64,000 bases of DNA from a virus (Duplodnaviria > Caudoviricetes), in the IMG/VR virus record IMGVR_UViG_3300027986_000001, positions 35,897-99,896 of that record; one strand, given 5' to 3'. The notes beneath the pieces are model-generated. The model was not told the origin of the DNA. It saw only the letters and a program-made list of their open reading frames with translations, and made no database searches. Shown one piece after another: positions 1 to 64,000 of this stretch (within the stretch, counting starts at the first letter, position 1; the number at the start of each line of letters is the position of its first letter). The translations under genes and the position numbers were made by a program.

Positions 1-2
1 TA

Positions 3-359
3 AAGACAGCTACGGCGAGACTGCGCGAACTCATGGCGTCCATCCCCAAAGAGGCGGTTATCTGGGGATACGGGGCCTCGACCAAAGGTAACGTTCTTTT
101 GCAGTACACGGGGATCGCCGATCGCTTGAAGGCGGTCGCGGATGTGAACCCTGCCAAGTGGGGCCGCGTTCTGCCCGGAACGCAGATACCGATCACCTCG
201 GAGGAGGAGATGCGCAAAGCAAATCCGGACTACCTGCTGGCTCTGCCGTGGGCATTTCTGGATGAGTTTATGCGGCGGGAGCCGGGCAGGAAGTTCATTG
301 TGCCGTTTCCAGATCCGCGTATCGTGGAGGCTCCAGTGGCGGCGGAGGTGACGGTATGA
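3..359 (+). CDS. NDP-sugar C-methyltransferase C-terminal domain (5'-truncated by window edge)
   Basis: Motifs WGYGASTKGNVLLQY, DVNPAKWGRVLPGTQIPI and PDYLLALPWAF match the C-methyltransferase C-terminal domain; frame is open back to position 3. Confidence 0.85.
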   Translation, partial: KTATARLRELMASIPKEAVIWGYGASTKGNVLLQYTGIADRLKAVADVNPAKWGRVLPGTQIPITSEEEMRKANPDYLLALPWAFLDEFMRREPGRKFIVPFPDPRIVEAPVAAEVTV

Positions 360-1054
360 TCATCGCTAAGCGTCCTATCGGGACCGTGGCATACATGGGC
401 GGCGTGGCCAGCCTGGATGAAGAGTTCTGCTGGTCGTGGGGCCAGATGATTCAGTGCAATAACGAGTTTCTCGCCAAGCCAGGGGAATACGTTCATCTCG
501 ACCGGGCGCGCACGTCCGACCACGCTTCCGCAAGAAATTATCTAGCCAGGAACTTTCTGGGGGAGTGGCTGTTCCAGACGGACACGGACCACCAATTCGA
601 GCCCGATCTGGTTTGCCGCATGGTGGCCTTAATGGACCGCCTGCAACTCAACGTGCTGACCGGGATCTACTGCTATCGGACTCCGCCATATCTTCCATTG
701 ATCTATGCTTGGTCAGAAAAAGATCAGGCGTTCGCTGTGATCGCGGAATGGAACGAGCCGCCCGAGGATCAGCCGGTGTTCAAGGTGGATTGCGCCGGAG
801 CGGGGTGCCTGTTGGTGCGGCGTCCCGTCTTCAACACAATCCGGCAGGAACTGGGCGAGGAGCCGTTCTCTCACATGGGAGCGCTGAGCGAGGACTTCTC
901 ATTCTTTCGCCGCTGCATGAAGCTGAATATTCCGGTCTTCTGCGCGCCGCATATCGAGAGCTACCACATACGTAAGCACATTTCATCGCTGGCCGACCGG
1001 GATCTGGGAGCGATTGCACTGGCCCCACGCGAGACACTGCTAGCGGGGCAGTAA
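356..1054 (+). CDS. Glycosyltransferase, GT-A/GT2-like
   Basis: DxD motif (TDTD), GAGCLLVRRPVF and SEDFSFFRRC typical of phage GT2-like proteins; ATGA overlap with the upstream gene. Confidence 0.8.
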   Translation: MIIAKRPIGTVAYMGGVASLDEEFCWSWGQMIQCNNEFLAKPGEYVHLDRARTSDHASARNYLARNFLGEWLFQTDTDHQFEPDLVCRMVALMDRLQLNVLTGIYCYRTPPYLPLIYAWSEKDQAFAVIAEWNEPPEDQPVFKVDCAGAGCLLVRRPVFNTIRQELGEEPFSHMGALSEDFSFFRRCMKLNIPVFCAPHIESYHIRKHISSLADRDLGAIALAPRETLLAGQ

Positions 1055-1065
1055 AATATCAGACT

Positions 1066-1506
1066 ATGCCGGGGCCGCTAATCGGAGACACGCTTTTGGA
1101 TCTCTGCCGCGCGATTGAGGAGCTTGGGCACCCAAGGCGGCTCATTCTTTCAAAAGAAGACTTTTTCCATTTCTTTCAAGCGGTACAGCCTTCGCATCGA
1201 ACATACGACCAAGAAGAAGGACCGTTCATAACGGTGATGGCTACTAGGGTAACTTTGGCCGACTGGCCCAAGGAATGGCCCGACTGTATTGACCTCAGTA
1301 CGGCATCGGAGGTCAGCAAGGTACTGCACCCGGAGAAGCCAAAGTCCACCGGCGTGGACCTTACGGAGCCAGCGACCATGAACAAGATACAACAATGGGC
1401 GACGAGGTTGGCGGAGGCTAAGGCCGGTCTGCCGGACACGCGACTGGGAACCGGGGAGGTGGCTATGCAGGCCGTTGTGGATTATTTAGCAAGACCAAAG
1501 CGCTGA
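1066..1506 (+). CDS. Hypothetical protein
   Basis: 146-aa ORF filling the gap in the + operon. Confidence 0.6.
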   Translation: MPGPLIGDTLLDLCRAIEELGHPRRLILSKEDFFHFFQAVQPSHRTYDQEEGPFITVMATRVTLADWPKEWPDCIDLSTASEVSKVLHPEKPKSTGVDLTEPATMNKIQQWATRLAEAKAGLPDTRLGTGEVAMQAVVDYLARPKR

Positions 1507-1531
1507 CAGTTTTGGCTGAATCCGGTAGAAT
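1503..1531 (+). promoter_or_regulatory. Sigma70-type promoter, probably leaderless transcript for the HNH gene
   Basis: CTGACA-17 nt-TAGAAT, 6 nt upstream of GTG at 1538; no SD. Confidence 0.55.
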
Positions 1532-1537
1532 AAGTTT

Positions 1538-2419
1538 GTGAGTTCAGCCATATCACCAATGGTCAAAACCAAGCGGTGTGGGCACTGCCGGGCGATCTTG
1601 CCACTTGATAGGTTCACCAAAAATAAGGGAACGGCCACTGGATTGTCTTCGTACTGCAAAGACTGCTCTAGTGATATAAATAAAACCAGACTGCCCCGGC
1701 CTTTCACTGGAAACGGTATGGGCATAAAGATGACGCTCTCCAAGGAGCGTTTCATAAGGGAATACAACAAACACGGGAGGAATCGGTATATTCTTGCAGA
1801 AGTCCTCGGGGTGTCTTCGGGTTGCGTCGGGTTGTGGGCGAAACTTTATGGCCTGACGAGACCAGCCCGGAAGAACATGCTCTCCGATGAGGAATTTGCC
1901 CGAAAATATTTGGAGTTGAACTCCGCTGCGGAGTTGGCCCGGTCTTTGAACGTTACTTTGCAAGCGGTCGTGTGGCGCGTTAAAAGGATCGGTATAGAGA
2001 TCAGCGCCGAAGAAAAGCGCAGACGCTGGCAGGAGTCTCATGGGACGAACGGGTCGTACAGGGATAACGGTTACGTATTGCGCTATCGTCCAGAGCACCC
2101 ATCTGCCAGTAAGGGTTGCATACGGGTCCACAGACTCATCGTGGAAGAGGCTATTGGCAGGTATCTAACAAGGACCGAGAAGGTTCACCATATTGATACT
2201 AACCGTGCGCATAACGAAGTAAGTAATCTCGCAATCATGAGCAGTAGGGATCATTCAAGGTTGCACCGCACTTATTACAGGCGTTGGCGTTTGTATTCGC
2301 AGGGTACGGCCAGCGAACGTCCCGTAGCTTTTCGGTTTTTAGACCCAGCCTTCTGGGCCGGTAAATGGGTCACCGAAATAGACCTACCAGGAGATCCTTG
2401 TGTCGGTTTACTCGTCTGA
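1538..2419 (+). CDS. HNH homing endonuclease with N-terminal zinc finger and HTH repeats
   Basis: CGHC...YCKDC zinc finger; HRLIVEEAIGRYL..EKVHHIDTNRAHNEVSNL HNH core. Confidence 0.88.
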   Translation: MSSAISPMVKTKRCGHCRAILPLDRFTKNKGTATGLSSYCKDCSSDINKTRLPRPFTGNGMGIKMTLSKERFIREYNKHGRNRYILAEVLGVSSGCVGLWAKLYGLTRPARKNMLSDEEFARKYLELNSAAELARSLNVTLQAVVWRVKRIGIEISAEEKRRRWQESHGTNGSYRDNGYVLRYRPEHPSASKGCIRVHRLIVEEAIGRYLTRTEKVHHIDTNRAHNEVSNLAIMSSRDHSRLHRTYYRRWRLYSQGTASERPVAFRFLDPAFWAGKWVTEIDLPGDPCVGLLV

Positions 2420-3599
2420 TTTGTTCACCTTACGGGGGGAGGTTAAATCGGTTAAGCCCTCGGCATCGAAGGAGACCGTGGATAGCGCAATCAATAAGCG
2501 CATCCGCCGTCTCTTCGACCGGCACTCCTGGTCCGACTCGCTACGTATCGGCGTAATCAACCTCGGCAACTCCTACACCACGGGCACGATCAGCTACACC
2601 CCCAACTCCAATATTGTTACCGGCACTGGAGCCGCTTGGCCGGTCAACGACTGGATAAACACTACGATTTCCGGCGTTAACAACGTCAGCGGAGCCGGAG
2701 TGGTGGATTACGGAGTCAGCAACATCATTCCGGGAGCGATGACTAACATCGCGCCAGGGCAGTGGCTGGTGGTGGATACGGGCGGAAATCAGGAAGTCGT
2801 ACAGGTACTGAATGTCTCGACTATTGGCTTCTCGCAGCAATTCTCGGCATTCTTCAAGAAGCCACACGCTAACGGCGTAGCGTTGCAGGCGTCCAGCCTT
2901 GCCGGACAGCAGTTCAAGGCCAATTTCCCGATCTACACAGTGCAGGCTGTCTTCTCCGCTACGTCGCTGCAAATTGACAACCCTTGGCAAGGCCAGCCGC
3001 AGACGCAGAACAACCTGCCCTACAACATCTACAACGGCTATGTGAGCGTCACGCCAAACACGCGACGCATCATGTTCGCCTGGGACCCGATCCAGGGCCA
3101 GCCGATAGACATCTGGCACAACCAGCAGGATCTGGCCGTGGAAGACCCACAACGAACAAACGTGGATTCACCGCTATGGTTAGCACAGACGCCGCCGAGT
3201 CCGGTCGGAATCGCGCAGTGGGAAGTCTGGCCCGCGCAGTTCACCAGTTACCAGTTCTCGGTCGTTACCTGCGAGCAGTGGCCTAAGCTCGTGCATGACA
3301 ACGACATGGCACCGGGGTTCATCAACCCTGACGGGATTGTGGCGGGAGCAAGGGCTGACGTACTGCGCATTCCCGTCATCCCACGTGAGGGTAGAACCGA
3401 TCCGTATCATAACCCCCAACTCGCCCAGGTGTACGAGGCGGAGTGGGAGTCGATCTACGAGGAGGCGCGGCAGGCCGATGAAGGTCGGGCGAGCACGCTG
3501 CTGAGCAGCTATATGCGATCTCTAGCCGATGGAGTGACGTACAACTTCTTAAGGAATCATCCCGCCGCCACTGCGGACGGGAGTATTTTCAGTTGGTAG
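2400..3599 (+). CDS. Putative virion head-tail adaptor protein with inserted beta-rich domain
   Basis: Helical N-terminus (INKRIRRLFDRHSWS), YTTGTISYT..VTGTG beta insert and helical C-terminus; position in structural arm. Confidence 0.55.
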   Translation: MSVYSSDLFTLRGEVKSVKPSASKETVDSAINKRIRRLFDRHSWSDSLRIGVINLGNSYTTGTISYTPNSNIVTGTGAAWPVNDWINTTISGVNNVSGAGVVDYGVSNIIPGAMTNIAPGQWLVVDTGGNQEVVQVLNVSTIGFSQQFSAFFKKPHANGVALQASSLAGQQFKANFPIYTVQAVFSATSLQIDNPWQGQPQTQNNLPYNIYNGYVSVTPNTRRIMFAWDPIQGQPIDIWHNQQDLAVEDPQRTNVDSPLWLAQTPPSPVGIAQWEVWPAQFTSYQFSVVTCEQWPKLVHDNDMAPGFINPDGIVAGARADVLRIPVIPREGRTDPYHNPQLAQVYEAEWESIYEEARQADEGRASTLLSSYMRSLADGVTYNFLRNHPAATADGSIFSW

Positions 3600-3643
3600 C
3601 TCAAGGAACTTCGCGGCCTTTTCCAAAAGTTCGGGACCAGGGC

Positions 3644-4024
3644 ATGTCTTCCTTATCCGGCAACACCGAAGAACGAATAGTTAAAGAAGCTGTTCGAGCG
3701 TCTGGCATGCGAGATCTTCAAAATGGCATGAAGCAGGCGGATGTGGCTCGTAAATATTCAATCTCAAGGACGTCCGCACACCGCTGGGCCAGACGACTAT
3801 CCGAAGGCAGGTCAGCAACAAGAACGATATCCACAGGAAGGCCAAGCAGGCTTACGAGCGAGCAGCTCCGGGAATTGAAAGGCATGGAATTGTCTGGCCT
3901 GAGCGGTATAGAGATTCGTGATCTGATCGAGAAGCGATTCGGGATTCGCTACCATAGGGACCACGCCATGCGCTTGCGCCACAAGGTGCAGTCAAATAAT
4001 CCCCGCGCCCGGCCGGTTCCGTAA
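3644..4024 (+). CDS. Stand-alone IS630-type winged helix-turn-helix protein
   Basis: GMKQADVARKYSISRTSAHRW..GRPSRLTSEQ..LIEKRFGIRYHRDH resembles IS630 transposase N-terminal HTH domains; no DDE domain follows. Confidence 0.7.
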   Translation: MSSLSGNTEERIVKEAVRASGMRDLQNGMKQADVARKYSISRTSAHRWARRLSEGRSATRTISTGRPSRLTSEQLRELKGMELSGLSGIEIRDLIEKRFGIRYHRDHAMRLRHKVQSNNPRARPVP

Positions 4025-4050
4025 CCGTTTCTTCATAGTCAAGAAAATCC

Positions 4051-4079
4051 TTTACATCAGTCAAGAGATCGGATACGAT
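4051..4079 (+). promoter_or_regulatory. Sigma70-type promoter for ORF 4092
   Basis: TTTACA-17 nt-TACGAT, 12 nt upstream of ATG. Confidence 0.45.
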
Positions 4080-4091
4080 GAGTCATTCGTC

Positions 4092-5195
4092 ATGCCTCAT
4101 TATGATCCTCCCGCAAACGTCCCCACGGCTCACCTGTCTCATCCGGATCAGCACATACCTTGGAGCCAGTGGTCGGAAGAACAGACTCTGCACATTGTCG
4201 TCCCGTATAGCAACCCATTCCGCTGGCGGACCCGCCGGGAGTTGGTGAATGACTGTATCCGCCACTTGCGGGGTATGGCTAACGTGGATCTGCACGTAGT
4301 TGAACTGACTTACGGAGACAGGCCGTTCGAGGTCACCGGAGGCAATCCCAATGATGTTCAGCTACGAACCAACTGCGAACTGTGGCACAAGGAGCAGTTG
4401 ATAAATCAGGGCGTAGCGCGCTTCCCGTTCGGCTGGAGGTACGGCGGATATATCGACGGGGATTTTCACTTCACGCGTCACGACATGGCGCTGGAGGCTA
4501 TCCATCAACTTCAGCACTACGATTTCGTCCAATTGTTCAGCTCCTACGCGGACTTATCAGGAGAGACCTACGGCACGGGTCACAGGCCCCTGCGAATCAA
4601 TAACGGATTCGCCTACAACTATATCCAGAGCGGGTATCAACTTCCGCAAGGATTCGTTAACGGAGGATGGAAGGTATCCGGAGCAGACGATGGGTATTAC
4701 GCGGCTATGATGGCCGGACCTCCAAAGATGGGCGTAGGTGCTACCGGGGGAGCGTGGGCGTGGCGCAGGTCAGCGTTCGATATCGTGGGTGGCATGCTGG
4801 ATGTGTGCGTGTTAGGACACGCGGATTGGTTCCAGACATTTGGCCTTGTCGGTGAAGAAGCCCCTGATATGCACGTCTCCGGCTACACCAAGGACTATAT
4901 TGGGCGCATCCGCGCTTGGCAATCCAACGCGGCTAAGCTCAAGAAGAATATTGGGTATGTGGACTGCTTCGCAACGCACAATTTCCACGGGGCAAAATCG
5001 AGGCGCGGGTACTCAAGCCGGGATATGATCTTAGTGAAGCACCAATTTGACCCGTCTACGGATCTGCGGATGGACTGGCAGGGAATTTGGCAGTTGACTC
5101 CCGACAAGCCAGCATTGCGCGACGATATTCGGCGATACTTTATCAGTCGCTCGGAAGACGACTTAGGTCTATACGGAGACGCAGTAAAATCTTAG
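4092..5195 (+). CDS. Glycosyltransferase-like (GT-A fold) protein
   Basis: IVVPYSNPFRW, LWHKEQLIN, YIDGD (DxD) and GGAWAWRR pattern of a viral GT-A-like family. Confidence 0.6.
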   Translation: MPHYDPPANVPTAHLSHPDQHIPWSQWSEEQTLHIVVPYSNPFRWRTRRELVNDCIRHLRGMANVDLHVVELTYGDRPFEVTGGNPNDVQLRTNCELWHKEQLINQGVARFPFGWRYGGYIDGDFHFTRHDMALEAIHQLQHYDFVQLFSSYADLSGETYGTGHRPLRINNGFAYNYIQSGYQLPQGFVNGGWKVSGADDGYYAAMMAGPPKMGVGATGGAWAWRRSAFDIVGGMLDVCVLGHADWFQTFGLVGEEAPDMHVSGYTKDYIGRIRAWQSNAAKLKKNIGYVDCFATHNFHGAKSRRGYSSRDMILVKHQFDPSTDLRMDWQGIWQLTPDKPALRDDIRRYFISRSEDDLGLYGDAVKS

Positions 5196-5213
5196 ACAGG
5201 AGCAATACACAAC

Positions 5214-6002
5214 ATGCTACCGACCTTTCATCATCCCGTCCACGGGCCGATCAAACTCGGCAAGAAAGCACCGCGTATCGACAAGCGCACCCTTAAGTTG
5301 GCCAAGTACCTAAAAGGCGGTCTGCCTGCCGCCCCGGCGGAGGTGAGCTGGATTACCAAGGTTCCGCAACCGTGGAATATGTTTCTTAACGACAAGCTGG
5401 GCGATTGCGTTCTGGCTGCCTGCGGCCACATGATCATGCAGTGGAGCTTCTTTGCTGGATCGCCGTTTGTCCCCTCTGACGACCAGATCCTGACTGCGTA
5501 TGAAGCCGTTGGCGGGTATGACCCCGGAAATCCAAATACGGACAACGGGGCCGATATGCTGACGGCATTGAACTACTGGCGACAGACGGGGGTAGCGGGC
5601 CACAAGATCCTCGCGTTCGCCTCGGTGGACTGGACCAATCGTGACGAAATGCGGGCAGCGATCCAGATATTTGGCAATGTATACCTAGGCGTTCAGCTCC
5701 CCCTGTCGGCACAAGGCAAGCCGCTGTGGACTGTGGCGGATGGCGGCATCTATACGAGCGGCGGCGAGCCGGGTAGCTGGGGCGGCCACTGTATCCCTGT
5801 CATGGCAGAGTCTCCGGAAACGGACTCGGTGATCACCTGGGGCGGGATCACAAAGATGTCGCACAACTTTCTTACGGATTACGCCGACGAGGCTTTTGCC
5901 GTTCTCTCTCCTGAGTGGCTGGCCGCGAACGGACAGTCCCCGAGCGGCCTCGATCTGGATCAGTTGAACCAGGATCTGGCGCAGCTTCCTTCGGCAGCGT
6001 AG
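5214..6002 (+). CDS. Papain-like cysteine peptidase
   Basis: NDKLGDCVLAACGH (catalytic Cys), GGHCI (His), ITWG; SD AGGAG. Confidence 0.7.
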   Translation: MLPTFHHPVHGPIKLGKKAPRIDKRTLKLAKYLKGGLPAAPAEVSWITKVPQPWNMFLNDKLGDCVLAACGHMIMQWSFFAGSPFVPSDDQILTAYEAVGGYDPGNPNTDNGADMLTALNYWRQTGVAGHKILAFASVDWTNRDEMRAAIQIFGNVYLGVQLPLSAQGKPLWTVADGGIYTSGGEPGSWGGHCIPVMAESPETDSVITWGGITKMSHNFLTDYADEAFAVLSPEWLAANGQSPSGLDLDQLNQDLAQLPSAA

Positions 6003-6022
6003 ATCGTGCTACCCTTTTCGGC

Positions 6023-6292
6023 ATGAGCACAGCCAAGCATCCGCCGACTCCGATCAATACGCACGGTACGCAACTAAAGAGTATCGACCATGTGGCGCAC
6101 CGCGCCTTAGTCCGCAACCAGGATGAGCGGAATGCCGCCAACAAGTCGGTCTACCGCTACACCATGCCGACTTCGTTCGATCAGGGAGACTACGGGAAGC
6201 GGATGCGGGAAAACGAGGCCATCCAGCGGATCAAGTCGCGGGGGCTCCACAAGGGCGGAGCCAATTTCGAGCACGAGGATATACTGGGTTAA
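6023..6292 (+). CDS. Hypothetical protein
   Basis: Start reassigned to ATG 6023, preceded by TGcTACCCT at leaderless spacing. Confidence 0.55.
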   Translation: MSTAKHPPTPINTHGTQLKSIDHVAHRALVRNQDERNAANKSVYRYTMPTSFDQGDYGKRMRENEAIQRIKSRGLHKGGANFEHEDILG

Positions 6293-6303
6293 GGAGGAAT
6301 GCC

Positions 6304-6681
6304 GTGAAACAGTTATTGCTATTAGTCGTTTTTTTACTGGGGGTGCTGGCTGTAATAGTCACCCCGCAGTGGTTTCTTATCGCGCAGGAGAAGCCCCCGT
6401 ACGAGCGACCGACTATTGCCTCGATTAAGCTAATGCCAAGCCAGCCTATTGTTGTTGCGGGATGCGTTCCAGGACACGTCGGCGGCTATCTCAGGGTATT
6501 CCCAGATTCCCCGAGAGAAGAACTGGGGCCGTCTTTCAGCGCAGGGGGAGTGATTGACTACCAAGATCCCGATGACGCCGCCGTGGGAAGATACGTCAAG
6601 GCGCAGCTAAAGAAGGGCATCATGGTGACGTTCTACCCGGATAAGGGCGGGATTTTTGTAACCTCGGAGTGTCAGAAGTAG
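6304..6681 (+). CDS. Exported or membrane-anchored hypothetical protein
   Basis: SD AAGGAGG; N-terminal hydrophobic stretch MKQLLLLVVFLLGVLAVIV. Confidence 0.7.
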   Translation: MKQLLLLVVFLLGVLAVIVTPQWFLIAQEKPPYERPTIASIKLMPSQPIVVAGCVPGHVGGYLRVFPDSPREELGPSFSAGGVIDYQDPDDAAVGRYVKAQLKKGIMVTFYPDKGGIFVTSECQK

Positions 6682-6797
6682 CGTACAATGGTCCGCGAAG
6701 TGTGACTCAAGGAAACAGGGCGCTGGGAACCCCGATGTGCAAGTTTCGAGGCAAAATCTAGCGGAGATCGATGCAGCGCCCTGCTAAGCTGTGAGAT

Positions 6798-7439
6798 GTG
6801 CCTACTGTAACGTTGGCCAATTTGGAGCAGCAAGTTTGGGATAGGTTGGACTCAAATTCAAATTGGTACCCCGAACTCAACGTCCGCTACGCGCTAAATG
6901 AGGGCCTCAAGAAATCCAACCTGATCGTTGGTTGGAACCAAGCCACCATCAACGTCTCTGGAAACTCCGTAGCAAACCAGTATCTCTATTCCACGCCGAT
7001 CGGAATCGTCGTGCCGATGCGGGTTGAGTTCGCGGGCCGTGAGTTGAATCCGGTCGGGCTCAAGAGCCTAACTCGCAAGTACCGCAACTGGATCAGTGAC
7101 ACCAGCAACCTTATCGGGCCAGTTAAGTATTGGAGCCGAATTGGAATTTCCCAGTTTCTGCTCTATCCGGCGGACTCTATCGGGGGTAGTGTGGTCGCGG
7201 TAACTGGGATCGCGCCCGTGCCGATGTTAGTGAATCAGGGGGATGTAGTCGATCTGGAAAATCACTGGACGCAGTTGGTGGTTAAGTACGCTGCGGCTCG
7301 ATGCCAACTGAAAGATTCGGGGGCCACCTTCTCTATGGCGCAGGGCATCATGAAGCAGGTTATGATTGACCTGAAATTGATGAGCGTATGGAAGAGCATG
7401 GAGTTCCCGCAGGAGTTCGCGCTAAGAGAGGGTCGCTAG
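6798..7439 (+). CDS. Putative head-tail adaptor protein
   Basis: TLANLEQQVWDRLD..W...ALNEG, YSTP..VEFAG and LVVKYAAAR pattern of podoviral adaptors. Confidence 0.65.
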   Translation: MPTVTLANLEQQVWDRLDSNSNWYPELNVRYALNEGLKKSNLIVGWNQATINVSGNSVANQYLYSTPIGIVVPMRVEFAGRELNPVGLKSLTRKYRNWISDTSNLIGPVKYWSRIGISQFLLYPADSIGGSVVAVTGIAPVPMLVNQGDVVDLENHWTQLVVKYAAARCQLKDSGATFSMAQGIMKQVMIDLKLMSVWKSMEFPQEFALREGR

Positions 7440-8153
7440 ATGGCCTTGCCTGTAACGGATATTTATAACCAGTTTTGTTACGACGTTGCGGAAGACTACG
7501 GAAACGGCGCGGGACCGGGGCTCTCCTTGGGCCTGCTCACATTTCAGCAGTGGATCGACCTCCTGAACGAGGTTCTCGTGGACTTCATGAAGCGGACCGG
7601 GCTTGTGAAGCAAATCTATACCCAGGAGATCGTTCAAGGGCAGAACCAGTATACGGTTCCTGACACGATGGCGCTCGTCGAAGCCGCCTACGTCGGCGGC
7701 GTATATCTGGAACAGAGCACAACGGAGGATCTGTACTGCCGCTTCAAGAACTGGAAGGTCTTCCAGGACGTTCCGCAGGCGTGGCACGACGATTCTATTC
7801 CGATAAAGACGGTCGAACTCGCTCCAGTGCCTAGTTTTTCTTCGCCCGCATTCACGCCGCAGTCGGGGGATTGGGCGGTTACGATCGGCGTAACACTGAC
7901 CCCGGCAGGAATAGCCAGAGGGCTAACCTTAGTCGGAACTTTGCTGCCAACTACGTTAACGGCCCTAGGGCAGAGCCTGCCTATTCCTGACGAATTCGCG
8001 CTGACGGCGATAAACTACGGAGTGTTAGCCCGCGTGTATTCCGGTGATAATGAACTGGCAGATCCTGACAAAGCCGCGTTCTGCCTTCAGGAGTATGAGA
8101 ACATGGTAGCCCTCGGGGCCGCCATCGCCAGCGAACTGAACGAAAGCGAGTGA
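7440..8153 (+). CDS. Putative head-tail adaptor protein (paralogue of previous gene)
   Basis: LLNEVLVDFMKRT, GQNQYTVPD, IPDEF..AINYGVLARVY; same architecture as 6798 ORF. Confidence 0.65.
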   Translation: MALPVTDIYNQFCYDVAEDYGNGAGPGLSLGLLTFQQWIDLLNEVLVDFMKRTGLVKQIYTQEIVQGQNQYTVPDTMALVEAAYVGGVYLEQSTTEDLYCRFKNWKVFQDVPQAWHDDSIPIKTVELAPVPSFSSPAFTPQSGDWAVTIGVTLTPAGIARGLTLVGTLLPTTLTALGQSLPIPDEFALTAINYGVLARVYSGDNELADPDKAAFCLQEYENMVALGAAIASELNESE

Positions 8154-8160
8154 GGGTTTA

Positions 8161-8183
8161 GCGGGCGGAATTTCTCCGCCCGC
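8161..8183. terminator. Hairpin between convergent genes, likely bidirectional terminator
   Basis: GCGGGCGGA-5 nt loop-TCCGCCCGC, perfect 9-bp stem between stops at 8153 and 8190. Confidence 0.65.
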
Positions 8184-8189
8184 ATAGCG

Positions 8190-8810
8190 TTATATGCCAA
8201 AGATAGTCAACGCGGCGTAGACGTTTTTGAGGAGTTGTGGATAGGCGGCGACCTTTGGATCGCGAGATACTTCTTCCACGTACCACCTAATCCGTTTAGG
8301 TTTTTTGCTTGGCGTGTAGCCGTCGATGAGCGTAAACAGTAGGAACAGTTCTATGTCCGCCACGCCGTCTACAACGTTCCGCCGAAACCGTTCTTGGTTG
8401 TACTTTCCTTTGGACTCAACCTGCTTCCATAAGGCATATGGCTCGTCGTGATACTTAACGATATGCAGCAGATCTCTGGCAATTGGATCGTTATTGTCCA
8501 GAAACTCGGCAAGGAACGCTTGTGCTAGAGACCCGTGGCTCTGTGGGTCTTCGATGGGAGAGTCGCGTTTTGCCCACAACTTGAACGTGTCGTGGGTGTA
8601 GATCAGCAACCGTAACTTCCAGTATTGCTCATCTGAAGACAGAACCCCACGAAGCCTCTCTAGGTTGCTGTCTAACTGATCAATGTGATTAGCAACAGTC
8701 CCCTCTTGGTGCCCCTGACGTGGCTTACCGTATGTGATTCCCTGTTTATAACGAGGGTCCGACAGAACACGGTCGAAAATGCGGGCGTAATCGATGGAGG
8801 TGTCAACCAT
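8190..8810 (-). CDS. HD-domain phosphohydrolase
   Basis: H.EGTVANH, HDTFK, HG and HDEPY metal-binding pattern. Confidence 0.75.
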   Translation of the reverse strand: MVDTSIDYARIFDRVLSDPRYKQGITYGKPRQGHQEGTVANHIDQLDSNLERLRGVLSSDEQYWKLRLLIYTHDTFKLWAKRDSPIEDPQSHGSLAQAFLAEFLDNNDPIARDLLHIVKYHDEPYALWKQVESKGKYNQERFRRNVVDGVADIELFLLFTLIDGYTPSKKPKRIRWYVEEVSRDPKVAAYPQLLKNVYAALTIFGI

Positions 8811-9081
8811 TATGGCACTCTCCTATCCGATCACGCAGTCCCTTGCCCCTTGGTGGGTCAGGACAGGTCGATACATCTGGGCCATGCGCCCTGCCGCAGT
8901 TCGGGCATTTCCAGCCGACCTGAGGAGATGGCCGCAGTCCGTGAGGTGGTTCGGCATCGAACTGCTTCTGCCGTTCCTTGTAGAACTCAAGTATGGCCTG
9001 CCGTGCGGCTTCCCGTTGCTTTTCATTATCCCCAAAGCCGAGTATACCTATCGGCGGATGACTATCTAGCATGTAGATCAC
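8803..9081 (-). CDS. Small hypothetical protein with CxxC motif
   Basis: GWKCPNCGRAHGPDVSTCP; exact start uncertain. Confidence 0.55.
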   Translation of the reverse strand: MIYMLDSHPPIGILGFGDNEKQREAARQAILEFYKERQKQFDAEPPHGLRPSPQVGWKCPNCGRAHGPDVSTCPDPPRGKGLRDRIGECHNG

Positions 9082-9280
9082 TCCATTCCTGCATCGCCTC
9101 AGCGGCGTGTTTCATGAGGAGATTTGCCAAGTGACGTGCTTGACGTGGAGAAAACACGATATGCCCCACGCCGTTCTCGTCTGGTTTTAGGTCTGGATGA
9201 TTGATGACGATCTCGAATCCGTTGCGGCCAACCTCTAGAACTCCGGCGTCAATGTCCGGTGGTTCTTTAAGCGCTGGCAC
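9062..9280 (-). CDS. Hypothetical protein
   Basis: GTG start at 9280 after GGAGG; overlaps the upstream gene. Confidence 0.55.
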   Translation of the reverse strand: MPALKEPPDIDAGVLEVGRNGFEIVINHPDLKPDENGVGHIVFSPRQARHLANLLMKHAAEAMQEWSDLHAR

Positions 9281-9521
9281 TCGGAGCCTCCGTGAAATCC
9301 ACGTAGTAGGACTTTCCAAGTTCCAACTGCTTCCATGCTTCGGGGTTGAGAATGCCAATGTTGATCTGCCCATTCGGCGTCCAGCGAAAGAACTTCTTGT
9401 TTTCCTCGCTGCCATCCGAAACGGCAATCATCTTGATGGATCGTAGTTCCTCAGAATCGGGATTGCGCGTATCACTCTTGCGGGTCTCGTAGCTTTCGAC
9501 TACAAACTTTGCTCGTACCAT
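9267..9521 (-). CDS. Conserved phage hypothetical protein
   Basis: MVRAKF..ENKKFFRWTPNG..YYVDFT family motif; SD GGAG before ATG 9521. Confidence 0.7.
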   Translation of the reverse strand: MVRAKFVVESYETRKSDTRNPDSEELRSIKMIAVSDGSEENKKFFRWTPNGQINIGILNPEAWKQLELGKSYYVDFTEAPSASA

Positions 9522-9618
9522 TGTTGTTCTCCATAGGATCGGTCGCTGGGTCATTTCATCCCGGTGCCGCCTATGTAGAGAATAACACGCGGCATTGCTA
9601 CCATATCGCTGAGATCCA

Positions 9619-12600
9619 ATGGCCGAGAAGAGTTTCCCTTTTATACATCGCGGAATTATCACCAGGACGACCACCTCGGAGCTTCCGCAGGGGGCAACTC
9701 AGTCCGAAGCCAATTGCGAATCACTCCAAGAAGGCAGCATCTGTTCCCGCGCGGGCATCCAGAGTCTTGGCAGCTCCTCTGGTCTAAACAGCCCTAGTGT
9801 TCGAAAATTCCGCATCGGCGCAACCGATTCGACAAACCCGCGCTACGTGCTGTCTGCGGCAGGCGGCAGCGGCATGAACCTGTACCGCACGGCTGCGCTG
9901 AACTTCTCCGCCCTGACCAATATTGCCTCGAACGTCAGCAGCACATCCCTGAAGGCCCAGCGGTTCAATCTGGCCTCTTACTCAGCGGGTACTTCGGGCC
10001 AACTGTGGGCCTTCATTTCTACTCCCCTGGCTATGCTCAAAGACCCCTCCCCTGGTACTAGTACCCCGCAGAACTGGGGAATCCTACCGGCCACGGGCGT
10101 TGCGCAGGCGTCGGCCTCGGGGACCGGAGTTCTGGATGGAGGTGCGTCGGGCAGTCCGAGCGGCTCATCGCCCTACGATTACATCTACTGCTACCGGAAC
10201 AAGACCACAGGCAACCAGGGAAACCCGTCGCAAACCATGCTTACGGTCAGTAATGCGACCAACGGGACGCCCGTAGCGGTTCACCTGCAGCAAATCACGG
10301 TCACGGTCTGGGGGTCCGGGGATGCTCAAATATCCGGCTCTGGCTCCATAGCGATCTACCGGCGCGGCGGCATCTTTACGGATGGTTTGTACCGCTTTGT
10401 TGGATATGCCACCAATCCGGGATCGGCAACATCCACGACGTTCGTGGATAACGCCTCGGATGTTTCGATTGAGCTCAATCCAACGGTCGAATTCGATAAC
10501 GATCCGCCGGTGCCCAGCGGCCTACAGAACCCCTATACCGGAGCCATACAAGCCAATAGCAGCGCCGGGTTCCAGACCGTCACCCTTAGCCCCGCCCTGC
10601 CCTCTGGGCTCACTCCGGGCAGCACAATGTTCTGTGTGGGAAACAAGGCTATCGAGACGGTGATTATTCTCTCGGTCGTCTCCAGTACACAGGTAGAAGC
10701 CTACTTCCAGTTGAACCACACGTCGGGCGAGATCTTCACAATTGACACGATCTGTAATCAGGCGCTGCCGTATTCGGTCTCGGCCTTCGACTCCATCTTC
10801 CTGGCTGGCGATCCGAACAACCCGCACATACTGTACAAATCCAAGACCGGGATGCCTGAATCGTTCCCGATCGAGGAAGCGGACGGCATCGCTGACGCCA
10901 TTATTGTGGGAAGCCCGGCTAACCCGATCCAGAACATCTGCGAGTTTCGCGACATGGTGGTGTCGTTAAACCTAAACTCGCTCTACGTGGTGCCCGTCAT
11001 CAGCGGCCAAATGCTCGCGCCATCGGAAGTTTCGCAGGGGCACGGGCTTCTCGATCCGTGGGCTTGGTGCAAGTCGGATAACGCTATCTGGTACCTGAGC
11101 AACGACGGCATCTATGAGTTTGACGGAAACAGCTCGCGTAAAATCTCCGAAGCGATCGACCAGCTATTCGTTGGAAGATCGCTTGGTAACTTGCCGCCGA
11201 TCAATTTCAATCCCACGACAACTCTGCCAATCTTCCGGCTGGAGTACTATCACCAGGAAATTTGGTTCTCCTACTTTGCCGTTGGCTTCGGGCAGATCTG
11301 TCTGCGCTATCAGGCTCTGTACAATCGCTGGATCATAGCGGAATTCAACGGCGGCGTGTCCGACCTATGGTTCGAGCCGGACACGGGGAATCTGATGGTC
11401 GCCGGGTTGCTAGGGGGCAACGCCTCCTTTGCCTTCGCCGACAAAGACGGAACCTCGGGGACGACGGATTACTGGAGCACGAACGGGACGGATGGGCAGG
11501 CGATTCCGGCGCAGTTTAAGACGGGATTCTTCTACCTGGATAGTCCGGCGGTGGACAAGCTATTCCAGGACATCATTCTGGAGTTGGATGCGCCTGCTCC
11601 GACTTCAACATCTAGCTATGTGACGGTCAGCGTCTACTACGACTTCAGCTCTACGGCAGCGGACACATTCACTCTGTCGGACAACGCAACAGCAGGGGTA
11701 ACGGGGCGGCACAGGGTGTCCCTGATGAATGCTCTGAGCGGCGGCGTGGGGCAGGGCGTAGAAGCCTATGCTGTTGCGTTCGAATTCATCGTTACCTGTA
11801 AGCAGCGGGTCACCTTTTACTCGCTGACCTTCCAATACGAAATCCTGGCTGAAGCGCAATCTGGCAAGCCGGGCCTGTGGCAAAATCTCGGCCATCCGTA
11901 CGATAAGCGACTACAAGAAGTCACAATCGAATATTCGAACTACGGATTCACAACGCTGACGGCCTACGTGGATATCATGTCGGGCATCAATAGCTTGACC
12001 GAGACAACGCAGATTGCATCAGCGGTTTTGGCTCCAACCCCCGCAGGAACGCGCGCCCTAGCTACGATCCCACTAGCCGACATCATTTGTAAGCTGTGCC
12101 GCATCACATACAAAAACAACGAAGGCGCGGCGGTTGTCATCAACGAGAGCAATGTCCTGCGGGTGTACGGAGACCCTAAGTGGTCCGCCGTGAACGATCC
12201 TCCGGATATTTTGGAGCAGACGCAATGGCGCGCGTACGGCCCATGTGAAAGCATTGCGCGTCAGGTGCGCTTGGCGATCGACACCGGAGGAGTTAACTGC
12301 ACCGTCGCCCTGCAAGGGGACGGCACTACCCAACAGTCGTTCACCGTCAACGCCACGGACTCCGACAGGAAGCGGTTTTTTTCAACCAATTCAAACCTGA
12401 TCTGTCGAATGTGGCGCTACACGTTCACCCCCGGATCGGGAGGCAAGGCCAAGGTATTCGAGAATGAACTAGACGCAATCCCGGAGCCGTGTCCTATAAC
12501 CTCAGTTTGGGACAGCTATGAGTTGGTCTTTTCCTACCAGGGATGGAAGGCGATCAAAATTCTCAACCTGCAATGGATTTGCGCCGCTAGCTCAACGCTC

Positions 12601-12867
12601 TCTATTTACCGCGAGGGGGATGCTCTGTTCTATGCAATAACCCTCCCGCCTCAGAGTACAAGAGATCCGCAAAGGTTTCTATTGCCGAGCCTCAATAGTG
12701 GCGTGCTAAACAAATCCAGATCGTACCGCATGGTGCTCAACGTAACGAGTCCGCTAAAGTTCTACCCTGACGGCTCGCGGATAGAGTGGATCGGGTTCGG
12801 GCTGCCGCGCCATCGTGCGCTGCAGCAACAGAAGCTATCGGAGCTTCTATCTCCTATGGCTGGTTAA
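9619..12867 (+). CDS. Tail nozzle / DNA-stabilisation-like virion protein
   Basis: 1082 aa; beta-propeller-like segments (IWYLSNDGIYEFDG, RKISEAI) typical of podoviral nozzle proteins; follows adaptors. Confidence 0.65.
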   Translation: MAEKSFPFIHRGIITRTTTSELPQGATQSEANCESLQEGSICSRAGIQSLGSSSGLNSPSVRKFRIGATDSTNPRYVLSAAGGSGMNLYRTAALNFSALTNIASNVSSTSLKAQRFNLASYSAGTSGQLWAFISTPLAMLKDPSPGTSTPQNWGILPATGVAQASASGTGVLDGGASGSPSGSSPYDYIYCYRNKTTGNQGNPSQTMLTVSNATNGTPVAVHLQQITVTVWGSGDAQISGSGSIAIYRRGGIFTDGLYRFVGYATNPGSATSTTFVDNASDVSIELNPTVEFDNDPPVPSGLQNPYTGAIQANSSAGFQTVTLSPALPSGLTPGSTMFCVGNKAIETVIILSVVSSTQVEAYFQLNHTSGEIFTIDTICNQALPYSVSAFDSIFLAGDPNNPHILYKSKTGMPESFPIEEADGIADAIIVGSPANPIQNICEFRDMVVSLNLNSLYVVPVISGQMLAPSEVSQGHGLLDPWAWCKSDNAIWYLSNDGIYEFDGNSSRKISEAIDQLFVGRSLGNLPPINFNPTTTLPIFRLEYYHQEIWFSYFAVGFGQICLRYQALYNRWIIAEFNGGVSDLWFEPDTGNLMVAGLLGGNASFAFADKDGTSGTTDYWSTNGTDGQAIPAQFKTGFFYLDSPAVDKLFQDIILELDAPAPTSTSSYVTVSVYYDFSSTAADTFTLSDNATAGVTGRHRVSLMNALSGGVGQGVEAYAVAFEFIVTCKQRVTFYSLTFQYEILAEAQSGKPGLWQNLGHPYDKRLQEVTIEYSNYGFTTLTAYVDIMSGINSLTETTQIASAVLAPTPAGTRALATIPLADIICKLCRITYKNNEGAAVVINESNVLRVYGDPKWSAVNDPPDILEQTQWRAYGPCESIARQVRLAIDTGGVNCTVALQGDGTTQQSFTVNATDSDRKRFFSTNSNLICRMWRYTFTPGSGGKAKVFENELDAIPEPCPITSVWDSYELVFSYQGWKAIKILNLQWICAASSTLSIYREGDALFYAITLPPQSTRDPQRFLLPSLNSGVLNKSRSYRMVLNVTSPLKFYPDGSRIEWIGFGLPRHRALQQQKLSELLSPMAG

Positions 12868-13364
12868 ATATGTCTCCAGATGCGCCTGGATATTATCATA
12901 GAGATCAGGGATGGGGTGACGCGAAAACGCTTGGCAATGTGCTCCATGTCAAGGCTTCCACTTGCATGGATATTGCGTATCTGGCGTACCTTCTCATCAC
13001 TCAACTTGGCCCAATAGTTATTGGACCCCTGGTTTATCCTCCCCTTTCTGGAGGCATCGCGCATATTATCTAGCTGGTCTCCCTTGAACAGATGCTTACC
13101 GTTGCAGCAAGCAGGGAAATCGCAAGAATGAAGCACGCTAAGAGGATAAGCGTCTTCGCCATGAGTAACCCTAAACGCTATTCGACTGGCAAGCCAGCAG
13201 CGGTTGTTTGGCTTGCCAAGCATGAACTGCCCATACCCTGTCTTGTTTCGGGATGCTTTCCACGGCCAGCACTCGTCCGGGCCGCGCACGTCTACGTGGG
13301 ACCAGAATCGTTCTATGTCCCTATCGGACAGTGATGGGATTGGGATAGGATATCTTAGAGCCAT
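12864..13364 (-). CDS. HNH homing endonuclease with C-terminal HTH
   Basis: RFWSHVD..CWPW..GYG..VLHSCDFPACCNGKHLFKG..DNMRD; antisense insertion in the late operon. Confidence 0.9.
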   Translation of the reverse strand: MALRYPIPIPSLSDRDIERFWSHVDVRGPDECWPWKASRNKTGYGQFMLGKPNNRCWLASRIAFRVTHGEDAYPLSVLHSCDFPACCNGKHLFKGDQLDNMRDASRKGRINQGSNNYWAKLSDEKVRQIRNIHASGSLDMEHIAKRFRVTPSLISMIISRRIWRHI

Positions 13365-13454
13365 GCGGCCTCCTCTTAGGTCGATTGCTTAGTTCCGTGG
13401 AGATGATTGACGCCATCTCCACGGAATGCTTTAGGGCAGCACCGTGCTAATAAT

Positions 13455-14000
13455 ATGGCTACCGCCAAAAATGCGATAACCAAACAGCAGCAAGCCGTGC
13501 CTCAATTGAAAGCCTCCGATTTCGAAGGCAACTGCGCTCGGGTGAATCATGTAATTCGAATCATTTGGGGCAAGGCGGTTTCCGCCGCCAATGCCGCCGC
13601 TGGCGCAACCGGCGCTCAAGGTCCAGCGGGGCCAGCCGGAGCGCCGGGAGGGCTGGGAACATACACCCAGATCACTCCCAGTGGAACCACGGCCACGCCC
13701 AGCCTGAGCGGAGGAAGTTGGAGCGTAACCGAAGTCCTCCTAAATAATTCTTCTCCTATCACGATCCAGAACGTGACCGGCGGCTCTACGTGCATGTTCT
13801 GGGTGCTCGTGCTTAAGCAGGACGCGACTGGGGGAAGGCAGGTAGCCTTCCCGGCCAGCGGATCTACCTATGCCGGAGTAACCGATCAGGTCGGAGCCTT
13901 AGACCAGACAGCCAGTACTTACTCGGTGCTAGTATTCGTAGTGAGGCCGGACGGAAAATCAATGCTATTGGGAGTCCCAATCAGCGGGGAGCCGTACTAA
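13455..14000 (+). CDS. Short tail fibre/spike-associated protein with collagen-like segment
   Basis: GATGAQGPAGPAGAPGG; C-terminal LKQDATGGRQVAFP motif seen in tail-fibre proteins. Confidence 0.6.
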   Translation: MATAKNAITKQQQAVPQLKASDFEGNCARVNHVIRIIWGKAVSAANAAAGATGAQGPAGPAGAPGGLGTYTQITPSGTTATPSLSGGSWSVTEVLLNNSSPITIQNVTGGSTCMFWVLVLKQDATGGRQVAFPASGSTYAGVTDQVGALDQTASTYSVLVFVVRPDGKSMLLGVPISGEPY

Positions 14001-15979
14001 TGGGAAAAGTCATAATTTTGTCCTTGCTTGCGGGCCTAAGCATATCAAATTGCCAGACGGCCCATTTCTCTATCATTGAGGGGAGCGCCACCGGGAACGC
14101 CTTAAATATCAACGGCCCCACGTCGGGCAACGGAGAGGTCGTTCTCAACCCCGGAAACGTAGCGGGGCTGGCCTATGTCTTGGTCAATAACGCCCGCACG
14201 GACCAGCCATCTCTGATTGTGTCCCAGCAAAGGGCGGGGAATATAACCTCGGCGGCGGTATTTGAAATCTTCGACAGTTCGGGAGATCCGGTGTTCGCAG
14301 TTGCGGGTTCTGGAGCCCCTGGTTGGCCCACTGGTCCAGGACCAAACGGGGTGACGATCGAGGGAGATGTAGTTCCCGCGACCGATAACACCTTCAATTT
14401 GGGACATGACACGGGCACCTCCAGCGGGAACTTTGGGTGGCTGAACATCATCGGGCACAATCATTCCTGGATAGCGGGTGATGGAACTGTGACGGCGATC
14501 AAGTCGCCAGCCACCGGGGCCAATCTGTTTCTCGTTCTTCCAAATGCTGCCCCTTCTGCGGTAGGCAATGCGCTAGTGGTGAATAACATTGCCGGGAGTA
14601 CGTACACGCTTGCGTGGGGTGGCGCTAGCGGATGCCCAGGAGGCTCAACGACAGAGATCCAATACAACAACGGATCAGGTGGATGCTCCGGAGACGCCGA
14701 TCTGCTTTGGGACCCTACGGCCAAGGCTTTGCTGTTAACGGAGAAATCCGGCGGAAGTACTGGCAGGGACATCCAGTTAGCCGCTGGGGGGACTGGTGAG
14801 GTCTTTGGGGTGAATGGATCAGCCGCGTCAGTACTGCCAGGAGCAATATTCAGTCTTGGAGGCATTGTCCCGGAAGCGGACGATGCAGCTACTGTGGGGG
14901 CTGGATCGGGAGCCTTCAAGCAATCGTATACGTACGATACCTACGCCCAGAGGCAGTTTATCTGCCCAACGGGAAGTAACTTTTCATCCATCGGCGTAAA
15001 CTCCTGCCCGTATTTAGGTACCGTGGGTACGGCATTTCTAAATATCAACACAAGCCTAGCATCGGGAAATCCTCCGTTCGTTCAGTTCGTTGCGAACTCT
15101 TTAACTTCTCAGTTCTATGCGCAGTTCAACGGAGCGGTGATTCCGAACGTAAATAACCACTTTTCTCTGGGTACAGGTAGCTTTGTCTGGAGCAATACTT
15201 TCACTGAGACGCTGACAAACGTAGGGGGATCGACTTCAATCAACGGCCTGACCTACAACTGGCCCAACGCACAAGCGGCAGGGTATTTTCACAATGACGG
15301 CAGCGGAAATATCAGCTTCACCGCGAGCGCTGGCGGGGTGAGCAGCCTCGATGGCCTTACGGGTGCTCTGAATCTGGCGGGGGCAGGCGGAATCTCGATC
15401 AGCCAAGTTGGCAGCACTATAACCATTACCGGGCCTGGAGGCGGCGTAGTGAATTCGCTCAACTCCCTCACAGGTGCGCTCAGTATAGTTGGGACACCTA
15501 ATGAGATCTCAGTAACCCCGAGCGGCAGCTCTATTACGCTGGCTACGCCTCAAGTCATTTGCACCACCTGCGCGGTAACCTTCGACAATATAACAGGCAC
15601 AACGTTGGGGACTTTTGGGCGCATAAACGTGGGCTCGAATATCAGCATATTGGCCAGTGGCATCATCAACACATTTCAGCTTACGGCTGCCGGATTCGTG
15701 AACGCAGGGGACTTATCAGTGACTGGCCCCGGAACCTCAGCCACCATTTCCAGTTCGGCTGCCGTGGCCTTACAGGTCACTGGTGGGGCTACGTTCGGAG
15801 GCGGGGCGGCTGGCATAGGCAGCAGCGGAGTAGCGGCTCCGTGCAGCCCGCCCAGCGTCACGTATTTCGCGGCAGGGGCTGCCGGACAGAGTGTAACGCG
15901 CACCGTACGTAATTCGGCGGGTACCGGCACTTGCACTATTATCTACACGTGTGGGATAGAGACAGGAGGGACGTGTTGA
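14000..15979 (+). CDS. Tail fibre-like protein with N-terminal signal peptide
   Basis: VPATDNTFNLG-type repeats, PGGSTTEIQYNNG, GVSSLDGLTGAL shaft motifs; MGKVIILSLLAGLSISNC-Q leader. Confidence 0.7.
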   Translation: MGKVIILSLLAGLSISNCQTAHFSIIEGSATGNALNINGPTSGNGEVVLNPGNVAGLAYVLVNNARTDQPSLIVSQQRAGNITSAAVFEIFDSSGDPVFAVAGSGAPGWPTGPGPNGVTIEGDVVPATDNTFNLGHDTGTSSGNFGWLNIIGHNHSWIAGDGTVTAIKSPATGANLFLVLPNAAPSAVGNALVVNNIAGSTYTLAWGGASGCPGGSTTEIQYNNGSGGCSGDADLLWDPTAKALLLTEKSGGSTGRDIQLAAGGTGEVFGVNGSAASVLPGAIFSLGGIVPEADDAATVGAGSGAFKQSYTYDTYAQRQFICPTGSNFSSIGVNSCPYLGTVGTAFLNINTSLASGNPPFVQFVANSLTSQFYAQFNGAVIPNVNNHFSLGTGSFVWSNTFTETLTNVGGSTSINGLTYNWPNAQAAGYFHNDGSGNISFTASAGGVSSLDGLTGALNLAGAGGISISQVGSTITITGPGGGVVNSLNSLTGALSIVGTPNEISVTPSGSSITLATPQVICTTCAVTFDNITGTTLGTFGRINVGSNISILASGIINTFQLTAAGFVNAGDLSVTGPGTSATISSSAAVALQVTGGATFGGGAAGIGSSGVAAPCSPPSVTYFAAGAAGQSVTRTVRNSAGTGTCTIIYTCGIETGGTC

Positions 15980-15980
15980 C

Positions 15981-16334
15981 ATGAAGAGAGCTATTTGGTT
16001 TTTGGCTGTTGCGACTATGCTTCGCGCCGAGGAGGTGAAGCCCACTCCGCCGGTAGAAACCACTTCCGAGGAGAACGCTATCCTCTACAAGATTGTCGCC
16101 GAGGTTAAGCTCTTGCAGGAGTACCAGAAAGAAGTCGCTCAGCAGCTATCCGAAAAGCAGAAGGAATGGGACGAGGAGCAGGCGGTAATCTTTGCGAGAG
16201 TCGGCAAGAAGGCGGACGAGGTTCAGCTTCAGGAAGATCCCAAATCCAAACCCCGCCCACACTGGGTAGTGGCCCAAATACCGCCTAAGCCAGAACCCCA
16301 AAAGGCCGCCCCTCCCGCTAGTGGAAATCGGTGA
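15981..16334 (+). CDS. Exported coiled-coil protein (possible fibre chaperone)
   Basis: SD AGGAGG; signal peptide MKRAIWFLAVATMLRA; heptad-like EQK-rich core; directly follows the fibre gene. Confidence 0.6.
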   Translation: MKRAIWFLAVATMLRAEEVKPTPPVETTSEENAILYKIVAEVKLLQEYQKEVAQQLSEKQKEWDEEQAVIFARVGKKADEVQLQEDPKSKPRPHWVVAQIPPKPEPQKAAPPASGNR

Positions 16335-16737
16335 TCGTGACCGTGCTCCCAGATGGTACTAACTCGATCGTAACGGCATTTAGGGTAATGTCGTCAAAGT
16401 AAAACATGGCCGTAGGCGGCCACGGAACGTGGATCTTCCCATTGGGATCGAACGGCTGGGTAGCGGGAATTAGCTGGCTGGCAGACAGGGAAGATCCGCT
16501 TGAATCGGTGTACTGTATCGTGACAAGAAAGTCGGTATCTCCCTTTGGGTCTTGCCTCACCGCTACCTCGACCCTTTGCCGACAAGTCTGCCCCAGGAAT
16601 TCGTACCACGGAGCCAGTTGCTTGCATATTGCTGCGGTGACGTGGCGGACCACGTTTGTGCGGTTAACTTTCTGGCTGTCGGCCTTGGCTGCGATCGGCG
16701 CAAGAACGAATATCAAAACGGCGGCTAGTTGTCTCAT
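16318..16737 (-). CDS. Secreted hypothetical protein (moron-like)
   Basis: Signal peptide MRQLAAVLIFVLAPIAAKA; own promoter and SD AGGAG. Confidence 0.7.
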   Translation of the reverse strand: MRQLAAVLIFVLAPIAAKADSQKVNRTNVVRHVTAAICKQLAPWYEFLGQTCRQRVEVAVRQDPKGDTDFLVTIQYTDSSGSSLSASQLIPATQPFDPNGKIHVPWPPTAMFYFDDITLNAVTIELVPSGSTVTITDFH

Positions 16738-16758
16738 AGTGTTTTCTCCTTCGGCCCG

Positions 16759-16795
16759 ATGATGACCGAGAGCGGATCTGAAGTCAAGAGTTTTG
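16759..16795 (-). promoter_or_regulatory. Phage leftward promoter (CAAAACTCTTGACT-17-CATCAT)
   Basis: Shared extended -35 motif, 17-nt spacer. Confidence 0.65.
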
Positions 16796-16850
16796 CTTCA
16801 GGCGGAAAGCACTTGCCGATCTAAGCCCAACTCTCTAAACTCGTTAAGCG

Positions 16851-17423
16851 ATGGCGGCGGCGATTCAAATCAACGCACTACAAAAGCAACTCTTTCTCCG
16901 CAATAGCGTAGAGGACGATGTGCTGGCCGAATTCTACCTGCGCATGAAAGATGAGCGTCTCTTACATTGGCTCTATTACCAAACGGTTCCCACGCTGGGC
17001 GAGTTTCTTTCTTCCCATCGAAGGACAGACCTTGTTTACCTCGCTGGGTACGCCAGTAAAATATTAGACTGCTCAGAGCCGGAACTTTGCGGCATGTGCT
17101 GGGCCGAATCGATTCAGCGGCTGCCCGGCCTGTCGAAAGCTCAGGTGGGTATGGCGTACTTCCGTGAGTACCAGCGGGACGACACAGCTCTTGAGCTGGC
17201 AAGAATGTCGGTCGATTTCGCGTTCGATACAGTGCGTCTGGATGTCCTCTTGGGGACGACCCCCGTAAAGAATCGGGCGGCGTGCATTTTCACTGAGCGC
17301 GTCGGATTCCAGCGGATCGGCATAGCGCCGGACTACGTGTCGTTCTGGGGCGAAAGGTCCGCTGCGGTGCTCAGTGTACTCACCAAGGACCACTGGGGGA
17401 AGATACAGAGAGGTCAGGCATGA
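16851..17423 (+). CDS. GNAT-family acetyltransferase-like protein
   Basis: LLGTTPVKNRAACIFTERVGFQRIG motif B; position before ejection genes as in many podoviruses. Confidence 0.75.
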   Translation: MAAAIQINALQKQLFLRNSVEDDVLAEFYLRMKDERLLHWLYYQTVPTLGEFLSSHRRTDLVYLAGYASKILDCSEPELCGMCWAESIQRLPGLSKAQVGMAYFREYQRDDTALELARMSVDFAFDTVRLDVLLGTTPVKNRAACIFTERVGFQRIGIAPDYVSFWGERSAAVLSVLTKDHWGKIQRGQA

Positions 17424-17986
17424 GCGGCCCCGGACAGGCTTACAATAACGCGCAAAACACACAGGCTCAAGTCTCGCAAGAGCAGCTCAATATAGCCGAG
17501 CAGCAGCAGGCACTGCAGCAGCAAAATTACCAGCGCGCGCTTACTCTGGAGCAGCCGCTCATAACACAGCAGACGGCGCTGGCTACCGGATCGCCACAAG
17601 CAGCCCTGCAAGCCGTGTCTCCGCAAGTAGGCCAGATCTCTGCGGGGTTCAACGCCTCAAAAGAAGCAATCATGAACTCCGTTCCCGCCGGACCGGCGCG
17701 GGACTACGCCCTTAGCCAGTTGCCGCTACAGAAAGACACTGCCATTGGCGGCGTGCTTGGCAGCGCGGTGGCGGCTGCCCCCAAAGAGCTAGCCAGTATA
17801 GGCTCCGGGTTTGGCGGACTAAGCCTCCAAGAGTTAGGCGGCGCTTTGTCTGGCCTGAGCGGCGCTGGGACAACATCGGCAAATATCGCGAATCAGAGTA
17901 ACCAAGCCAAGGCAAATCAGCTCGGCTTGTACGGGAGTTTGGCTGGAGCCGCTGGCAATGCTATTGGCGGCGCTGGCTTTCTTTAG
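17420..17986 (+). CDS. Putative DNA-ejection (internal virion) protein
   Basis: Q/A/G-rich with C-terminal Gly-zipper; ATGA overlap with GNAT; possible +1 extension to 18080. Confidence 0.65.
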   Translation: MSGPGQAYNNAQNTQAQVSQEQLNIAEQQQALQQQNYQRALTLEQPLITQQTALATGSPQAALQAVSPQVGQISAGFNASKEAIMNSVPAGPARDYALSQLPLQKDTAIGGVLGSAVAAAPKELASIGSGFGGLSLQELGGALSGLSGAGTTSANIANQSNQAKANQLGLYGSLAGAAGNAIGGAGFL

Positions 17987-18089
17987 CGGCGCTAGCAGTG
18001 GCGGGGGATATATGGGAGGCGAGGAGATGGGGATTACCGGAGGCGCTCCTCCCGGCGCTCTTTCGTCAGCGTTCGGGTAGGCTGGATAA

Positions 18090-19910
18090 ATGGCTGATAG
18101 CTCTCAGAATCGTAGCGTTTTCATGCCGGACCCGGCTTCGGTCACCGAAGGACCTTTCACCCAGGCCCTCCAGCCGCCAGCCCAGCAGCAGCCACAGCCC
18201 GTTCTTGGCGCTGGCGGAGGTAAGGCGCTAGGCGCTGCCTACATCGGCACGCAGTTTCTGCAGGGGTTAGCCCAGTCCCGCATCCGGAATTTTCAGATGC
18301 AGGAGAATGCCAAGATTCAGAAACTCCAGCGGCTGAATTCGTTCATGATGTACATCCAGCAGAATCCTAACCTCTCTCCGGATGACAAGAACAAAGCGCA
18401 GCAGATGTACTTCAAGGCGCTGGGAACGGATATCACAGCAGCAACGGCCAATGGCGGTAAGGGCGGCGGCGACGAAAAGACAGGCGTCCAGCATCACTTC
18501 GCGGACATCATCAAGCAGGTCGCGCTCGGGGCGGTCGGCGGCAAGCTGCCGAAGGGGGTAAAGAACATCAATCCGGATGAGGTGATCGGGCAGATTTCGG
18601 GACTGCTGTTCGATCAGAACGGGAAACCCAAACAGCCGTATAATCCGCAGCAGCAGGGTATTGAGCAGACGGAGCAGGCGCTTGGACGCAAGCTCACGGA
18701 CCAAGAAAAACAGCAACTACTTGGCCTTCCCGGTAATCCTTTCCTGGAAAAGAAGAAGCAGGTCGAGCAGGCTCTTGGTCGCCAACTTGGGAAAGATGAA
18801 GCCGACAAACTGCTAGGGGTTTACGTCGCGCCTTCGGCTCCTCACTGGGCACCATCAATCCCCGGCGATAAAGTTCCCAAGGAAGTCATCGAAGACGCCA
18901 CCAATAACCCAATAGATCGGAGCGCGGGCGCAAGCTACAAGCAAGACACGACCACGGGAAAGTATTACCTCGAACGGGCCAAGGCCGCTGACAAGCAGTG
19001 GAAGCAGACGCCGGATTCCAGTACTGGGTGGGCTCGCGTGTCTTATGACAGCGCGGGGAAAGTGATCTCTCTCGAAAAAGACGTTGCCCCTCCGTCTTAT
19101 CTGACCGGCCAAACCACCACCAGCGTACGCTTCACAACGGATCAATCCGGTAATATCATCGAGGTTCCAGTAACAACCACGCGGAAACCTAACGTTCCCT
19201 CCGCCGCGCCAAGCCCCCAGCCAAAGGCACCCCCTAAGACTGCTACGCCACCGGGAGTTGCCCCCAATGGGGCAGTCTTGCCACCCACTGCCGCTAATGC
19301 CCCGTCTGGAGCAAGGATCGTCGGGCACAAGCCGGTATCTGCCGCGCAAGTTAAGTCCCAGCAGATTGCCTCCGGCGCGCGAGATGCGGGCATTGCGTTG
19401 TCGGAAATGTTGCCCAGGCTCAAGGAAGAGAACCCGGACTATTTTGGAAGATTTGTCGGGCGCACCATGGGGATACAAAAGTTTGCTGGCGTGCAGCCGG
19501 ATTGGGTGGCCGACGTGGAAGCGCAGGCAGGTTCACTCGAAGCCTTTCTTACCGGCGTGCATAATGCTCGTGGTGTGAAGTACGTGGACCATTGGAAGGA
19601 AATTTTAAACAATCCGTACGTGAACCCGGAATACACGGCACGAGTCGCCAAGACCCTGGCTGCGATCGCCGATGGCGTGTACAAGTTTCAACAGAACACG
19701 AACACGCAGAACGAAACGATGGAGCAGGCGATCACACGGATGAAGGCAAGTCCGGAGTACAAAGATCTATTCGCGCCGTTAGATAAAGACCCGGCTCCGG
19801 CCAAGGGCAAGAAAGAAACGGCCCCGTCAAGCAAAAAGCCTCCTGCTGACCAAGATCCCGGCAATCCGCAGTTCTGGATCAAGCAGACGGCTGCGCCGCC
19901 GACACCGTGA
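18090..19910 (+). CDS. Putative DNA-ejection protein
   Basis: 606 aa, Cys-free, helical Q/K/P-rich, duplicated EQALGRxL motif; synteny. Confidence 0.6.
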   Translation: MADSSQNRSVFMPDPASVTEGPFTQALQPPAQQQPQPVLGAGGGKALGAAYIGTQFLQGLAQSRIRNFQMQENAKIQKLQRLNSFMMYIQQNPNLSPDDKNKAQQMYFKALGTDITAATANGGKGGGDEKTGVQHHFADIIKQVALGAVGGKLPKGVKNINPDEVIGQISGLLFDQNGKPKQPYNPQQQGIEQTEQALGRKLTDQEKQQLLGLPGNPFLEKKKQVEQALGRQLGKDEADKLLGVYVAPSAPHWAPSIPGDKVPKEVIEDATNNPIDRSAGASYKQDTTTGKYYLERAKAADKQWKQTPDSSTGWARVSYDSAGKVISLEKDVAPPSYLTGQTTTSVRFTTDQSGNIIEVPVTTTRKPNVPSAAPSPQPKAPPKTATPPGVAPNGAVLPPTAANAPSGARIVGHKPVSAAQVKSQQIASGARDAGIALSEMLPRLKEENPDYFGRFVGRTMGIQKFAGVQPDWVADVEAQAGSLEAFLTGVHNARGVKYVDHWKEILNNPYVNPEYTARVAKTLAAIADGVYKFQQNTNTQNETMEQAITRMKASPEYKDLFAPLDKDPAPAKGKKETAPSSKKPPADQDPGNPQFWIKQTAAPPTP

Positions 19911-19914
19911 TGCC

Positions 19915-21966
19915 ATGGCCGAAAAACAGCAGCTTGACCTCATTAGCGACTTCCAGAAGGCGATCGGCAAAGAGAAGTTAGATCCGAACACCACGGCGGC
20001 TACGTGGAATGCCTTTGTCGATACGCCTGAAGATCAGTTCGTATCGGTTTTCCATGGCCTCAAGTTGAAGCCGGAAACCAAGGCGGCACTGTGGAAGTTG
20101 CGATTCGGCAAGGAGCAGCAAAAACTAAAGGGGCAACGTTCAACCCCCACGCCTCCCGAAGCGGGAAGGTTCGCCTTGGAACACGCACCGGAGATTGCTG
20201 CGATGGCAGCGGTTCCGTTGACCGGGGGTATGAGCGCAATCCCGGCGGCGGGTTTTGTCGGCCTTATGGGCGGGGCGGGGGAAGCGGCTAAGCAACTAAT
20301 CAAGCGCGGGTTGGGCGATAAGGATGTTCCAGAAACTTCAACCGAAGCCGCCGCGCGTATCGCCAAGGAAGGCGGAATACAGGGAGGCGCGGAACTCGGG
20401 CTACGAGCAATTGCCGCTCCATTAAAGGCCGGGCTCGGCGGGCCGCTGCGTGAGGCCGCAAGGGCAGCAGAGAATAAGCCGATCCTCGAAGCCGCCAAAG
20501 AATACAAGATTCCTTTGCGATCCGGCGAAATTGTGGCTGGCCGCAAAGGCTTGCCCGCACGTCTTGCCCAGGAGATTGGCGCATCGAGCTTGACCGGCAG
20601 GGGCGCTGCGGAAGCATCGCAGGAAAGAATCAGACAGTCTGCAGCGCAAGCCGTAGACTCGATCCTCACAAAGCTAAGCCCTAACGTTACGCCAGCAATA
20701 ACTGGATCGGCGGTACAAGACACCATCAAGCTAAGCAACAATATCTTTGAAAAGACGGCTGAAGATCTGTATCAAAAAGTAGATCAGGTGCTTGGAGGTC
20801 TTGGCATCCAGACGACAGAGACGGCCAAAGAAGCTCAGGCTATCCTCGCTGAATACGCCTCCGGGCCAAGCGCAAAAGGGGTCGGAAAACACTATCCCGC
20901 CAGCACTAAGATTCCCGCCAGAGTCGCCGGGTATCTAGAAGATTTCTCCGCCGTTCCTCCCTCCGGCGTGCCGTTTTCAGTACTACAAGCAAAACGCTCC
21001 GAGATGCTCGGTCTTCTCCGTGATATTAAGGGCGGCAGGGTCCCCACTGAATCAGCCGGTCAGGCTGAGCAGATCCTGTCGCGTCTCGCTAAAAAGGTCA
21101 CCGAGGACATGGAGGATCAGGCGCAGGCCATGGGAATCCAAGCCACGAAGGAGTGGAAGGAGGCCCGGCAATTCTACAAATCTGGCAAGGATCTTATGGA
21201 AGATCCCGCCACCGAGAAATTGCTTAAGCAGCAGAACCCGGAAGACATCGTAAAGCAAATCAGAGGTGGTTCGGTAACGCTTGTCGAGAAACTTAAAAAA
21301 CTCGTGATCGACTACCCCACCAAGTACGGAACGCCGCAAGAAAAACAGGCTGCCATAGCTGCCTGGAATAATCTACGCCAGCAGGTTGTCAGAACTAATA
21401 TCTTGGAAGCCCCGCAAGGCAAGCAATTCGGCATCAGGGATTTGATGGACCTGAAGGAGCGAATCACTGACATGGGGGCTGACGTGAACCGGAAATTATT
21501 CATGGGAGACCCAGAGGGCGAGATTATGTTTCAGAACCTCAACCGCATCGCGGACGTGATGGCTCGAGTAAAGAAGCTGCCGGAAACTAACCGCATGGGT
21601 TACTGGGCTATGATCCGTGGCGGGGCTCTTGTGGGAGGAGTGGGATTAGGACTTACTGGGCATGTGGCGGAAGGCGTAGCAACGATCGGTCTCGAAGAAA
21701 GTATCCCGTACGGGATTTCCCGGATCATTCACAGCCCGGCTGCTACCTCGTATTTTGTTAACGGATTAGCCGCCATGACTCGCGGCAGTTGGCGAGCACC
21801 GGCTGAAACAGTGGTTGGCGCAGTGGCTCCGCGTATTCCTGCCGGGGTCAGCCTAATTGGCCGGGCCTTCAAGATGGCTCACGATGCCGACCAGCAAAAA
21901 AAGACCGCTCCGCCGCCCGTGCCCCTGCCCGAGGTGGGAGAACAGCTTCTGGAGGGAATACATTAG
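19915..21966 (+). CDS. Putative DNA-ejection protein
   Basis: 683 aa helical protein with Gly/Ala hydrophobic segments (PLTGGMSAIPAAGFVGLMGGAGEAAKQ). Confidence 0.65.
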   Translation: MAEKQQLDLISDFQKAIGKEKLDPNTTAATWNAFVDTPEDQFVSVFHGLKLKPETKAALWKLRFGKEQQKLKGQRSTPTPPEAGRFALEHAPEIAAMAAVPLTGGMSAIPAAGFVGLMGGAGEAAKQLIKRGLGDKDVPETSTEAAARIAKEGGIQGGAELGLRAIAAPLKAGLGGPLREAARAAENKPILEAAKEYKIPLRSGEIVAGRKGLPARLAQEIGASSLTGRGAAEASQERIRQSAAQAVDSILTKLSPNVTPAITGSAVQDTIKLSNNIFEKTAEDLYQKVDQVLGGLGIQTTETAKEAQAILAEYASGPSAKGVGKHYPASTKIPARVAGYLEDFSAVPPSGVPFSVLQAKRSEMLGLLRDIKGGRVPTESAGQAEQILSRLAKKVTEDMEDQAQAMGIQATKEWKEARQFYKSGKDLMEDPATEKLLKQQNPEDIVKQIRGGSVTLVEKLKKLVIDYPTKYGTPQEKQAAIAAWNNLRQQVVRTNILEAPQGKQFGIRDLMDLKERITDMGADVNRKLFMGDPEGEIMFQNLNRIADVMARVKKLPETNRMGYWAMIRGGALVGGVGLGLTGHVAEGVATIGLEESIPYGISRIIHSPAATSYFVNGLAAMTRGSWRAPAETVVGAVAPRIPAGVSLIGRAFKMAHDADQQKKTAPPPVPLPEVGEQLLEGIH

Positions 21967-21969
21967 CCA

Positions 21970-23787
21970 ATGCCGCTATCTCCCGAGACGAGCCAGCTAA
22001 TCAACAGCCCGCAGTTCTACTCCCAGCCGGAGTCGGAGCAGATTGATCAGTTGAGCCGTCTCTCTTCGGACTTCAATTCCATGGCCTACGAGGACAAGAA
22101 GAGAACCTTGTCGGCCATGGGAGAAAAGTTCAAAGCCAAGAAATCCAACGTCCCAGGAACGCCTTGGTACCGCAAACCAACAGTCCCCCTGGATAAGCTC
22201 ATTGCGCCACCCAACCCCAGCCAGTCCGGCCCGGAGCAGGTTGTGCGAGGAGCCGCTCAAGGTGCCGCCCAAGGAGTGTCGCAATTCTCTACACCTGAGA
22301 ACGCAGGGCTGATCGGAGGGATGGCCCTCGGCGGCAAGGTCCCGGTCGTGGGACCGGCCATTCGGGCCGGGGCAGCCGCATACTTCACCTATGAGCAGGC
22401 CAAACAGCTAATAGAATCAATCCCCGAGCTTAAGAAGGCATGGAATGAAGGCAATGTGGGGGAAATCGGCAGGGTGCTCGGCAATGACGCCGTAGCGGCC
22501 TTGGCTGGATACAAGAGCGGAAAGGGGTTAGCTGAGGGCGTTCGCGGCAAGATTTCTCGCCCAGTGCCGGATAAGACAGCCGCACATGTTCCAGACCCAT
22601 ACGCGGAGATGGGACGCGCAGCCAAGGAACCCGAAAAACCTTGGTGGCAGGGGATTTACGACAAATCCTTGGAGGAAGTCCGCCAGATCGTCGGCCAGAG
22701 GGGCTCAGGAAAGGCCGCTACCGCCCCTCCGGTTGATCCAGGGCTGCCAGGGCACGTCAAAGCATGGGCCGGGGAGAGAGAGGGCCTTGGAGCCCGTACG
22801 GCGGCTCCGGAAGGGTACGTTTTCCCGAAGCCCCTCCCGGGCAAGGATACCGTGGCTGCCGCGCGAGGAGAAGAATCGACCGCCCCAGGGAAGCCGATAC
22901 CGGACCCGTCTCAGCCGTACCGAGACATAGCGCGAGTCGCCTCCGAGGCGGAAACCCGCAGGGGGCAGGTCGAAGCGTATCCTAAACCCCCAGCCACGGG
23001 GCCAGGGAAGTCCCCCAAGCCACCGGAGACGAAGGCGGCACCCGAAGCCCCTAAGTCAGCCGCCAAGCCCAAGGCGGAGCCCGTAGCGGCCAAAAAGAGC
23101 CTAGCCAACGAGGACGCCGCAGGTCTCAATAAGCGCCGGGAAGAGTTTGTGAAGTTGCAAAAGGAGCTAAGGGATATTCCCGAAGGCCCCCAGAAGACGG
23201 ACATGCTGGCCAAAGTATCCCGCGCCATCGAATCGATAGATGCCGCGCTAAAAGGCAAGGGTGGGGAGTCCAAATGGCGGGGTAAGATTAACCCGTACAA
23301 GAAAGACGGGATGAAGACGGATGTCCGGCAGACAAAGCCAAAGCCATCAGATACTTCCCGCCAGCCCGCTACCCCAGGCGGAAGCAAAGGCAAGATAGCG
23401 GCTGGCGAACCTGCACCCAAATCCGCCCCAACGGGGGCTGCCAAAACCGCCGCTCCGCCAGAGCCCCCATCCTCCCAGGAGGCCCCCAAGGATAAAGCCT
23501 CTGCCGGGGAGCCAGCCACACCCGTCCGGGAGGCTGTGCAGTCTATTCTGGATCAGGTGCAGCGCGCCAAAATCGACCGCTTCTCGATCCGCGTCAGGAA
23601 CGCTGAGGGAGAAGAGATCTATTCAGGCGAATATGAGGGCGATGCCTCGCCGGATTACGTGGAGTCCGCCTTTAAATACCTGCGTGGCGCACACAAGATC
23701 GAGATCATCCCGCTCGGGCCGAATCGCGGTATCAAGTCTTGGGTCAAGTTCCTTGCTCCAGAAACCGTAAAGGCTCCGCCGGGGTGA
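21970..23787 (+). CDS. Putative DNA-ejection/internal virion protein with long Pro/Lys/Ala-rich region
   Basis: 605 aa; Gly-zipper near N-terminus; synteny. Confidence 0.55.
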   Translation: MPLSPETSQLINSPQFYSQPESEQIDQLSRLSSDFNSMAYEDKKRTLSAMGEKFKAKKSNVPGTPWYRKPTVPLDKLIAPPNPSQSGPEQVVRGAAQGAAQGVSQFSTPENAGLIGGMALGGKVPVVGPAIRAGAAAYFTYEQAKQLIESIPELKKAWNEGNVGEIGRVLGNDAVAALAGYKSGKGLAEGVRGKISRPVPDKTAAHVPDPYAEMGRAAKEPEKPWWQGIYDKSLEEVRQIVGQRGSGKAATAPPVDPGLPGHVKAWAGEREGLGARTAAPEGYVFPKPLPGKDTVAAARGEESTAPGKPIPDPSQPYRDIARVASEAETRRGQVEAYPKPPATGPGKSPKPPETKAAPEAPKSAAKPKAEPVAAKKSLANEDAAGLNKRREEFVKLQKELRDIPEGPQKTDMLAKVSRAIESIDAALKGKGGESKWRGKINPYKKDGMKTDVRQTKPKPSDTSRQPATPGGSKGKIAAGEPAPKSAPTGAAKTAAPPEPPSSQEAPKDKASAGEPATPVREAVQSILDQVQRAKIDRFSIRVRNAEGEEIYSGEYEGDASPDYVESAFKYLRGAHKIEIIPLGPNRGIKSWVKFLAPETVKAPPG

Positions 23788-23793
23788 TAACAC

Positions 23794-24003
23794 GTGCAGC
23801 ATCTGGCAGTAGGCATGGAGATCGCGCACAACGGGGTTGCGATGAAGCTACTGTACAGGGTGCGGTCAACTGGCAGCGGAGAGCTTTGGTGTGTGAAGAG
23901 AATCATGGTTGAAAATCAGTGGCAGCACGATGAGTGGTTCTACAATCACGAAATAGTGCGGCAACTACACACGAAGGTCATGCGGGTAGGAGGAGCAGCC
24001 TAG
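23794..24003 (+). CDS. Hypothetical protein
   Basis: 69-aa ORF continuing the operon. Confidence 0.5.
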   Translation: MQHLAVGMEIAHNGVAMKLLYRVRSTGSGELWCVKRIMVENQWQHDEWFYNHEIVRQLHTKVMRVGGAA

Positions 24004-24186
24004 GTGCCATCCAACGAGGTAATGTCGAAATTCAAACGGGGGAAGTTACGTTCGGGATCAAAGAGCGGACCCAAGGTGAAGAACCGTTCCCAGGCGATCG
24101 CGATTATGTTGAGTGAACGTCGAGCGGAGAAGAAGCACGGCGGGCGCTACCCAGATCGAAAGAAGCGGCGGAAACGCTCTCGCTAA
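24004..24186 (+). CDS. Small basic protein, DUF6496-like
   Basis: VMSKFKRGKLRSGSKSGPKVKNRSQAIAIMLSE motif; SD AGGAGG. Confidence 0.75.
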   Translation: MPSNEVMSKFKRGKLRSGSKSGPKVKNRSQAIAIMLSERRAEKKHGGRYPDRKKRRKRSR

Positions 24187-24511
24187 ATAGCGATGGATTC
24201 GGCTCCGGATCGGCAACCCTTCGCCGCTTTGGGTAAGTGATCTTTCCCATCCCGTCGTACCAGAGATCCACGCCTGCCCCAATCCGAACATGCAATTGCT
24301 TCAGTCCGTAGTGCGCGGACTCCTGGAATTCCAGACCCTTATCGGCCAAGAACGCCCGCGCTTGGGATAGATCGTCAAGGAGGCCGTCATTACGGAAACC
24401 GAGTAGGCATGCCTTTCTCTGCCGCACTGCCCGTTTGGCGCTACGGAACACAATGCGCCCCTCTAAGCCCTCCAGCCTAGAGCGGATCTCCTGCTGCATT
24501 GCTTTGGTCAT
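24104..24511 (-). CDS. Hypothetical protein
   Basis: ATGA overlap with upstream gene. Confidence 0.55.
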   Translation of the reverse strand: MTKAMQQEIRSRLEGLEGRIVFRSAKRAVRQRKACLLGFRNDGLLDDLSQARAFLADKGLEFQESAHYGLKQLHVRIGAGVDLWYDGMGKITYPKRRRVADPEPNPSLFSESVSAASFDLGSARRASSPLDVHST

Positions 24512-24957
24512 AGACGGGGCACCTCGATTTCTTCCCAGTCTCCGTTGCTCTTGGGAACCGCATAGAAGAAGCGGAATGGGAACATACTGGCCGCCACTTT
24601 GATTTTAACCTTGGAATCGTCCTCGGCAAACATTCGACCTTTGCGGCGGGCCTTTACCTCGTAGAACGTTAACGCCCATGTAGGGTCCGATTCTACGTCG
24701 TTCCTGATGACAGAATAGTCGGGTGTGTAGCGACAATCAGCCGCCAACTTAAGCGTTATCTGCTCAAAGAACCACTGATTGATCTCCCCTGCCTTGACGA
24801 GAAGGTCCAGATGCTGCGCGAATGCGGCCTCGGTCTTGTTCATTTTCCCCGGCGTGTGCGATCCGTGCGCCCTTAGTTTGACGGGCGGAATCTTCTCGGC
24901 CTGCGGAAATTGCCGCCTGCGGTACAGGTCGTCTAGGTCTTGTTGCGTCCAGTTCAT
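24508..24957 (-). CDS. PD-(D/E)xK nuclease, DUF1064/resolvase-like
   Basis: MNKTEAAF, RYTPDY, YEVK and KIKVAASMFP motifs. Confidence 0.8.
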   Translation of the reverse strand: MNWTQQDLDDLYRRRQFPQAEKIPPVKLRAHGSHTPGKMNKTEAAFAQHLDLLVKAGEINQWFFEQITLKLAADCRYTPDYSVIRNDVESDPTWALTFYEVKARRKGRMFAEDDSKVKIKVAASMFPFRFFYAVPKSNGDWEEIEVPRL

Positions 24958-25208
24958 CCCGGCAGCTTGTTCTTATCTTCGACCCGCACCACGAATCTCT
25001 GCGGCCCGAGAGACAGGCACTCGTACGAGGCTGAATTCTCGCTCGACTCGTCCTGCCCGCTGATAGTCACCTTGGAAAGAAATTTACTTAGCTCCTCCCA
25101 CGTATCCGGGCCGACCAAGATATTCTCGCCGAGGAAGTTCCGTGCAGTGTCCTGAGCAAGATACACCTTGCCTTCGTAGCTGAACATGCAGCCTGTTTCT
25201 TCCGCCAT
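24954..25208 (-). CDS. Hypothetical protein
   Basis: SD AGGAGG; ATGA overlap. Confidence 0.6.
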   Translation of the reverse strand: MAEETGCMFSYEGKVYLAQDTARNFLGENILVGPDTWEELSKFLSKVTISGQDESSENSASYECLSLGPQRFVVRVEDKNKLPG

Positions 25209-25217
25209 AAACCCTCC

Positions 25218-25448
25218 TTACTGAACCATCCCCGGTTGTCCGATATTAGACTGCTCGGGGAATTTCACGATCACGTTGAATTTCTCCGCTTCAACTCGGA
25301 TCACCGCTCCGTTCTCAAAGTGGAACTCAAAGCTGTTGTTGTCCACCCGAATACCCATTACGGCTTCATCCACAATGCGGCTCTTGAGGAGAAAGTTGAA
25401 GCGGTCGCGGTCCTCGGAGTTGCCCCAGTCGTAGGACTCAGCGGCCAT
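25218..25448 (-). CDS. Hypothetical protein
   Basis: Tightly packed ORF in operon. Confidence 0.55.
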   Translation of the reverse strand: MAAESYDWGNSEDRDRFNFLLKSRIVDEAVMGIRVDNNSFEFHFENGAVIRVEAEKFNVIVKFPEQSNIGQPGMVQ

Positions 25449-25450
25449 AC

Positions 25451-25927
25451 TCAGATCCTAACCCATCCAAATTCTCCGAACGTAATCGAGTTCCCCTTTT
25501 GTGTGGCTCCCTGCCATGCCCATCCATTATCGCGCATGGATTTAGCGACGGAAGGATGCGGTTCCGGGTATTTTAGAACGTTGTCTGTGATCTTTCGATG
25601 GCAAGTCGCATCGACTCCGCGCAAGTTTTGCCTGCGGTCGTCTCGGCCACGAGCGCGCGGCTTTATGTGGTCGCATTGCAGGGGTCGTATAGCTCCGCAA
25701 ACAAAGCAGCGAAAACCCTGCTCTTTGAATGTAATGCCCGCGACTCGCTTGTAGTTGGCTTCTACCGCAATCCCGATAGCCTCGGTAATCAGCCTACCGC
25801 TGCCGGAGACGATTGGCGGCTCCCCTTGGTGCTCCAGATACAAGTTGCACTCATACAGGCCCTTCCCGTTGCGCGTGGAAAGGGCCGCCATGAGCCCGGT
25901 GATCCGCTCTGCCTGACGCAGGGTCAC
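25451..25927 (-). CDS. HNH endonuclease (CxxC-type)
   Basis: RCFVCG..DHIKPRARG..NLRGVDATCHRKIT. Confidence 0.75.
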   Translation of the reverse strand: MTLRQAERITGLMAALSTRNGKGLYECNLYLEHQGEPPIVSGSGRLITEAIGIAVEANYKRVAGITFKEQGFRCFVCGAIRPLQCDHIKPRARGRDDRRQNLRGVDATCHRKITDNVLKYPEPHPSVAKSMRDNGWAWQGATQKGNSITFGEFGWVRI

Positions 25928-25930
25928 GCC

Positions 25931-26698
25931 TTAATCCGCAGTCGCCGTTTTGGCTGCCGCTTCATTCTCGGCGTTCTGTTTGATCTGCTCCGCCCCCCGG
26001 TTCAGCCATTCCGTTTCGCATTCCTGCATCATGGCTTCCAGAATGCGGTCCGGGCGCTCCGATTCGACTACAGCTTGGATCTCCGGCGTTTCGCAGAATT
26101 TCTTCCACATGCGGGAGATCTTCTTGTTGGTCTGGATACTGATTGTTACGCCCGTTGATTCACCCTTTTCCAGATAGCCCTTCTTGGCTACATGCTCCTC
26201 GAAGGCTTCTACGGATTCGGACTTCTTGGCCTGCTCGATCAGTTTGCGGGCGTAGGGCTGCGACTCCTCCCCGCGCTTCACGGCCTTGTTGATGATCTGG
26301 AACTGCACGCGGCCAATCGCGGCGAATTCGCGCGTAGCCACATCTTTCCAGCGCTCGTACAGGGTCCGGGCCTCGAAGCAGGTCTGGCGGCTGACGCCGT
26401 ACTGTTTCTCGATCTGCTCAAAGAACTTCTCTTGGCTCTTGATTCCCTTGGCTTTGTAGGTATTCTCCGGGTCCTGCTTGGCCAGAAGAAGCAGGCGGCC
26501 CAAAGCAGGCAACAGGATCTGGGTCCGCGACATGGACTGGCTGATCTGGTGGCAGACCGCCCCGAGAGTGTCCCAGTACTGCTCGGAATCAACCTTATCC
26601 GGGATCACTAGATCGATGGTCACGTCGGGCCGCACCAACTTGGCCAGGAACTTCTTTTCGGAATCGCTAGCGGGGGAAAACGGGTTTACGTCAGGCAT
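25931..26698 (-). CDS. Hypothetical protein with HTH-like segment
   Basis: FFEQIEKQYGVSRQTCFEAR; own promoter and SD AAGGAG. Confidence 0.6.
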   Translation of the reverse strand: MPDVNPFSPASDSEKKFLAKLVRPDVTIDLVIPDKVDSEQYWDTLGAVCHQISQSMSRTQILLPALGRLLLLAKQDPENTYKAKGIKSQEKFFEQIEKQYGVSRQTCFEARTLYERWKDVATREFAAIGRVQFQIINKAVKRGEESQPYARKLIEQAKKSESVEAFEEHVAKKGYLEKGESTGVTISIQTNKKISRMWKKFCETPEIQAVVESERPDRILEAMMQECETEWLNRGAEQIKQNAENEAAAKTATAD

Positions 26699-26719
26699 TG
26701 AATCTCCTTTACGCAGTCA

Positions 26720-26750
26720 AGAATATGACGGAAATGGAGGGAAGTCAAGA
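26720..26750 (-). promoter_or_regulatory. Leftward promoter TTGACT-17-TATTCT
   Basis: Canonical spacing upstream of ATG 26698. Confidence 0.65.
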
Positions 26751-26763
26751 ATTATGTTTGGGG

Positions 26764-27222
26764 CTAGGTGAGGAAAAGCGCTCGCTCGGCCTGCCTACGG
26801 GCAAGAAGACCGGGGAATACCTGCCCACCGGCTATATCCCACTTGAGGAATTCGTTAGCGGCGTCCTCCATCCGGCCAAGATTCATCAACTTCAGTAGGG
26901 TAGAAGACGCAAAATGGCCGCTACCCTCGTTGTATACGAAATCACAACAGGCATCGAACTGGTTCTGTGTAATCGGCACATTTATCAGCCGGTTTATGAC
27001 GTGCTCTACGGGAACTATACGGGCCATCAGCAGATCCACCCCTTCGTCGCGAGTGATCGGCTGGATTGTCTGGTAGTGTTCAACCTCGGACGCCGACAAA
27101 TCACAACCGAATCCGATAACCGGATTACCTTCATCCGAGCCGATAGTTGGTAGAAATCCTTCGGCCTGCTCAACGATAGGAATCAGTGAGGCGCTGGCGC
27201 TCATGGGAGGATCGAGGGGCAT
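26764..27222 (-). CDS. Endolysin, lysozyme (GH24)
   Basis: EG..D...IGFG, ITQNQFDA..FVYNEG.G.F..STLLK, GLLARRQAERALF. Confidence 0.92.
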   Translation of the reverse strand: MPLDPPMSASASLIPIVEQAEGFLPTIGSDEGNPVIGFGCDLSASEVEHYQTIQPITRDEGVDLLMARIVPVEHVINRLINVPITQNQFDACCDFVYNEGSGHFASSTLLKLMNLGRMEDAANEFLKWDIAGGQVFPGLLARRQAERALFLT

Positions 27223-27489
27223 TTAGGATTTCTCCTCCACTCCGTTGGCCTCATCCATGTAGTCCGTTATTCCGCGCTGGCGGATATTATCCGGGATCTC
27301 GGAGTAGGCCCAGTCGGACAGACGGACGCAATGGGTGAGTGACTGGAAGCACATAAGTCCGACCTTCTTGCCGACCAAGACGGTTACGTTAGGGTTGGTA
27401 GCCGCCTCGCGGGCCGCTTTCTTGGCCGCGTCCACTTCATCCTCGCCGTCAACCACTAAGCCAAGCACTACGTCGTACAAGGCCATCAC
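27223..27489 (-). CDS. Hypothetical protein
   Basis: Overlapping start/stop in operon. Confidence 0.55.
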   Translation of the reverse strand: MMALYDVVLGLVVDGEDEVDAAKKAAREAATNPNVTVLVGKKVGLMCFQSLTHCVRLSDWAYSEIPDNIRQRGITDYMDEANGVEEKS

Positions 27490-27674
27490 TTCGCCTCCGG
27501 TAAAATATTAGACTGCTTTCCGAGCAAAGCCTTGGCTGCCTGCAGCCGCGAATCCGGCAGCCACTTGTCCACCGGGAACCGTAGCTGGCGCGGCGGCATC
27601 GGGGTATTGGCCTTCCGCCGCCGCACGCGCTTGCGGGGAGTAACCGGCTCTAGTTTTGGGGCGGGAGAGTTCAT
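27486..27674 (-). CDS. Small basic hypothetical protein
   Basis: ATGA overlap. Confidence 0.5.
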   Translation of the reverse strand: MNSPAPKLEPVTPRKRVRRRKANTPMPPRQLRFPVDKWLPDSRLQAAKALLGKQSNILPEAK

Positions 27675-27976
27675 TGCTTCGCCGTGTACATCCGCAGATC
27701 CCGCTCGTACAGCATCTTGTTGCCCTCAACTTGGCGGCTGTACGCCTCTATCCAGTAGCGGTGATCGGGGTCTTGATACATCTCCGACAGATCCTCGATC
27801 CGCAGCCGCTCCGAATCCAACTCCTGCTTGGCCTGCGGGGGAGGCATTTTCTCCAGATCTCCGAATGACACGACATGCGCCTTGGACACAACGTCGATCA
27901 GAGCCTGTTCTTTTGTGAGCGAAACCCGCGAGCAGCCTGCGGTCAGAATAACCAGGGCCGCAACGAATAACTTCAT
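27671..27976 (-). CDS. Putative lipoprotein
   Basis: MKLFVAALVILTAG-C lipobox; SD GGAGGTG. Confidence 0.7.
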   Translation of the reverse strand: MKLFVAALVILTAGCSRVSLTKEQALIDVVSKAHVVSFGDLEKMPPPQAKQELDSERLRIEDLSEMYQDPDHRYWIEAYSRQVEGNKMLYERDLRMYTAKQ

Positions 27977-27979
27977 CGT

Positions 27980-28312
27980 TCACCTCCGGGGTTGATTCTG
28001 ACTGGGATTTCCGCCAAAGTCAAGAGTTTTGTTTTGCCCGTGATTCTTCTTGTGGAACAACTTGGCTTGTGGGCACGTGCTCCAATGCGGACTTCCATCC
28101 AGATTTTCCGGCATAGCACGCCCCTTCGGCGTCTTAATCCACCGGATCTGTGCCCCACATCCCCGGCAGCGGCTGATATTCGCACTCACCGCCGGGACCG
28201 CCGCCTCGAACGTGAAATCGTCACAATGCACCCTGCATTTGCGGCAGCGAGTGCATCGCTCTCTTCCGCAACGGCAAAACTCGGTGCGGGCGCAACAGTC
28301 ACAGGCGCTCAT
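27980..28312 (-). CDS. Cys-rich zinc-finger protein
   Basis: Multiple CxxC motifs; CRGCGAQIRWIKT..HWSTCP phage motif; ATGA overlap with dnaB. Confidence 0.7.
   Translation of the reverse strand: MSACDCCARTEFCRCGRERCTRCRKCRVHCDDFTFEAAVPAVSANISRCRGCGAQIRWIKTPKGRAMPENLDGSPHWSTCPQAKLFHKKNHGQNKTLDFGGNPSQNQPRR
27995..28031 (-). promoter_or_regulatory. Leftward promoter CAAAACTCTTGACT-17-CAGAAT
   Basis: Shared extended -35 motif; drives the lipoprotein to lysozyme block. Confidence 0.65.
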
Positions 28313-29748
28313 TTGTGCTTCCCTCCAGATTGGCGTTCTTTCCAGTCGTCGTGCAGCGGCGGTTGATCGTCAGGGATGTCTTCCGCCCTGGACTCGAACT
28401 TAGTTAGGTGCCCCAAAAACACGAGCTTTACCGTGCCCGAGGGACCGTTTCTATTCTTGAGTAGGATCAGCTCCGCTTCTCCCCGGTTGTCTTCCGTGGC
28501 ATTGTACAGCTCCTCGCGGAACATAGCGGCTACGATGTCGGCGTCACTTTCGATTGCGCCCGATTCGCGCATATCTGATAGCATCGGGCGGAAATTCCCC
28601 TTACGCTCGTCAGGTTTTCGGTTGATCGAGCTGATCACCAGCATTGCTACACCCTCTTCCTTGGCGGTCAATTTTAGGCTTCGCGTCATCATCCCGATTT
28701 CCCGGCTACGGTTGTCGGACCGATCCTTGGCGGCCATCATCTGCAAGTAGTCGATGACCACGAGCGATATAGGACCGTGCTTGCGGGACAATTTGCGGAT
28801 TTTGATCTGTACATCGAGAGGATTCGTCGATCCCGCGTCATCGATGATGATCCGGTTGGAAGAGTGAAGTGCGTACTCTGCCTTGGTAATTTTCTCGCGC
28901 TCCCCGGCGTTCACATAACCTCTCCGGAATCGCTGACTGTCCACGCGAGCAAGTGAGCAAATCATTCGTTGTAGCAATTGCTCGCGTGACATTTCCAGCG
29001 AAAATACAAGCGCGCGCCCCTCGGTAGATTTGAGAGCCACAAAGTCGCAGATGTTTAGCGCAAACGCACTCTTTCCATGTCCAGGTCTACCACTAAGGAC
29101 GATCAGATCGCCACGCTGTAGGCCGCCGGTCATATCGTCGAATTTTGTGAACCCGGTCAGAATTCCACTTGAGCGCAGATGTGGTTGCAGGAACGAATTT
29201 ATTCCACCCTCGAACTGATCGACAATTTCTCCCGGTAGAAGACTCCTGGTATCTGGGTCTTCCGGCATGAGATCTAGCCGAGCCGCTACGGAAGATTCCA
29301 AAATATCCCGTAGCGGTTCTCCGGACAGGGCCTGATTCATCTCGTGTTGTGATCGGAAAATTAAGCGCCGTAATCCTGCTTTCTCGCGCAGGATAGCTAC
29401 CCACCCATCGATACTTTTCACTTCCGGCATTTGATCGTCTAGCGAAGTGAGGTAGCTAAGCCCGCCGATATTAGTCAATTCCTTGGCCCGCATTAGTTCG
29501 TTAGCCACAGTCACACGGTCCACGGGCATTCCTTGGCTATGGACGCCTAGGATGTGATGAAAAATACGGCGGTTTACTTCGAGCGAGAAGTCGTCTGCGG
29601 TAAGTTTTCCAATGGCGGAGGTGAGCGCATCGCGGCTGCGAAAGATCGATCCCAGTACAAACCTCTCTACATCCACATTGCACGGGAGGCCGGTTACGGA
29701 AGCGATGGAGTTGTCTAATATTTTACTGTTCTGGTCTCGCTTTGCCAT
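28309..29748 (-). CDS. dnaB: Replicative DNA helicase
   Basis: SGRPGHGKS Walker A, FSLEMS, IDYLQMM, MRESGAIESDAD, KNRNGPSG. Confidence 0.97.
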   Translation of the reverse strand: MAKRDQNSKILDNSIASVTGLPCNVDVERFVLGSIFRSRDALTSAIGKLTADDFSLEVNRRIFHHILGVHSQGMPVDRVTVANELMRAKELTNIGGLSYLTSLDDQMPEVKSIDGWVAILREKAGLRRLIFRSQHEMNQALSGEPLRDILESSVAARLDLMPEDPDTRSLLPGEIVDQFEGGINSFLQPHLRSSGILTGFTKFDDMTGGLQRGDLIVLSGRPGHGKSAFALNICDFVALKSTEGRALVFSLEMSREQLLQRMICSLARVDSQRFRRGYVNAGEREKITKAEYALHSSNRIIIDDAGSTNPLDVQIKIRKLSRKHGPISLVVIDYLQMMAAKDRSDNRSREIGMMTRSLKLTAKEEGVAMLVISSINRKPDERKGNFRPMLSDMRESGAIESDADIVAAMFREELYNATEDNRGEAELILLKNRNGPSGTVKLVFLGHLTKFESRAEDIPDDQPPLHDDWKERQSGGKHK

Positions 29749-30129
29749 TTACTCTTCATCCAGAACGAACACGTCTTTTCCGTCAGCGGGCGCTCCCATG
29801 ATTTTCCAGTACACGCGGCGGATGGTGGCCGGGTAAGGGAACTTTCCTTCCGACATTTCCCAGAGCTTTCGGAATAGGTAGTCTAGATCCGTGTCGGTCG
29901 GCTTAAGGTTACGCTTCGCGAGCCACTCTTCCTGATTGACCTCTGGCAAGTCCGGATGTTTGATAATTCGCGGCTCAATGATCTCCCAGCAGGGTTGGTT
30001 GCGCACGATCGCGCATACAATCTCGGCGGTAAGATCCAAGGCTGCTTCGTTGCTCGGGAATCCCTTGCAGTCGGTAAACATCGAAAGTTTCTCAATTGCT
30101 AGCGCGATATTTTCGTCAGTTCGCTCCAT
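29749..30129 (-). CDS. Hypothetical protein (possible helicase loader)
   Basis: Located between initiator and dnaB; C-terminal FPYPATIRR motif. Confidence 0.5.
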   Translation of the reverse strand: MERTDENIALAIEKLSMFTDCKGFPSNEAALDLTAEIVCAIVRNQPCWEIIEPRIIKHPDLPEVNQEEWLAKRNLKPTDTDLDYLFRKLWEMSEGKFPYPATIRRVYWKIMGAPADGKDVFVLDEE

Positions 30130-31141
30130 GTAGTTCAGTTCCTTTCCGGCGTTTCGCCAGGGCTCGGGCGACTACGCCCTCATTTTCGGCCTGCTGAAAA
30201 CCGCGACGCTTAAGTGGCTGCATCCAGCCGGGGCGAATCATTTCGAGGTAGTTAAATCTTTTAGTGTCGCGGTGAGTTTTGAATGGGTAGTAGGCATTCA
30301 GCCACGAGCAGCATTCGGGATCGCGACGTAAGACTTCTCCGGCGGTGTGGCAAACAAGCAGGGCGTTATCCTGAAACCGTTCCTCAAGTAGGGCTGGAGG
30401 TGTCTTCTGGGTACGGGCGTCTGTAGGGTCTTCGGCAAACTCCGGAGGAACGTTTTCATTCCAGAGCTTCAAATACTCCGCTAAAGTAAACTTTAAAGAA
30501 ATATTCTGTTGCTGCTCCTGCTCCATTTCCAACCGCTTTCTTTCGCGCTCTGCTTTCTTGGAAGGTTTTTTCTCCCTTCGATAGCGAACGTAGGTCAGTT
30601 CATGGACAGGGTGCTGGTTTTGGGGTTCAGATTCAGGTAAGGGGGTAGGGGGATCTATAGGTTCTAGCTCTATAGGAAGTACCTTAACTCTTAATGGGCC
30701 ACTGTCATCGTTGTCCACATCGTTGTCCACATCGTTAGTGCCTACCAATGGCCCATCGTTAAAATTACCGATGACGGATCGCCTAAAAAGTAGTTCATTT
30801 AAACGCTCGGACTGTAGAAGGTATTGCTTAACTTGCCCGATTCTAGCCTGCTTTTCTTGAATGATACGGTGCCGAGCAAGCGAGTCTATGCGCCTCTGTA
30901 TTGAAGAGGTTTCATAGTGTCCCATCAAATCCTCTACAATCCGGTTCATGCTAGCTTTTATCCACGGGTCTCCGTCCTCTTCTGCCATTTCCATACGAGC
31001 GAGTTCTCCATTAGTCAAGTACTCGAATAGGCTGAGCAGAGCCGATGCGCAGTGATCGCCACCGCAGAGGTCTACATAATCTTCTCGGATGATGATTCTT
31101 CGCTGATACTTTCGGTGTTGGATGCAGCTTTCTCTGGGCAT
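30116..31141 (-). CDS. Replication initiator protein (lambda O-like organisation)
   Basis: N-terminal winged HTH-like region, internal iterons, PPTP linker; upstream of dnaB. Confidence 0.7.
   Translation of the reverse strand: MPRESCIQHRKYQRRIIIREDYVDLCGGDHCASALLSLFEYLTNGELARMEMAEEDGDPWIKASMNRIVEDLMGHYETSSIQRRIDSLARHRIIQEKQARIGQVKQYLLQSERLNELLFRRSVIGNFNDGPLVGTNDVDNDVDNDDSGPLRVKVLPIELEPIDPPTPLPESEPQNQHPVHELTYVRYRREKKPSKKAERERKRLEMEQEQQQNISLKFTLAEYLKLWNENVPPEFAEDPTDARTQKTPPALLEERFQDNALLVCHTAGEVLRRDPECCSWLNAYYPFKTHRDTKRFNYLEMIRPGWMQPLKRRGFQQAENEGVVARALAKRRKGTELHGAN
30655..30765. repeat. Probable replication origin: 12-bp iterons plus adjacent AT-richer tract
   Basis: CATCGTTGTCCA x2 (30706, 30718), CATCGTTAGTGC (30730), CATCGTTAAAAT (30754) inside the initiator gene. 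Confidence 0.65.
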
Positions 31142-31533
31142 ATATTACGCTCTTTTGAGTGCGGACAGTATCCGTAATGACCTATGGAGCAATTACAGTT
31201 AAAACAAAGAATCCTATACTTGTCGGGAGGGAATCCGCGCCTGCGCACAGCATTGTAAACTTTACTGCCAAATAGTTTACGGTCAGCCTTGCCTGATTGA
31301 TCGGCGTGGTCTATCGTCAAGAATTCCTTGATCGTTTCTCCGCAGCACGCACAGCGGCCCCCGTACTTTGTAAAAATCATTTCCCGCAGTTTAGCCCTAA
31401 GATTTCTCTGCTGCCGGTTCTCGCATGCACGGCAAGTAGACCTATGGCGAAATGTCTTGCTATGTACACTGAATTCTTCGATGGATTTAATGGCCCCACA
31501 AGAAAAACATTCTTTTTGGCGTGCGTGTTTCAT
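31072..31533 (-). CDS. Zinc-finger HNH endonuclease
   Basis: CFSC..CRAC; YGGRCACCGE..FLTIDH..LCFNCN. Confidence 0.85.
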   Translation of the reverse strand: MKHARQKECFSCGAIKSIEEFSVHSKTFRHRSTCRACENRQQRNLRAKLREMIFTKYGGRCACCGETIKEFLTIDHADQSGKADRKLFGSKVYNAVRRRGFPPDKYRILCFNCNCSIGHYGYCPHSKERNICPEKAASNTESISEESSSEKIM

Positions 31534-31638
31534 ATACCCTCCTGAATTAGGGTGCGGAGTAGGCTACCGATTCAGGCGGTAGCCTGTAGACCTCCGCTTC
31601 CAAGAACGTCCCAGATCGCGACTTCCGGGGCAGTGTCA

Positions 31639-31675
31639 AGAATGAGCAATTTTGCACACTTTGTCAAGAGTTTTG
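31639..31675 (-). promoter_or_regulatory. Leftward promoter CAAAACTCTTGACA-17-CATTCT for the replication operon
   Basis: Shared extended -35 motif, 17-nt spacer. Confidence 0.65.
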
Positions 31676-31697
31676 TGAGGTTTTCCACAGGAAAGAT

Positions 31698-31916
31698 TTA
31701 GTAAGCAGCGGTCGGATAACGACAAGGCACCAGTGGTCCATCCCGCATCGGGTTGTAGGTGTGGAACCAAATCCTGCCATCCGGAGGGATCATACAGCGG
31801 CCCTTGGGACGAATAGGGAATGTATTTAGATTCCGGTGAGCCGAGGGGTCTTCATGAAAGCGAGGGTCGGCCCCGCTGTGGAGTAAGCATCCAGCCGTCT
31901 TGCGGTAGTTGTACAT
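31698..31916 (-). CDS. Hypothetical protein
   Basis: 72-aa ORF immediately after HNH-AP2. Confidence 0.45.
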   Translation of the reverse strand: MYNYRKTAGCLLHSGADPRFHEDPSAHRNLNTFPIRPKGRCMIPPDGRIWFHTYNPMRDGPLVPCRYPTAAY

Positions 31917-31918
31917 GA

Positions 31919-32446
31919 TTATTTGTCAACGTCATTAAGAAAGGCGAACTCCCCATGATGTTGCTCGGAGGCCCTGTTGTAAGCAAGCGCAGCCTGTTCT
32001 TCGGTGGAATAAGTGCCAAGTTGAATTTTGCGCCCAGCTATGGTTATTCGAGCCCTCCAACTGGGGCCGTGTCTGGTGACGCCTTTATATTTTGATTTTC
32101 CTCTCCTATGAGGACGATTGCGTGCGTTACCAAAAGTATCACATAGCCGAAGATTACTTCTGCGATTATGTAAACCGATATGGTCATGATGATCAACCAG
32201 AATCGCCGGGTCTTTAATGTTAAGCAGTAGGCGGTGCATTCTGACCAGCCTACGCGATTGAGGGTCCCACCCACGCGCATAATACGTATGTCTATCCCTG
32301 TAGGAAAACCAGTGCATAGAACAAATTGCCGGTATGTCAGCCTCGTCGATCTCGGCGATCCCGCCGATCTTTCCCGTAAGGAACACCTATGCCGTACCGT
32401 CGCCTACTATATGAATTGGTGGCAGCGAACCGTTGCGGTATGTCAT
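31919..32446 (-). pseudogene. HNH-AP2 endonuclease with in-frame TAG at codon 20 (or shortened form from GTG 32386)
   Basis: MHRLLL..VDHHDHIGLHNRRSNLR and SKYKGV..WRARI..LGTY..AALAYN (AP2). ATG 32446 overlaps the upstream stop and is in frame through TAG 32389-32387. Confidence 0.7.
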
Positions 32447-32646
32447 TTGAACTCATCCGTCATATTTTTCCGCCTGCGATAGAGGTATGCCTGTTTATCC
32501 GCTTCGGTCACGGCGTGGCGGATTGCGTTTACTCGTCGTCCGGTCAGGTCGAATTTATCCGCTATAGCGCTCGTGGTCCAGCCGTCCAGGATACGGAAAA
32601 CGATCTCAGCCCGGCGGTTTAAGGTCCACATCTCTCTTTCCGTCAT
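32443..32646 (-). CDS. Small HTH protein
   Basis: GWTTSAIADKFDLTGRRVNAI; ATGA overlap. Confidence 0.6.
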   Translation of the reverse strand: MTEREMWTLNRRAEIVFRILDGWTTSAIADKFDLTGRRVNAIRHAVTEADKQAYLYRRRKNMTDEFK

Positions 32647-32825
32647 TTGAAGCGTAACCCGCCACGGTACGGGACCAATAAATGGCTCCAATCGTCGTAG
32701 TCGTGCAATTCCCGCCCGCATCTTCCGCAGATAGCCGGAGCCCAAGGGGCGACTGAATCCTTTAGGCACCAAGGACAAAAGAAGTGGAGGGGAAATTTAG
32801 GAGGTTCTTGTGTCTTTATTTCCAT
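32643..32825 (-). CDS. Small zinc-ribbon protein
   Basis: CPWC..CGRC; promoter directly upstream. Confidence 0.6.
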   Translation of the reverse strand: MEIKTQEPPKFPLHFFCPWCLKDSVAPWAPAICGRCGRELHDYDDWSHLLVPYRGGLRFK

Positions 32826-32834
32826 AGCAGCAGC

Positions 32835-32870
32835 ATTGTAAGGCGAGAAGCGCTCTGAGTCAAGACTTTG
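32835..32870 (-). promoter_or_regulatory. Leftward promoter TTGACT-17-TACAAT
   Basis: Near-consensus sigma70 boxes, 9 nt before ATG 32825; divergent TTGAAG-17-TACGAT on + strand at about 32885-32913. Confidence 0.7.
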
Positions 32871-32934
32871 CTTGCGGGATGCAATTGAAGAAAGCCGCTG
32901 TAGTCTCTACGATGTAGCGGAGAGAGGTGCGTCT

Positions 32935-33357
32935 ATGGCGCTGCCCGTAGCAGGCTTGGTCAATACATTACTCCCAACAAATCCGTTCCCGCTTGGCGTG
33001 ACGACGGTCAGCGGAACCCCCGGCACCGCCACTAAGATCACCCACAACTTTACGGACCTAGACGGGCGTTTCGTGAAATGGCTGTCCATTCGCGCATTGG
33101 ACACAAATACGGGACTGATCTACGTGCTCATCAACAGCGCCTACCCAATGCCGCCGCAGCCGACGTGGACGCTTCCCGGAGGGGGAACAACCAACGGAGC
33201 CGACACAACGAATTTTCTTAATGTTGTACAGGTCCTGTCCGCTGGTGAAACGTGGTCCATCCCCGCACAAATGCTCAACCAAATCCGAATCGGCCAATTC
33301 TGTGTGGATGGTAGCGTTGGCGGGGATAATGCCATTGCCAGCTTCTATGAGGCTTAA
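32935..33357 (+). CDS. Small beta-sandwich virion-associated protein (possible spike/fibre base)
   Basis: SD GAGG; IRALDTNTGLIYV..LSAGETWSI pattern; first gene of the fibre block. Confidence 0.5.
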   Translation: MALPVAGLVNTLLPTNPFPLGVTTVSGTPGTATKITHNFTDLDGRFVKWLSIRALDTNTGLIYVLINSAYPMPPQPTWTLPGGGTTNGADTTNFLNVVQVLSAGETWSIPAQMLNQIRIGQFCVDGSVGGDNAIASFYEA

Positions 33358-33389
33358 GAATGAGATACTTGCGAGTGTCCAATATTAGA

Positions 33390-33938
33390 CTAGTCTCGCC
33401 ATCTGTCGCCGAAGACGACGTGCTCGATGCCAGTTCTGCTGACTCCAAACATGGCAGCCAAATCTTTTTGGCGGTAGTTTCCGGTGGCGTACAGTGTGCG
33501 AATTTCAGCCACCTGCTTCAAGGTCAGTTTTGGATGGGATGTTTGCTCGCCGTATCTAATAAGCTCGGGATGCTTTTTCGTCCAATGCCTGTCGCCAGTG
33601 GCGTCATTGCGTCGGCCATGCTTCGTCGTGTCGCTATTGTTGTCGGAGTATGTTCCTTTATACAGATGCGTTGGGTTGCAACACGCGCGATTCGGTCCGC
33701 CTGGGCAGTCATGGCAAACGAGAAGCTCCCCAGGATCTTCGTCGTGCCACAGAGAGTAGGCAATACGGTGCGCCAGGAAGGATTTATTAACCAACCAGAT
33801 ATTTCCATAGCCGTCAGGCTGCAAGTGCGCCTTCCACGGCCAGCATTCATCCGGACCTCGCTTATCCACTCGCGACCAAAAACGCTTTCGTTGCTCGTAC
33901 GACAACTCTGGGATCGGCCTAAAATACTTGATAGCCAT
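33390..33938 (-). CDS. HNH homing endonuclease with C-terminal HTH (paralogue of 12864-13364)
   Basis: RFWSRVDKRGPDECWPWK..GYG..AHRIAY..CCNPTHLYKGT..DN. Confidence 0.9.
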   Translation of the reverse strand: MAIKYFRPIPELSYEQRKRFWSRVDKRGPDECWPWKAHLQPDGYGNIWLVNKSFLAHRIAYSLWHDEDPGELLVCHDCPGGPNRACCNPTHLYKGTYSDNNSDTTKHGRRNDATGDRHWTKKHPELIRYGEQTSHPKLTLKQVAEIRTLYATGNYRQKDLAAMFGVSRTGIEHVVFGDRWRD

Positions 33939-34035
33939 CTGATCTCACTCCAAGATCCTTTGGTTAGGCTCGGTGAAACGTTGAAGCGCTTCGCCGGGCC
34001 GCACCTTCAATTGTACCCAATCAACGGGGGAACCA

Positions 34036-37000
34036 GTGCGTAAGATCCGTTTATCGCTACTGTATTTTATTGTCCCGGTGTGCCTTTGGGGCCAAGGGTC
34101 TACTATCCCACGCGATCCTAGGTGGACTACGGTGGGAGAAGGTACCCTTGCCGCTCGTCCTAATTGCCCAAACCCTGCCGTGGCTGGGCGGAGCGTATAT
34201 TTGTGTCTTGGGGTGGGGTGTACTGCGGGGAATCGAATCCATTATTGTACGGCCACCGGATGGGACATTCAGGGAACAGCCGCCGGGTCCGGCATCACTA
34301 GCCTTAACGGGTTAACTGGGGCCTCCCAGACCTTCCAAAACGACACAAACGTAACGATCACGTCTTCGGCTAGCACTCATACCCTAGGCTGGAGCGGAAC
34401 CCTGGCCCCGGCTCGCGGCGGCACAGGCGTTGGCAACACGGCTACGTTGACGTTAGGCACCTCCAACGTCAATCTGGCAACGCTGGCGACCGGGATTATC
34501 CGCAATACAACCACCACAGGCGCTTTGTCTGTGGCTGAATTGTCCGGCGATGCCACTACCAGCGGCAGCAACGCTGTGACGGTCGTGGCCATCAATGGGA
34601 CGACGTTTACCGGAACAAACGGGCACTTGGTGAGCTTCGGTGCTGGAAATACGCCAGCCGATTCGGGAATAGTCGCAACAAATGTGGCCCTTCAAAGCAG
34701 CACACTCGCCCAGTTTGCTTCCACCACTTCGGCCCAGCTAGCTGGCGTCATCAGTAACGAAACAGGCAGCGGCGGAGGAGGAGTGCTGGTATTTAACAAC
34801 GGCCCCACCCTTATCGCTCCAATACTCGGAACTCCGGCTTCAGGCACGGCTACGAACCTGACCGGCCTTCCGCTCACCACCGGCGTAACCGGCATCTTGC
34901 CCACGGCGAATGGCGGCACGGGGATCAATAACACAGCAACGCTGACACTTGGCACCTCGAATCAGAATTGGGGTACCCTGGGCACCGGCATCGTAAAGAA
35001 CACAACCACCACCGGCGCTCTATCGGTGGCCGTACCTAACACGGACTTCTTGGCCGTGGCGAATCCAACGTTCACTGGGACGCTAAGCGGAGCTGCTGAG
35101 ACCTTGACGGGAACGCTAACCATTGCCGTCACCGGATCTACACAGTGTTTGCATGTCAACTCCTCTGGCGTGGTCAGCGGTACGGGGTCGGATTGCGGTT
35201 CGGGCGCTGGCGGGGTGAGCAGCTTGAATACTTTAACCGGGGCGCTGACCCTAGCCAACGCGAACGGCTTCACCTTCACGAATTCTGGAGGAAACACAAT
35301 CACTCCGTCGCTGGCAATGTCGTCCACGTACATCGCAGCCACACTTCCAGTGACTGTAAGTTTTGCCGGTGGCGTGGCGACGATCGCAGCGCCCACGTCC
35401 GTGAACTCATCGTCATCCATGACGAATCTGTCAGTGATGGCTGGCGCGGGTTCACAGAACGCTCAGGTGACCAACTGTGTAGTGGATTCTGGACTGAATA
35501 ATCTTTCCTGCAACGGAACTATCGCATCGGCGGTGGGTAGCGGCCTGGCTGGGCAGTATTTGCTTGCTGCTGGGACGCAGCCCTCCAGTTCATGGCCTGC
35601 AAGTCTGGCGGTTATCTTGGGGCCACCCTCAACCTCAGCGTCTTACGGATTAGTCCTTCCTACCGCTGCGCCGTCCGTTGCTAACTCCATAATGCTTTTC
35701 GCGGCGGCTTCCGGGACTCCCAATGACTCCACCGCAAGTTTCGCCAGTCCCGCACAGGCGAGTGTGGCTATATTCCCCACCGCAACACGTGTGGGGGATA
35801 TTATTTACTGCTCAGCGTGGGCTTCTGGGAATTGTACGACATGGAGCACCCTAGCCGGGAACAATTCCGGCACCCTATTTCTCTCTGAGAACGCTTCGGG
35901 CGTTCCTTCGTGGCAATCCAGCGCCTCCAGTCCGTCTCTGTCTTCTGTTACTGGGTCTACTTCGCAAGCTACCGGGACCGAATCGGCGGCGGGCGACAAT
36001 TACACATTCGCGGGCGTTGAAACCGGAGCGCTGCATTATTATCTAACCGCGCAAAATACCAGCAATTCGAATAATTCATCCGGTGCTCTACTTGTTACCA
36101 GCAACGGTACGGGCACGGCCCAGGTGCCCCTGCTGATTAACGAGACCGCCGTGTCGGGAGATTTTGTTGATATGTATACGGGCGGCACGGTTACCAACGG
36201 CGTGCTAAGTGGAGGAACCAAGATTTTCGCAGTGACATCGGCGGGGTCAGCTATTTCGGGAGACTCTTCGAATGCGGGGGCGTACTCAACTGCCTGTGGA
36301 AGCCAAGGGCTGACGACCCTTGGGAGCAACTCTGTTGGCGTCATAGGCCCCACTTCATGTAGTGGCCAGCATTACTTTGGCTTACCGGCGGCAGGAGCGG
36401 CTGCGAATCAATTCTTTCTGTATGCGGCAGAGTCGAGTGGCATATCGGCCCCGACTCTAACCACTTTCGCATCCACAAACCTCACGGATACCGCTAATTT
36501 AGTTCGCAATAACGGGACCAATGTAGCCGCAGCGGCGATGACTCTCAATATGGCCGCCGTCACAACAGCCAACGGGTTTCGCGTTCCCGTGCAAAGCGGC
36601 TGCACCGCCGGTTCCAATGGGACCGTTTGCTATGACTCAACCGCACTAAATACCCATATTCGTGCCAACGGAGCAGATGCTATCGCGGGCGCTTTCGCGA
36701 GTACTCCAACCAACGGAGACTTAGTGTCTGCGACTGTATCCGCAGGCAATGTGCTGCTGTCAGATGCGGGCATCGTGGCGGCCAACGTAATCACCGACAC
36801 GACCACAGCAACCGCAAACTACCTGATGAAGGGAAACGGAAGCGCCACGGTCATCGCCGGAGACCTTCAGGACGCATCGAATCAGTTAAGCAGCATTACC
36901 AGCACGCAGAGCGTAATCGTCAACGGAGGCTTGGATGCCTCCGCGAACTCCGTCCTGGGAGGATTGACCGTCCGGGGAGCAAATGAGACCGGGGCAGGTG

Positions 37001-39432
37001 GGGCTACTTCGGCTGGTGGATTCCTCCTTCTCTCTGGCGGCAGCAATGCCGCCACTAACGCAGCGAGCCAGGGCGGCAGCTACCAGATACTACCAGGTGC
37101 TTCTACGGGATCAACGCAGGGCTTACAGGGTCTCGGGATGCAGCAGTCCGTCTACGTGAAAGGGACCACATCCACGCAATGGTTTCTTGAGTGCGAGACT
37201 GCTGCCATGACAGTTGGTGACTGCGGAGCGTCACCCCAGAATTGGGTGGGCGTGGCTGAAAAGGTCGGCAGTAATATCGTACAAGTAACAATCAATGGGC
37301 AAACGCCGATCTCGGCTTCGGGTGCGGTCACGCTCGGTGACACTGTTTGCGCGGGTGCCACTGGAGGAAAAGTCACCGATAGCGGAGGAACGTCAACCTG
37401 CACGAATTCCCAAGGAGTAACGGTAGGTGTGGTGATGGCGACCTCGGGGGCCTGGACGTTACCAGATGGAACAAGTTTCACATCCACTACAACGTTGCCT
37501 GTTATCCAAATGAACACGGCCACATTGGCGACAACCGGTGGTGGCGGATCTGGCACGGTTAATAACTGCTCTACGGGTGGATCGTTAGCATACTACGCAG
37601 CAACTGGCACGACCGTCTCCTGTATCGGTGGAGACATCACGTTCAGTACTCATACGCTTACCTTTGGCTCTAGCGCCATCGTCAATATGAGCGGCATGGC
37701 AACTACGGGAGGCTTACAGATACCAACTGGAGCGGGAGCGGTACCTACCGCCGATGGGTTTATTGCTGACGATTCCACGGGACATAACTTAGTTTTTGGA
37801 TCTAACGGGGCGACTCTAATCGCGGCGGCCTTCAACGGAGCGCCGACCAATGCCGATCTAGCCTCCATTTCCGTTTCGAGCGGTCACGTTCTGCTAACTA
37901 GCACGGGGATCGGTACCGGCCTGATGGTTTCGGGAGGAAACTTGCAACTCAACACGGCGGTTGCTCTGACCAATGCCAATGCGGAGGCTGGTAAGCCCTG
38001 GTACTGCCTGGACACTTCCGGCACCCAAACCCTGACTTGCTCGCTAAGCGCAGCGACGGCCTTGACTGCATATACGACCGGACAAATCCTCACAATCGTG
38101 CCGACCGCAAATGGCAATGGAACCCTCCCGACCGTGAACATAGATTCGGTTGGCGCAAAATCCTGGTACATGCCAGACGGAGCCACGACTCCCCCTACCG
38201 GTGTCCTGTTCGCCAACTACCCCTATCCGAGCTTCTATAACGGCACGGCTTTTCAGATGGTGGGGCCGTGGCCCTCGGGCGGGTCTAACACCTACACGTC
38301 CGCTCATACGCTCGGCATGTCGGACAACAACCGTCTGGTCGTTATGAACTGCTCGTCGGCCTGCGCAGTGACCCTGCCGAATCCGCAGCCGCGCTCGGAC
38401 TTCAACGTTCGCATCGTGTCGATTGGGTCCTCGGTCGCGACCTTAACGCTTGGTTCGTCCATGACTTGGAACGGCGGTGGGTCGGTCCCAGCGCTGAACA
38501 GTTTCCGCGTGATTCCGGTCTTTGCCGACACAGCGACGAGCACCGACTACTACGGCGAGGCAACGCTGGTTGCTGGGACGGACATAACGCTAACGCCAAC
38601 AGCCACGGGACTCACAGTCGCCCTGACGAGCACAACGATAAATTTTAATGGAACTTCCGCCACCCTAGGCGGTAGCAACGTAAACGCCAACTGGACGACT
38701 GGCACGATCACAAACCTCCACGTCGCTCAGTTCACCGGAACGGCTGGTGAGATCCAGGACGGTGGGGTGCTGGGGACCGCCGCCGCTGCCGCCACAGCCT
38801 CAGCCTGCACAGCGTCCCAGTTCTCGCAAGGTTGGACGAGCGGCAGCAACAACTGCGGAAATACATTCGGCACTCAAAACTCCGTCGTCGGAAATATCAC
38901 GATGGCCGGGTCTAGCTCTGCGGGTGGATTTATTACGCTTGATGGAACGGGGGCGTCTCCGGGGTTCTCTACTATTTCGGTCAACACGGCGGGCACAACC
39001 CTGAACCTAGGCAGCACGAATGCCACATTGACGACGGGTGGCGCGCTCACGGTTGTGTCCTGTACCGGATGCGGGGGTGGAGTCGTTGGCAATTCCGATG
39101 TCACTGGTCAGTCCAGCTCTCAGTCGGCTGTGACCCTAGCCACAAGTCCAGCGGCGGGTCGGTATAAGATCAGCTACTACGCCGATCAGAGCGCTTTGTC
39201 CACGGTCGGGACTTGTTCTGTAACGTTTACTTTCAACTGGACTGATGGCACAGTGGCCCGCTCGCTGACAACTCAGCCATTAAGTTTGCAAACAACCGCT
39301 TCGGCTAATGCTTTCTTGTCTGGCGATGTACAGACGTACGTCGGTAGCGGAAATGTCACATACACTTCTACGGTAGCTGGCACGTGCTCTTCCGCGACGT
39401 ATGACGTTCATGTGTCTCTCGTTGGAGATTAA
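34036..39432 (+). CDS. Giant fibre-like protein (1798 aa) with signal peptide
   Basis: T/G/S/A-rich, many Cys; GITSLNGLTG, GVTGILPTANGGTG and GGSGTVN fibre motifs; internal duplications; leader MRKIRLSLLYFIVPVCLWG-Q. Confidence 0.75.
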   Translation: MRKIRLSLLYFIVPVCLWGQGSTIPRDPRWTTVGEGTLAARPNCPNPAVAGRSVYLCLGVGCTAGNRIHYCTATGWDIQGTAAGSGITSLNGLTGASQTFQNDTNVTITSSASTHTLGWSGTLAPARGGTGVGNTATLTLGTSNVNLATLATGIIRNTTTTGALSVAELSGDATTSGSNAVTVVAINGTTFTGTNGHLVSFGAGNTPADSGIVATNVALQSSTLAQFASTTSAQLAGVISNETGSGGGGVLVFNNGPTLIAPILGTPASGTATNLTGLPLTTGVTGILPTANGGTGINNTATLTLGTSNQNWGTLGTGIVKNTTTTGALSVAVPNTDFLAVANPTFTGTLSGAAETLTGTLTIAVTGSTQCLHVNSSGVVSGTGSDCGSGAGGVSSLNTLTGALTLANANGFTFTNSGGNTITPSLAMSSTYIAATLPVTVSFAGGVATIAAPTSVNSSSSMTNLSVMAGAGSQNAQVTNCVVDSGLNNLSCNGTIASAVGSGLAGQYLLAAGTQPSSSWPASLAVILGPPSTSASYGLVLPTAAPSVANSIMLFAAASGTPNDSTASFASPAQASVAIFPTATRVGDIIYCSAWASGNCTTWSTLAGNNSGTLFLSENASGVPSWQSSASSPSLSSVTGSTSQATGTESAAGDNYTFAGVETGALHYYLTAQNTSNSNNSSGALLVTSNGTGTAQVPLLINETAVSGDFVDMYTGGTVTNGVLSGGTKIFAVTSAGSAISGDSSNAGAYSTACGSQGLTTLGSNSVGVIGPTSCSGQHYFGLPAAGAAANQFFLYAAESSGISAPTLTTFASTNLTDTANLVRNNGTNVAAAAMTLNMAAVTTANGFRVPVQSGCTAGSNGTVCYDSTALNTHIRANGADAIAGAFASTPTNGDLVSATVSAGNVLLSDAGIVAANVITDTTTATANYLMKGNGSATVIAGDLQDASNQLSSITSTQSVIVNGGLDASANSVLGGLTVRGANETGAGGATSAGGFLLLSGGSNAATNAASQGGSYQILPGASTGSTQGLQGLGMQQSVYVKGTTSTQWFLECETAAMTVGDCGASPQNWVGVAEKVGSNIVQVTINGQTPISASGAVTLGDTVCAGATGGKVTDSGGTSTCTNSQGVTVGVVMATSGAWTLPDGTSFTSTTTLPVIQMNTATLATTGGGGSGTVNNCSTGGSLAYYAATGTTVSCIGGDITFSTHTLTFGSSAIVNMSGMATTGGLQIPTGAGAVPTADGFIADDSTGHNLVFGSNGATLIAAAFNGAPTNADLASISVSSGHVLLTSTGIGTGLMVSGGNLQLNTAVALTNANAEAGKPWYCLDTSGTQTLTCSLSAATALTAYTTGQILTIVPTANGNGTLPTVNIDSVGAKSWYMPDGATTPPTGVLFANYPYPSFYNGTAFQMVGPWPSGGSNTYTSAHTLGMSDNNRLVVMNCSSACAVTLPNPQPRSDFNVRIVSIGSSVATLTLGSSMTWNGGGSVPALNSFRVIPVFADTATSTDYYGEATLVAGTDITLTPTATGLTVALTSTTINFNGTSATLGGSNVNANWTTGTITNLHVAQFTGTAGEIQDGGVLGTAAAAATASACTASQFSQGWTSGSNNCGNTFGTQNSVVGNITMAGSSSAGGFITLDGTGASPGFSTISVNTAGTTLNLGSTNATLTTGGALTVVSCTGCGGGVVGNSDVTGQSSSQSAVTLATSPAAGRYKISYYADQSALSTVGTCSVTFTFNWTDGTVARSLTTQPLSLQTTASANAFLSGDVQTYVGSGNVTYTSTVAGTCSSATYDVHVSLVGD

Positions 39433-39439
39433 CGCTTCT

Positions 39440-41707
39440 ATGAAAACGCTTATTTGTATCGTCTTATTTTGCTTTTCTGCTACCGTCGCTTTGGCGCAGA
39501 ACACGGGTCTCGGGAATCTAGCTGCGCAGCCGCCAGCTATTAACCAGATCAGCAACAAGACCAATAACAGCGGCGGCACGAGTCCGATGACGCTGAACGC
39601 GCCAAATGGCAATGTGATCTCGGCTACGTACAGTTCTGGCGGCACCGCAACTGGATCTGGCACGTGCCTGGTAACGTTTATTAGTACCAGCGGCAATGGG
39701 GCGTCCGGTGTTGTCACGGTCACCTCGGGGACCATCGGCAGCACAATCACAATGCTATCTGGCGGCGGCGCTTACACGGCAGCACCCACAACAGCGACGT
39801 TAACGAACCAGACGGCTACGACGTGTTCCGGCACGGCGACCGTATCGACGACACTGGGTATTACGCAAGGTAACGTTCTCGGGCTAGCCTGCACGGTAAC
39901 TGGAGTCAGCAGTGAGACGTGGACGTTCCCGACCGGCTTCAATTTAATTACTGGGTCCACGGGGACGCCCAATCCGGGCATATCGACAGGAAGCAGTAAG
40001 TTGGCTTGGCAAGTAGGTTTAAAAACGGCCACGTCGAGTGAGCCTAGTACCTACTCAATAAGTTGGGGGACGAACGGTAACTTGGCGGATTGCGTTATCA
40101 TCAATGTTCCTAACGTATCAGCAACGGTCGATGGGGTGCCTGGGAGCGGTAGCGGCAACAATTCAGCACTAACCATCAGTTCAACAACGCCCGTTGGGGC
40201 GGGTGGTCTGCTGTTAACTATAGCAGGCATGGCGACAAACTCGGGAAAAATTCCCAATCTTATCAATCAGGCATGTGTGCCATCTACGGTAAATGTCGTC
40301 AACTCTTGCGCGCTAGCTTCTAGGGACAGTCTTGCGTGGTTTGCCACCACATGGGGATCGGCTACCGCACCGGCAGCAACAGCTAACTTTGGCATAGAAA
40401 CTTCTACAGGTTCGTCAAGCGATGACAATTTTGGTTTTCAGTTCGTGCTTCCGACGACACTCGGCAACAGTTCCCTGAACCCATTAAGCTCCAACTCGCC
40501 TCACTCCGTCTCGGATCTAAACGTTGTTGGAAATATGCGTGCGGCCGCCGTCTCTACGCCTTACGTTGTCATCGACAACGAGACATCGGGCGGCACACAG
40601 GGTTTATATGTGCGGAACGTGGCGGGCTGGCCGCTGCAATTTCTGGATATAAATTCTGCTGACGTGGCACAGCTATTTCCAAACAAGGACATAGGATTTT
40701 TAATTCTCGGCCCCGCAAACCAGTCGGCAACTAATGGTGCGTTTATTGTGACGAACGGATGCCTCGGTTGGGTTTCCATCGCCGGTGACGAGGACATCTG
40801 CGCCATTCACAGCGAACACCCCAACGTCATTACGTCGATAGCAACAGGCAGCACGACGGTCTTAACGCTCGCACGAAATCACGAATACCCAATCGGGATG
40901 CCGATTACGATCACGGGGGCCACGGGGACCGGATGTAGCGGAATGAATGCTCAGTGGATCGTAATCGCAGCGGCGGCAGGTACAGCAACAATCCCGTTTC
41001 CCTCAACCGGATGCACCTACGGAGCATCGAGTGCGTCAGTTGCGAGTGACGATTGGCACGCCGGATCTAATGGCCTAATCCCGGTATCGGCTCCAGGCGG
41101 TAACGTTGACATAAAAAACACCATTTTCGACCTACAGGCAAACCAATCGTTGGGGGTGACCTATAACAGCGCGATCAATCGCCCGTATCTTCAGGTAGAC
41201 AGCAGCGGCGTTCATGGCGCGTTCAACCGCGCGGTCGTTACGTCAAACTTCACGACGGCCTCCACATCGCTCGTTACAATCACCGGCCTGACCTGGACTA
41301 TTCCGGCCATTACCAATAACTCCCCAAGTCAGACGAGTTATTCTTTCCGTTGCCACATGACCTACTCGCAGGCAACAGCAGCGGCGGCTGATGCGATTGG
41401 CGTCCAGGCATCCACTACTGCCCCAACAAATCTGTATGCTCAAGGCATCGCCTACACCAACTTAACCACTGCTCCAACGAACGGCGTACTGCCAACACTC
41501 GCCAGCACAACGGCAACGAACGTGGTGGCATTCACTCCCGGCGCGGCAGGATCGATCGGCACCGTAGCCGATATGTTTCCCGTCGATCTCTGGGGGACGT
41601 TGGAACCCGGTGCGGGCAGTACAACTTTGAACATCATGATCCTGACCGGCAGCGGGTCGGACTCGATTACGGTTTACCGGGGGAGCTACTGTGAGTTGGA
41701 GATGTAA
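39440..41707 (+). CDS. Fibre/adhesin-like protein with signal peptide
   Basis: Start reassigned to MKTLICIVLFCFSATVALA-Q; SGGGAYTAAPT and KTATSSEPSTYSISW beta-domain motifs. Confidence 0.7.
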   Translation: MKTLICIVLFCFSATVALAQNTGLGNLAAQPPAINQISNKTNNSGGTSPMTLNAPNGNVISATYSSGGTATGSGTCLVTFISTSGNGASGVVTVTSGTIGSTITMLSGGGAYTAAPTTATLTNQTATTCSGTATVSTTLGITQGNVLGLACTVTGVSSETWTFPTGFNLITGSTGTPNPGISTGSSKLAWQVGLKTATSSEPSTYSISWGTNGNLADCVIINVPNVSATVDGVPGSGSGNNSALTISSTTPVGAGGLLLTIAGMATNSGKIPNLINQACVPSTVNVVNSCALASRDSLAWFATTWGSATAPAATANFGIETSTGSSSDDNFGFQFVLPTTLGNSSLNPLSSNSPHSVSDLNVVGNMRAAAVSTPYVVIDNETSGGTQGLYVRNVAGWPLQFLDINSADVAQLFPNKDIGFLILGPANQSATNGAFIVTNGCLGWVSIAGDEDICAIHSEHPNVITSIATGSTTVLTLARNHEYPIGMPITITGATGTGCSGMNAQWIVIAAAAGTATIPFPSTGCTYGASSASVASDDWHAGSNGLIPVSAPGGNVDIKNTIFDLQANQSLGVTYNSAINRPYLQVDSSGVHGAFNRAVVTSNFTTASTSLVTITGLTWTIPAITNNSPSQTSYSFRCHMTYSQATAAAADAIGVQASTTAPTNLYAQGIAYTNLTTAPTNGVLPTLASTTATNVVAFTPGAAGSIGTVADMFPVDLWGTLEPGAGSTTLNIMILTGSGSDSITVYRGSYCELEM

Positions 41708-41747
41708 ACCGCGACAAAAGTAACCAGCCCAAATCGTCCTACTCAGT

Positions 41748-44700
41748 ATGCACAGACTACTACCGCTCTTTTTGTTCTTATCGCCCGCCTGGGCGACTCA
41801 GTACTACGTCGCGACCACCGGCTCCGACTCTAACACCGGTACATCCGCATCGCCCTTCCTGACTATTTTTAAAGCGAATTCAGTTGTCGTAGCCGGCGAT
41901 ACGGTCAACGTCCTCCCAGGCGTCTACCCGGCGAATCTGACAATGTGCCCGAGCACATTAAACAACAATGCCGTCACGGTAACGGCAGCGGGCACTTCGG
42001 GCAACCCGATCGTCTTTCAATCGACCGTCTACCACGGAGCGATCCTAGACGCCCAGATGCTCTGCCACTCCTACTTTCAACTCCACACGACTACCAACTA
42101 CATCACGATCAAGAACTTCGTGATCAAGAACGCCGTATGGGCGGGGATCGGGGATGCCGGGCTTGGGAACAGCGTCATCTCTGGAAACGATATTGGGTTC
42201 ATTGGCAACCTGGATGACGAATCACTGAGCGGCGGCCATGTCGGCATCCTGACCAATTCCACAGAGAGCAACGATATCCTTGACGGAAATTTCATTCATG
42301 ATATCGGGCGAACGAACAGTACTTGCGGCGGGGTCACTTGCAGCCCGAGAGACCAGAACATTTACTCCGAGGGAGCTAATGACATCATTGTTAACAACAT
42401 TGTCAGCCTAAGCGGGCAATCCGGCTGGGGGGTAGCGGTTAAGGTTGGCGGGCCTTCGTCGGTTGGAAACTGGATAATCCGGTACAACACCTTCTACGGC
42501 GCGGTGGCCAACGGGCGCGAAGGGCAAATAGTGATTGGCGCAGGCGATGGGTCGGGTGTAAGTACCTTCGACATTGAAGACAATATTTTCCTGAATGGAC
42601 TCGGGCCAGGGGCGATTGTCTTGTGCGACGTAGCACTCAGCGGTACGATGACCATCTCCAATAACCTCGCCTTCGGAAACGGAACTTCCGAACTATTCGA
42701 TAGCGGTACAGCTACATGCGGGGCGGGATCAACCGGAGCGGGTGGAGTCACTCAGGCCGGAAACTCGGTTGCCGATCCAAAGCTAGCTAATCCGGCGCAG
42801 GGTCAGTTTCAGTTGTTGTATACGAGTCCGGCTATAAACGCAGGGACGACTTATTCTCCGGCCTCCCCCGATTACAATGGTACCGCCCGCCCAACCGGGA
42901 CCGCTTACGATTACGGCGCGATTGAGTTTTTGCCAGTTTCTCTGTCTATCACCAGTCCTACGGCCAGCCAGAGCATTTCAGGATTCACTGGATTCTCGTT
43001 TCAGGTTTCCACCTCCGGGCTCGGCGCTTCGGCGATTAATCGTGTATGTCAAACAGTAGATGCCTACCCCGCCCCGACAGATCATAGTAACTGTGCTTTG
43101 TCGCCGCCCTGGAGCCTGAACTGGAACACTTACGGCGTATTGAATGGGGCACATCAGGTCGTTGCTACCGCCTACGATGCGGCGGGTAACGTGCTTGCCA
43201 CTTCTGCCGCAGTGTCGTTCACTGTCGCGAATGCTTGGCCGTGCTCCTGGACGCCGGGATTTACCGTCACGCCCAGTACCTCGGTGACCTCCAATTGGTC
43301 CGGTTCGGTTACGCTTACTCTTGCCGTAACCGGAGCAAGCGCTAGCGACAACAAACAACTTCTTACTTTCATCGACGGGGTTCAGACACACAGCACCACC
43401 AAGACTGCTACATCCACAAATATCGTCGTGGACACAACCCGCTGGAACAACGGCCCGCACGTTGTTGCCGCACGCGAGGACGACATGGCGGCGACATGCA
43501 CCACTTACTCGGATAGCTACGAAGGCGCGATAGGCGAGTGGTCGGCGACGGTAAACTTTGCCAACGACGGAATTGGTGGTGACGGACCAGTTGTGCCGAT
43601 GGAGCTTCGAGAGAATGCTCACGAGGTGTTCCTGGCCCCCGCTGGCACGTTCACCCTTACCCCTAGCCTCATCAATACGGACGGAACAACGGCAACCGGA
43701 ATAACATTCGACTACTACTCGCAGAACACTGCGGTAGCTACGGTCGGCTCCGCAACCGGATCGACGAGCGTGCTCACTGCGGTGGCCACCGGCAACGCTC
43801 AGATCCGCACGATGGCAGAGGTCAGCAATGGGACAGATCTAGCGAGTGCTACCGGACAAACGCATCAGTTCTCTTCATCGTCCGTGCCAGCAACGGACTC
43901 AATGGTTGGGCAAGTCGTTAACATCAAAACCAACACCGGAGGATGGGTCTCTGGACCGTATGAAATTGGATCTGTTGACGTAAACGGCAATAAATTCACA
44001 ACCACGGGCACGCCATGCCCCGGCGGCGCGACGACGGCTTGTACGGGCGGAAGTTTCGCCACGGGGCCGTCACGCACAACGTGGGCAATGGTAGCACCGA
44101 CGAACGTGCTTCCTCACTTTGGCTTGGATGGCTCGCTCCTGACTGCGTACAATCCCTCTAACTCGTTCTTCTTGGCGGAAGCATTCAGATCGGGTGATTT
44201 ATTTTCAGATCAAGTCTACACTTCCCAAATCCCAAATGCCCATGCAAACCTCGGGACAATGGACGACTATCTGGCTCTGGGATTCAATACCGTGGAGATG
44301 GGGACGATGGCAGCCAATAATTGCAGCGGAAGCGTATGCATGAATGGCCAGAACCCAACCACCTTTGCCGCGAATCAAAACACGTTCTTCACCGCCAATG
44401 CGGCCTTGATGGCTCCGTGGCCAAATGCCCGCATATTCGGCATCATGGACTCGATCACGACAGATGCCTACACCTGGGTCAACCCTACGGGCACAGGGGC
44501 TTCTCCGCCTTACGTCACGACCACTTTCCAGGACATGGCCAACGCTGGCTACGTTGCCGCTTCACTCGCCGACGAGGTAGATGGAAAATTTGGCTTTGCG
44601 AATCTGCAAGGGCCAGTAACGTTCGCTTCCTCCGCTGCACAGTTTGGGCTCAGCAGCATCGTAGCCGCGAGTCACACATGCACTGTTCACACCTTGGGCG

Positions 44701-46796
44701 GATTCAGTTTTGGGTTTGGCGGCCCTTCCGCATTCATCATCCACGGCGCGACAACCAGCGGATTCAATAGCTCCGTTGGAACTACTTTCAGCCCATCATC
44801 GGCGGGGAGTGCCACCGGACCGACAACCTGGACTTTCTCTTGCCCAGCGGTAGCCGACGGAACATACAACACCTCAACCGATGGTAGTGGATGCCCCGGC
44901 ACAACGAACTGCTTAACTATCGAGCCATACGCCCGCCAAGGTTGGTTTGGAAGCCTCTATATTCCCTACACTGCCTGGTCGCAGTGGCGAGGCTGGCAAA
45001 CGGCAGTAACTGGCTATACGGCGACAGCGGGGAGCGTACTTGGAGATACCCAGGCAAATATTCCTTCCATCAACAATTGGGGACCTAACAATACTCAGAC
45101 TTTGGGCGGCGTAACGAACGTGGCGGACTTTGCCGACACCTATTACGCGCACTCAAGTTTTGAAAATTACCTAGGCAGTCGGGCATCGACCTGGACGCTG
45201 ACAACTGACAGCGCCAACTATGCCAATAGTACCGAGTTGGCATACAAGGCGCGAACATTCTACGGTACAGGCTTCAACTCAACCAAACCGTGGACCGCGA
45301 TAGTCACCGGGACGCCGGTAACGTTTGGATTTCAAGGTTACACAGTGTCGAGCGTGTCGTGTGTGAATGATGTTTGCACATTTCCCGGAGGCCACAAGAT
45401 ACCTGTTGTCATTCCCGGCGCTACGCGGCTTTGGATTTTGGGTTCCAGCAACAGCGCCTATAATACGAACTTTGTTGTGAACTACATCCTCTCGCCAACT
45501 CAGCTATCTGTGTCATTGGCCGCGACGGACTTCAATCCCGGCTGCACAGGTAACAGTGGCACGATCACTTTCCAAAACGGAGATACAAAAGCGGTATCTA
45601 CTACAGCAAACTCCATCTGCGCAACCGGCAACAAGTCTTCGATTGGCGGCGACTCCCTGACATACCTGGGAAGCGCGGACAACAACATACCCAAACATCG
45701 GGGGCAAACCTTCACGCTGGCGGGCGTGAATGGCACTGGCAACGGCACCTGGACCACGCGCACGTTCTTCTACTCGTCCGAGAATCTGGATCTAGCACAA
45801 GACGGAAACGGTTCGGCTTCGTCCGTCATGCAATACCGGGAGTTGCCCACCGGCACGACAACCGGAGGAACAGCAACCATTGTGGCCGACAACACCTTTG
45901 TGCGCGGGAGAAACGGGTTCAAGGTTTCCGCAGCAAACTCCGGTGGCAGCCAAACATCTCTTTTAAACCATCCAGGGTTTGGGTTTGTCAACGCTTGGGA
46001 GATCGCCCTCCTAGGCGGGGCGGGGCTACGACACTACCAAATGGATTGGGGTTGGCAGAGCTACAACCCGCACGCAATTTCACTTTCAAATGGCGGCAAG
46101 GCGAAAGGCAACTGGGTAGGGCTGGCGCAAAGTACGATCAGTAAATTCCAGGACAACACAGTTACAGTGAATCAGTTGACTTCTCATCCGCATTTCGAGA
46201 CGGGAACAGCGGTGCCACAGGCCCATGCGGTGGGCGAGGCCAATCTGTTCATAAATGCCCACCTAAAATACATCTTCCAGCCACGCCTAAACAGCCCCGA
46301 CTACGGAGACAAGATCGACTGTTCAGCGCGGGCCGGTTCCTACGGCGACATCATGCTGTGTGTGAATGGAACAGATGGCCCGCAACTACGCACGTTTAGC
46401 CTATCACCTTATCTCCAAAGCGGCCAAAACATCGTGCGATATGTCGTGGACCAGCAGGGCATAATCATGAGTATAATTTCCGCTGGAACTACCTCGGACA
46501 CCCTTACCCTCCAGCCCAACCAAGCCGTAGCCTATGTGTTTCCGGCCTCGTTCGCTACCGAGTTGAACCAGCCGGTAATGAGATTCAATCTATCCGACAT
46601 ACCGAATGCGGCCAAGATCGCTTTTCGCTATTCCTACGACAGATACTTGCTCGACTGGCCAACGAACAATGTCACGGTTTGTACGTCCACTTGCACTCTG
46701 CCGGTAAACCGGAATATCGGGACAGTATACTTTCGGATGACCTATCTGGATTCGAGCAACAACGTGCTAGCAACTAGCGACGTGCAGACGATGTAG
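41748..46796 (+). CDS. Secreted multidomain protein: right-handed beta-helix, Ig-like domains, possible glycoside-hydrolase-like region
   Basis: Leader MHRLLPLFLFLSPAWA; YYVATTGSDSNTGT..PFLTI beta-helix start; SPAINAG..YDYGAIEF; WNT..NGAHQVVATAYDAAGN Ig domain. Confidence 0.75.
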   Translation: MHRLLPLFLFLSPAWATQYYVATTGSDSNTGTSASPFLTIFKANSVVVAGDTVNVLPGVYPANLTMCPSTLNNNAVTVTAAGTSGNPIVFQSTVYHGAILDAQMLCHSYFQLHTTTNYITIKNFVIKNAVWAGIGDAGLGNSVISGNDIGFIGNLDDESLSGGHVGILTNSTESNDILDGNFIHDIGRTNSTCGGVTCSPRDQNIYSEGANDIIVNNIVSLSGQSGWGVAVKVGGPSSVGNWIIRYNTFYGAVANGREGQIVIGAGDGSGVSTFDIEDNIFLNGLGPGAIVLCDVALSGTMTISNNLAFGNGTSELFDSGTATCGAGSTGAGGVTQAGNSVADPKLANPAQGQFQLLYTSPAINAGTTYSPASPDYNGTARPTGTAYDYGAIEFLPVSLSITSPTASQSISGFTGFSFQVSTSGLGASAINRVCQTVDAYPAPTDHSNCALSPPWSLNWNTYGVLNGAHQVVATAYDAAGNVLATSAAVSFTVANAWPCSWTPGFTVTPSTSVTSNWSGSVTLTLAVTGASASDNKQLLTFIDGVQTHSTTKTATSTNIVVDTTRWNNGPHVVAAREDDMAATCTTYSDSYEGAIGEWSATVNFANDGIGGDGPVVPMELRENAHEVFLAPAGTFTLTPSLINTDGTTATGITFDYYSQNTAVATVGSATGSTSVLTAVATGNAQIRTMAEVSNGTDLASATGQTHQFSSSSVPATDSMVGQVVNIKTNTGGWVSGPYEIGSVDVNGNKFTTTGTPCPGGATTACTGGSFATGPSRTTWAMVAPTNVLPHFGLDGSLLTAYNPSNSFFLAEAFRSGDLFSDQVYTSQIPNAHANLGTMDDYLALGFNTVEMGTMAANNCSGSVCMNGQNPTTFAANQNTFFTANAALMAPWPNARIFGIMDSITTDAYTWVNPTGTGASPPYVTTTFQDMANAGYVAASLADEVDGKFGFANLQGPVTFASSAAQFGLSSIVAASHTCTVHTLGGFSFGFGGPSAFIIHGATTSGFNSSVGTTFSPSSAGSATGPTTWTFSCPAVADGTYNTSTDGSGCPGTTNCLTIEPYARQGWFGSLYIPYTAWSQWRGWQTAVTGYTATAGSVLGDTQANIPSINNWGPNNTQTLGGVTNVADFADTYYAHSSFENYLGSRASTWTLTTDSANYANSTELAYKARTFYGTGFNSTKPWTAIVTGTPVTFGFQGYTVSSVSCVNDVCTFPGGHKIPVVIPGATRLWILGSSNSAYNTNFVVNYILSPTQLSVSLAATDFNPGCTGNSGTITFQNGDTKAVSTTANSICATGNKSSIGGDSLTYLGSADNNIPKHRGQTFTLAGVNGTGNGTWTTRTFFYSSENLDLAQDGNGSASSVMQYRELPTGTTTGGTATIVADNTFVRGRNGFKVSAANSGGSQTSLLNHPGFGFVNAWEIALLGGAGLRHYQMDWGWQSYNPHAISLSNGGKAKGNWVGLAQSTISKFQDNTVTVNQLTSHPHFETGTAVPQAHAVGEANLFINAHLKYIFQPRLNSPDYGDKIDCSARAGSYGDIMLCVNGTDGPQLRTFSLSPYLQSGQNIVRYVVDQQGIIMSIISAGTTSDTLTLQPNQAVAYVFPASFATELNQPVMRFNLSDIPNAAKIAFRYSYDRYLLDWPTNNVTVCTSTCTLPVNRNIGTVYFRMTYLDSSNNVLATSDVQTM

Positions 46797-46968
46797 AAAT
46801 CCCTCCAGCCACCTCGGCAGGCACATGTCGTCGCCCCAGGAATGAATCAGGAACAGTCGGCGCTCTGGGTTTCCGCACGCGGCTCCAAGATACCCGTATT
46901 GCAGTCTGATTGTCATAGGCCGATGGCGCAGCAAGCGGTGTAGGATTTGCAGCAATCGTTTCATTTCT

Positions 46969-47208
46969 TCAGTCACGTCCCCATCCTCCATTCGGCATGA
47001 TAAATCCCGTTAGCTTGGAATCGGGAACATATCCCTCGGCCTTCGCGAAGCGCTTCGGGAATTTTCCATGCCAGGTCCCCGTATAGCATTCGGAACACTT
47101 TGGCTCAAACTTCTTGCCAGCATTGTGCGCGTCGAACTGCTGCTCCCAATACCCGCTAATAGCTGTGTTGTCGATGGCATCGCAGGATGCACAAGCAAAT
47201 AAAGGCAT
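46969..47208 (-). CDS. Small zinc-binding hypothetical protein
   Basis: CASC..DNTA..CSEC..GTWHGKFP. Confidence 0.65.
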   Translation of the reverse strand: MPLFACASCDAIDNTAISGYWEQQFDAHNAGKKFEPKCSECYTGTWHGKFPKRFAKAEGYVPDSKLTGFIMPNGGWGRD

Positions 47209-47219
47209 TTAGTTGACCA

Positions 47220-47354
47220 TCACCAATTCCAGCACATCTGGCAGTAAAGCAGGTAGTGCAGCCCAGTCATCATCGCAAGGAAACCCAGAAAGGCCAACCC
47301 CGAGATAACGGCGATGATTACTGCGCGGCAGATGATATCAAGAGCTTTGCTCAT
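47220..47354 (-). CDS. Small membrane protein (44 aa, not in ORF track)
   Basis: SD GAGGAGG; MSKALDIICRAVIIAVISGLAFLGFLAMMTGLHYLLYCQMCWNW. Confidence 0.55.
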   Translation of the reverse strand: MSKALDIICRAVIIAVISGLAFLGFLAMMTGLHYLLYCQMCWNW

Positions 47355-47450
47355 GTTCGTCCTCCTCTTGCACCCCCGCTGCGGTTATCGTAAGTGCAAT
47401 TAAGCACAACGCCACCAATGCTGCTGTCCAGTTGCCCGCCAGTCCAAACA

Positions 47451-47642
47451 TCATCCGTCTACTTCTAAAACTAAATCCGCTACGTTACTTGAGTTAGAAC
47501 CTTCTGCGGCAGTAACAGCGTTGGTTCCAACACACCACCCGCCAATCAAATCATTTATGTTGCAGAACCACGGTCCTGGCGTAGTCTTCTCCGCTCTCTC
47601 CCTCGCTTCCTTCGCGCGTTCGAGTAGTTGTTCGTTGGTCAT
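47451..47642 (-). CDS. Ead/Ea22-like small protein, apparently truncated
   Basis: ERAEKTTPGPW motif; ends at EVDG before the usual A.FIA segment. Confidence 0.5.
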   Translation of the reverse strand: MTNEQLLERAKEARERAEKTTPGPWFCNINDLIGGWCVGTNAVTAAEGSNSSNVADLVLEVDG

Positions 47643-47776
47643 CGCGTTCGCTCCTCGATCAACTTGAATATCTCCCGGAATGTACGCCGATGATAGAGCG
47701 GATGTGGATCGTAAATTGTCCACCATCCAGGCTTGCAGGTGCCAAACTTAATTGTGTACTTACGATAGAACCTCAT
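47639..47776 (-). CDS. Small hypothetical protein (45 aa, not in ORF track)
   Basis: ATGA overlaps on both sides; MRFYRKYTIKFGTCKPGWW... Confidence 0.5.
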   Translation of the reverse strand: MRFYRKYTIKFGTCKPGWWTIYDPHPLYHRRTFREIFKLIEERTR

Positions 47777-47985
47777 TTCCCCTTCTCTTTCTCCAGTTCC
47801 GCGAGTTCGACGCGGATCGCTCTAGCCCGCGCAATTGGCCCTTGCCTCCCGTAGCCGTAATTAATAATCGACTCTAATTCCGCTTTCAGCGCCACGCGCT
47901 TGAGCGCCCGAGCAATCGCCGGTTCCAACTCGGTTATCCCGCCGGAAAGTTCTCTCGCCAGTTTGTTCGCTTCAGTGTCGGTCAT
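47773..47985 (-). CDS. Hypothetical protein
   Basis: Operon packing; start at MTDTEANK. Confidence 0.5.
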   Translation of the reverse strand: MTDTEANKLARELSGGITELEPAIARALKRVALKAELESIINYGYGRQGPIARARAIRVELAELEKEKGK

Positions 47986-48271
47986 TAGCGTCACATCCGA
48001 TCTTCCAACTAAACCCGTGCTCTCCGAACTCAGTGTCAAAAATAGCTGTAACTGTCCCGCTGGCTGGAATCAGCGCAATGAAGGCCTCGACCGCCACCGC
48101 GTCTGGGGTACGCCAATGCCTCCCATATCGGTTTGCGGCATTGAGCGCCCCAAAGTTCAGGAAAGATGTGGCGAGATATGCGACTATAACGATCAAACGA
48201 CCTGCCGCTTTTCGGTGCGGAGCGGGGTTAACCTTACTCAATGGTGAACGCAGTTCTGCCCCGTCCGTCAT
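47972..48271 (-). CDS. Membrane protein
   Basis: Two hydrophobic segments; ATGA overlap. Confidence 0.55.
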   Translation of the reverse strand: MTDGAELRSPLSKVNPAPHRKAAGRLIVIVAYLATSFLNFGALNAANRYGRHWRTPDAVAVEAFIALIPASGTVTAIFDTEFGEHGFSWKIGCDANDRH

Positions 48272-48723
48272 TTGGATTTCCCCGGCTCCGCATTGGCCCT
48301 GATCATCTCTGGGGTGAGTAGATTCTTGGCTGTATTCGGGTCTTCTAGCTGGCAACCTCTGCAGTTATGCGCGACTAGGATATCCGCAAAGACCTGATCA
48401 CGTTCGGCGGCGGCGATATTGGCTTGCTGCTGCAGTGGATCGACAGCGGCTTTTATTTTTCCGCTTATCTCGTTTATTTCCGCTTGCTTCTTGCGAATTT
48501 CGGGCGTGAGAAGTTTGTCTAGTTCGGCATTCTTGGCCGACAGCTTCGCCTGTAGGTCGCCGGTAAGTTCCACGTCTTTCTTGTTCAGATCGCTCATGCG
48601 TTTCTGGTACGCAAACTGAGCGTCGAAATAGCGCAGGCGTTCATCTTTTGTCAGTGTGAGGCTATGGGTCCGGCAGCCGATGGCCGCCAGGAGAATGATC
48701 GTCGTTGTGATTGTTAGTTTCAT
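48268..48723 (-). CDS. Coiled-coil lipoprotein
   Basis: MKLTITTTIILLAAIG-C lipobox; long heptad region; C-terminal CxxC. Confidence 0.7.
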   Translation of the reverse strand: MKLTITTTIILLAAIGCRTHSLTLTKDERLRYFDAQFAYQKRMSDLNKKDVELTGDLQAKLSAKNAELDKLLTPEIRKKQAEINEISGKIKAAVDPLQQQANIAAAERDQVFADILVAHNCRGCQLEDPNTAKNLLTPEMIRANAEPGKSK

Positions 48724-48741
48724 GGTGAGTAGTCCAATATT

Positions 48742-49482
48742 TTACTGAATGTCCAGAACCGTTAATGCGCCGCCGTTGAAGCAGCCCAGGAACGCCTGAC
48801 CCCCGGCAACTGTAACTTGTGGGTACCACAACACACCATCGGACGAGTAGTCCACGGTGCCGTCCTTCGCGCGGACCCAGTACTCGTCGCTGCGCGGTAG
48901 CGGATATCCGGTAGTGTTCGTCCATGGCGTATGGATTCCAGACCAAACGCTCCAACCAGATGCTGAGAAAGTATTCAACAAGCCGACTGGCTCGGATTCC
49001 GGCTGTGTTACCACGCCGAACCACGCACTACCCCACTTGGGATCGAACGACGGGCGAATTTTTACGGTCATCGAGCCTTCGAGTGGGTGTGTGAAACCAC
49101 AAATGCCAGGACCGACGCAACGGATCAATATGCGACTGCTATCTTCGCTGGGCGTAGCAGTAGCGCCATTCTTGGCAGTCCAGCCGAACCAAGGCAAAGG
49201 TGCTGGCTTAGGCGGAACATAGGCTGGGCCTTGTGGCCCTTGCGAACCAGTCGCCCCTGCTGGCCCAGGGACTCCAGGCACTCCGGGTAAGCCTATCGGT
49301 CCTTGCGGCCCAGGTGCCCCGGTTGGTCCTGTCGGCCCAGCAGGGCCTCGGCAAATGATGTAGTCCGGTCCACGTCCAGTAGGTGTAGATCCATCCGGGC
49401 AAGTGGCGTTATTCCACTGTGGTTTCGGTTTGTCTGCCGTAGCTAGCGGCAGAATAAGTAAAGACAGAACGAAAAGTTTCAT
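48742..49482 (-). CDS. Secreted collagen-like protein with C-terminal beta domain
   Basis: Leader [16 protein letters not shown]; 14 uninterrupted G-X-Y triplets; SD AAGGAG. Confidence 0.8.
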
Positions 49483-49508
49483 AGTGGCTGAATCTCCTTT
49501 GCAGTACG

Positions 49509-49578
49509 AGTGTGCGGCAATACCCCTGATGGAGTCAAGAGAAACATCTTGACGCGGCCCTTGCTTATTTGACAGAAT
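49509..49578. promoter_or_regulatory. Divergent promoter pair
   Basis: Minus: TTGACT-18-CACACT; plus: TTGACG-18-CAGAAT with TG extension. Confidence 0.45.
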
Positions 49579-49587
49579 ACGGCTGGC

Positions 49588-50397
49588 ATGGCACGTATCG
49601 TATTGTTTCTGCTGGCACTTTTCCCGCTGATGTCGTTCGCTTGTAATCCGGCGTTGACGCAAGAAGAATGTTGGGCCAACGCAGTCAATGGCTATCTGCT
49701 ACAAGAGCAGTGGACGAACATGATGCCGATCCCGAACGATCTGGATCTCAAAGAAGGTCCGAGCCAGATCACGGAAGTCCTCCGGGTGATCGATGCCGAC
49801 TGGCAAAGCATCGCCCCGCCTAACTATAATGCGCCGCAGGCATCCACTGCCGTAACCGGACCGCGCGCCCGCGTGTCTTTCAGCCCCGGACTACGGGTTG
49901 GCAAAGACCCCAATGGGTATGACATCTGGGCGTGGAAGGTAACTCCCTGCAACCAGCAGCCGGTCGCCCTGGAGCTTGACGCCGGGGATCTACAGAGCGC
50001 TGCCGCCTCGGCGGGTATCTCTTACGTTGACGAGGACGACGCCCAGATCGCTAATAGCCTGTCGCGGAACAAATCCGGACCCATAGTCGGCTCACAGGCC
50101 ATCCAGGGAGGTGCCGGGCTCGTCACGGGGCTTTTGGCCATGAAGCTGATAGCCGCAAGCAGTATCTGGGGGGCTGTGGGATTCGGGGTAACGTACGGAG
50201 CCTCAGCCCTAACTTCCTATTTCAAGTCAGTCTCTCCGCCCGACTTTGCTACAAAGTTCGCCGGGCAAGAAGTTCTTCTGGATAACACCTCGTTCGGCCT
50301 CGCCCCGGTAGGGCAGTCCGGGCATTGCACAACCAAGGTAATATTTTCCCGTACCAAGAAAGGTGCGGCCCCGATCAGCGGCGTAGTGATTCCCTAA
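49588..50397 (+). CDS. Exported protein with internal hydrophobic helix pair
   Basis: Leader [18 protein letters not shown]; [32 protein letters not shown]. Confidence 0.65.
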
Positions 50398-50407
50398 AAG
50401 GAGAAAC

Positions 50408-51007
50408 GTGCTCATGAGTAACGTACAGAATGTGCTCCCGGTTCTTGCTAACCTAGGAGCCCTAAAGGCTAACGTGCAGGCCAAATGGAAGCAGGACGAT
50501 GCGCAGTGGCAAGCGTTTTCCGCCCAGTTCGAGGGCCTGGACAAGGGGACGTTTCAGTTTTCTCCCACAGCCTTGGCGGATTTGGAGGCGTTTCGAGGGC
50601 AGGATTGGGCCGACCGCAAGCTATTCGTTGATCTGGTAACCCTGCAGAATCTCGTTGGAGCGTGGGCGCAGAACGAAGACTCTCGCGAGGGACTAGGAAT
50701 CCCGGACCAACTGCCATATCCCGCCATCCCGGATGACGTGCAGGCCGCCGCTAGCGCCGCCAGTCTCAGCCTATTGCCGCAACCGCCAGCGCCCCCCAAG
50801 CCAGTAGTCTCAGGGATGATGTTCGCGGTACCGGGCGGGTTTACTGCCGTGATCGGTCCGCAGTGGGGTGGGACGATGTACTACGTTCTGTCTGGCGACA
50901 CAGTGCCGAGTGGAATGGTGGTCAACGCCCCGGACGGGCACGCCTACACCAGACACTCATCGGCTACGCCATTCGGCCAGGAGAATTGGTACACAATCAA
51001 CCAGTAG
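50408..51007 (+). CDS. Hypothetical protein
   Basis: SD AAGGAG; 199 aa with Pro-rich linker. Confidence 0.65.
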   Translation: MLMSNVQNVLPVLANLGALKANVQAKWKQDDAQWQAFSAQFEGLDKGTFQFSPTALADLEAFRGQDWADRKLFVDLVTLQNLVGAWAQNEDSREGLGIPDQLPYPAIPDDVQAAASAASLSLLPQPPAPPKPVVSGMMFAVPGGFTAVIGPQWGGTMYYVLSGDTVPSGMVVNAPDGHAYTRHSSATPFGQENWYTINQ

Positions 51008-53684
51008 CGGTACGGGCGCGGTCGATCATGGTCGAGATCGCGCCCCGATCGTATCGCCAGTCTCCCGCGTTGTAGCGCTCAAGGGCGTGCTGGTAGTAGT
51101 CGTCGTGGGTCTTGAAGCGGCTGCGGACCTCGCGGTCGATCCCCCATAGGTACTTACACTGCTCGGGCTTGGGCTCCCTACCCCGCCACGCAGCCTTGGA
51201 CTTAAGAACAATCAGGTCCTCGGGCGGGATCTCGCGTTCGGCCCGCGCAATAGCTTCCTTGAAGTCTCGTGACGTTCCTAGCATGGTCCGCATGCCCTTG
51301 GAATGCCGGAACACCTGCCAGTTACCAAGCGTGTCTTCTACGACTGAGAGTAGGCCAACATCCTTCACCATGCCAATGTGGTAGCGGCCTGAGGGTTCCC
51401 GCAGCCAAGCCAGTTTGGAAACCTTACGGACCTCGGCAGGGACCTCGGGCGGCTGCATTAGATCAAGAGTGCGAGTCGAGGACTTGATCTGATCGAGAGA
51501 AGTCTGGGAGCGGAGATCTAGAGTCGGATGCGCCTGCTCCAGCTCGCGGACTTGACGGTCTACTTCGACTATACTTTGGCCCTTGGCGTCAAAGTTCGGC
51601 TTCAGGCCGATAAGGGTAGGTGTGGTGATCAGGGAATGGCGGCGGCAGATGTCCACGTAGTCGATGACTATGGCATTTTGCTTGATCCAGTCTGGCCGCT
51701 GTCCAATATTAGACAGGTGCTCTAACTGTTCTGGAGCCGGAAACGGGCGAAGGACGCGGCCCAACTCTTGACAATTACCCATTACCACCACCTTACCGTT
51801 CCGGCGCGTTATCAAAGTGCCAACGGAGTTACTTATACACCACACGGTTTCATCCTTCCAAGGCTCTTCGCGTAATGTCGGCCTATCGGTAGACCCAACT
51901 CCTCCAACAAAGCTAGTAACACGTTTCTTGGTATGTAGGTAATACGTGCCTTTTTTGTTCCTCCCCATGTTGCATGCCCAGCCATGGATCACACAGGCGT
52001 GCTGAAGGAGGTCCGCGAATACTTTATTGCCAGTAGAAATGTGATAACTTCTCCGTGTCCATGTCTGGTTCAAATACTTAGACCCATCTCCCAGATGGAT
52101 GGCGTGCAGTAAAATGGCAAACTGCCTATCGGACACGTAAAGAAGGTTCTCGGCTAGTTCTTTATGGATGTACGAAGCCAGATACCCCCACCCCCGCTTG
52201 TTTCTCTCCAGCCGCCCGCGCGGCTTTCCTTTGCAAATAGTAAACATATGCAACGGGTTCTTTCTTGGGCCAAAGTTGGACGGTGTTTCGCTTACGCTCT
52301 CACTGTACCGCATGTTACATGAGGCGAGGAACCAGCCTATAAAGCGAAGCTCGTCGTCAGTAAGATTGACATCTTTAAAGTTCGATAGCCCTGCAACCGG
52401 GAGCTGGAAGCTGCTGGAGATGTTTAGGAGAGAGCTGGCTGGAGCTATTTTCCACGGGCGCTTCCTTGTCCTGTATAGCATTCGGTGCCCATTACTAACC
52501 CTGAAGTCTAGGCGTACGCTGTCCATTGAGAGCATTGTTTCGCAGCAAGGACATAGCTTTCTTTCTATCACTTTGAGCACCGGAACCCATTTAATATCTA
52601 GGGTTTTTGGGTCAGGTGCCGGTACACTATCACCCTCTGATATCTCCCCCTTCTTCCTCCAGCCGCGACTCGTAAGAATCTCCGTCTCTACGTCCAAACA
52701 CAGTAAAAGGGTGCTCATCGTGGGGCGGCATAGGTGGGCAGCGGTGGCGTTCGGAGCGTCAAACCCAGTGGTTAGTACTTGGCAAGAGCACAGGCCCATG
52801 ATCTCACCGGCCTTGAATGCGCGTATCAGTTCGCGGCGCTCCTCTTTAGGCGTCTTGCCAGATATGCCGTAAGCGTCAATACCGTTGGCCCTGAGAACCT
52901 CCGCCAGATCCATCGAATGCTTAATGTCTGTAGTGAAAAAAAGAGCCGGGCATCCAGGGGTGAGTTCGTGGTATTTCTGGGCCACAAGTTCATTTCGCGC
53001 CCTGGTATTGACTAGATTTTCCAGCTCTCCGATAGCAAAATCCCCGGCTCGTTTGGCGACGTTACTTAGATCGATCTCAGTCTCCACTACGTGGCATTTC
53101 GGCTCAACCAGCCAGCGCTCCTTGACGCCGCGAATCCAGGAGTATTTAAATACGATCTCGTCGAACAGACACTCCAGCCCTACGCCGTCCGTGCGCCTCG
53201 GCGTGGCGGTCAAACCGACCAAGAGTTTACTGTCGTCGGGGGACTCACCCTTGAGCACACGAAAGTGCCGTAGGATCTTGCGCCATACCTGACTGTTACC
53301 GGCTAAGTGAACCTCATCGCCGATGATTAACCCAAAATCGTCGGGGTTGAATTGATCTAATCGTCCAGCAGAGCGGCCAAGGGTCTGGATGGAGCCAATG
53401 ACTATATTGGCGTCCCCGGACCGCTCGGTGGCCTTCTCTATACCCACCGATCGCAGCGGCAGGCATTCCTGGAACGTATCGGAAATTTGTCGGACTAGCT
53501 CATCCAGATGGCACAAAAAGAGTATGCGCTTGTGTGGCGGCAGGGAGATGATATCGGGTATGGCTGTCACTGTCCGCGACTTTCCCGCCCCGGTTGCCAT
53601 TGTAATAAGCTGCCTGCTCACTCCGCGCTGCCAAGCGTCGGCCACGGCGCGAACACAGGCTTGCTGGTAAGGGCGGAGGGTCAT
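50997..53684 (-). CDS. Superfamily 2 (DEAD/DEAH-box) helicase containing an intein
   Basis: LRPYQ, MATGAGKS, DEVH, GLTATP, LTTGFDAP, QELGRVLR. Confidence 0.95.
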   Translation of the reverse strand: MTLRPYQQACVRAVADAWQRGVSRQLITMATGAGKSRTVTAIPDIISLPPHKRILFLCHLDELVRQISDTFQECLPLRSVGIEKATERSGDANIVIGSIQTLGRSAGRLDQFNPDDFGLIIGDEVHLAGNSQVWRKILRHFRVLKGESPDDSKLLVGLTATPRRTDGVGLECLFDEIVFKYSWIRGVKERWLVEPKCHVVETEIDLSNVAKRAGDFAIGELENLVNTRARNELVAQKYHELTPGCPALFFTTDIKHSMDLAEVLRANGIDAYGISGKTPKEERRELIRAFKAGEIMGLCSCQVLTTGFDAPNATAAHLCRPTMSTLLLCLDVETEILTSRGWRKKGEISEGDSVPAPDPKTLDIKWVPVLKVIERKLCPCCETMLSMDSVRLDFRVSNGHRMLYRTRKRPWKIAPASSLLNISSSFQLPVAGLSNFKDVNLTDDELRFIGWFLASCNMRYSESVSETPSNFGPRKNPLHMFTICKGKPRGRLERNKRGWGYLASYIHKELAENLLYVSDRQFAILLHAIHLGDGSKYLNQTWTRRSYHISTGNKVFADLLQHACVIHGWACNMGRNKKGTYYLHTKKRVTSFVGGVGSTDRPTLREEPWKDETVWCISNSVGTLITRRNGKVVVMGNCQELGRVLRPFPAPEQLEHLSNIGQRPDWIKQNAIVIDYVDICRRHSLITTPTLIGLKPNFDAKGQSIVEVDRQVRELEQAHPTLDLRSQTSLDQIKSSTRTLDLMQPPEVPAEVRKVSKLAWLREPSGRYHIGMVKDVGLLSVVEDTLGNWQVFRHSKGMRTMLGTSRDFKEAIARAEREIPPEDLIVLKSKAAWRGREPKPEQCKYLWGIDREVRSRFKTHDDYYQHALERYNAGDWRYDRGAISTMIDRARTATG
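51774..52700 (-). mobile_element. Intein (309 aa) with degenerate LAGLIDADG endonuclease
   Basis: Begins CLDVETEILTSRGW, ends RRNGKVVVMGN followed by Cys+1; one intact block (AIHLGDGS); inserted just before helicase motif VI. Confidence 0.92.
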
Positions 53685-53920
53685 TCGTTCACCGGCACAT
53701 GACCGCAGCGCTTTAGCTTAGAAAAATAGTGGGCAATCGCCTGTTCTACGTTACGCTCGCGTACCGTACCTGACCCAACATATAATCCTTGGCGGAAAAA
53801 CTGCTCTTGCCAATGATCTGTGGCATACCCGGTGGGGCGGATCTTCAGGGTTGGATGGAACGGGGTATTCCGTACGGTCCTTTTCTTGCCGTACATCACC
53901 ATTAGGCGGGCCATCTTCAC
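53681..53920 (-). CDS. Hypothetical protein
   Basis: 4-nt overlaps on both sides. Confidence 0.55.
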   Translation of the reverse strand: MKMARLMVMYGKKRTVRNTPFHPTLKIRPTGYATDHWQEQFFRQGLYVGSGTVRERNVEQAIAHYFSKLKRCGHVPVNE

Positions 53921-54141
53921 GCCTCCCGGAACGGGTACTTACCCTTGATTCTGACATGCCAAAAATGCCCATGCGAATCGGTAGCCTTGAACGCTTCCCA
54001 TTCTGATCGCGGGAAATCGGTATAGACAAACGTCCGCCCGCTAGTGCAAAAGGTAAGCGTCAGCAGCCCGCCCTCCTCGTGCTCGTCATACGAGGCGGGC
54101 GATGAAAGCATACTGGAATGAAACTCAAACTCTTCCGTCAT
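53917..54141 (-). CDS. KTSC domain protein
   Basis: SSML...YD...L.LTF..G..FVY..P..WEAF...SHGHFW..IKGKY. Confidence 0.8.
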   Translation of the reverse strand: MTEEFEFHSSMLSSPASYDEHEEGGLLTLTFCTSGRTFVYTDFPRSEWEAFKATDSHGHFWHVRIKGKYPFREA

Positions 54142-54989
54142 AACTTCCTCGCCCCCGCCTTAACCGTCTCGCTGACGGTTAGGCCGTGCCACTTCAGTGA
54201 CGGGCCATGTCTTCCTACGACTGTGTTGAGAACGGCTTCGTCAATGATGACGATAGCCCGCTGCTCGCCGCGATGCTCAAAAATAAGCGGCTGCTTTCCC
54301 TCAACGATGTCTTTCAGGAATGCGATCACGTCCGTTACTTCACCCTTCCACTTCTGGGTGAAGCGGGTGTTGTCGATCTGCGGCAGTGCGCTAGGCAGAA
54401 CCGGAGCCTTCATGACCTCGGCCTGGAGCTGAAGCGATTCGGCCTCGGCTACCTTGCCCTCTCCTAAGAGCTTATCGGCGGCCTTTGCGAGGCGCTTGCG
54501 CTCCTCGGCGGCCAACTGCTCGGCCCGCTTGTCGGCTTCACGTTTTGCGGCAAGGCAGGCGGCGGCGTAGGCATCGGCCTTTTTCTGGGCAAGATCTCTG
54601 ATATCGGTCCAGGGCTTCATCATCTCGTCGCGAGCAGTAAGAATCTTCTTCTTGGCGTCGTCTGCCGTTCGGCGAAGCGGTTCCCAGTAGTCCTTTATCT
54701 TCTTCTCAGCCAAAGCAGCGGCATTCCGAAGAGTCATGCACTCTTCGCATGTTGCGTCGTCCACCACTTCCAGTTGCTGGACGGCGATAGTGATGCTAGC
54801 GGCTTGCCGTCCTGGAAGTAGCGAGCCGACCGTAGATAGTAGGGTTTCCGCGTCTTTTCTGTAGCGCTCTATCTGGAAGGAGGGCGGTGACATCACTTGT
54901 CCTTCCAATGCTGCCTGTTCGGTTCCTTCTTCTGTCATATGATCCCCTTCTTGTCTGTAAGGTTGGTAAACAAGCTCCTCCACGGTCAT
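54138..54989 (-). CDS. Coiled-coil phage recombination-module protein
   Basis: Long coiled coil then WKGEVTD..IDEAVLN motif common beside recombinases. Confidence 0.6.
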   Translation of the reverse strand: MTVEELVYQPYRQEGDHMTEEGTEQAALEGQVMSPPSFQIERYRKDAETLLSTVGSLLPGRQAASITIAVQQLEVVDDATCEECMTLRNAAALAEKKIKDYWEPLRRTADDAKKKILTARDEMMKPWTDIRDLAQKKADAYAAACLAAKREADKRAEQLAAEERKRLAKAADKLLGEGKVAEAESLQLQAEVMKAPVLPSALPQIDNTRFTQKWKGEVTDVIAFLKDIVEGKQPLIFEHRGEQRAIVIIDEAVLNTVVGRHGPSLKWHGLTVSETVKAGARKL

Positions 54990-55231
54990 TCAATATTCCC
55001 CTCTCCCCTGTAGATTTTCTTGGACTGCTGCCTTTTTGTGGATCGCCTTCGAGCAAGCTCCGTCAAATCCACCTGGGCAGCTTGTTTTGATGGATACTGG
55101 CGGCAGGCCCAAGGCTTTTTGGTCGTCCAGCTAGATTTGTCGTGATCTACGAAGAAGCAAAAGAAGCTCTGTCTTCCGCCCTCCTTCCCGCGTACGATAA
55201 TCCAGTGGTTTAGTTCTCTCTCGATCCGCAT
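54986..55231 (-). CDS. Hypothetical protein
   Basis: Start reassigned to MRIERE after GAGGGG. Confidence 0.5.
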   Translation of the reverse strand: MRIERELNHWIIVRGKEGGRQSFFCFFVDHDKSSWTTKKPWACRQYPSKQAAQVDLTELARRRSTKRQQSKKIYRGEGNIE

Positions 55232-55235
55232 CCTA

Positions 55236-55880
55236 TTATTCCCCTCGAATCTTAACGTACCCATGAGCGTAACGGTCCCACCAGACAGTAGCCAAGGCGG
55301 TAAAGACCGTTTCATCACCAGCATCGTTGCAGACGTACATCCGAAACGTTCCGTCGCCGGGCAGCTTCAGGACGATACGCTGATCCGTCTCGTCGCTGGT
55401 TGTTTCTTTCAGCAGGATCTTGTAGCCGCCGGTCTGCAGCATGGCGGGCCGCTTGGGTTTGATGCCCTGATTCCGCCAGCCCTTTAGATCTACCAGCGTG
55501 CGGCGCTCGCCGATCATGCCCCAAATATCCAGCTTACCCGCCACCCGAAGCCGCCGACTAGATACCAAAACCTCCGACTTGAACGGCACAAAGCCAGTCT
55601 CTTTCTTGAATAGCATATAGCCGCCAATCGATCCGTGGAGCCGTTCGTCTAGCTCCATCACATCGAGCACTTCGGCCAAGGCCGTTGCCTTGGGAGCGTA
55701 CTGATTCGCCAGCCGAACCGCTTCGTGCGTAGCGCTGCCCCGCTGCCGCGAAGTAGGGGTGTAGAAGTTAGCCCCATTCTCCACGTAGCCGCTGTCCTCG
55801 ATGATTTGCGTCACCGAGGGCAGCGGACTGCCGTCTAGAAGGTAGGTGTGGGCAGACTCGTTTAGGGTCAGGCCGGTCAC
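55236..55880 (-). CDS. PD-(D/E)xK exonuclease
   Basis: HTY..LPSVTQI, RGSATH, VAGKLD, VDLK, QTGGY; GTG start at 55880. Confidence 0.85.
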   Translation of the reverse strand: MTGLTLNESAHTYLLDGSPLPSVTQIIEDSGYVENGANFYTPTSRQRGSATHEAVRLANQYAPKATALAEVLDVMELDERLHGSIGGYMLFKKETGFVPFKSEVLVSSRRLRVAGKLDIWGMIGERRTLVDLKGWRNQGIKPKRPAMLQTGGYKILLKETTSDETDQRIVLKLPGDGTFRMYVCNDAGDETVFTALATVWWDRYAHGYVKIRGE

Positions 55881-55978
55881 GGAAGCATCCTGTCTATCTG
55901 CCAAAGGGCGAATAGGATCACGGAAAGCCAAATCAGCAATATAAGCGCTGGTATTACATGCTGGTAAAGCAGCCTCAT
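55877..55978 (-). CDS. Single-pass membrane microprotein (33 aa, not in ORF track)
   Basis: MRLLYQHVIPALILLIWLSVILFALWQIDRMLP; ATGA and GTGA overlaps couple it to bet and the exonuclease. Confidence 0.6.
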   Translation of the reverse strand: MRLLYQHVIPALILLIWLSVILFALWQIDRMLP

Positions 55979-57852
55979 TCGAACAGTCCTCCGAGGTCTT
56001 CATCCGTCGAAGATATTGCGGACGCAGGCGGCGGGGCCGATGCCGCAGGCTTCTTCTGTGTCTCGTTCACCTGCTCCAGAAACACCTTGATCGTCTGGGA
56101 GATAGCCGCCTCTTCAGCCTGCTCTAGCGGGCATTTGAGGATCTTTTCCTCCATTTGCCGAACAATCTCGTCCATGTTGAGTATGGCCGCGTCCGCTGCT
56201 TTGCTGACTAGGTGCGCGTCCCGGCTGCGCAGGGCCAGCCGCTGAAACGCCACCGCATCCGATGCGCCCATCTTGTCCAACTTCACGTTCTCCGCCCACT
56301 TCTGATAGTGGTGCTTGTCCGTGAAACCGTAGGAGATCGCTACGCGCCAAGACAGATCGCGGGCCTTGGCCGCCTGCTCCGCGTTAGTCAGGCCGGGCCA
56401 GAATTCCTTGGCCACGTCGAGTACGTTGGCTACGGTACGGGCCGCCATAGCGCCAGCCGATCGCGGATTCGAGTTGAACATATCCGCATCGCGGTAGACG
56501 ATAAGCTCCAAAGAATCAAGGGCGCGGCCCCGTTCTTCTATGGAGTGCTTGTCCCATTCCGAGCGGAACTCTTTGAGGTTGTCTATTCCAAAGAAACCGC
56601 ACCAGTAGTTGGTGAAACGCGGTAGAGCGGTCGGCGGCGGGACTTTCATGTACTCCGCTAAAGCGTTGAGCCGCTTAGTGCTTTCGTTGGCGGGCTTCGC
56701 TTCAGTAGGGGGAGGCGGAGGGGCAACTGGGGCCGCTACGGGCTCTGTGGTGGCCTTGGCAGCGGGCGGCTTGGCTTCGTGAACCTTAACCGCTGACGCG
56801 CCTTCCTGTCGCACCACGGCATGAATAATCCCTGTGTCGTTGGCGAGGGCTTGGGCGCGTAGGGCTGCTACGTCTTCCTTGACGTAATCCGGCTCCGTTA
56901 CCGCCCTGACCAGCGGCGCGTTCTCGGACGGCACCTTGTAGATCACAAATACGGGGCCTGAAGCGGCCTTGGGCGGCTCCGCAGCGGCTTGGGGGACTTC
57001 CGGTATCGGAGCGGACGCTACGGGGGCGGGAGCGGTCTCTGGCGGCTTGGGCTTGCCCTTCTTTCCGGTCTTGGCTTCGGCCACGGGCGGTGCAGGTGGT
57101 CCGTTGGGCACCTGCATAGTCTGGACAGGAGGCGGCTCGGGCTTGGGGGCGTCGGGGGCTGGCTGCTCCTTGAGGCGTACAACAAAGTCCCCCAAAGGAG
57201 CCTCTAACTGCCGCTCCTCGGGTAGCTCGTTGTCCATTTGGTCCAGTTCTTCCTTGACGTACACCCCTGAGGTGTTCTGTGGGAAGGCTTTACGGAACGC
57301 GAGGGCTTCGGCGCACTTCGCCAGTTGTCCGGCTGGCCGCTTGGACCACGTAGGATTGACGTATTCCTTGCTGTCCTTGACGTAAGTCTGGGCGTATTCT
57401 GACCATAGTGCGATGCCAACAAAGGGCCGCTCGATACCCTTACGATATACGCAGACCTTGGCAGCGTGCGGGAACTCCTTGGGAAGCCAAACGTCTTTCC
57501 ATGCGCCATCCTCGCCACACCATAGCGGCTCGTCTTGCCCGTTGTATTCCTCGGTCATCTCCCCGATCAGCCGGTAGCCGTCGATTCCGGTCTGGATGGT
57601 CATAATCTCTACCCACCGCTCGCCATCCCGGTCACGGACCTTCTGCTTGCGGAAGACTGCATGAATTTGTTTGGCAAATGGGTCTAAGCGAGTTCGCTTG
57701 CAAACCATTAGAAACAAGCGTAGTTCATCGTCGGTGGCCTGTCTCTCGCCACCTTTGCAGATCATGGACTTGATCAGGGCTACCTGATCTTCGTTGAAGT
57801 CCGTGAAGGGGCTTAAATCAACGGTCGGTTTTGTTACTGCGGTTTCGCTCAT
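55975..57852 (-). CDS. bet: Bet/RecT-family single-strand annealing protein with long C-terminal extension
   Basis: ATDDELRLFL..LDPFAKQIH, QTGIDGYRLI, WSKRPAGQLAKCAEALAFRKAFP..SGVY..EE. Confidence 0.92.
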   Translation of the reverse strand: MSETAVTKPTVDLSPFTDFNEDQVALIKSMICKGGERQATDDELRLFLMVCKRTRLDPFAKQIHAVFRKQKVRDRDGERWVEIMTIQTGIDGYRLIGEMTEEYNGQDEPLWCGEDGAWKDVWLPKEFPHAAKVCVYRKGIERPFVGIALWSEYAQTYVKDSKEYVNPTWSKRPAGQLAKCAEALAFRKAFPQNTSGVYVKEELDQMDNELPEERQLEAPLGDFVVRLKEQPAPDAPKPEPPPVQTMQVPNGPPAPPVAEAKTGKKGKPKPPETAPAPVASAPIPEVPQAAAEPPKAASGPVFVIYKVPSENAPLVRAVTEPDYVKEDVAALRAQALANDTGIIHAVVRQEGASAVKVHEAKPPAAKATTEPVAAPVAPPPPPTEAKPANESTKRLNALAEYMKVPPPTALPRFTNYWCGFFGIDNLKEFRSEWDKHSIEERGRALDSLELIVYRDADMFNSNPRSAGAMAARTVANVLDVAKEFWPGLTNAEQAAKARDLSWRVAISYGFTDKHHYQKWAENVKLDKMGASDAVAFQRLALRSRDAHLVSKAADAAILNMDEIVRQMEEKILKCPLEQAEEAAISQTIKVFLEQVNETQKKPAASAPPPASAISSTDEDLGGLFE

Positions 57853-57897
57853 TCAGTTGTTCTCCTGTAAAATATTAGACTGTTTTGCGGCGGATCA

Positions 57898-57934
57898 ATT
57901 ATGCGGCCCCCCGCGTGTGAAGTCAAGAGTTTTG
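57898..57934 (-). promoter_or_regulatory. Leftward promoter CAAAACTCTTGACT-17-CATAAT for the bet operon
   Basis: Shared extended -35 motif, 17-nt spacer. Confidence 0.7.
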
Positions 57935-57936
57935 TT

Positions 57937-58515
57937 TCAGTTCAGGCTTACATATCCCTTTGTTTGCGCGAGTTTAATCATTTGATTCGCCTCCGCAATC
58001 GCCTCGGACAGCCGCTTCTTGACGTTCGAATAGTCATTTTTGTCGGCCTTTTCCAATTGAACAACCGCTTCGAGCATCAGCGGGTTCAGAAGTTGGTCTT
58101 TGGTCGATAGCCGCGTCAGTAGATAGGTCAGGATTCCGTTCAAGGCCGCCGCCAGATTGGCAACGTTCGTTTCCTCGGCAATGATCTCGGAAGCCATATC
58201 TTGCCATTCGGGTGAACAAACCAGTTCAACGGTAACAAGCTCGCTAGCAATGCGCCGCGCCGCGCGCCGGTCGGGACCGTCTTCAATCCCCATGACAGTC
58301 AAATCCGGTTTCCTCTCGTCGGCATCGCAAGCGACCCGCAGGGCCTTGATGGCTTGGGCGATGTCAGGGTGCTCGGCATCGTCAAACGGAACCTCCGCCC
58401 CAGAGGGCTCGCGTTTGGACCAACGGTAGGCCCTTTCCCTGAGCTTCAGTAATGTCAAGGTTAGGCCGCTGCCATCGGAGTAGAGGATCGTAGCTTTGCG
58501 GACGGGATGGGTCAT
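57937..58515 (-). CDS. Hypothetical protein
   Basis: Start MTHPVRK via ATGA overlap. Confidence 0.55.
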   Translation of the reverse strand: MTHPVRKATILYSDGSGLTLTLLKLRERAYRWSKREPSGAEVPFDDAEHPDIAQAIKALRVACDADERKPDLTVMGIEDGPDRRAARRIASELVTVELVCSPEWQDMASEIIAEETNVANLAAALNGILTYLLTRLSTKDQLLNPLMLEAVVQLEKADKNDYSNVKKRLSEAIAEANQMIKLAQTKGYVSLN

Positions 58516-58748
58516 ACCACCCCTAGCCTTTCCCGAAGTTTTCTTGCATGTAAACCACAAAAGCGCAAACCTTCCACGGTCTGGCTGGCCTGCCTGCCGC
58601 ACTGGTGAAACCCAACGCCTCGCCCTTCGTCGTGTACCGATGCGCGGCAGTCCTTTTCTCCTTTCGCAATACTATAGCCCACGCTTTTTTCCCACCCAAG
58701 AGGTTCATAGCAAAACCATTTAATGGTATCCGCCTGCTTTACGGTCAT
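58512..58748 (-). CDS. Small zinc-binding hypothetical protein
   Basis: C..V...FHQCGR....FCGLH motif. Confidence 0.6.
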   Translation of the reverse strand: MTVKQADTIKWFCYEPLGWEKSVGYSIAKGEKDCRASVHDEGRGVGFHQCGRQASQTVEGLRFCGLHARKLRERLGVV

Positions 58749-59228
58749 ATGTTCTCCTTTTCCGGCAGCCGTTTAGAGTAGTGCTTTACCTTCCGCTGCC
58801 ACTTCTTAATAATCGTTTGTATCCGCTTCAGCCGCGACTGATGCTGGGCAAGCATGGCTTGGGCGTGCGCCAGCTTCTTGGCCTGTTTGTCCGTTTTGGT
58901 CGGCTCCGGCTTAGGCGATTTCAGTCTAATGTTGTACTGCTCGGCGTAGACGTACGCATTTGCCGTGAAGCGTCCGCTACCAGGACGTGTTTGTATCGTA
59001 GTGCCGAGGTGATACCACAGGAATCGCTCGATCATCCAAGCCAGTTCCGGCATCGGCAGCCCGTAGTTCACCGCCACGCGCGGATGAGGTAGATCGATGA
59101 TCGCCCATCCATCCCGGGAAGTGTACCCGCACATTTACATCGCGGCCCCGCACGTCATCGGCTACCCGCAGCACTAGGCGCTTCATGTCGTGGGTGTTGT
59201 AAGGGGTTGAGTTAGTGACGCGGATCAA
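58745..59228 (-). pseudogene. Hypothetical gene split across two frames near 59134
   Basis: N-terminus (TTG 59228, coupled to the upstream stop) and C-terminal KLAHAQAML..KKWQRKVKHY coiled coil are in different frames. Confidence 0.5.
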
Positions 59229-60256
59229 GCCTTGGCCGCCTTAACGTCGTATTGACTGGTTACTAGCCCGCGCTCCAACTTGCCCCGCACATGATCCGGC
59301 CAGAAGTAGACACCCTTGTGAGATTCGGAGCCGAACAAACCGCGTTGACGGTAGTCTTTGAAATGCCCCCGGCAGATGTGCATCGCCTTTTCGATGCCGG
59401 TATGTTCGATCTGTCCCTCGTGCTTAAGGATCTTTCGGACGGGTTCGATATGAATCGTGTGGAACCGCGAGAGCGGCCTACCGTGCCGCGTCTGATGCTT
59501 CTTGGATAGCGGTGCGTCCGGCTTGTGCTCCGTGATCTCTACGTTCTTGCAGTGCATGAACGTGACCGCCAGCCAAGCCGCAAAGCAGAGCGTATTGAAG
59601 ATATCCGGCATGCGCCGCTGTCGCTCCATCGCGCCTTCCGCTTCTGGGTCGTTACCGAACAAGATTCGGCGCGCGTACTCTTCGAGCCGCTCTTTTCTTC
59701 CGGGAAAACTATAGACCGAATGATGTGCCCGCCCATCTTCGTCTATGAAGGCGCTGTAAATAGCCGCCAGCATTGGCGGATCGTCGTGTCCTAAATCTAC
59801 AAAGAGAAAATACCGGCAGTACCATTTACCGTTATCGCGGAGCATGGCCGCCAGAACCTTGTCGGAGCCGTGTTCGTTATCTTCACCCACGTGCCGCTCG
59901 CTTAAGGTGCGTATTTCTTCGAGCGTCCAGCTTGATGCCCATATGACCCATTCAAGAAACGGGATATTGGCTCCGCTGTGCGCTTTAACCGAGAGCATAA
60001 AGTTGCGAAACGGTGGGGCACAATTGAATTGGGAATAATCGATCTTGGCAACTGTCTCTTGCCCGTCCGCGCCGATATCGTGAACGTACTGCCTCATATT
60101 CGACAACGCATAGTCGGCAACATTGTCGGCAACGATGACTTTAGCCTGCTGCATTACAGGGATGAACTTTTCGAGAACACGATGGCCTTGTAACCCATCG
60201 ATAGTCCCGTACTGATCCCGCCAGCCACCGAGTAGAATGCGGTCATGTAGTCGCAT
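59225..60256 (-). CDS. Conserved phage hypothetical protein
   Basis: PPFRNF, FMHCKNV, HICRGHFKDY..FWPDHVRG motifs; SD AAGGAG. Confidence 0.75.
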   Translation of the reverse strand: MRLHDRILLGGWRDQYGTIDGLQGHRVLEKFIPVMQQAKVIVADNVADYALSNMRQYVHDIGADGQETVAKIDYSQFNCAPPFRNFMLSVKAHSGANIPFLEWVIWASSWTLEEIRTLSERHVGEDNEHGSDKVLAAMLRDNGKWYCRYFLFVDLGHDDPPMLAAIYSAFIDEDGRAHHSVYSFPGRKERLEEYARRILFGNDPEAEGAMERQRRMPDIFNTLCFAAWLAVTFMHCKNVEITEHKPDAPLSKKHQTRHGRPLSRFHTIHIEPVRKILKHEGQIEHTGIEKAMHICRGHFKDYRQRGLFGSESHKGVYFWPDHVRGKLERGLVTSQYDVKAAKA

Positions 60257-60371
60257 GTGTTTTCGTCTCCTTTCTATGCGCAGTCGGCTCCGCCACAGGA
60301 GAGACTGAAAACGAAACCGCTGCGCAAGTTGCGGACGGATCACCACCCCTGATGTCCGCCCGCAAGACCGT

Positions 60372-60593
60372 TTAGCTAAATATCAACTCGGCGTAGCCGG
60401 GCTTTTTGACTATTAATCGGTTGCCGTAGGCTTCCCATGCCGCCAAGCAATAGCACGCCGCGAGGATCTGCTGTGCATCAAAAATCGCTCGGCGCTCATC
60501 GTCCCGCATGTGAGATTCTGTCTGAGGAAGCCATAGGCGTTCCTGTAAGTAGTCGCGGGCATGCCCAATTGTTGCCATCCCTAACGTCCCCAT
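60372..60593 (-). CDS. Hypothetical protein
   Basis: Follows the VWA gene after GAGG. Confidence 0.5.
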   Translation of the reverse strand: MGTLGMATIGHARDYLQERLWLPQTESHMRDDERRAIFDAQQILAACYCLAAWEAYGNRLIVKKPGYAELIFS

Positions 60594-60594
60594 G

Positions 60595-61794
60595 TCAGTT
60601 GTCCTCGATGAGTACTGTCTCTCCGAACGGTGCCTGTACGTCGCGGGTCGGAGTAGCAAAAAGTACGGGGTATGACGGCTCCGGCGGGTACCCCCCGATG
60701 TACATATCCGTGAGGACGATTGAGCATACCGGCTCGATACCGGACTGCTCTACCCACTCAAAGCTGGCCCGCAGGTCAGTTCCACCACCACCGCGCATTT
60801 TGAAGGTAATCTCTTCGTCGCAAGAGAACTCCTCAACTCCCTGGACGATCGTGTCCCAATAGATCACCCGTATCCGCTCGGGATGAGCCTCGCCCGCTAT
60901 GGCATTCAATTCCGCCGCCCATTGATCCAGTAGCCCTTGCCACGTTGAGCCGCTGCAATCCACATGAACGTCGATTGCGCCAATACCCTCGCGGCGGATA
61001 GACGGAAGACCTAGCCCGAGAGCGAGATACCGCCGGTTTAACGGCGTCCATTGGTAATCGCGGGGCTCCGTAGATGTTTGAATGAACCGCTGAAGAACTT
61101 CTCTCCAGTCCACCTTGGCCCGTAGAGATTCAGCCACCATCTTTTCGAGGCTGCCCGGCTGGCACCCTACCCGCTTCGCGTTGGATTGTGCTTGCGAAGC
61201 GGCAATCTTCCATTCTTGCTCAAGCTGCTGCTTCTGCTCCGTGGTTAGCGGCTGGCCGTCGTCGTCAGTCGGATCGAGAACGCCGCCGAAGTCCCAGGAG
61301 TCGCTGTCGCCCTGCCCCTTGCCTTGGCCGCTGCCGCCGCCCTTCTTACTTTGCGGAGGATCGGGGAGTAGGTTATAGACTTGCTCCGCATACATTCCGG
61401 CATACTTCTGATCGAGCAGCGCACCTTTGGGGAGAGTGTACTTGGCGTCAACCAAGCAGAGATTAAGCGTAAAATCCGCGCTCCTATTCCATTTGAGCGG
61501 CTGACGATCACCCCTGCGGGCCATGTGGCCCATTAAACAGTGTCCGACCTCATGAGCTATTAAGCCCGTCAGTTCGAGGTCATCGAGCGTAGCGATATAC
61601 TTAGCGCACCAGAACAGATGTTTGCCGTCCGTGGCTGCCGTGGCGCATGGAGCCCCGTTAGCAAGGAACCATGCCTCATCGCGTTCGGCTAGGATCAGCC
61701 GAAGCACAACCGAACTCATAAACGGGCTATTCAACATTAGGTGCGTTCTCGCCCGCTGGAGCCGCTTGAATTGGTATTCACTGTGCGGAGTCAT
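60595..61794 (-). CDS. Metallopeptidase plus VWA domain protein (DUF2201-like)
   Basis: TAATDG, HEVGH (HExxH), DCSGS MIDAS, GGGGTD, LTD; own SD AAGGAG before ATG 61794. Confidence 0.9.
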   Translation of the reverse strand: MTPHSEYQFKRLQRARTHLMLNSPFMSSVVLRLILAERDEAWFLANGAPCATAATDGKHLFWCAKYIATLDDLELTGLIAHEVGHCLMGHMARRGDRQPLKWNRSADFTLNLCLVDAKYTLPKGALLDQKYAGMYAEQVYNLLPDPPQSKKGGGSGQGKGQGDSDSWDFGGVLDPTDDDGQPLTTEQKQQLEQEWKIAASQAQSNAKRVGCQPGSLEKMVAESLRAKVDWREVLQRFIQTSTEPRDYQWTPLNRRYLALGLGLPSIRREGIGAIDVHVDCSGSTWQGLLDQWAAELNAIAGEAHPERIRVIYWDTIVQGVEEFSCDEEITFKMRGGGGTDLRASFEWVEQSGIEPVCSIVLTDMYIGGYPPEPSYPVLFATPTRDVQAPFGETVLIEDN

Positions 61795-62109
61795 GCTCTG
61801 CTCCTTTTTGCCTTTGCCTCGGCGGCCTCGCGGCGCCGTAGCGGACAAAATGCGCCGCCCGTCGTTCGCCCAAGCCAGCGTGACGCTGTAGTAGTAATCG
61901 CGGGCTTCGGACGCGATAGAGCGCAGTTTCTTGAGCGGTTCATCGGGTCCGAGACGCTTGCGGTAGCGGCCTACAGACTCGTTAGCGCCGCGTTTCTCGG
62001 CTACCTCGCGGCTGATTTTGGCGTCGTACTTGTGAGCGGACCAAACGCTGATGCTCAAACCGGCGAGCATGGCCTTTGATGATAGATCGTGTGAAAAGTT
62101 AGTGTTCAT
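61791..62109 (-). pseudogene. Internally deleted DUF3150-like gene now in frame with the VWA gene
   Basis: N-terminus AMLAGLSISVWSAHKYD..TLAW...G.RIL breaks off; an alternative frame gives LRRREAAEAKAKRSRA-stop with ATGA overlap. Confidence 0.6.
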
Positions 62110-62139
62110 TGTTGTCTCTCCTGTCTTGTCGAAAATTTT

Positions 62140-62328
62140 CTAATCCCCGTCCCCGTCCCCGGCCCCGTCCCCGTACCCGTCCCCGTCCCCGTACCCGTCC
62201 CCGGCCCCGGATCCGTCCCCGGCCCCGTACCCGTCCCCGTCCCCGTCCCCGTACCCGTCCCCGGCTAAGGTTAGTAGTAGTGTCTGCTTGCCGTTAAGGA
62301 CATGGGCGATCATCCACAAGGGGGTCAT
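62140..62328 (-). CDS. Gly-Asp repeat protein
   Basis: 20 Gly-X dyads (X = D, Y, A, S); ATGA overlap with upstream gene. Confidence 0.7.
   Translation of the reverse strand: MTPLWMIAHVLNGKQTLLLTLAGDGYGDGDGDGYGAGDGSGAGDGYGDGDGYGDGAGDGDGD
62143..62262. repeat. Hexamer tandem repeat (GGGGAC-type on minus strand) x20
   Basis: Direct reading; 19 of 20 Gly codons are GGG. Confidence 0.9.
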
Positions 62329-62618
62329 CGCTTCCCCCAAGCCGCTGCGTTACACTCAACGCAGAATATAACCGCCTTGCGTTCGGCGCGAACCAACGGG
62401 GATTTGTCCAGCACCGTATTCGGTAGCGGACCAAGCTCCGCTAATTCCCCTAATCCTTTCGCTGTTCCCCATCTTCGAACGCAACTAGCGTTGTGGATAA
62501 GATAGTATCCGTCTACGACATGCGCTTCACCGACGTACACGAACCCTCGGTCCATCACGACTATTTGTAGCCCGAGATCGATACCGGCCTCGGGCCGCTG
62601 CTGTTTAGCTTGCTTCAT
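62325..62618 (-). CDS. Sm-like fold phage protein (DUF6948-like)
   Basis: IVVMDRGFVYVG..NASCVRRWGT.KGLGELA..GP; commonly precedes GD-repeat ORFs. Confidence 0.65.
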   Translation of the reverse strand: MKQAKQQRPEAGIDLGLQIVVMDRGFVYVGEAHVVDGYYLIHNASCVRRWGTAKGLGELAELGPLPNTVLDKSPLVRAERKAVIFCVECNAAAWGKR

Positions 62619-62811
62619 TCTGTCTCTCCTTGTATGCGAGTTGCGCCGCGAACTCCAATGCACGCTCCCCGGCCCTCATGTGCCGCAGGGTTTTGATCTT
62701 AGTCCAATACCACTTCCTGTGTTCCTTGGCGTGCTCAGTAGCCCGGTAAAGATTGATGTTGCAATAGCACGAACCGGAACTGACCACCGAAATGCAGTGA
62801 AGGATATCCAC
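62605..62811 (-). CDS. Hypothetical protein
   Basis: Operon packing. Confidence 0.45.
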   Translation of the reverse strand: MDILHCISVVSSGSCYCNINLYRATEHAKEHRKWYWTKIKTLRHMRAGERALEFAAQLAYKERQNEAS

Positions 62812-62813
62812 GG

Positions 62814-63821
62814 CTACTTCCCGTTAGATCCCCGCAGGAAATCGTTGTGAAGTTGTCCCCACGAAATAAATAGCGGCGTCCGCATCAGGCTGGCGTCCCG
62901 CTCCGTTGCATCGCGGATAGTGAGAATGCCGAACTCGGGCGGCAGGCGGTCGGCGTAGGTCATAACCGCTTCGAGATTCAGCTTGGTAGCCGCCCGCGCA
63001 ATAGCGGACGAGACTGCGTACTGCGTACCCGGATCTTTGGGTACGGGTGCCTCCTTCGGGTGCATTAGAATCTCGTAAACCGAAGGCAGTTCGCGGAACA
63101 GCTTCAGGAAGCCCATTAGCTCCGTTGCGGCTCCGGTGCCTACGCACCCCTCGTAAAGCTCAAACTCGATATTAGGGGATGGATTCTGCGCCATGAGTTG
63201 AGAAACAAACTCCCACGTGCGCGGAGAAGGCTGAGCGTAGTCTTTTTTGCTGAAGACATGGAGAAGCTCAGGCCGGAAGCGGATAAACCCGATCAGTTCC
63301 GGTTGCACTTCGGCGTCCGCTGCCCATTTCGTCCATGCTTCGGGCGAGGTTTCTAGGTGCAGGTGTACTAGACGGTTGCGGAGCGGTACGGGCATTTCGT
63401 GAACCGCCGCCGCGTCGATCATGCGATTGCCAGCCGCAAAGACGTAGACGCTATCGGGAAGCCTCTCCTCGCCGATTTTGTGTTCCAGCATGAAGCGGTA
63501 GAGAGCGGCCTGAACGAGCGGCGGAGCCGTAGGCAGGTCGTCCCAGAAGACCGCTACCTTGCCGCCGTTGTTGCGGACCTTGAGTATCAGTTCGGGCGGA
63601 AACCAGCGGGTAACGTTGTTCTCCCGATCCGGCCAAGGCGTGCCTTTGATGTCTACCGGATCGTAGTGAACAGCGGACTCCGTAATGACTTGGTAGCCGC
63701 GATCGTGAAAGTACTTCTCCGATAGCTGGGTTTTGCCGCATCCCGGAGCGCCGTTAATGAACACTGGACGCCGCGCCGGTACGCAAACGTCCAAGGCATC
63801 ACAGATTTGCTGATGGGTCAT
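62814..63821 (-). CDS. MoxR-type AAA+ ATPase
   Basis: GAPGCGKT, VFWDDL, AAGNR, PLRNRLVH, PSPRTW; start MTHQQ after GAGGTG. Confidence 0.9.
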   Translation of the reverse strand: MTHQQICDALDVCVPARRPVFINGAPGCGKTQLSEKYFHDRGYQVITESAVHYDPVDIKGTPWPDRENNVTRWFPPELILKVRNNGGKVAVFWDDLPTAPPLVQAALYRFMLEHKIGEERLPDSVYVFAAGNRMIDAAAVHEMPVPLRNRLVHLHLETSPEAWTKWAADAEVQPELIGFIRFRPELLHVFSKKDYAQPSPRTWEFVSQLMAQNPSPNIEFELYEGCVGTGAATELMGFLKLFRELPSVYEILMHPKEAPVPKDPGTQYAVSSAIARAATKLNLEAVMTYADRLPPEFGILTIRDATERDASLMRTPLFISWGQLHNDFLRGSNGK

Positions 63822-64000
63822 CGGGCCACCTCGGCCACGGCATCGTAATCGAGCGTGCCGTCCTCTACCTTGCAAGTCTCTAGAGTGTCGATTACTCCGC
63901 TGTCGATGTTCACTTCGCACCTCCAAACCGCATCCTGATAGTCCGAATGCGCCCATGCTGCTGTACTTCGCGGCGCTCCAGCATGGCTAGGGTAGCCAGC

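What the first reader, a model, noticed from the sequence alone, without database searches (positions are those of the whole stretch)
14000..16334. Tail-module fibre and its downstream coiled-coil partner both have signal peptides
Seen: in the canonical podoviral position between nozzle and GNAT/ejection genes, the fibre gene starts MGKVIILSLLAGLSISNC-Q and the next gene starts MKRAIWFLAVATMLRA. The preceding short fibre-like protein (13455) has no leader. Inference: because this locus is embedded in the core tail module, it is the strongest argument that exported proteins are true virion parts. The coiled-coil protein could be a co-exported chaperone and 13455 a cytoplasmically assembled docking adaptor.
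Basis: partly seen in the sequence, partly recalled or inferred. Interest (0 to 1): 0.75.

Follow-up and report, generated by a model that had tools for sequence, protein, structure and literature searches.

The report
Phage tail fibre with secretion signal
In this complete 100-kb short-tailed phage, and in its uncultured relatives, the tail-fibre gene in the usual fibre position and the small helical gene after it both start with conserved bacterial export signals, so the fibre probably folds outside the cytoplasm, a route I found described for no tailed phage; whether that exported protein ends up on the virus particle is untested.

Summary
Gene 14000-15979 (659 aa) and gene 15981-16334 (117 aa) begin with textbook Sec/signal-peptidase-I leaders. 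The upstream gene 13455-14000 has none.

The leaders are conserved:
- All 8 related loci with this fibre type carry one.
- About 48 of the 59 leader-like proteins among the 150 listed profile hits show cleavage before a Gln.
- 34 of 35 strictly called members have an even number of cysteines in the mature part; leaderless relatives split 33 even, 41 odd.

A leaderless relative occupies the same slot (hub, small connector, fibre), and two such relatives start where the predicted mature protein starts. No in-frame internal start could give a leaderless form.

The coiled-coil partner has a leader in 8 of 8 examples and sits in 7 of 8 leader-bearing loci. It is missing from the leaderless locus examined. 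It is not a spanin: short cleavable leader, no lipoprotein partner, endolysin 10 kb away.

The C-terminal domain of 13455 resembles the XD1 connector domain of T4 gp9/gp10 and CBA120 TSP4.

Export is well supported. Virion membership, late docking and a chaperone role are inferred, and the complex prediction gave no verdict. This scan has noted the same phenomenon on other phage DNA before.

The parts
6798..8153 (+). two head-to-tail adaptor genes (6798-7439, 7440-8153), no leaders
   Evidence: Pfam SU10_adaptor, E 1e-7 and 5e-10
9619..12867 (+). tail hub / nozzle-like protein, 1082 aa, no leader, 16 Cys
   Evidence: Position after the adaptors. Weak PHROG virion-protein hit. Fragments of the same gene lie in L001. 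The same slot holds Pfam Phage_stabilise proteins in L004, L093 and L116.
12864..13364 (-). HNH homing-endonuclease-like gene inserted between hub and fibre genes
   Evidence: PHROG endonuclease/HNH families, E 1e-23
13455..14000 (+). leaderless 181-aa fibre-connector-like protein: short collagen-like Gly-x-y run, then a C-terminal beta-sandwich
   Evidence: No hydrophobic N-terminus. Orthologues sit directly upstream of the fibre in L001-L004, L093, L115 and L116, several carrying Pfam Phage_phiTE_241_C. In the AF2 model, residues 70-180 have pLDDT about 65-80. That domain matches CpaA 6o38 (Z 8.6, rmsd 4.7, 99 aligned) and CBA120 TSP4 residues 79-180 (Z 6.6, rmsd 3.5, 95 aligned). It also matches viral tail-fibre models at E about 1e-5.
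14000..14053 (+). Sec/SPI-type signal peptide of the fibre (codons 1-18), predicted cleavage Cys18|Gln19
   Evidence: conserved in homologues
14000..15979 (+). tail-fibre protein, 659 aa; 10 Cys in the mature part
   Evidence: The profile search found 191 relatives, including ordinary leaderless phage fibres. Synteny. Cys counts.
14069..14368 (+). about 100-aa beta-rich module directly after the leader; it recurs 1-3 times per protein in relatives
   Evidence: alignment A7; positions of the best-matching stretches in the profile search
15981..16028 (+). Sec/SPI-type signal peptide of the partner (codons 1-16), predicted cleavage after Ala16
   Evidence: leaders in 8 of 8 examples
15981..16334 (+). 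117-aa exported partner: Pro-rich linker, amphipathic helices, Lys/Pro-rich tail, no Cys
   Evidence: No Pfam or PHROG family.
16318..16737 (-). 139-aa secreted protein gene on the opposite strand; its 3' end overlaps 15981 by 17 nt; 2 Cys
   Evidence: AAGGAG Shine-Dalgarno and a leader with an Ala-Lys-Ala cleavage site. A homologue lies on the + strand after the fibre in L005. A promoter-like site lies at 16787-16759.
16851..17423 (+). GNAT acetyltransferase that closes the fibre cassette
   Evidence: Pfam Acetyltransf_3, E 1e-6; conserved in L001 and L004
17420..23787 (+). four internal/ejection-type protein genes (188, 606, 683, 605 aa), no leaders, no Cys at all
   Evidence: Synteny with L001; the 683-aa protein is 76% identical. 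Cys counts.
26764..27222 (-). endolysin, about 10 kb from the fibre locus
   Evidence: Pfam Phage_lysozyme, E 3e-31

Best explanation
Gene 14000-15979 is this phage's tail fibre, the orthologue of ordinary leaderless podophage fibres in the same slot. It is made as a preprotein with a Sec signal peptide.

Proposed course:
1. The hub and the leaderless 13455 connector are built in the cytoplasm.
2. The fibre is sent through the host Sec translocon and cut by signal peptidase I between Cys18 and Gln19. The new N-terminal Gln may cyclise.
3. Its ten cysteines pair into disulfides in the periplasm.
4. The translationally coupled 15981 product is exported alongside and helps the fibre fold, trimerise or stay soluble.
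5. When lysis breaches the inner membrane, mature fibres meet fibreless particles and dock, probably on the 13455 connector.

Shown from sequence and comparison: the leaders and their conservation, the slot, the orthology with leaderless fibres, the cysteine pairing pattern, and the co-occurrence of the partner.

Inferred: actual export and cleavage (my odds about 0.8) and disulfides.

Speculative: post-export docking on the virion (about 0.4), a chaperone role for 15981, and pyroglutamate.
For: 1. Canonical leaders with strong ribosome sites and coupled starts.

2. Leader kept in every relative of this fibre type whose locus I read: L001, L002, L003, L004, L005, L093 and L115. Of the 150 listed profile hits, 59 have leader-like N-termini. 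Of those, 35 run straight into small-residue|Gln, and I read 13 more by eye as having a polar c-region before Ala|Gln. Gln19 is nearly invariant in a 30-sequence alignment.

3. Cysteine parity. 34 of the 35 strictly called members have an even, non-zero number of Cys in the mature part (binomial p 2e-9). The 91 leaderless hits have 33 even, 41 odd and 17 none (Fisher p 1.6e-8). Cys density is 1.13 against 0.57 per 100 aa. All leader-bearing proteins of this window that I could cut are even too.

4. Same slot with and without leader. L116 has hub, phiTE_241_C protein and a truly leaderless fibre, with an in-frame stop one codon upstream and an AAGGAG site. The leaderless P0090 follows a 162-aa gene with a 4-nt overlap. 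Both start exactly where the mature part of their leader-bearing siblings starts, and both hold 1 Cys against 4-6.

5. No conserved in-frame internal start that could give a leaderless isoform. L004 has none before codon 95.

6. In the complete 49-kb relative G406, every large fibre-like ORF has a leader, so no leaderless fibre candidate is left apart from the hub and small proteins.

7. The partner has a leader in 8 of 8 examples. It is present in 7 of 8 leader-bearing loci and absent from the leaderless locus L116.

8. The C-terminal domain of 13455 matches the structural neighbours that the TSP4-N paper lists for the XD1 connector domain: CpaA 6o38, TSP4 79-180 and StcE 4dny (PMC8825819).
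Against: - No experiment and no trained signal-peptide predictor. Export is inferred from sequence rules.
- Tailed-phage virions are assembled in the cytoplasm in every studied case (established knowledge), so an exported fibre needs an undescribed late-docking step.
- 13455 could itself be the short fibre or receptor binder, which would make the exported protein dispensable for the virion.
- The leaderless hub also has many Cys (16), so Cys richness alone is not tied to export in this phage.
- Even Cys counts can also arise from repeated two-Cys motifs.
- The partner is missing in L004.
- Later checks of similar findings in this scan priced the virion-export reading at 6-30 in 100.
- The phage encodes no DsbA, type-I glutaminyl cyclase or signal peptidase of its own.
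Confidence: 0.4

Rival explanations
1. The fibre-like protein and its partner are exported but are not virion parts. They would act at the envelope of the infected cell. Possible roles are masking or destroying the receptor (superinfection exclusion, or protecting progeny from debris, as T5 Llp does) or adhesion. The virion would bind through the hub and the 13455 short fibre.
For: - Export signals and paired Cys fit any periplasmic or surface protein.
- 13455 has a fibre-like build of its own: a collagen-like run plus a beta-sandwich that matches tail-fibre models.
- Small secreted genes on the opposite strand sit beside the fibre gene here and in L115. That layout recalls receptor-blocking genes next to receptor-binding genes in T5 (from memory).
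- Bdellovibrio MAT fibres show that secreted, phage-fibre-like trimers exist as cell-surface proteins (PMC10769870).
Against: - The gene is translationally coupled inside the late tail operon.
- It occupies the slot that holds a leaderless fibre in L116. P0090 and P0065 start where its mature part starts.
- In G406 all large fibre candidates carry leaders, so the virion would have no long fibre at all.
- The fibre module was found in only 1 of 401 Verrucomicrobiae genomes searched, and weakly. It is therefore not a common cellular surface protein in that class.
Confidence: 0.3
2. Two pools. Most fibre polypeptide escapes Sec targeting late in infection, for example because export is saturated or shut down, and assembles in the cytoplasm with its leader kept or trimmed. 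Only a minor part is exported.
For: It keeps classical cytoplasmic assembly. The leaderless hub also carries many Cys.
Against: - No internal start gives a leaderless form.
- The strong parity of Cys, and its absence in leaderless relatives, argues that the functional form folds in an oxidising compartment.
- Near-invariant Gln at +1 makes sense only if cleavage happens.
Confidence: 0.15
3. The hydrophobic N-terminus is not an export signal. It would be a buried trimerisation helix or an uncleaved membrane anchor that gathers fibre assembly at the inner membrane.
For: AF2 models residues 2-16 as a helix. No trained predictor was run.
Against: - The h-regions are too short to span a membrane. 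From the start of the hydrophobic core to the Gln is 11-15 residues in 33 of the 35 strict cases.
- They are followed by small residues at -3 and -1.
- The segment is absent as a unit from the leaderless homologues P0065 and P0090.
Confidence: 0.08
4. 15981 is an i-spanin or another lysis-related membrane protein that happens to lie in the tail module.
For: N-terminal hydrophobic segment, predicted periplasmic coiled coil and a Pro-rich end.
Against: - 11-residue h-region with a small residue (Ala or Gly) at -1 in all 8 examples, so cleavable rather than anchored.
- The ORF lists down to 50 aa show no lipoprotein gene embedded in or following it on that strand.
- GNAT follows directly in L001 and L002.
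- The endolysin lies at 26764-27222 on the other strand, with a separate lipoprotein gene at 27671-27976.
- It tracks the leader-bearing fibre, not lysis genes.
Confidence: 0.03

Closest known systems
Ordinary leaderless podophage tail fibres in the hub - connector - fibre slot (here L116/P0065 and P0090; in concept T7 gp17, P22-like and SU10-like phages)
   Same: Same module order. Homologous N-terminal module and fibre repeats by profile search. Mature N-termini coincide.
   Different: This fibre has an 18-residue Sec leader, Gln at +1, and twice the Cys density with paired counts.
Bdellovibrio bacteriovorus MAT (mosaic adhesive trimer) fibres, Caulton et al. 2024 (PMC10769870)
   Same: [quoted passage not shown] A weak fold match to the Bd2133 fibre (Z 2.7, rmsd 3.3, 63 aligned).
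   Different: MATs are chromosomal genes of a predator and act on its own surface. Here the gene lies inside a phage tail operon. Pfam found no S74 domain. Homology was not shown.
Signal-peptide proteins of Porphyromonas gingivalis phages that obey the Bacteroidetes Q-rule (Matrishin et al. 2023, PMC10367356; Bochtler et al. 2018, PMC5837995)
   Same: Phage-encoded Sec/SPI substrates predicted to expose an N-terminal Gln.
   Different: Those are genes of unknown function, capsid proteins and spanins, read as envelope modifiers; no tail fibres are named. Here the only host lead is Verrucomicrobiota, not Bacteroidota. A sample of that lineage's own leaders shows small-residue|Gln in only 4 of 29.
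T4 gp9/gp10 and CBA120 TSP4-N XD1 connector domain (PMC8825819)
   Same: The C-terminal beta-sandwich of 13455 matches TSP4 residues 79-180, CpaA 6o38 and StcE 4dny. These are the structural neighbours the paper lists for XD1. XD1 occurs in proteins that hang fibres or spikes on a tail.
   Different: Z is only 6.5-8.6 on a model of moderate confidence. There are no XD2/XD3 docking domains. Binding to the fibre is not shown.
Tail-fibre assembly helpers encoded next to fibre genes (lambda/Mu Tfa, T4 gp38, and the small helical T4 gp57A; from memory)
   Same: Small gene directly downstream of the fibre, co-varying with it. Helical like gp57A.
   Different: No sequence or Pfam similarity. It carries its own export signal, which no known fibre chaperone does to my knowledge.
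Rz-type i-spanins
   Same: N-terminal hydrophobic segment plus periplasmic coiled coil.
   Different: Cleavable short leader, no o-spanin partner, and not in the lysis cassette.

Membership tests
Sec / signal peptidase I (type I) signal peptide - fibre 14000 | basic n-region, uncharged h-region of about 7-15 residues, small uncharged residues at -3 and -1 | tested here: met
   Lys3; 13-residue h-region; Ser at -3; Cys at -1 (Ala or Gly in relatives)
Sec / signal peptidase I (type I) signal peptide - fibre 14000 | score from a trained predictor, and experimental cleavage | not testable with these tools
   No SignalP or DeepTMHMM available; no isolate or proteome
Sec / signal peptidase I (type I) signal peptide - partner 15981 | n/h/c regions with small or aliphatic residues at -3 and -1 | tested here: met
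   Lys-Arg; 11-residue h-region; Leu at -3 and Ala at -1. All 8 examples have an equivalent leader.
Lipoprotein (signal peptidase II) signal | lipobox with Gly/Ala/Ser at -1 and an invariant Cys at +1 | tested here: not met
   Asn precedes Cys18. The Cys is replaced by Ala or Gly in relatives, while the following Gln is kept.
Twin-arginine (Tat) signal | Ser/Thr-Arg-Arg-x-Phe-Leu-Lys motif and a weakly hydrophobic h-region | tested here: not met
   No Arg-Arg in the window leaders; the h-regions are strongly hydrophobic
Phage tail fibre | encoded in the tail module after the hub/nozzle | tested here: met
   Conserved order in 8 loci
Phage tail fibre | sequence relation to known fibre proteins | tested here: met
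   The profile search reaches many leaderless phage-fibre-type proteins. The leaderless P0065 sits in the fibre slot of a podophage tail module. No named Pfam or PHROG family matched.
Phage tail fibre | trimeric fibrous fold | tested here: inconclusive
   AF2 monomer mean pLDDT 53.5. Best fold matches are phage HylP fibres at Z 3.5.
Phage tail fibre | presence in the virion | not testable with these tools
   Uncultured phage; no proteome
i-spanin (Rz-like) | uncleaved N-terminal transmembrane domain | tested here: not met
   11-14-residue h-regions with a cleavage motif; the window, L001 and L003 partners have no TM-length hydrophobic window
i-spanin (Rz-like) | adjacent or embedded o-spanin lipoprotein gene, inside the lysis cassette | tested here: not met
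   None on the + strand at 15981-16850 among ORFs of 50 aa or more. The endolysin is at 26764-27222 on the minus strand.
Tail fibre assembly protein (Tfa / Caudo_TAP type) | sequence match to the family | tested here: not met
   No Pfam or PHROG hit for 15981. Only 6 relatives in 5.8 billion proteins, none named.
Bacteroidetes Q-rule substrates | Gln at +1 after SPI cleavage | tested here: met
   Gln19; about 48 of 59 leader-bearing relatives
Bacteroidetes Q-rule substrates | host in Bacteroidota | tested here: not met
   The flank of the L001 prophage remnant is 94% identical to BipA of Verrucomicrobiae MAGs
XD1-type connector domain (T4 gp9/gp10, CBA120 TSP4) - for 13455 | beta-sandwich fold shared with XD1 | tested here: inconclusive
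   6o38 Z 8.6; 7rej residues 79-180 Z 6.6; 4dny Z 4.6. Model pLDDT is about 65-80 in the domain.
XD1-type connector domain (T4 gp9/gp10, CBA120 TSP4) - for 13455 | binds the neighbouring fibre trimer | not testable with these tools
   The one complex job gave no verdict (see Tried and rejected)

The most novel reading that the evidence does not exclude
A tailed phage builds its particle in two compartments. Head, adaptor, hub and a small connector assemble in the cytoplasm. The receptor-binding fibre is exported by Sec together with a dedicated partner, trimmed to an N-terminal Gln and disulfide-bonded in the periplasm. It snaps onto the finished particle only when lysis merges the compartments. 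The leader would then be a switch that homologous fibres gain or lose together with pairs of cysteines.
Probability: 0.33. Interest if true: 0.85.

Novelty: new variant of a known kind. Interest (0 to 1): 0.62.

Why it matters
Every studied tailed phage folds and mounts its fibres in the cytoplasm. A fibre that must pass through Sec and the host's disulfide machinery would mean several things:
- a new assembly route;
- a new host dependency, which could be a resistance route or a reason why such phages fail in heterologous hosts;
- a practical warning for expressing or engineering receptor-binding proteins of soil phages, which would need periplasmic expression.

This locus is a clean test case. 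The line between leaderless parts (hub, connector) and leader-bearing parts (fibre, partner) falls inside one translationally coupled operon. Natural leaderless orthologues exist for comparison.

If the exported protein is not in the virion, it is still a large, undescribed family of phage-encoded secreted fibre-like proteins.

Tried and rejected
- Complex prediction. Three copies of 13455 (residues 40-181) with three copies of the fibre N-terminus (residues 19-150) scored 0.74, 0.84 and 0.71. One control with an unrelated partner scored 0.61, so the verdict was 'no answer'. It counts neither for nor against docking.
- AF2 monomer of the fibre: mean pLDDT 53.5. The fold search on it gave only Z 3.5 or less. 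The top rows were phage fibres and spikes, but this is not significant.
- Sequence searches of solved structures with the fibre profile and the module profile found nothing meaningful.
- tblastn of fibre and hub against 50,697 deposited phage genomes: no match.
- IMG/VR scans with the hub and with the fibre: no relatives. One relative, L002, came from the internal-protein alignment.
- The module alignment was too diverged to scan genome contigs.
- Lipoprotein reading of the leader's final Cys: rejected, because the Cys is not conserved.
- Internal-start isoform: rejected.
- Inverted repeats around the opposite-strand gene 16318-16737 as a sign of an invertible segment: only short imperfect pairs of chance quality.
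- Phage-encoded DsbA, type-I glutaminyl cyclase and signal peptidase: none found in the complete genome.
- Q at +1 as the host's own habit: a crude scan of about 375 kb of a related Verrucomicrobiae MAG gave small-residue|Gln in 4 of 29 leader-like N-termini. That idea is therefore unsupported, though the method is rough and the host is not certain.
- ESM Atlas look-ups for 15981 and for the 139-aa protein gave only unnamed viral clusters and weak lipocalin-like leads.
- Literature searches found no report of signal peptides on tail fibres.
Full report
**Setting.** The window is bases 35897-99896 of a single 99,896-bp virus record. The record has direct terminal repeats and is rated complete. 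Upstream of the finding lie two SU10-type adaptor genes, a 1082-aa hub/nozzle-like gene and an HNH endonuclease on the opposite strand. The locus itself is:
- 13455-14000 (181 aa);
- 14000-15979 (659 aa);
- 15981-16334 (117 aa);
- a convergent minus-strand gene, 16318-16737 (139 aa);
- a GNAT gene;
- four long genes without family matches that look like internal/ejection proteins.

The endolysin is far away, at 26764-27222 on the minus strand.

**Observation.**
- The fibre start overlaps the upstream stop (TAATG) behind a GGGGAG site.
- The partner starts one base after the fibre stop behind AGGAGG.
- Both N-termini have a basic start and an 11-13-residue uncharged core. Small or aliphatic residues stand at -3 and -1.
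- Neither protein has another membrane-length hydrophobic stretch.
- The 13455 product has no such N-terminus.

No trained predictor was available, so these are rule-based calls.

**Conservation of the fibre leader.** The 5.8-billion-protein word search found one close homologue, at 43% identity. It lies on an ENA contig (L001) where bacterial genes abut a decaying copy of the same tail module. Its leader is nearly the same, but the last residue is Ala, not Cys. The Cys is therefore not a lipobox cysteine, and the cut is placed before the conserved Gln. The two leaders differ by synonymous and conservative changes in frame.

A complete 49-kb temperate relative from IMG/VR (L002 = G406) keeps the gene order and both leaders at about 27% identity.

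An exhaustive profile search of 1.84 billion representatives gave 191 relatives.
- Among the 150 listed, 59 have leader-like N-termini.
- 35 of those run directly into small-residue|Gln.
- I read 13 more by eye as having a polar c-region and then Ala|Gln.
- Gln19 is nearly invariant in a 30-sequence alignment.

**Cysteine parity.** In the 35 strictly called members, the mature part holds an even, non-zero number of cysteines in 34. The 91 leaderless hits have 33 even, 41 odd and 17 none (binomial p 2e-9; Fisher p 1.6e-8). Cys density is doubled in the leader-bearing set.

Within this window, the leader-bearing proteins I could cut have 10, 0, 2, 30 and 26 mature Cys. The four internal proteins have none in 2082 residues.

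This is what periplasmic disulfide formation predicts. The caveats are that repeated two-Cys motifs also give even counts, and that the leaderless hub has 16 Cys.

**The slot and the natural controls.** Contexts fetched for relatives show the same order in different podophage backgrounds, some with P22-type portal and coat: adaptor, hub (some matching Pfam Phage_stabilise), a 144-191-aa leaderless protein (several matching Pfam Phage_phiTE_241_C), then the fibre.
- In L116 the fibre in that slot is truly leaderless. An in-frame stop lies one codon upstream, with an AAGGAG site.
- P0090 is leaderless behind a 162-aa gene with a 4-nt overlap.
- In the alignment, both begin exactly where the mature part of their leader-bearing siblings begins. 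They hold 1 Cys against 4-6.
- One apparent leaderless case, P0047 in L115, turned out to be a miscalled start. An ATG 16 codons upstream supplies a leader ending before Gln.
- No conserved in-frame internal start could make a leaderless isoform.
- In the complete genome G406, every large fibre-like ORF has a leader.

Together these results make 14000 the orthologue of an ordinary tail fibre with a discrete leader added. This is the best available argument that it is a virion part. It is still an argument from homology and synteny.

**The partner 15981.** It has no family match and few, fast-diverging relatives. The same build recurs after the fibre in L001, L002, L003, L005, L093 and L115, and in P0156. 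That build is a leader, a Pro-rich linker, amphipathic helices, a Trp- or Cys-containing turn and a Lys/Pro-rich tail. This makes 8 of 8 examples with a leader, and presence in 7 of 8 leader-bearing loci. It is missing in L004 and in the leaderless locus L116.

It is not a spanin:
- the hydrophobic core is 11-14 residues, with a cleavage site;
- there is no lipoprotein partner gene;
- it is not near the endolysin, which has its own lipoprotein neighbour at 27671-27976.

A helper role in folding or handling the exported fibre is the simplest reading. A loose analogy from memory is the small helical T4 gp57A. Nothing here tests it.

**The connector 13455.** It is leaderless in all loci. It has a short collagen-like run and a C-terminal beta-sandwich modelled at moderate confidence. 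That domain matches CpaA 6o38 (Z 8.6), CBA120 TSP4 residues 79-180 (Z 6.6) and StcE 4dny (Z 4.6). These are neighbours that the TSP4-N paper lists for the XD1 domain shared with T4 gp9 and gp10, proteins that hang fibres on a baseplate (PMC8825819). It also matches predicted viral tail-fibre proteins.

This fits a connector. It equally fits a stand-alone short fibre. The one complex prediction gave no verdict.

**Host and the Gln at +1.** The bacterial flank of L001 carries BipA 94% identical to Verrucomicrobiae MAGs. This is a lead to the host of that remnant only.
- The fibre module was found in 1 of 401 Verrucomicrobiae genomes searched, weakly.
- A rough scan of one such MAG shows Gln after only 4-8 of 29 leader-like N-termini.
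- Two of five related MAGs encode a type-I glutaminyl cyclase.
- The phage encodes none, nor a DsbA or a signal peptidase.

The near-invariant Gln therefore looks like a property of the fibre family rather than a host habit. Why is unexplained. The Q-rule is described only for Bacteroidetes (PMC5837995). Phage genes obeying it were noted in Porphyromonas phages, without any tail part named (PMC10367356).

**Comparison and novelty.** I found no paper describing signal peptides on tail fibres. The nearest known things are:
- the Porphyromonas phage genes above;
- the secreted, phage-fibre-like MAT proteins of Bdellovibrio, which also place a conserved beta-rich domain right after the signal peptide (PMC10769870);
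- XD1-type connectors.

This scan has reported leader-bearing tail proteins on other phage genomes several times. Later checks kept the observation but priced the virion-export reading at 6-30 in 100. None of those notes shares sequence with this fibre.

What this window adds:
- a sharp boundary between leaderless and leader-bearing parts inside one coupled operon;
- leaderless orthologues that start at the predicted cleavage site;
- the parity statistic;
- a co-varying exported partner.

**Verdict.** Observation confirmed. Export of the fibre and its partner is likely, at about 0.8. That the exported fibre is the virion's fibre and docks late is plausible but unproven, at about 0.35-0.4. I class it as a new variant of a known kind, with interest 0.62.

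Noticed in passing
window 16318-16737 (-): A 139-aa secreted protein (leader with an Ala-Lys-Ala site, 2 conserved Cys) is encoded on the opposite strand. It overlaps the end of 15981 by 17 nt and has its own AAGGAG site and a promoter-like site. Its homologue in L005 (2282-2686) lies on the same strand as the fibre. L115 has another opposite-strand secreted gene (9443-9979) beside its fibre. These are candidates for receptor-blocking or exclusion proteins.
   Followed up: partly
L001 6921-8905: The hub gene of the L001 relative is broken into at least three fragments and abuts bacterial genes (BipA, PAS-SpoIIE, prepilin-like proteins). It looks like a decaying prophage remnant in a Verrucomicrobiae chromosome, or else an assembly chimera.
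   Followed up: partly
window 12864-13364 (-): An HNH endonuclease gene sits on the opposite strand between the hub gene and the fibre cassette. A second HNH gene is at 1538-2419.
   Followed up: no
window 17420-23787: The four internal/ejection-type proteins contain no cysteine at all in 2082 residues. The leaderless hub has 16, and the exported proteins have even counts.
   Followed up: partly
fibre family: Gln at +1 is nearly invariant in this fibre family. A sample of the putative host lineage's own leaders shows it in only 4-8 of 29. Leaderless homologues replace it with Met-Ser-Thr. The reason for the Gln is unexplained.
   Followed up: partly
window 27671-27976 (-) and 26764-27222 (-): A 101-aa lipoprotein (lipobox Thr-Ala-Gly-Cys) lies near the endolysin and may be a spanin component. 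No holin was identified.
   Followed up: no
window 48268-48723 (-) and 49588-50397 (+): Two more genes with lipoprotein-like or leader-like N-termini (Ile-Gly-Cys and Phe-Ala-Cys), next to a collagen-repeat protein at 48742-49662 (-).
   Followed up: no
G406 (L090-L092) 14744-22606: In the complete 49-kb relative, a block of four leader-bearing genes (763, about 220, 1406 and 234 aa) sits between the capsid genes and the adaptors. This mirrors the window's three giant leader-bearing genes at 34036-46796.
   Followed up: partly
L116 12852-15353: The phage with a leaderless slot fibre still encodes an 833-aa protein with a leader ending before Gln, 20 Cys and a weak Phage_phiTE_241_C match.
   Followed up: no
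L115 7953-9446: The database start of P0047 is miscalled. An ATG 16 codons upstream, overlapping the previous gene, supplies a canonical leader ending before Gln. Leaderless calls in such families need checking.
   Followed up: yes

What the first reader, a model, noticed from the sequence alone, without database searches (positions are those of the whole stretch)
32935..46796. Candidate new system: phage fibre/adhesin proteins exported through Sec
Seen: three consecutive very large proteins (1798, 755, 1682 aa) begin with classic signal peptides (basic N-region, hydrophobic core, small-residue cleavage site). Two have Gln at the predicted +1 position and all are Cys-rich. The first contains trimeric-fibre shaft motifs (GVSSLNTLTGAL, GILPTANGGTG) shared with the tail-module fibre at 14000. 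The block is led by a small signal-less beta-sandwich protein and has its own promoter, separate from the tail module. Known: tailed-phage virion proteins normally fold and assemble in the cytoplasm without signal peptides, whereas disulfide formation is periplasmic. Inference: fibres are exported, oxidised in the periplasm and dock on virions at or after lysis, possibly via the 32935 protein. Alternatively they are phage-encoded host-surface adhesins.
Basis: partly seen in the sequence, partly recalled or inferred. Interest (0 to 1): 0.85.

Follow-up and report, generated by a model that had tools for sequence, protein, structure and literature searches.

The report
Phage fibre proteins carrying export signals
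A complete 100-kb soil phage, probably of Acidobacteriota, puts host-style secretion signals on three giant fibre-like and sugar-cutting proteins and on its tail-module fibre, as many uncultured relatives do. This suggests its host-recognition gear matures outside the cytoplasm, which is not the textbook route for tailed phages.

Summary
The core observation holds. ORFs 34036-39432, 39440-41707 and 41748-46796 begin with Sec/signal-peptidase-I-type leaders. Two expose Gln at +1.

- The first ORF has an equally good start 32 codons downstream.
- The proteins are not Cys-rich. Their Cys come in even numbers and are locally paired only in part (clear in P0001, borderline in P0003, absent in P0002).
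- A minus-strand HNH gene separates the small leading gene from the block.

The genome is a complete, integrase-less, 99.9-kb podophage. The third protein is a beta-helix plus glycosidase-like relative of secreted proteins at the edge of Terriglobia/Bryobacteraceae exopolysaccharide clusters. The first is a mosaic phage fibre. The second is an orphan.

Leaders ending in A|Q are conserved in homologues. These include the tail-module fibre of syntenic phages, fibres downstream of a myophage baseplate, and a Peptidase_S74 tail fibre. Gln is also the commonest +1 residue in a Terriglobia genome.

In cultured Cellulophaga phage phi10:1, four such leader-bearing proteins are annotated as found in virions by MS/MS.

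Export is likely (about 0.8). Docking on virions at lysis is plausible but unproven (about 0.4). The main rival is free secreted enzymes or adhesins.

This scan has noted the same pattern in at least 330 other genomes. I found no published description of it.

The parts
32935..33357 (+). 140-aa leaderless small beta-rich protein, first gene after the strand switch; link to the block unproven
   Evidence: GGAGAGAGG lies 7 nt before the ATG. No Pfam or PHROG hit. ESM Atlas: features score 0.95 to ~115-aa viral hypothetical clusters, and structure TM 0.78-0.82 by target. No similarity to the 181-aa fibre partner at 13455.
33390..33938 (-). HNH-type endonuclease gene that interrupts the block; the + strand ORF 33360-34043 is its shadow
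   Evidence: Its translation resembles that of the minus-strand ORF at 12864-13364 (N-terminus printed) by eye; neither was run against family profiles. A 14-bp palindrome copy sits at 33377-33390.
34036..39432 (+). P0001, 1798 aa: leader (residues 1-19, Gln at 20), small Cys-loop domain, fibre shaft repeats, conserved central module (915-1230), C-terminal beta-sandwich knob (about 1680-1798). Alternative start GTG 34132.
   Evidence: Mosaic similarity of 48-67% over modules to P0020-P0031 and others. 64% identity over 50 aa to an annotated tail fiber protein. AF2 gives two confident beta domains in an otherwise low-confidence chain, with compact BFVD matches to uncultured-phage proteins and fibre/C1q-like rows. 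30 Cys in the mature chain, 93% with a neighbour within 25 residues, p 2e-4.
39440..41707 (+). P0002, 755 aa: leader of 19 residues with A-L-A before Gln; orphan body
   Evidence: The only database hit is itself. No match in the phage collection, IMG/VR, Pfam, PHROG or PDB. Atlas model is poor. 12 Cys in the mature chain.
41748..46796 (+). P0003, 1682 aa: leader (1-16), right-handed beta-helix (from residue 17), Ig-like region, then a ~910-aa glycosidase-like module (44058-46793)
   Evidence: PF22842 scores 39.5 bits against a cut-off of 25.2. Residues 18-91 match the mature N-terminus of PL9 lyase 5olq, E 3e-9. 38-50% identity over 72-77% of its length to P0005-P0012. AF2 plus VIA-align: Z 10-12 to GH30/GH39/GH79 barrel-plus-sandwich enzymes, from a model of mean pLDDT 59.8.
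14000..15979 (+). P0004, tail-module fibre with leader (outside the finding's range; needed to read it)
   Evidence: Its ATG overlaps the stop of the upstream gene. Leader and first mature residues are conserved in P0051, P0053 and P0054. Synteny with L010 and L011. 10 Cys in the mature chain, locally paired (p 0.027).
13455..14000 (+). 181-aa leaderless collagen-like small fibre protein, conserved partner just upstream of the leader-bearing fibre
   Evidence: 62% identity to the L010 191-aa protein (precomputed PF26209). Weak similarity (E 2e-4) to the 185-aa protein that follows the baseplate wedge in L003.
15981..16334 (+). 117-aa leader-bearing coiled-coil-like small protein downstream of the fibre; counterpart with leader in L010
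48742..49482 (-). 246-aa collagen-like protein with a leader (start at the internal Met of the 306-aa ORF)
   Evidence: Collagen Pfam scores 30.3 bits against a cut-off of 27.2. PHROG tail-fibre and collagen-like minor tail families. Leader seen.

Best explanation
WHAT IT IS
The block encodes three extracytoplasmic proteins of a virulent, complete ~100-kb podophage whose host is probably a Terriglobia/Bryobacteraceae acidobacterium.

MECHANISM
- Each protein is made with a host-type Sec leader.
- It is threaded unfolded through SecYEG and cut by signal peptidase I. This leaves Gln, probably cyclised to pyroglutamate, on two of the three.
- It folds in the periplasm with local disulfides.

THE THREE PROTEINS
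- P0001 is a mosaic trimeric fibre/adhesin of phage type.
- P0002 is an orphan.
- P0003 is a beta-helix plus glycosidase-like enzyme, related over its whole architecture to secreted proteins at the edge of host exopolysaccharide (EPS) clusters. It most likely binds and cuts that polymer.

FATE
Together with the leader-bearing tail-module fibre and a collagen-like protein, they are the phage's glycan-recognising gear. I think it slightly more likely than not among the options that they end up on virions. They would meet the cytoplasmically built particle when the holin opens the inner membrane, before the envelope bursts. Before that they may already loosen the EPS.

SHOWN: leaders, their conservation, homology, contexts, Cys pairing.
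INFERRED: export, cleavage, pyroglutamate, enzyme activity, docking.

ODDS: export about 0.8; glycan-directed role of P0003 about 0.7; virion association about 0.4.
For: LEADERS
- Leaders read directly. For P0003 the conserved domain starts right after the cut site.
- Leaders are conserved in homologues: 10/13 of the P0003 family, 17/31 of P0001 homologues, 23/46 of long P0004 homologues. Gln is at +1 in most.
- Gln is also the commonest +1 residue in 400 kb of a Terriglobia MAG: 11/39 heuristic leaders against a 3.8% background.

CYSTEINES
- Even Cys counts in all four mature chains. Local pairing in P0001 (p 2e-4) and P0004 (p 0.027), borderline in P0003 (p 0.053), absent in P0002; of the leaderless controls only the zinc-domain glycosyltransferase fusion reaches p 0.048.

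PHAGE CONTEXT
- A leader-bearing fibre keeps its place between the nozzle/hub and the GNAT plus ejection genes in three syntenic elements.
- Six or seven consecutive leader proteins follow a myophage baseplate.
- A Peptidase_S74 / PHROG tail-fibre protein has a leader.
- The complete genome has no integrase or resolvase. It has no leaderless large receptor-binding candidate other than the nozzle and a 181-aa fibre.
- The P0001 central module is almost absent from 301 Terriglobia genomes, so it is phage-borne.

P0003
- Four of four chromosomal homologues lie beside GT4/FkbM/Wzx/Wzy clusters.
- Genome hits are Terriglobia and Bryobacteraceae MAGs.

PRECEDENTS
- In cultured Cellulophaga phage phi10:1, gp091-gp094 are annotated 'structural protein, experimental MS/MS' and all begin with a leader followed by Gln.
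- Bdellovibrio exports and displays S74-type tail-fibre-like proteins with signal peptides (PMC10769870).
Against: - No tailed phage has been shown to export virion parts.
- No trained predictor or experiment was available here.
- The P0001 start is ambiguous.
- The five leader-bearing proteins share no common domain after the leader that could serve as a virion anchor.
- The domain after the P0004 leader is a mobile repeat found internally in other proteins, not a fixed anchor.
- The block lies 18 kb from the tail module, among oppositely oriented replication genes.
- P0003's relatives work as chromosomal secreted proteins and need no virion.
- The phi10:1 evidence is a database annotation from another host phylum. 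Secreted proteins could co-purify with virions.
- Later checks of similar findings in this scan priced the virion-docking reading near 10%.
Confidence: 0.4

Rival explanations
1. Free secreted accessory proteins. The three proteins are exported but never join the virion. They would act on the infected cell's envelope and exopolysaccharide (EPS) in one of three ways: thinning the matrix so that progeny escape, destroying receptors on debris, or blocking superinfection. Alternatively they coat the cell as adhesins.
For: - P0003 shares its whole architecture with chromosomal secreted proteins of EPS clusters.
- The block is outside the tail module.
- No common anchor domain is present.
- Porphyromonas phages encode leader proteins that follow the Q-rule; these were read as host-surface modifiers (PMC10367356).
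- WceF is a bacterial exported tailspike-like EPS enzyme (PMC7949094).
- Bdellovibrio MAT fibres are cell-surface adhesins.
Against: - About 14% of a virulent genome would be spent on non-virion fibres.
- P0001 modules are phage-borne and mosaic, like receptor-binding proteins.
- Leader-bearing fibres occupy canonical fibre positions and include S74 and PHROG tail-fibre families.
- The genome would be left with almost no receptor-binding candidate.
- phi10:1 leader proteins are annotated as virion proteins.
Confidence: 0.35
2. The leaders are not used for the functional pool. Either the true or an additional start lies after the leader, or late-infection conditions keep most copies in the cytoplasm. 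Fibres would then assemble on virions in the ordinary way, and the leader would be a relic of gene capture or serve only a minor exported isoform.
For: - P0001 has an equally good downstream GTG with AGGTGG, and the public gene call uses it.
- P0003 may have inherited its leader with the captured gene.
Against: - P0002 and P0003 have no alternative start near the leader.
- Leaders and Gln at +1 are conserved across dozens of diverged phage proteins, which argues for selection.
- Cys pairing in P0001 and P0004 fits oxidative folding.
Confidence: 0.15
3. Uncleaved signal-anchors. The hydrophobic N-termini would tether the fibres to the inner membrane, or serve as a hydrophobic plug into the tail, rather than acting as cleaved leaders.
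For: The hydrophobic cores are strong. P0001 has Leu at -3, a weaker cleavage motif.
Against: - Canonical small residues at -3/-1, followed by Gln, occur in nearly all homologues. The same pattern occurs in bona fide host secreted proteins.
- Leader sequences are not conserved beyond their physico-chemical pattern, unlike a docking element.
Confidence: 0.05

Closest known systems
Leader-bearing structural proteins gp091-gp094 (and pectate lyase gp095) of cultured Cellulophaga phage phi10:1, GenBank KC821618
   Same: A run of distal tail-module genes, each with a Sec-type leader and Gln at +1, ending in a pectate-lyase-fold enzyme. Four are annotated as found in virions by MS/MS.
   Different: Siphophage of Bacteroidota with much smaller proteins. 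No sequence similarity to P0003. The leaders are not discussed in any paper I could search. Cleavage and export are untested.
Bdellovibrio bacteriovorus MAT fibres (Caulton et al. 2024, PMC10769870)
   Same: Trimeric tail-fibre-like proteins, some with a Peptidase_S74 chaperone. They have signal peptides, mosaic tips and lectin-like ends, and are shown to be surface displayed.
   Different: Chromosomal genes of a predatory bacterium, not phage genes. They have a conserved ~130-aa domain after the leader, which was not looked for here.
Pantoea stewartii WceF (PMC7949094) and periplasmic EPS-processing glycosidases such as PslG (GH39; from my own knowledge)
   Same: Exported tailspike-like or GH-A-type enzymes encoded in exopolysaccharide (EPS) clusters that trim the polymer. 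The chromosomal relatives of P0003 sit in just such clusters.
   Different: WceF uses Tat, is bacterial and is a beta-helix only. P0003 is phage-encoded, uses a Sec-type leader and joins a beta-helix to a glycosidase-like module.
Classical phage tailspikes and fibres (P22 gp9, K1F endosialidase, T5 pb1; multi-depolymerase phages such as PhiK64-1; from my own knowledge)
   Same: Beta-helix depolymerases, S74 chaperones, shaft repeats, mosaic exchange and blocks of several receptor-binding proteins.
   Different: They have no leader. They have an N-terminal particle-binding domain and assemble in the cytoplasm.
Q-rule signal-peptidase-I substrates of Bacteroidetes (PMC5837995) and Q-rule proteins of Porphyromonas phages (PMC10367356)
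   Same: Gln exposed at +1 after the leader. Phage proteins copy the host's rule.
   Different: Described as specific to Bacteroidetes and, in phages, for small proteins of unknown function in temperate phages. Here the hosts are Acidobacteriota-like and the proteins are giant fibres.
PblA/PblB of Streptococcus mitis phage SM1 (from my own knowledge; alluded to in PMC10367356)
   Same: Phage tail-fibre proteins that also act as host-surface adhesins.
   Different: No leader. They reach the surface through holin/lysin-mediated permeabilisation.

Membership tests
Sec / signal peptidase I signal peptide | Positively charged n-region followed by an uncharged hydrophobic core of about 8-15 residues | tested here: met
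   Direct reading of all three N-termini. A crude heuristic flags P0002 and P0003 at a strict threshold.
Sec / signal peptidase I signal peptide | Small residues at -3 and -1 of a cut site 3-7 residues after the core | tested here: met
   P0002 has A and A. P0003 has A and A. P0001 has L and G, which is weaker.
Sec / signal peptidase I signal peptide | The leader lies within the translated ORF (correct start codon) | tested here: inconclusive
   Secure for P0002 and P0003. P0001 has two equally plausible GTG starts, and the public gene call skips the leader.
Sec / signal peptidase I signal peptide | Call by a trained predictor, or demonstrated export and cleavage | not testable with these tools
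   No SignalP or DeepTMHMM here, and no experiment.
Q-rule substrates (Gln at +1, pyroglutamate) | Gln immediately after the cut site | tested here: met
   P0001, P0002 and P0004 meet it. P0003 has Thr then Gln. Homologues mostly have Gln. Host-like genome: 11/39. Pyroglutamate itself cannot be tested here.
Right-handed beta-helix, Pel9A-like (PF22842) | Pfam match above the gathering score | tested here: met
   39.5 bits against 25.2, residues 17-92 of P0003. PL9 lyase 5olq, E 3e-9.
Clan GH-A glycoside hydrolase (GH30/GH39/GH79-like) | (beta/alpha)8 barrel with an appended beta-sandwich | tested here: inconclusive
   VIA-align Z 10-12 and Foldseek E down to 6e-6, all to such enzymes. The model has mean pLDDT 59.8 and TM-scores are low.
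Clan GH-A glycoside hydrolase (GH30/GH39/GH79-like) | Catalytic acid/base and nucleophile Glu on strands 4 and 7 | not tested
   N77/E80 and D172/E173 of the module are invariant but were not mapped onto the barrel.
Terriglobia EPS-cluster secreted protein family (P0005-P0016) | Similarity over the whole ~1250-aa body | tested here: met
   38-50% identity over 72-77% of P0003 for P0005-P0012. P0015 also shares the N-terminal beta-helix architecture.
Terriglobia EPS-cluster secreted protein family (P0005-P0016) | Location at the edge of a GT4/FkbM/Wzx/Wzy cluster | tested here: not met
   The phage copy lies between phage genes. Four of four chromosomal members are in such clusters.
Tailed-phage tail fibre / receptor-binding protein | Fibre shaft repeats or domains shared with recognised tail fibres | tested here: met
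   For P0001: 64% identity over 50 aa to an annotated tail fiber protein, repeats shared with leaderless fibres that have classical N-termini, and fibre/C1q-like fold matches. No PHROG hit for P0001-P0003 themselves.
Tailed-phage tail fibre / receptor-binding protein | N-terminal particle-binding domain | tested here: inconclusive
   None recognised, and the phage's leader-bearing proteins share no common post-leader domain. An unknown anchor cannot be excluded.
Tailed-phage tail fibre / receptor-binding protein | Gene within the tail module | tested here: not met
   The block is 18 kb from the tail module. This feature is met by P0004 and by homologues in L003, L010 and L011.
Tailed-phage tail fibre / receptor-binding protein | Presence in purified virions | not testable with these tools
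   There is only an analogy to the phi10:1 annotation.

The most novel reading that the evidence does not exclude
Tailed phages of Acidobacteriota (and, by the phi10:1 precedent, Bacteroidota) route their receptor-binding fibres and depolymerases through the host Sec system. The proteins are cut by signal peptidase I to a Gln/pyroglutamate N-terminus that follows the host's own rule. They are disulfide-bonded in the periplasm and attached to cytoplasmically built particles only in the interval between holin triggering and envelope rupture. This would be a second, extracytoplasmic branch of tailed-phage assembly.
Probability: 0.33. Interest if true: 0.9.

Novelty: new variant of a known kind. 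Interest (0 to 1): 0.68.

Why it matters
All parts of tailed-phage virions are held to fold and assemble in the cytoplasm. Absence of signal peptides is even used as an argument that a protein is of phage origin (PMC6199706).

If receptor-binding proteins are exported, several things follow:
- Virion assembly has a periplasmic branch.
- Fibre folding can use disulfides and periplasmic chaperones or modification.
- Lysis timing becomes part of assembly.
- Annotation pipelines that discard leader-bearing proteins as non-structural will miss the host-range determinants of soil phages.

The case is directly testable in cultured Cellulophaga phages.

Independently of that question, two other results stand:
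- P0003 links a phage depolymerase candidate to a specific exopolysaccharide (EPS) cluster family of Terriglobia. That is a host-range clue for phages of a phylum with very few cultured viruses.
- The Gln-at-+1 preference seen in a Terriglobia genome would extend the 'Q-rule' beyond Bacteroidetes.

Tried and rejected
SEARCHES THAT FOUND NOTHING USEFUL
- tblastn of P0001-P0004 and the nozzle against 50,697 deposited phages gave nothing or tiny motif hits.
- IMG/VR pattern scans with P0002, the P0003 N-terminus, the nozzle and P0004 found no relatives.
- The first genome-contig scan failed because the alignment was too diverse.
- PDB sequence searches were uninformative except for the P0003 N-terminus.
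- No + strand promoter-like site lies before the block, and site counts are below chance.
- Literature searches for leader-bearing tail fibres found no description. The Tunturi Acidobacteriota virus paper does not mention signal peptides or fibres. The Holmfeldt 2013 paper behind the phi10:1 annotation is not held.

WEAK RESULTS
- The AF2 model of the P0001 C-terminal half is mostly low confidence (pLDDT 47.9).
- A glutaminyl cyclase (PF05096) was found in one of three candidate host genomes and not in the phage, which is uninformative.

CLAIMS REJECTED
- 'Cys-rich'.
- Overall homology of P0001 to the fibre at 14000.
- Similarity of the 32935 product to the conserved small fibre partner.
- Homology of P0003 to phi10:1 gp095.
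- The lipoprotein reading of the P0004 leader, because the Cys is not conserved in homologues.

NOT REPRODUCED
- The precomputed PF26209 label could not be reproduced with the local Pfam.

CAVEAT
- My signal-peptide heuristic is crude. It misplaces some cut sites and lets through some membrane proteins, so the counts are approximate.

Full report
THE GENOME
- The window is the right-hand 64 kb of a single 99,896-bp contig with a 127-bp terminal overlap. IMG/VR classes the record as having direct terminal repeats, with CheckV completeness 100%.
- It is a tailed phage. It has two SU10-type adaptor genes, a P22-like portal, DnaB, RecT, helicases and many HNH genes.
- No tyrosine integrase or resolvase is present, so it looks virulent.
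- It has no relative among 50,697 deposited phages.

THE OBSERVATION
ORFs 34036-39432 (P0001), 39440-41707 (P0002, 755 aa) and 41748-46796 (P0003) are contiguous on the + strand, with gaps of 7 and 40 nt. Each begins with a basic n-region, a 12-15-residue uncharged hydrophobic core and a small-residue cut motif. Gln is at +1 in P0001 and P0002; P0003 has Thr then Gln.
- P0003: the leader is unavoidable. The beta-helix Pfam match, and a match to the mature N-terminus of a solved PL9 lyase, both begin at residue 17-18, and there is no other start.
- P0002: the public gene call uses the leader start.
- P0001: the start is ambiguous. GTG 34036 (GGGGGA 4 nt upstream) and GTG 34132 (AGGTGG 6 nt upstream) are about equally good, and the public call takes the downstream one.

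Several side claims fall.
- The proteins are not Cys-rich: 1.55-1.85% against 1.65% for the crude proteome.
- Only the SL(N/D)xLTGA motif is shared with the fibre at 14000, and BLASTP finds no overall similarity.
- The gene between the small leading ORF and P0001 is a minus-strand HNH endonuclease. The + strand 227-aa ORF is its shadow.
- No sigma-70-like + strand promoter is detectable.

One thing does hold about the cysteines.
- Every predicted mature chain has an even Cys count (30, 12, 26, and 10 in the tail-module fibre).
- Local pairing is significant in P0001: 93% have a neighbour within 25 residues, permutation p 2e-4.
- It is significant in the tail-module fibre (p 0.027), borderline in P0003 (p 0.053) and absent in P0002.
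- Among the leaderless large proteins only the glycosyltransferase fusion with its zinc-binding domain shows it weakly (p 0.048). The three ejection-like proteins have no Cys at all.

WHAT THE PROTEINS ARE
P0003
- About 1250 residues of its C-terminal part are 38-50% identical to a family of ~1250-aa proteins (P0005-P0012). Ten of thirteen family members listed start with leaders, mostly ending A|Q or G|Q.
- Four of four members whose context I could read sit at the edge of a conserved glycan cluster. The cluster has five or six GT4 glycosyltransferases, FkbM methyltransferases, an epimerase, acyltransferase_3, Wzx and Wzy.
- One member (P0015) also has the leader plus beta-helix N-terminus, as P0003 does.
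- Genome hits are Terriglobia and Bryobacteraceae MAGs. The full-length module is patchy: 2 of 301 Terriglobia genomes.
- An AF2 model of the last 912 residues is mediocre (pLDDT 59.8). Its best matches are uniformly barrel-plus-sandwich glycosidases (GH30, GH39, GH79, including an Acidobacterium beta-glucuronidase), at Z 10-12.
- So P0003 is best read as a captured, or commonly descended, exopolysaccharide (EPS)-processing enzyme. It is analogous to WceF or PslG.

P0001
- It is a mosaic. A central module (915-1230) and a C-terminal ~130-aa domain are 55-67% identical to parts of other giant proteins on 13-126-kb contigs.
- Its shaft repeats recur in annotated tail fibres and in leaderless fibres with classical N-termini.
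- Its C-terminal domain is modelled confidently as a beta-sandwich, and the model as a whole matches fibre, collagen-like and C1q-like viral proteins.
- The central module is almost absent from Terriglobia chromosomes: 2 weak hits in 301.

P0002 has no detectable relative.

THE WIDER PATTERN
Leaders are the rule among relatives.
- The tail-module fibre P0004 (14000-15979) also has one. Its closest homologues conserve both the leader pattern and the first mature residues (Gln-Thr-Ala/Gly-His).
- Their contexts are syntenic with this phage: a ~190-aa leaderless collagen-like protein, the leader fibre, small leader proteins, GNAT, then three large ejection-like proteins. On a 91.6-kb contig an SU10-type adaptor and a hub protein lie upstream.
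- In a 72-kb myophage contig, six or seven consecutive leader-bearing proteins, including a P0001 homologue of 2562 aa, follow the baseplate wedge genes.
- In a 126-kb contig, a protein that passes Pfam Peptidase_S74 and hits PHROG tail-fibre families at 5e-22 starts with a leader and Gln. So do its neighbours.

By a crude heuristic, 17/31 P0001 homologues and 23/46 long P0004 homologues have leaders. Nearly all have Gln at +1 by eye. In 400 kb of the Terriglobia MAG with the closest P0003 relative, Gln is the commonest +1 residue: 11/39 against a 3.8% background. The phage leaders therefore copy a host preference. That 'Q-rule' has been described only for Bacteroidetes (PMC5837995).

In this complete genome every fibre-like protein has a leader: P0004, P0001-P0003 and a collagen-like protein at 48742-49482. 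No capsid, portal, adaptor, nozzle or ejection protein has one. The only leaderless receptor-binding candidates are the 1082-aa nozzle and the 181-aa small fibre. The other large structural-region protein is a GT4-GT4-C-methyltransferase fusion.

HOW IT MOST LIKELY WORKS
Export through Sec, and cleavage, are inferred from four things:
- the leaders;
- their conservation under divergence;
- the host-like +1 residue;
- the Cys pairing in P0001 and P0004.
I put this at about 0.8.

The fate of the exported proteins is open.

For a virion role:
- fibre-family homology;
- canonical gene positions in relatives;
- mosaicism typical of receptor-binding proteins;
- the lack of other candidates;
- a precedent that I checked. 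In cultured Cellulophaga phage phi10:1, gp091-gp094 are annotated 'structural protein, based on experimental MS/MS'. All four begin with a leader followed by Gln, and the next gene is a leader-bearing pectate lyase.

Docking is physically feasible. This rests on established knowledge, not on tests here: tailspikes and fibres attach to particles in vitro, and canonical holins open micron-scale inner-membrane holes seconds before the envelope ruptures. That would give a closed vessel in which periplasmic fibres and cytoplasmic particles mix.

Against a virion role:
- no shared anchor domain;
- the block's position away from the tail genes;
- P0003's chromosomal relatives, which need no virion;
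- the absence of any experiment.

I put virion association at about 0.4. Free secreted enzymes or adhesins get about 0.35, unused leaders or alternative starts about 0.15, and signal-anchors about 0.05.

COMPARISON WITH WHAT IS KNOWN
- The nearest bacterial analogues are Bdellovibrio MAT fibres, which are leader-bearing S74-type fibres shown on the cell surface, and WceF, a Tat-exported tailspike-like EPS enzyme.
- The nearest phage report in print is that of Porphyromonas phage proteins obeying the Q-rule, read as host-surface modifiers.
- Classical tailspikes and fibres lack leaders.
- I found no paper describing leader-bearing tail fibres as such.
- This scan has noted the pattern in at least 330 other genomes. 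Later checks there kept the observation but priced the virion-docking reading low (of that index is my).
- My own tests add four things: the Acidobacteriota setting, the EPS-cluster link, the S74 fibre with a leader, and the host +1 Gln preference.

VERDICT
It is a new variant of known kinds (phage receptor-binding proteins and depolymerases; secreted fibre adhesins). The decisive experiments are straightforward in cultured relatives.

Noticed in passing
window 34036 vs 34132: P0001 has two in-frame GTG starts with comparable Shine-Dalgarno sequences, 32 codons apart. One includes the leader and one skips it. A dual-start arrangement giving an exported and a cytoplasmic isoform is conceivable.
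   Followed up: partly
window 33377-33390 and six other sites (17056, 27500, 29713, 48732, 51701, 57867): The 14-bp quasi-palindrome GTMHAATATTDKAC occurs 7 times in the window against 0 expected. One copy lies exactly between the stop of the 32935 gene and the 3' end of the HNH gene. Another lies at the 3' end of the collagen-like gene.
   Followed up: partly
window 48742-49482 (-): A collagen-like protein (Pfam Collagen 30.3 bits) has a Sec-type leader. Just after the leader it has a Cys-loop motif (C-P-D/N ... Y-I/L-x-C) that resembles the one after the P0001 leader.
   Followed up: partly
G000 32872-36255 (window -3024 to 359) and window 356-1054: A 1127-aa fusion of two GT4 glycosyltransferases with a sugar C-methyltransferase, followed by a GT2, lies between the head and tail genes. 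The phage carries glycan-building as well as glycan-cutting functions. They might glycosylate virion proteins or alter the host polymer.
   Followed up: no
window 18090-23787: The three large ejection-like proteins (606, 683 and 605 aa) contain no cysteine at all. The leader-bearing fibres have even Cys counts, with local pairing in P0001 and P0004.
   Followed up: partly
L014-L033 (Terriglobia MAG G001, contig 10, 1-400000): Gln is the most frequent residue after predicted signal-peptidase-I sites (11/39 heuristic leaders). This hints that the Bacteroidetes 'Q-rule' also holds in part in Terriglobia. A plant-type glutaminyl cyclase was found in one of three related MAGs.
   Followed up: partly
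L010 1-7400 vs 7400-20148: The contig with the closest relative of the tail-module fibre carries bacterial genes (BipA-like, PAS-SpoIIE, prepilin-type N-methyl proteins) directly next to the phage tail and ejection genes. No nozzle or adaptor lies between. It may be a prophage junction, a phage-derived island or a chimeric assembly.
   Followed up: no
L003 7550-9985: The + strand frame of a fibre-block gene stays open for 600 nt upstream of the called start and begins with a leader. It is overlapped by a minus-strand AP2-domain endonuclease gene. This may be a mobile endonuclease inserted in, or overlapping, a fibre gene.
   Followed up: no
G000 32023-32838: A Thg1-family tRNA-His guanylyltransferase (Pfam 107 bits) is encoded just before the glycosyltransferase fusion.
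   Followed up: no
window 15981-16334 (+), 16318-16737 (-), 48268-48723 (-), 49588-50397 (+): Several small proteins also have leaders or lipoprotein-like N-termini. The 117-aa one after the fibre has a leader-bearing counterpart in L010. They could be periplasmic fibre-assembly helpers or lysis proteins.
   Followed up: partly
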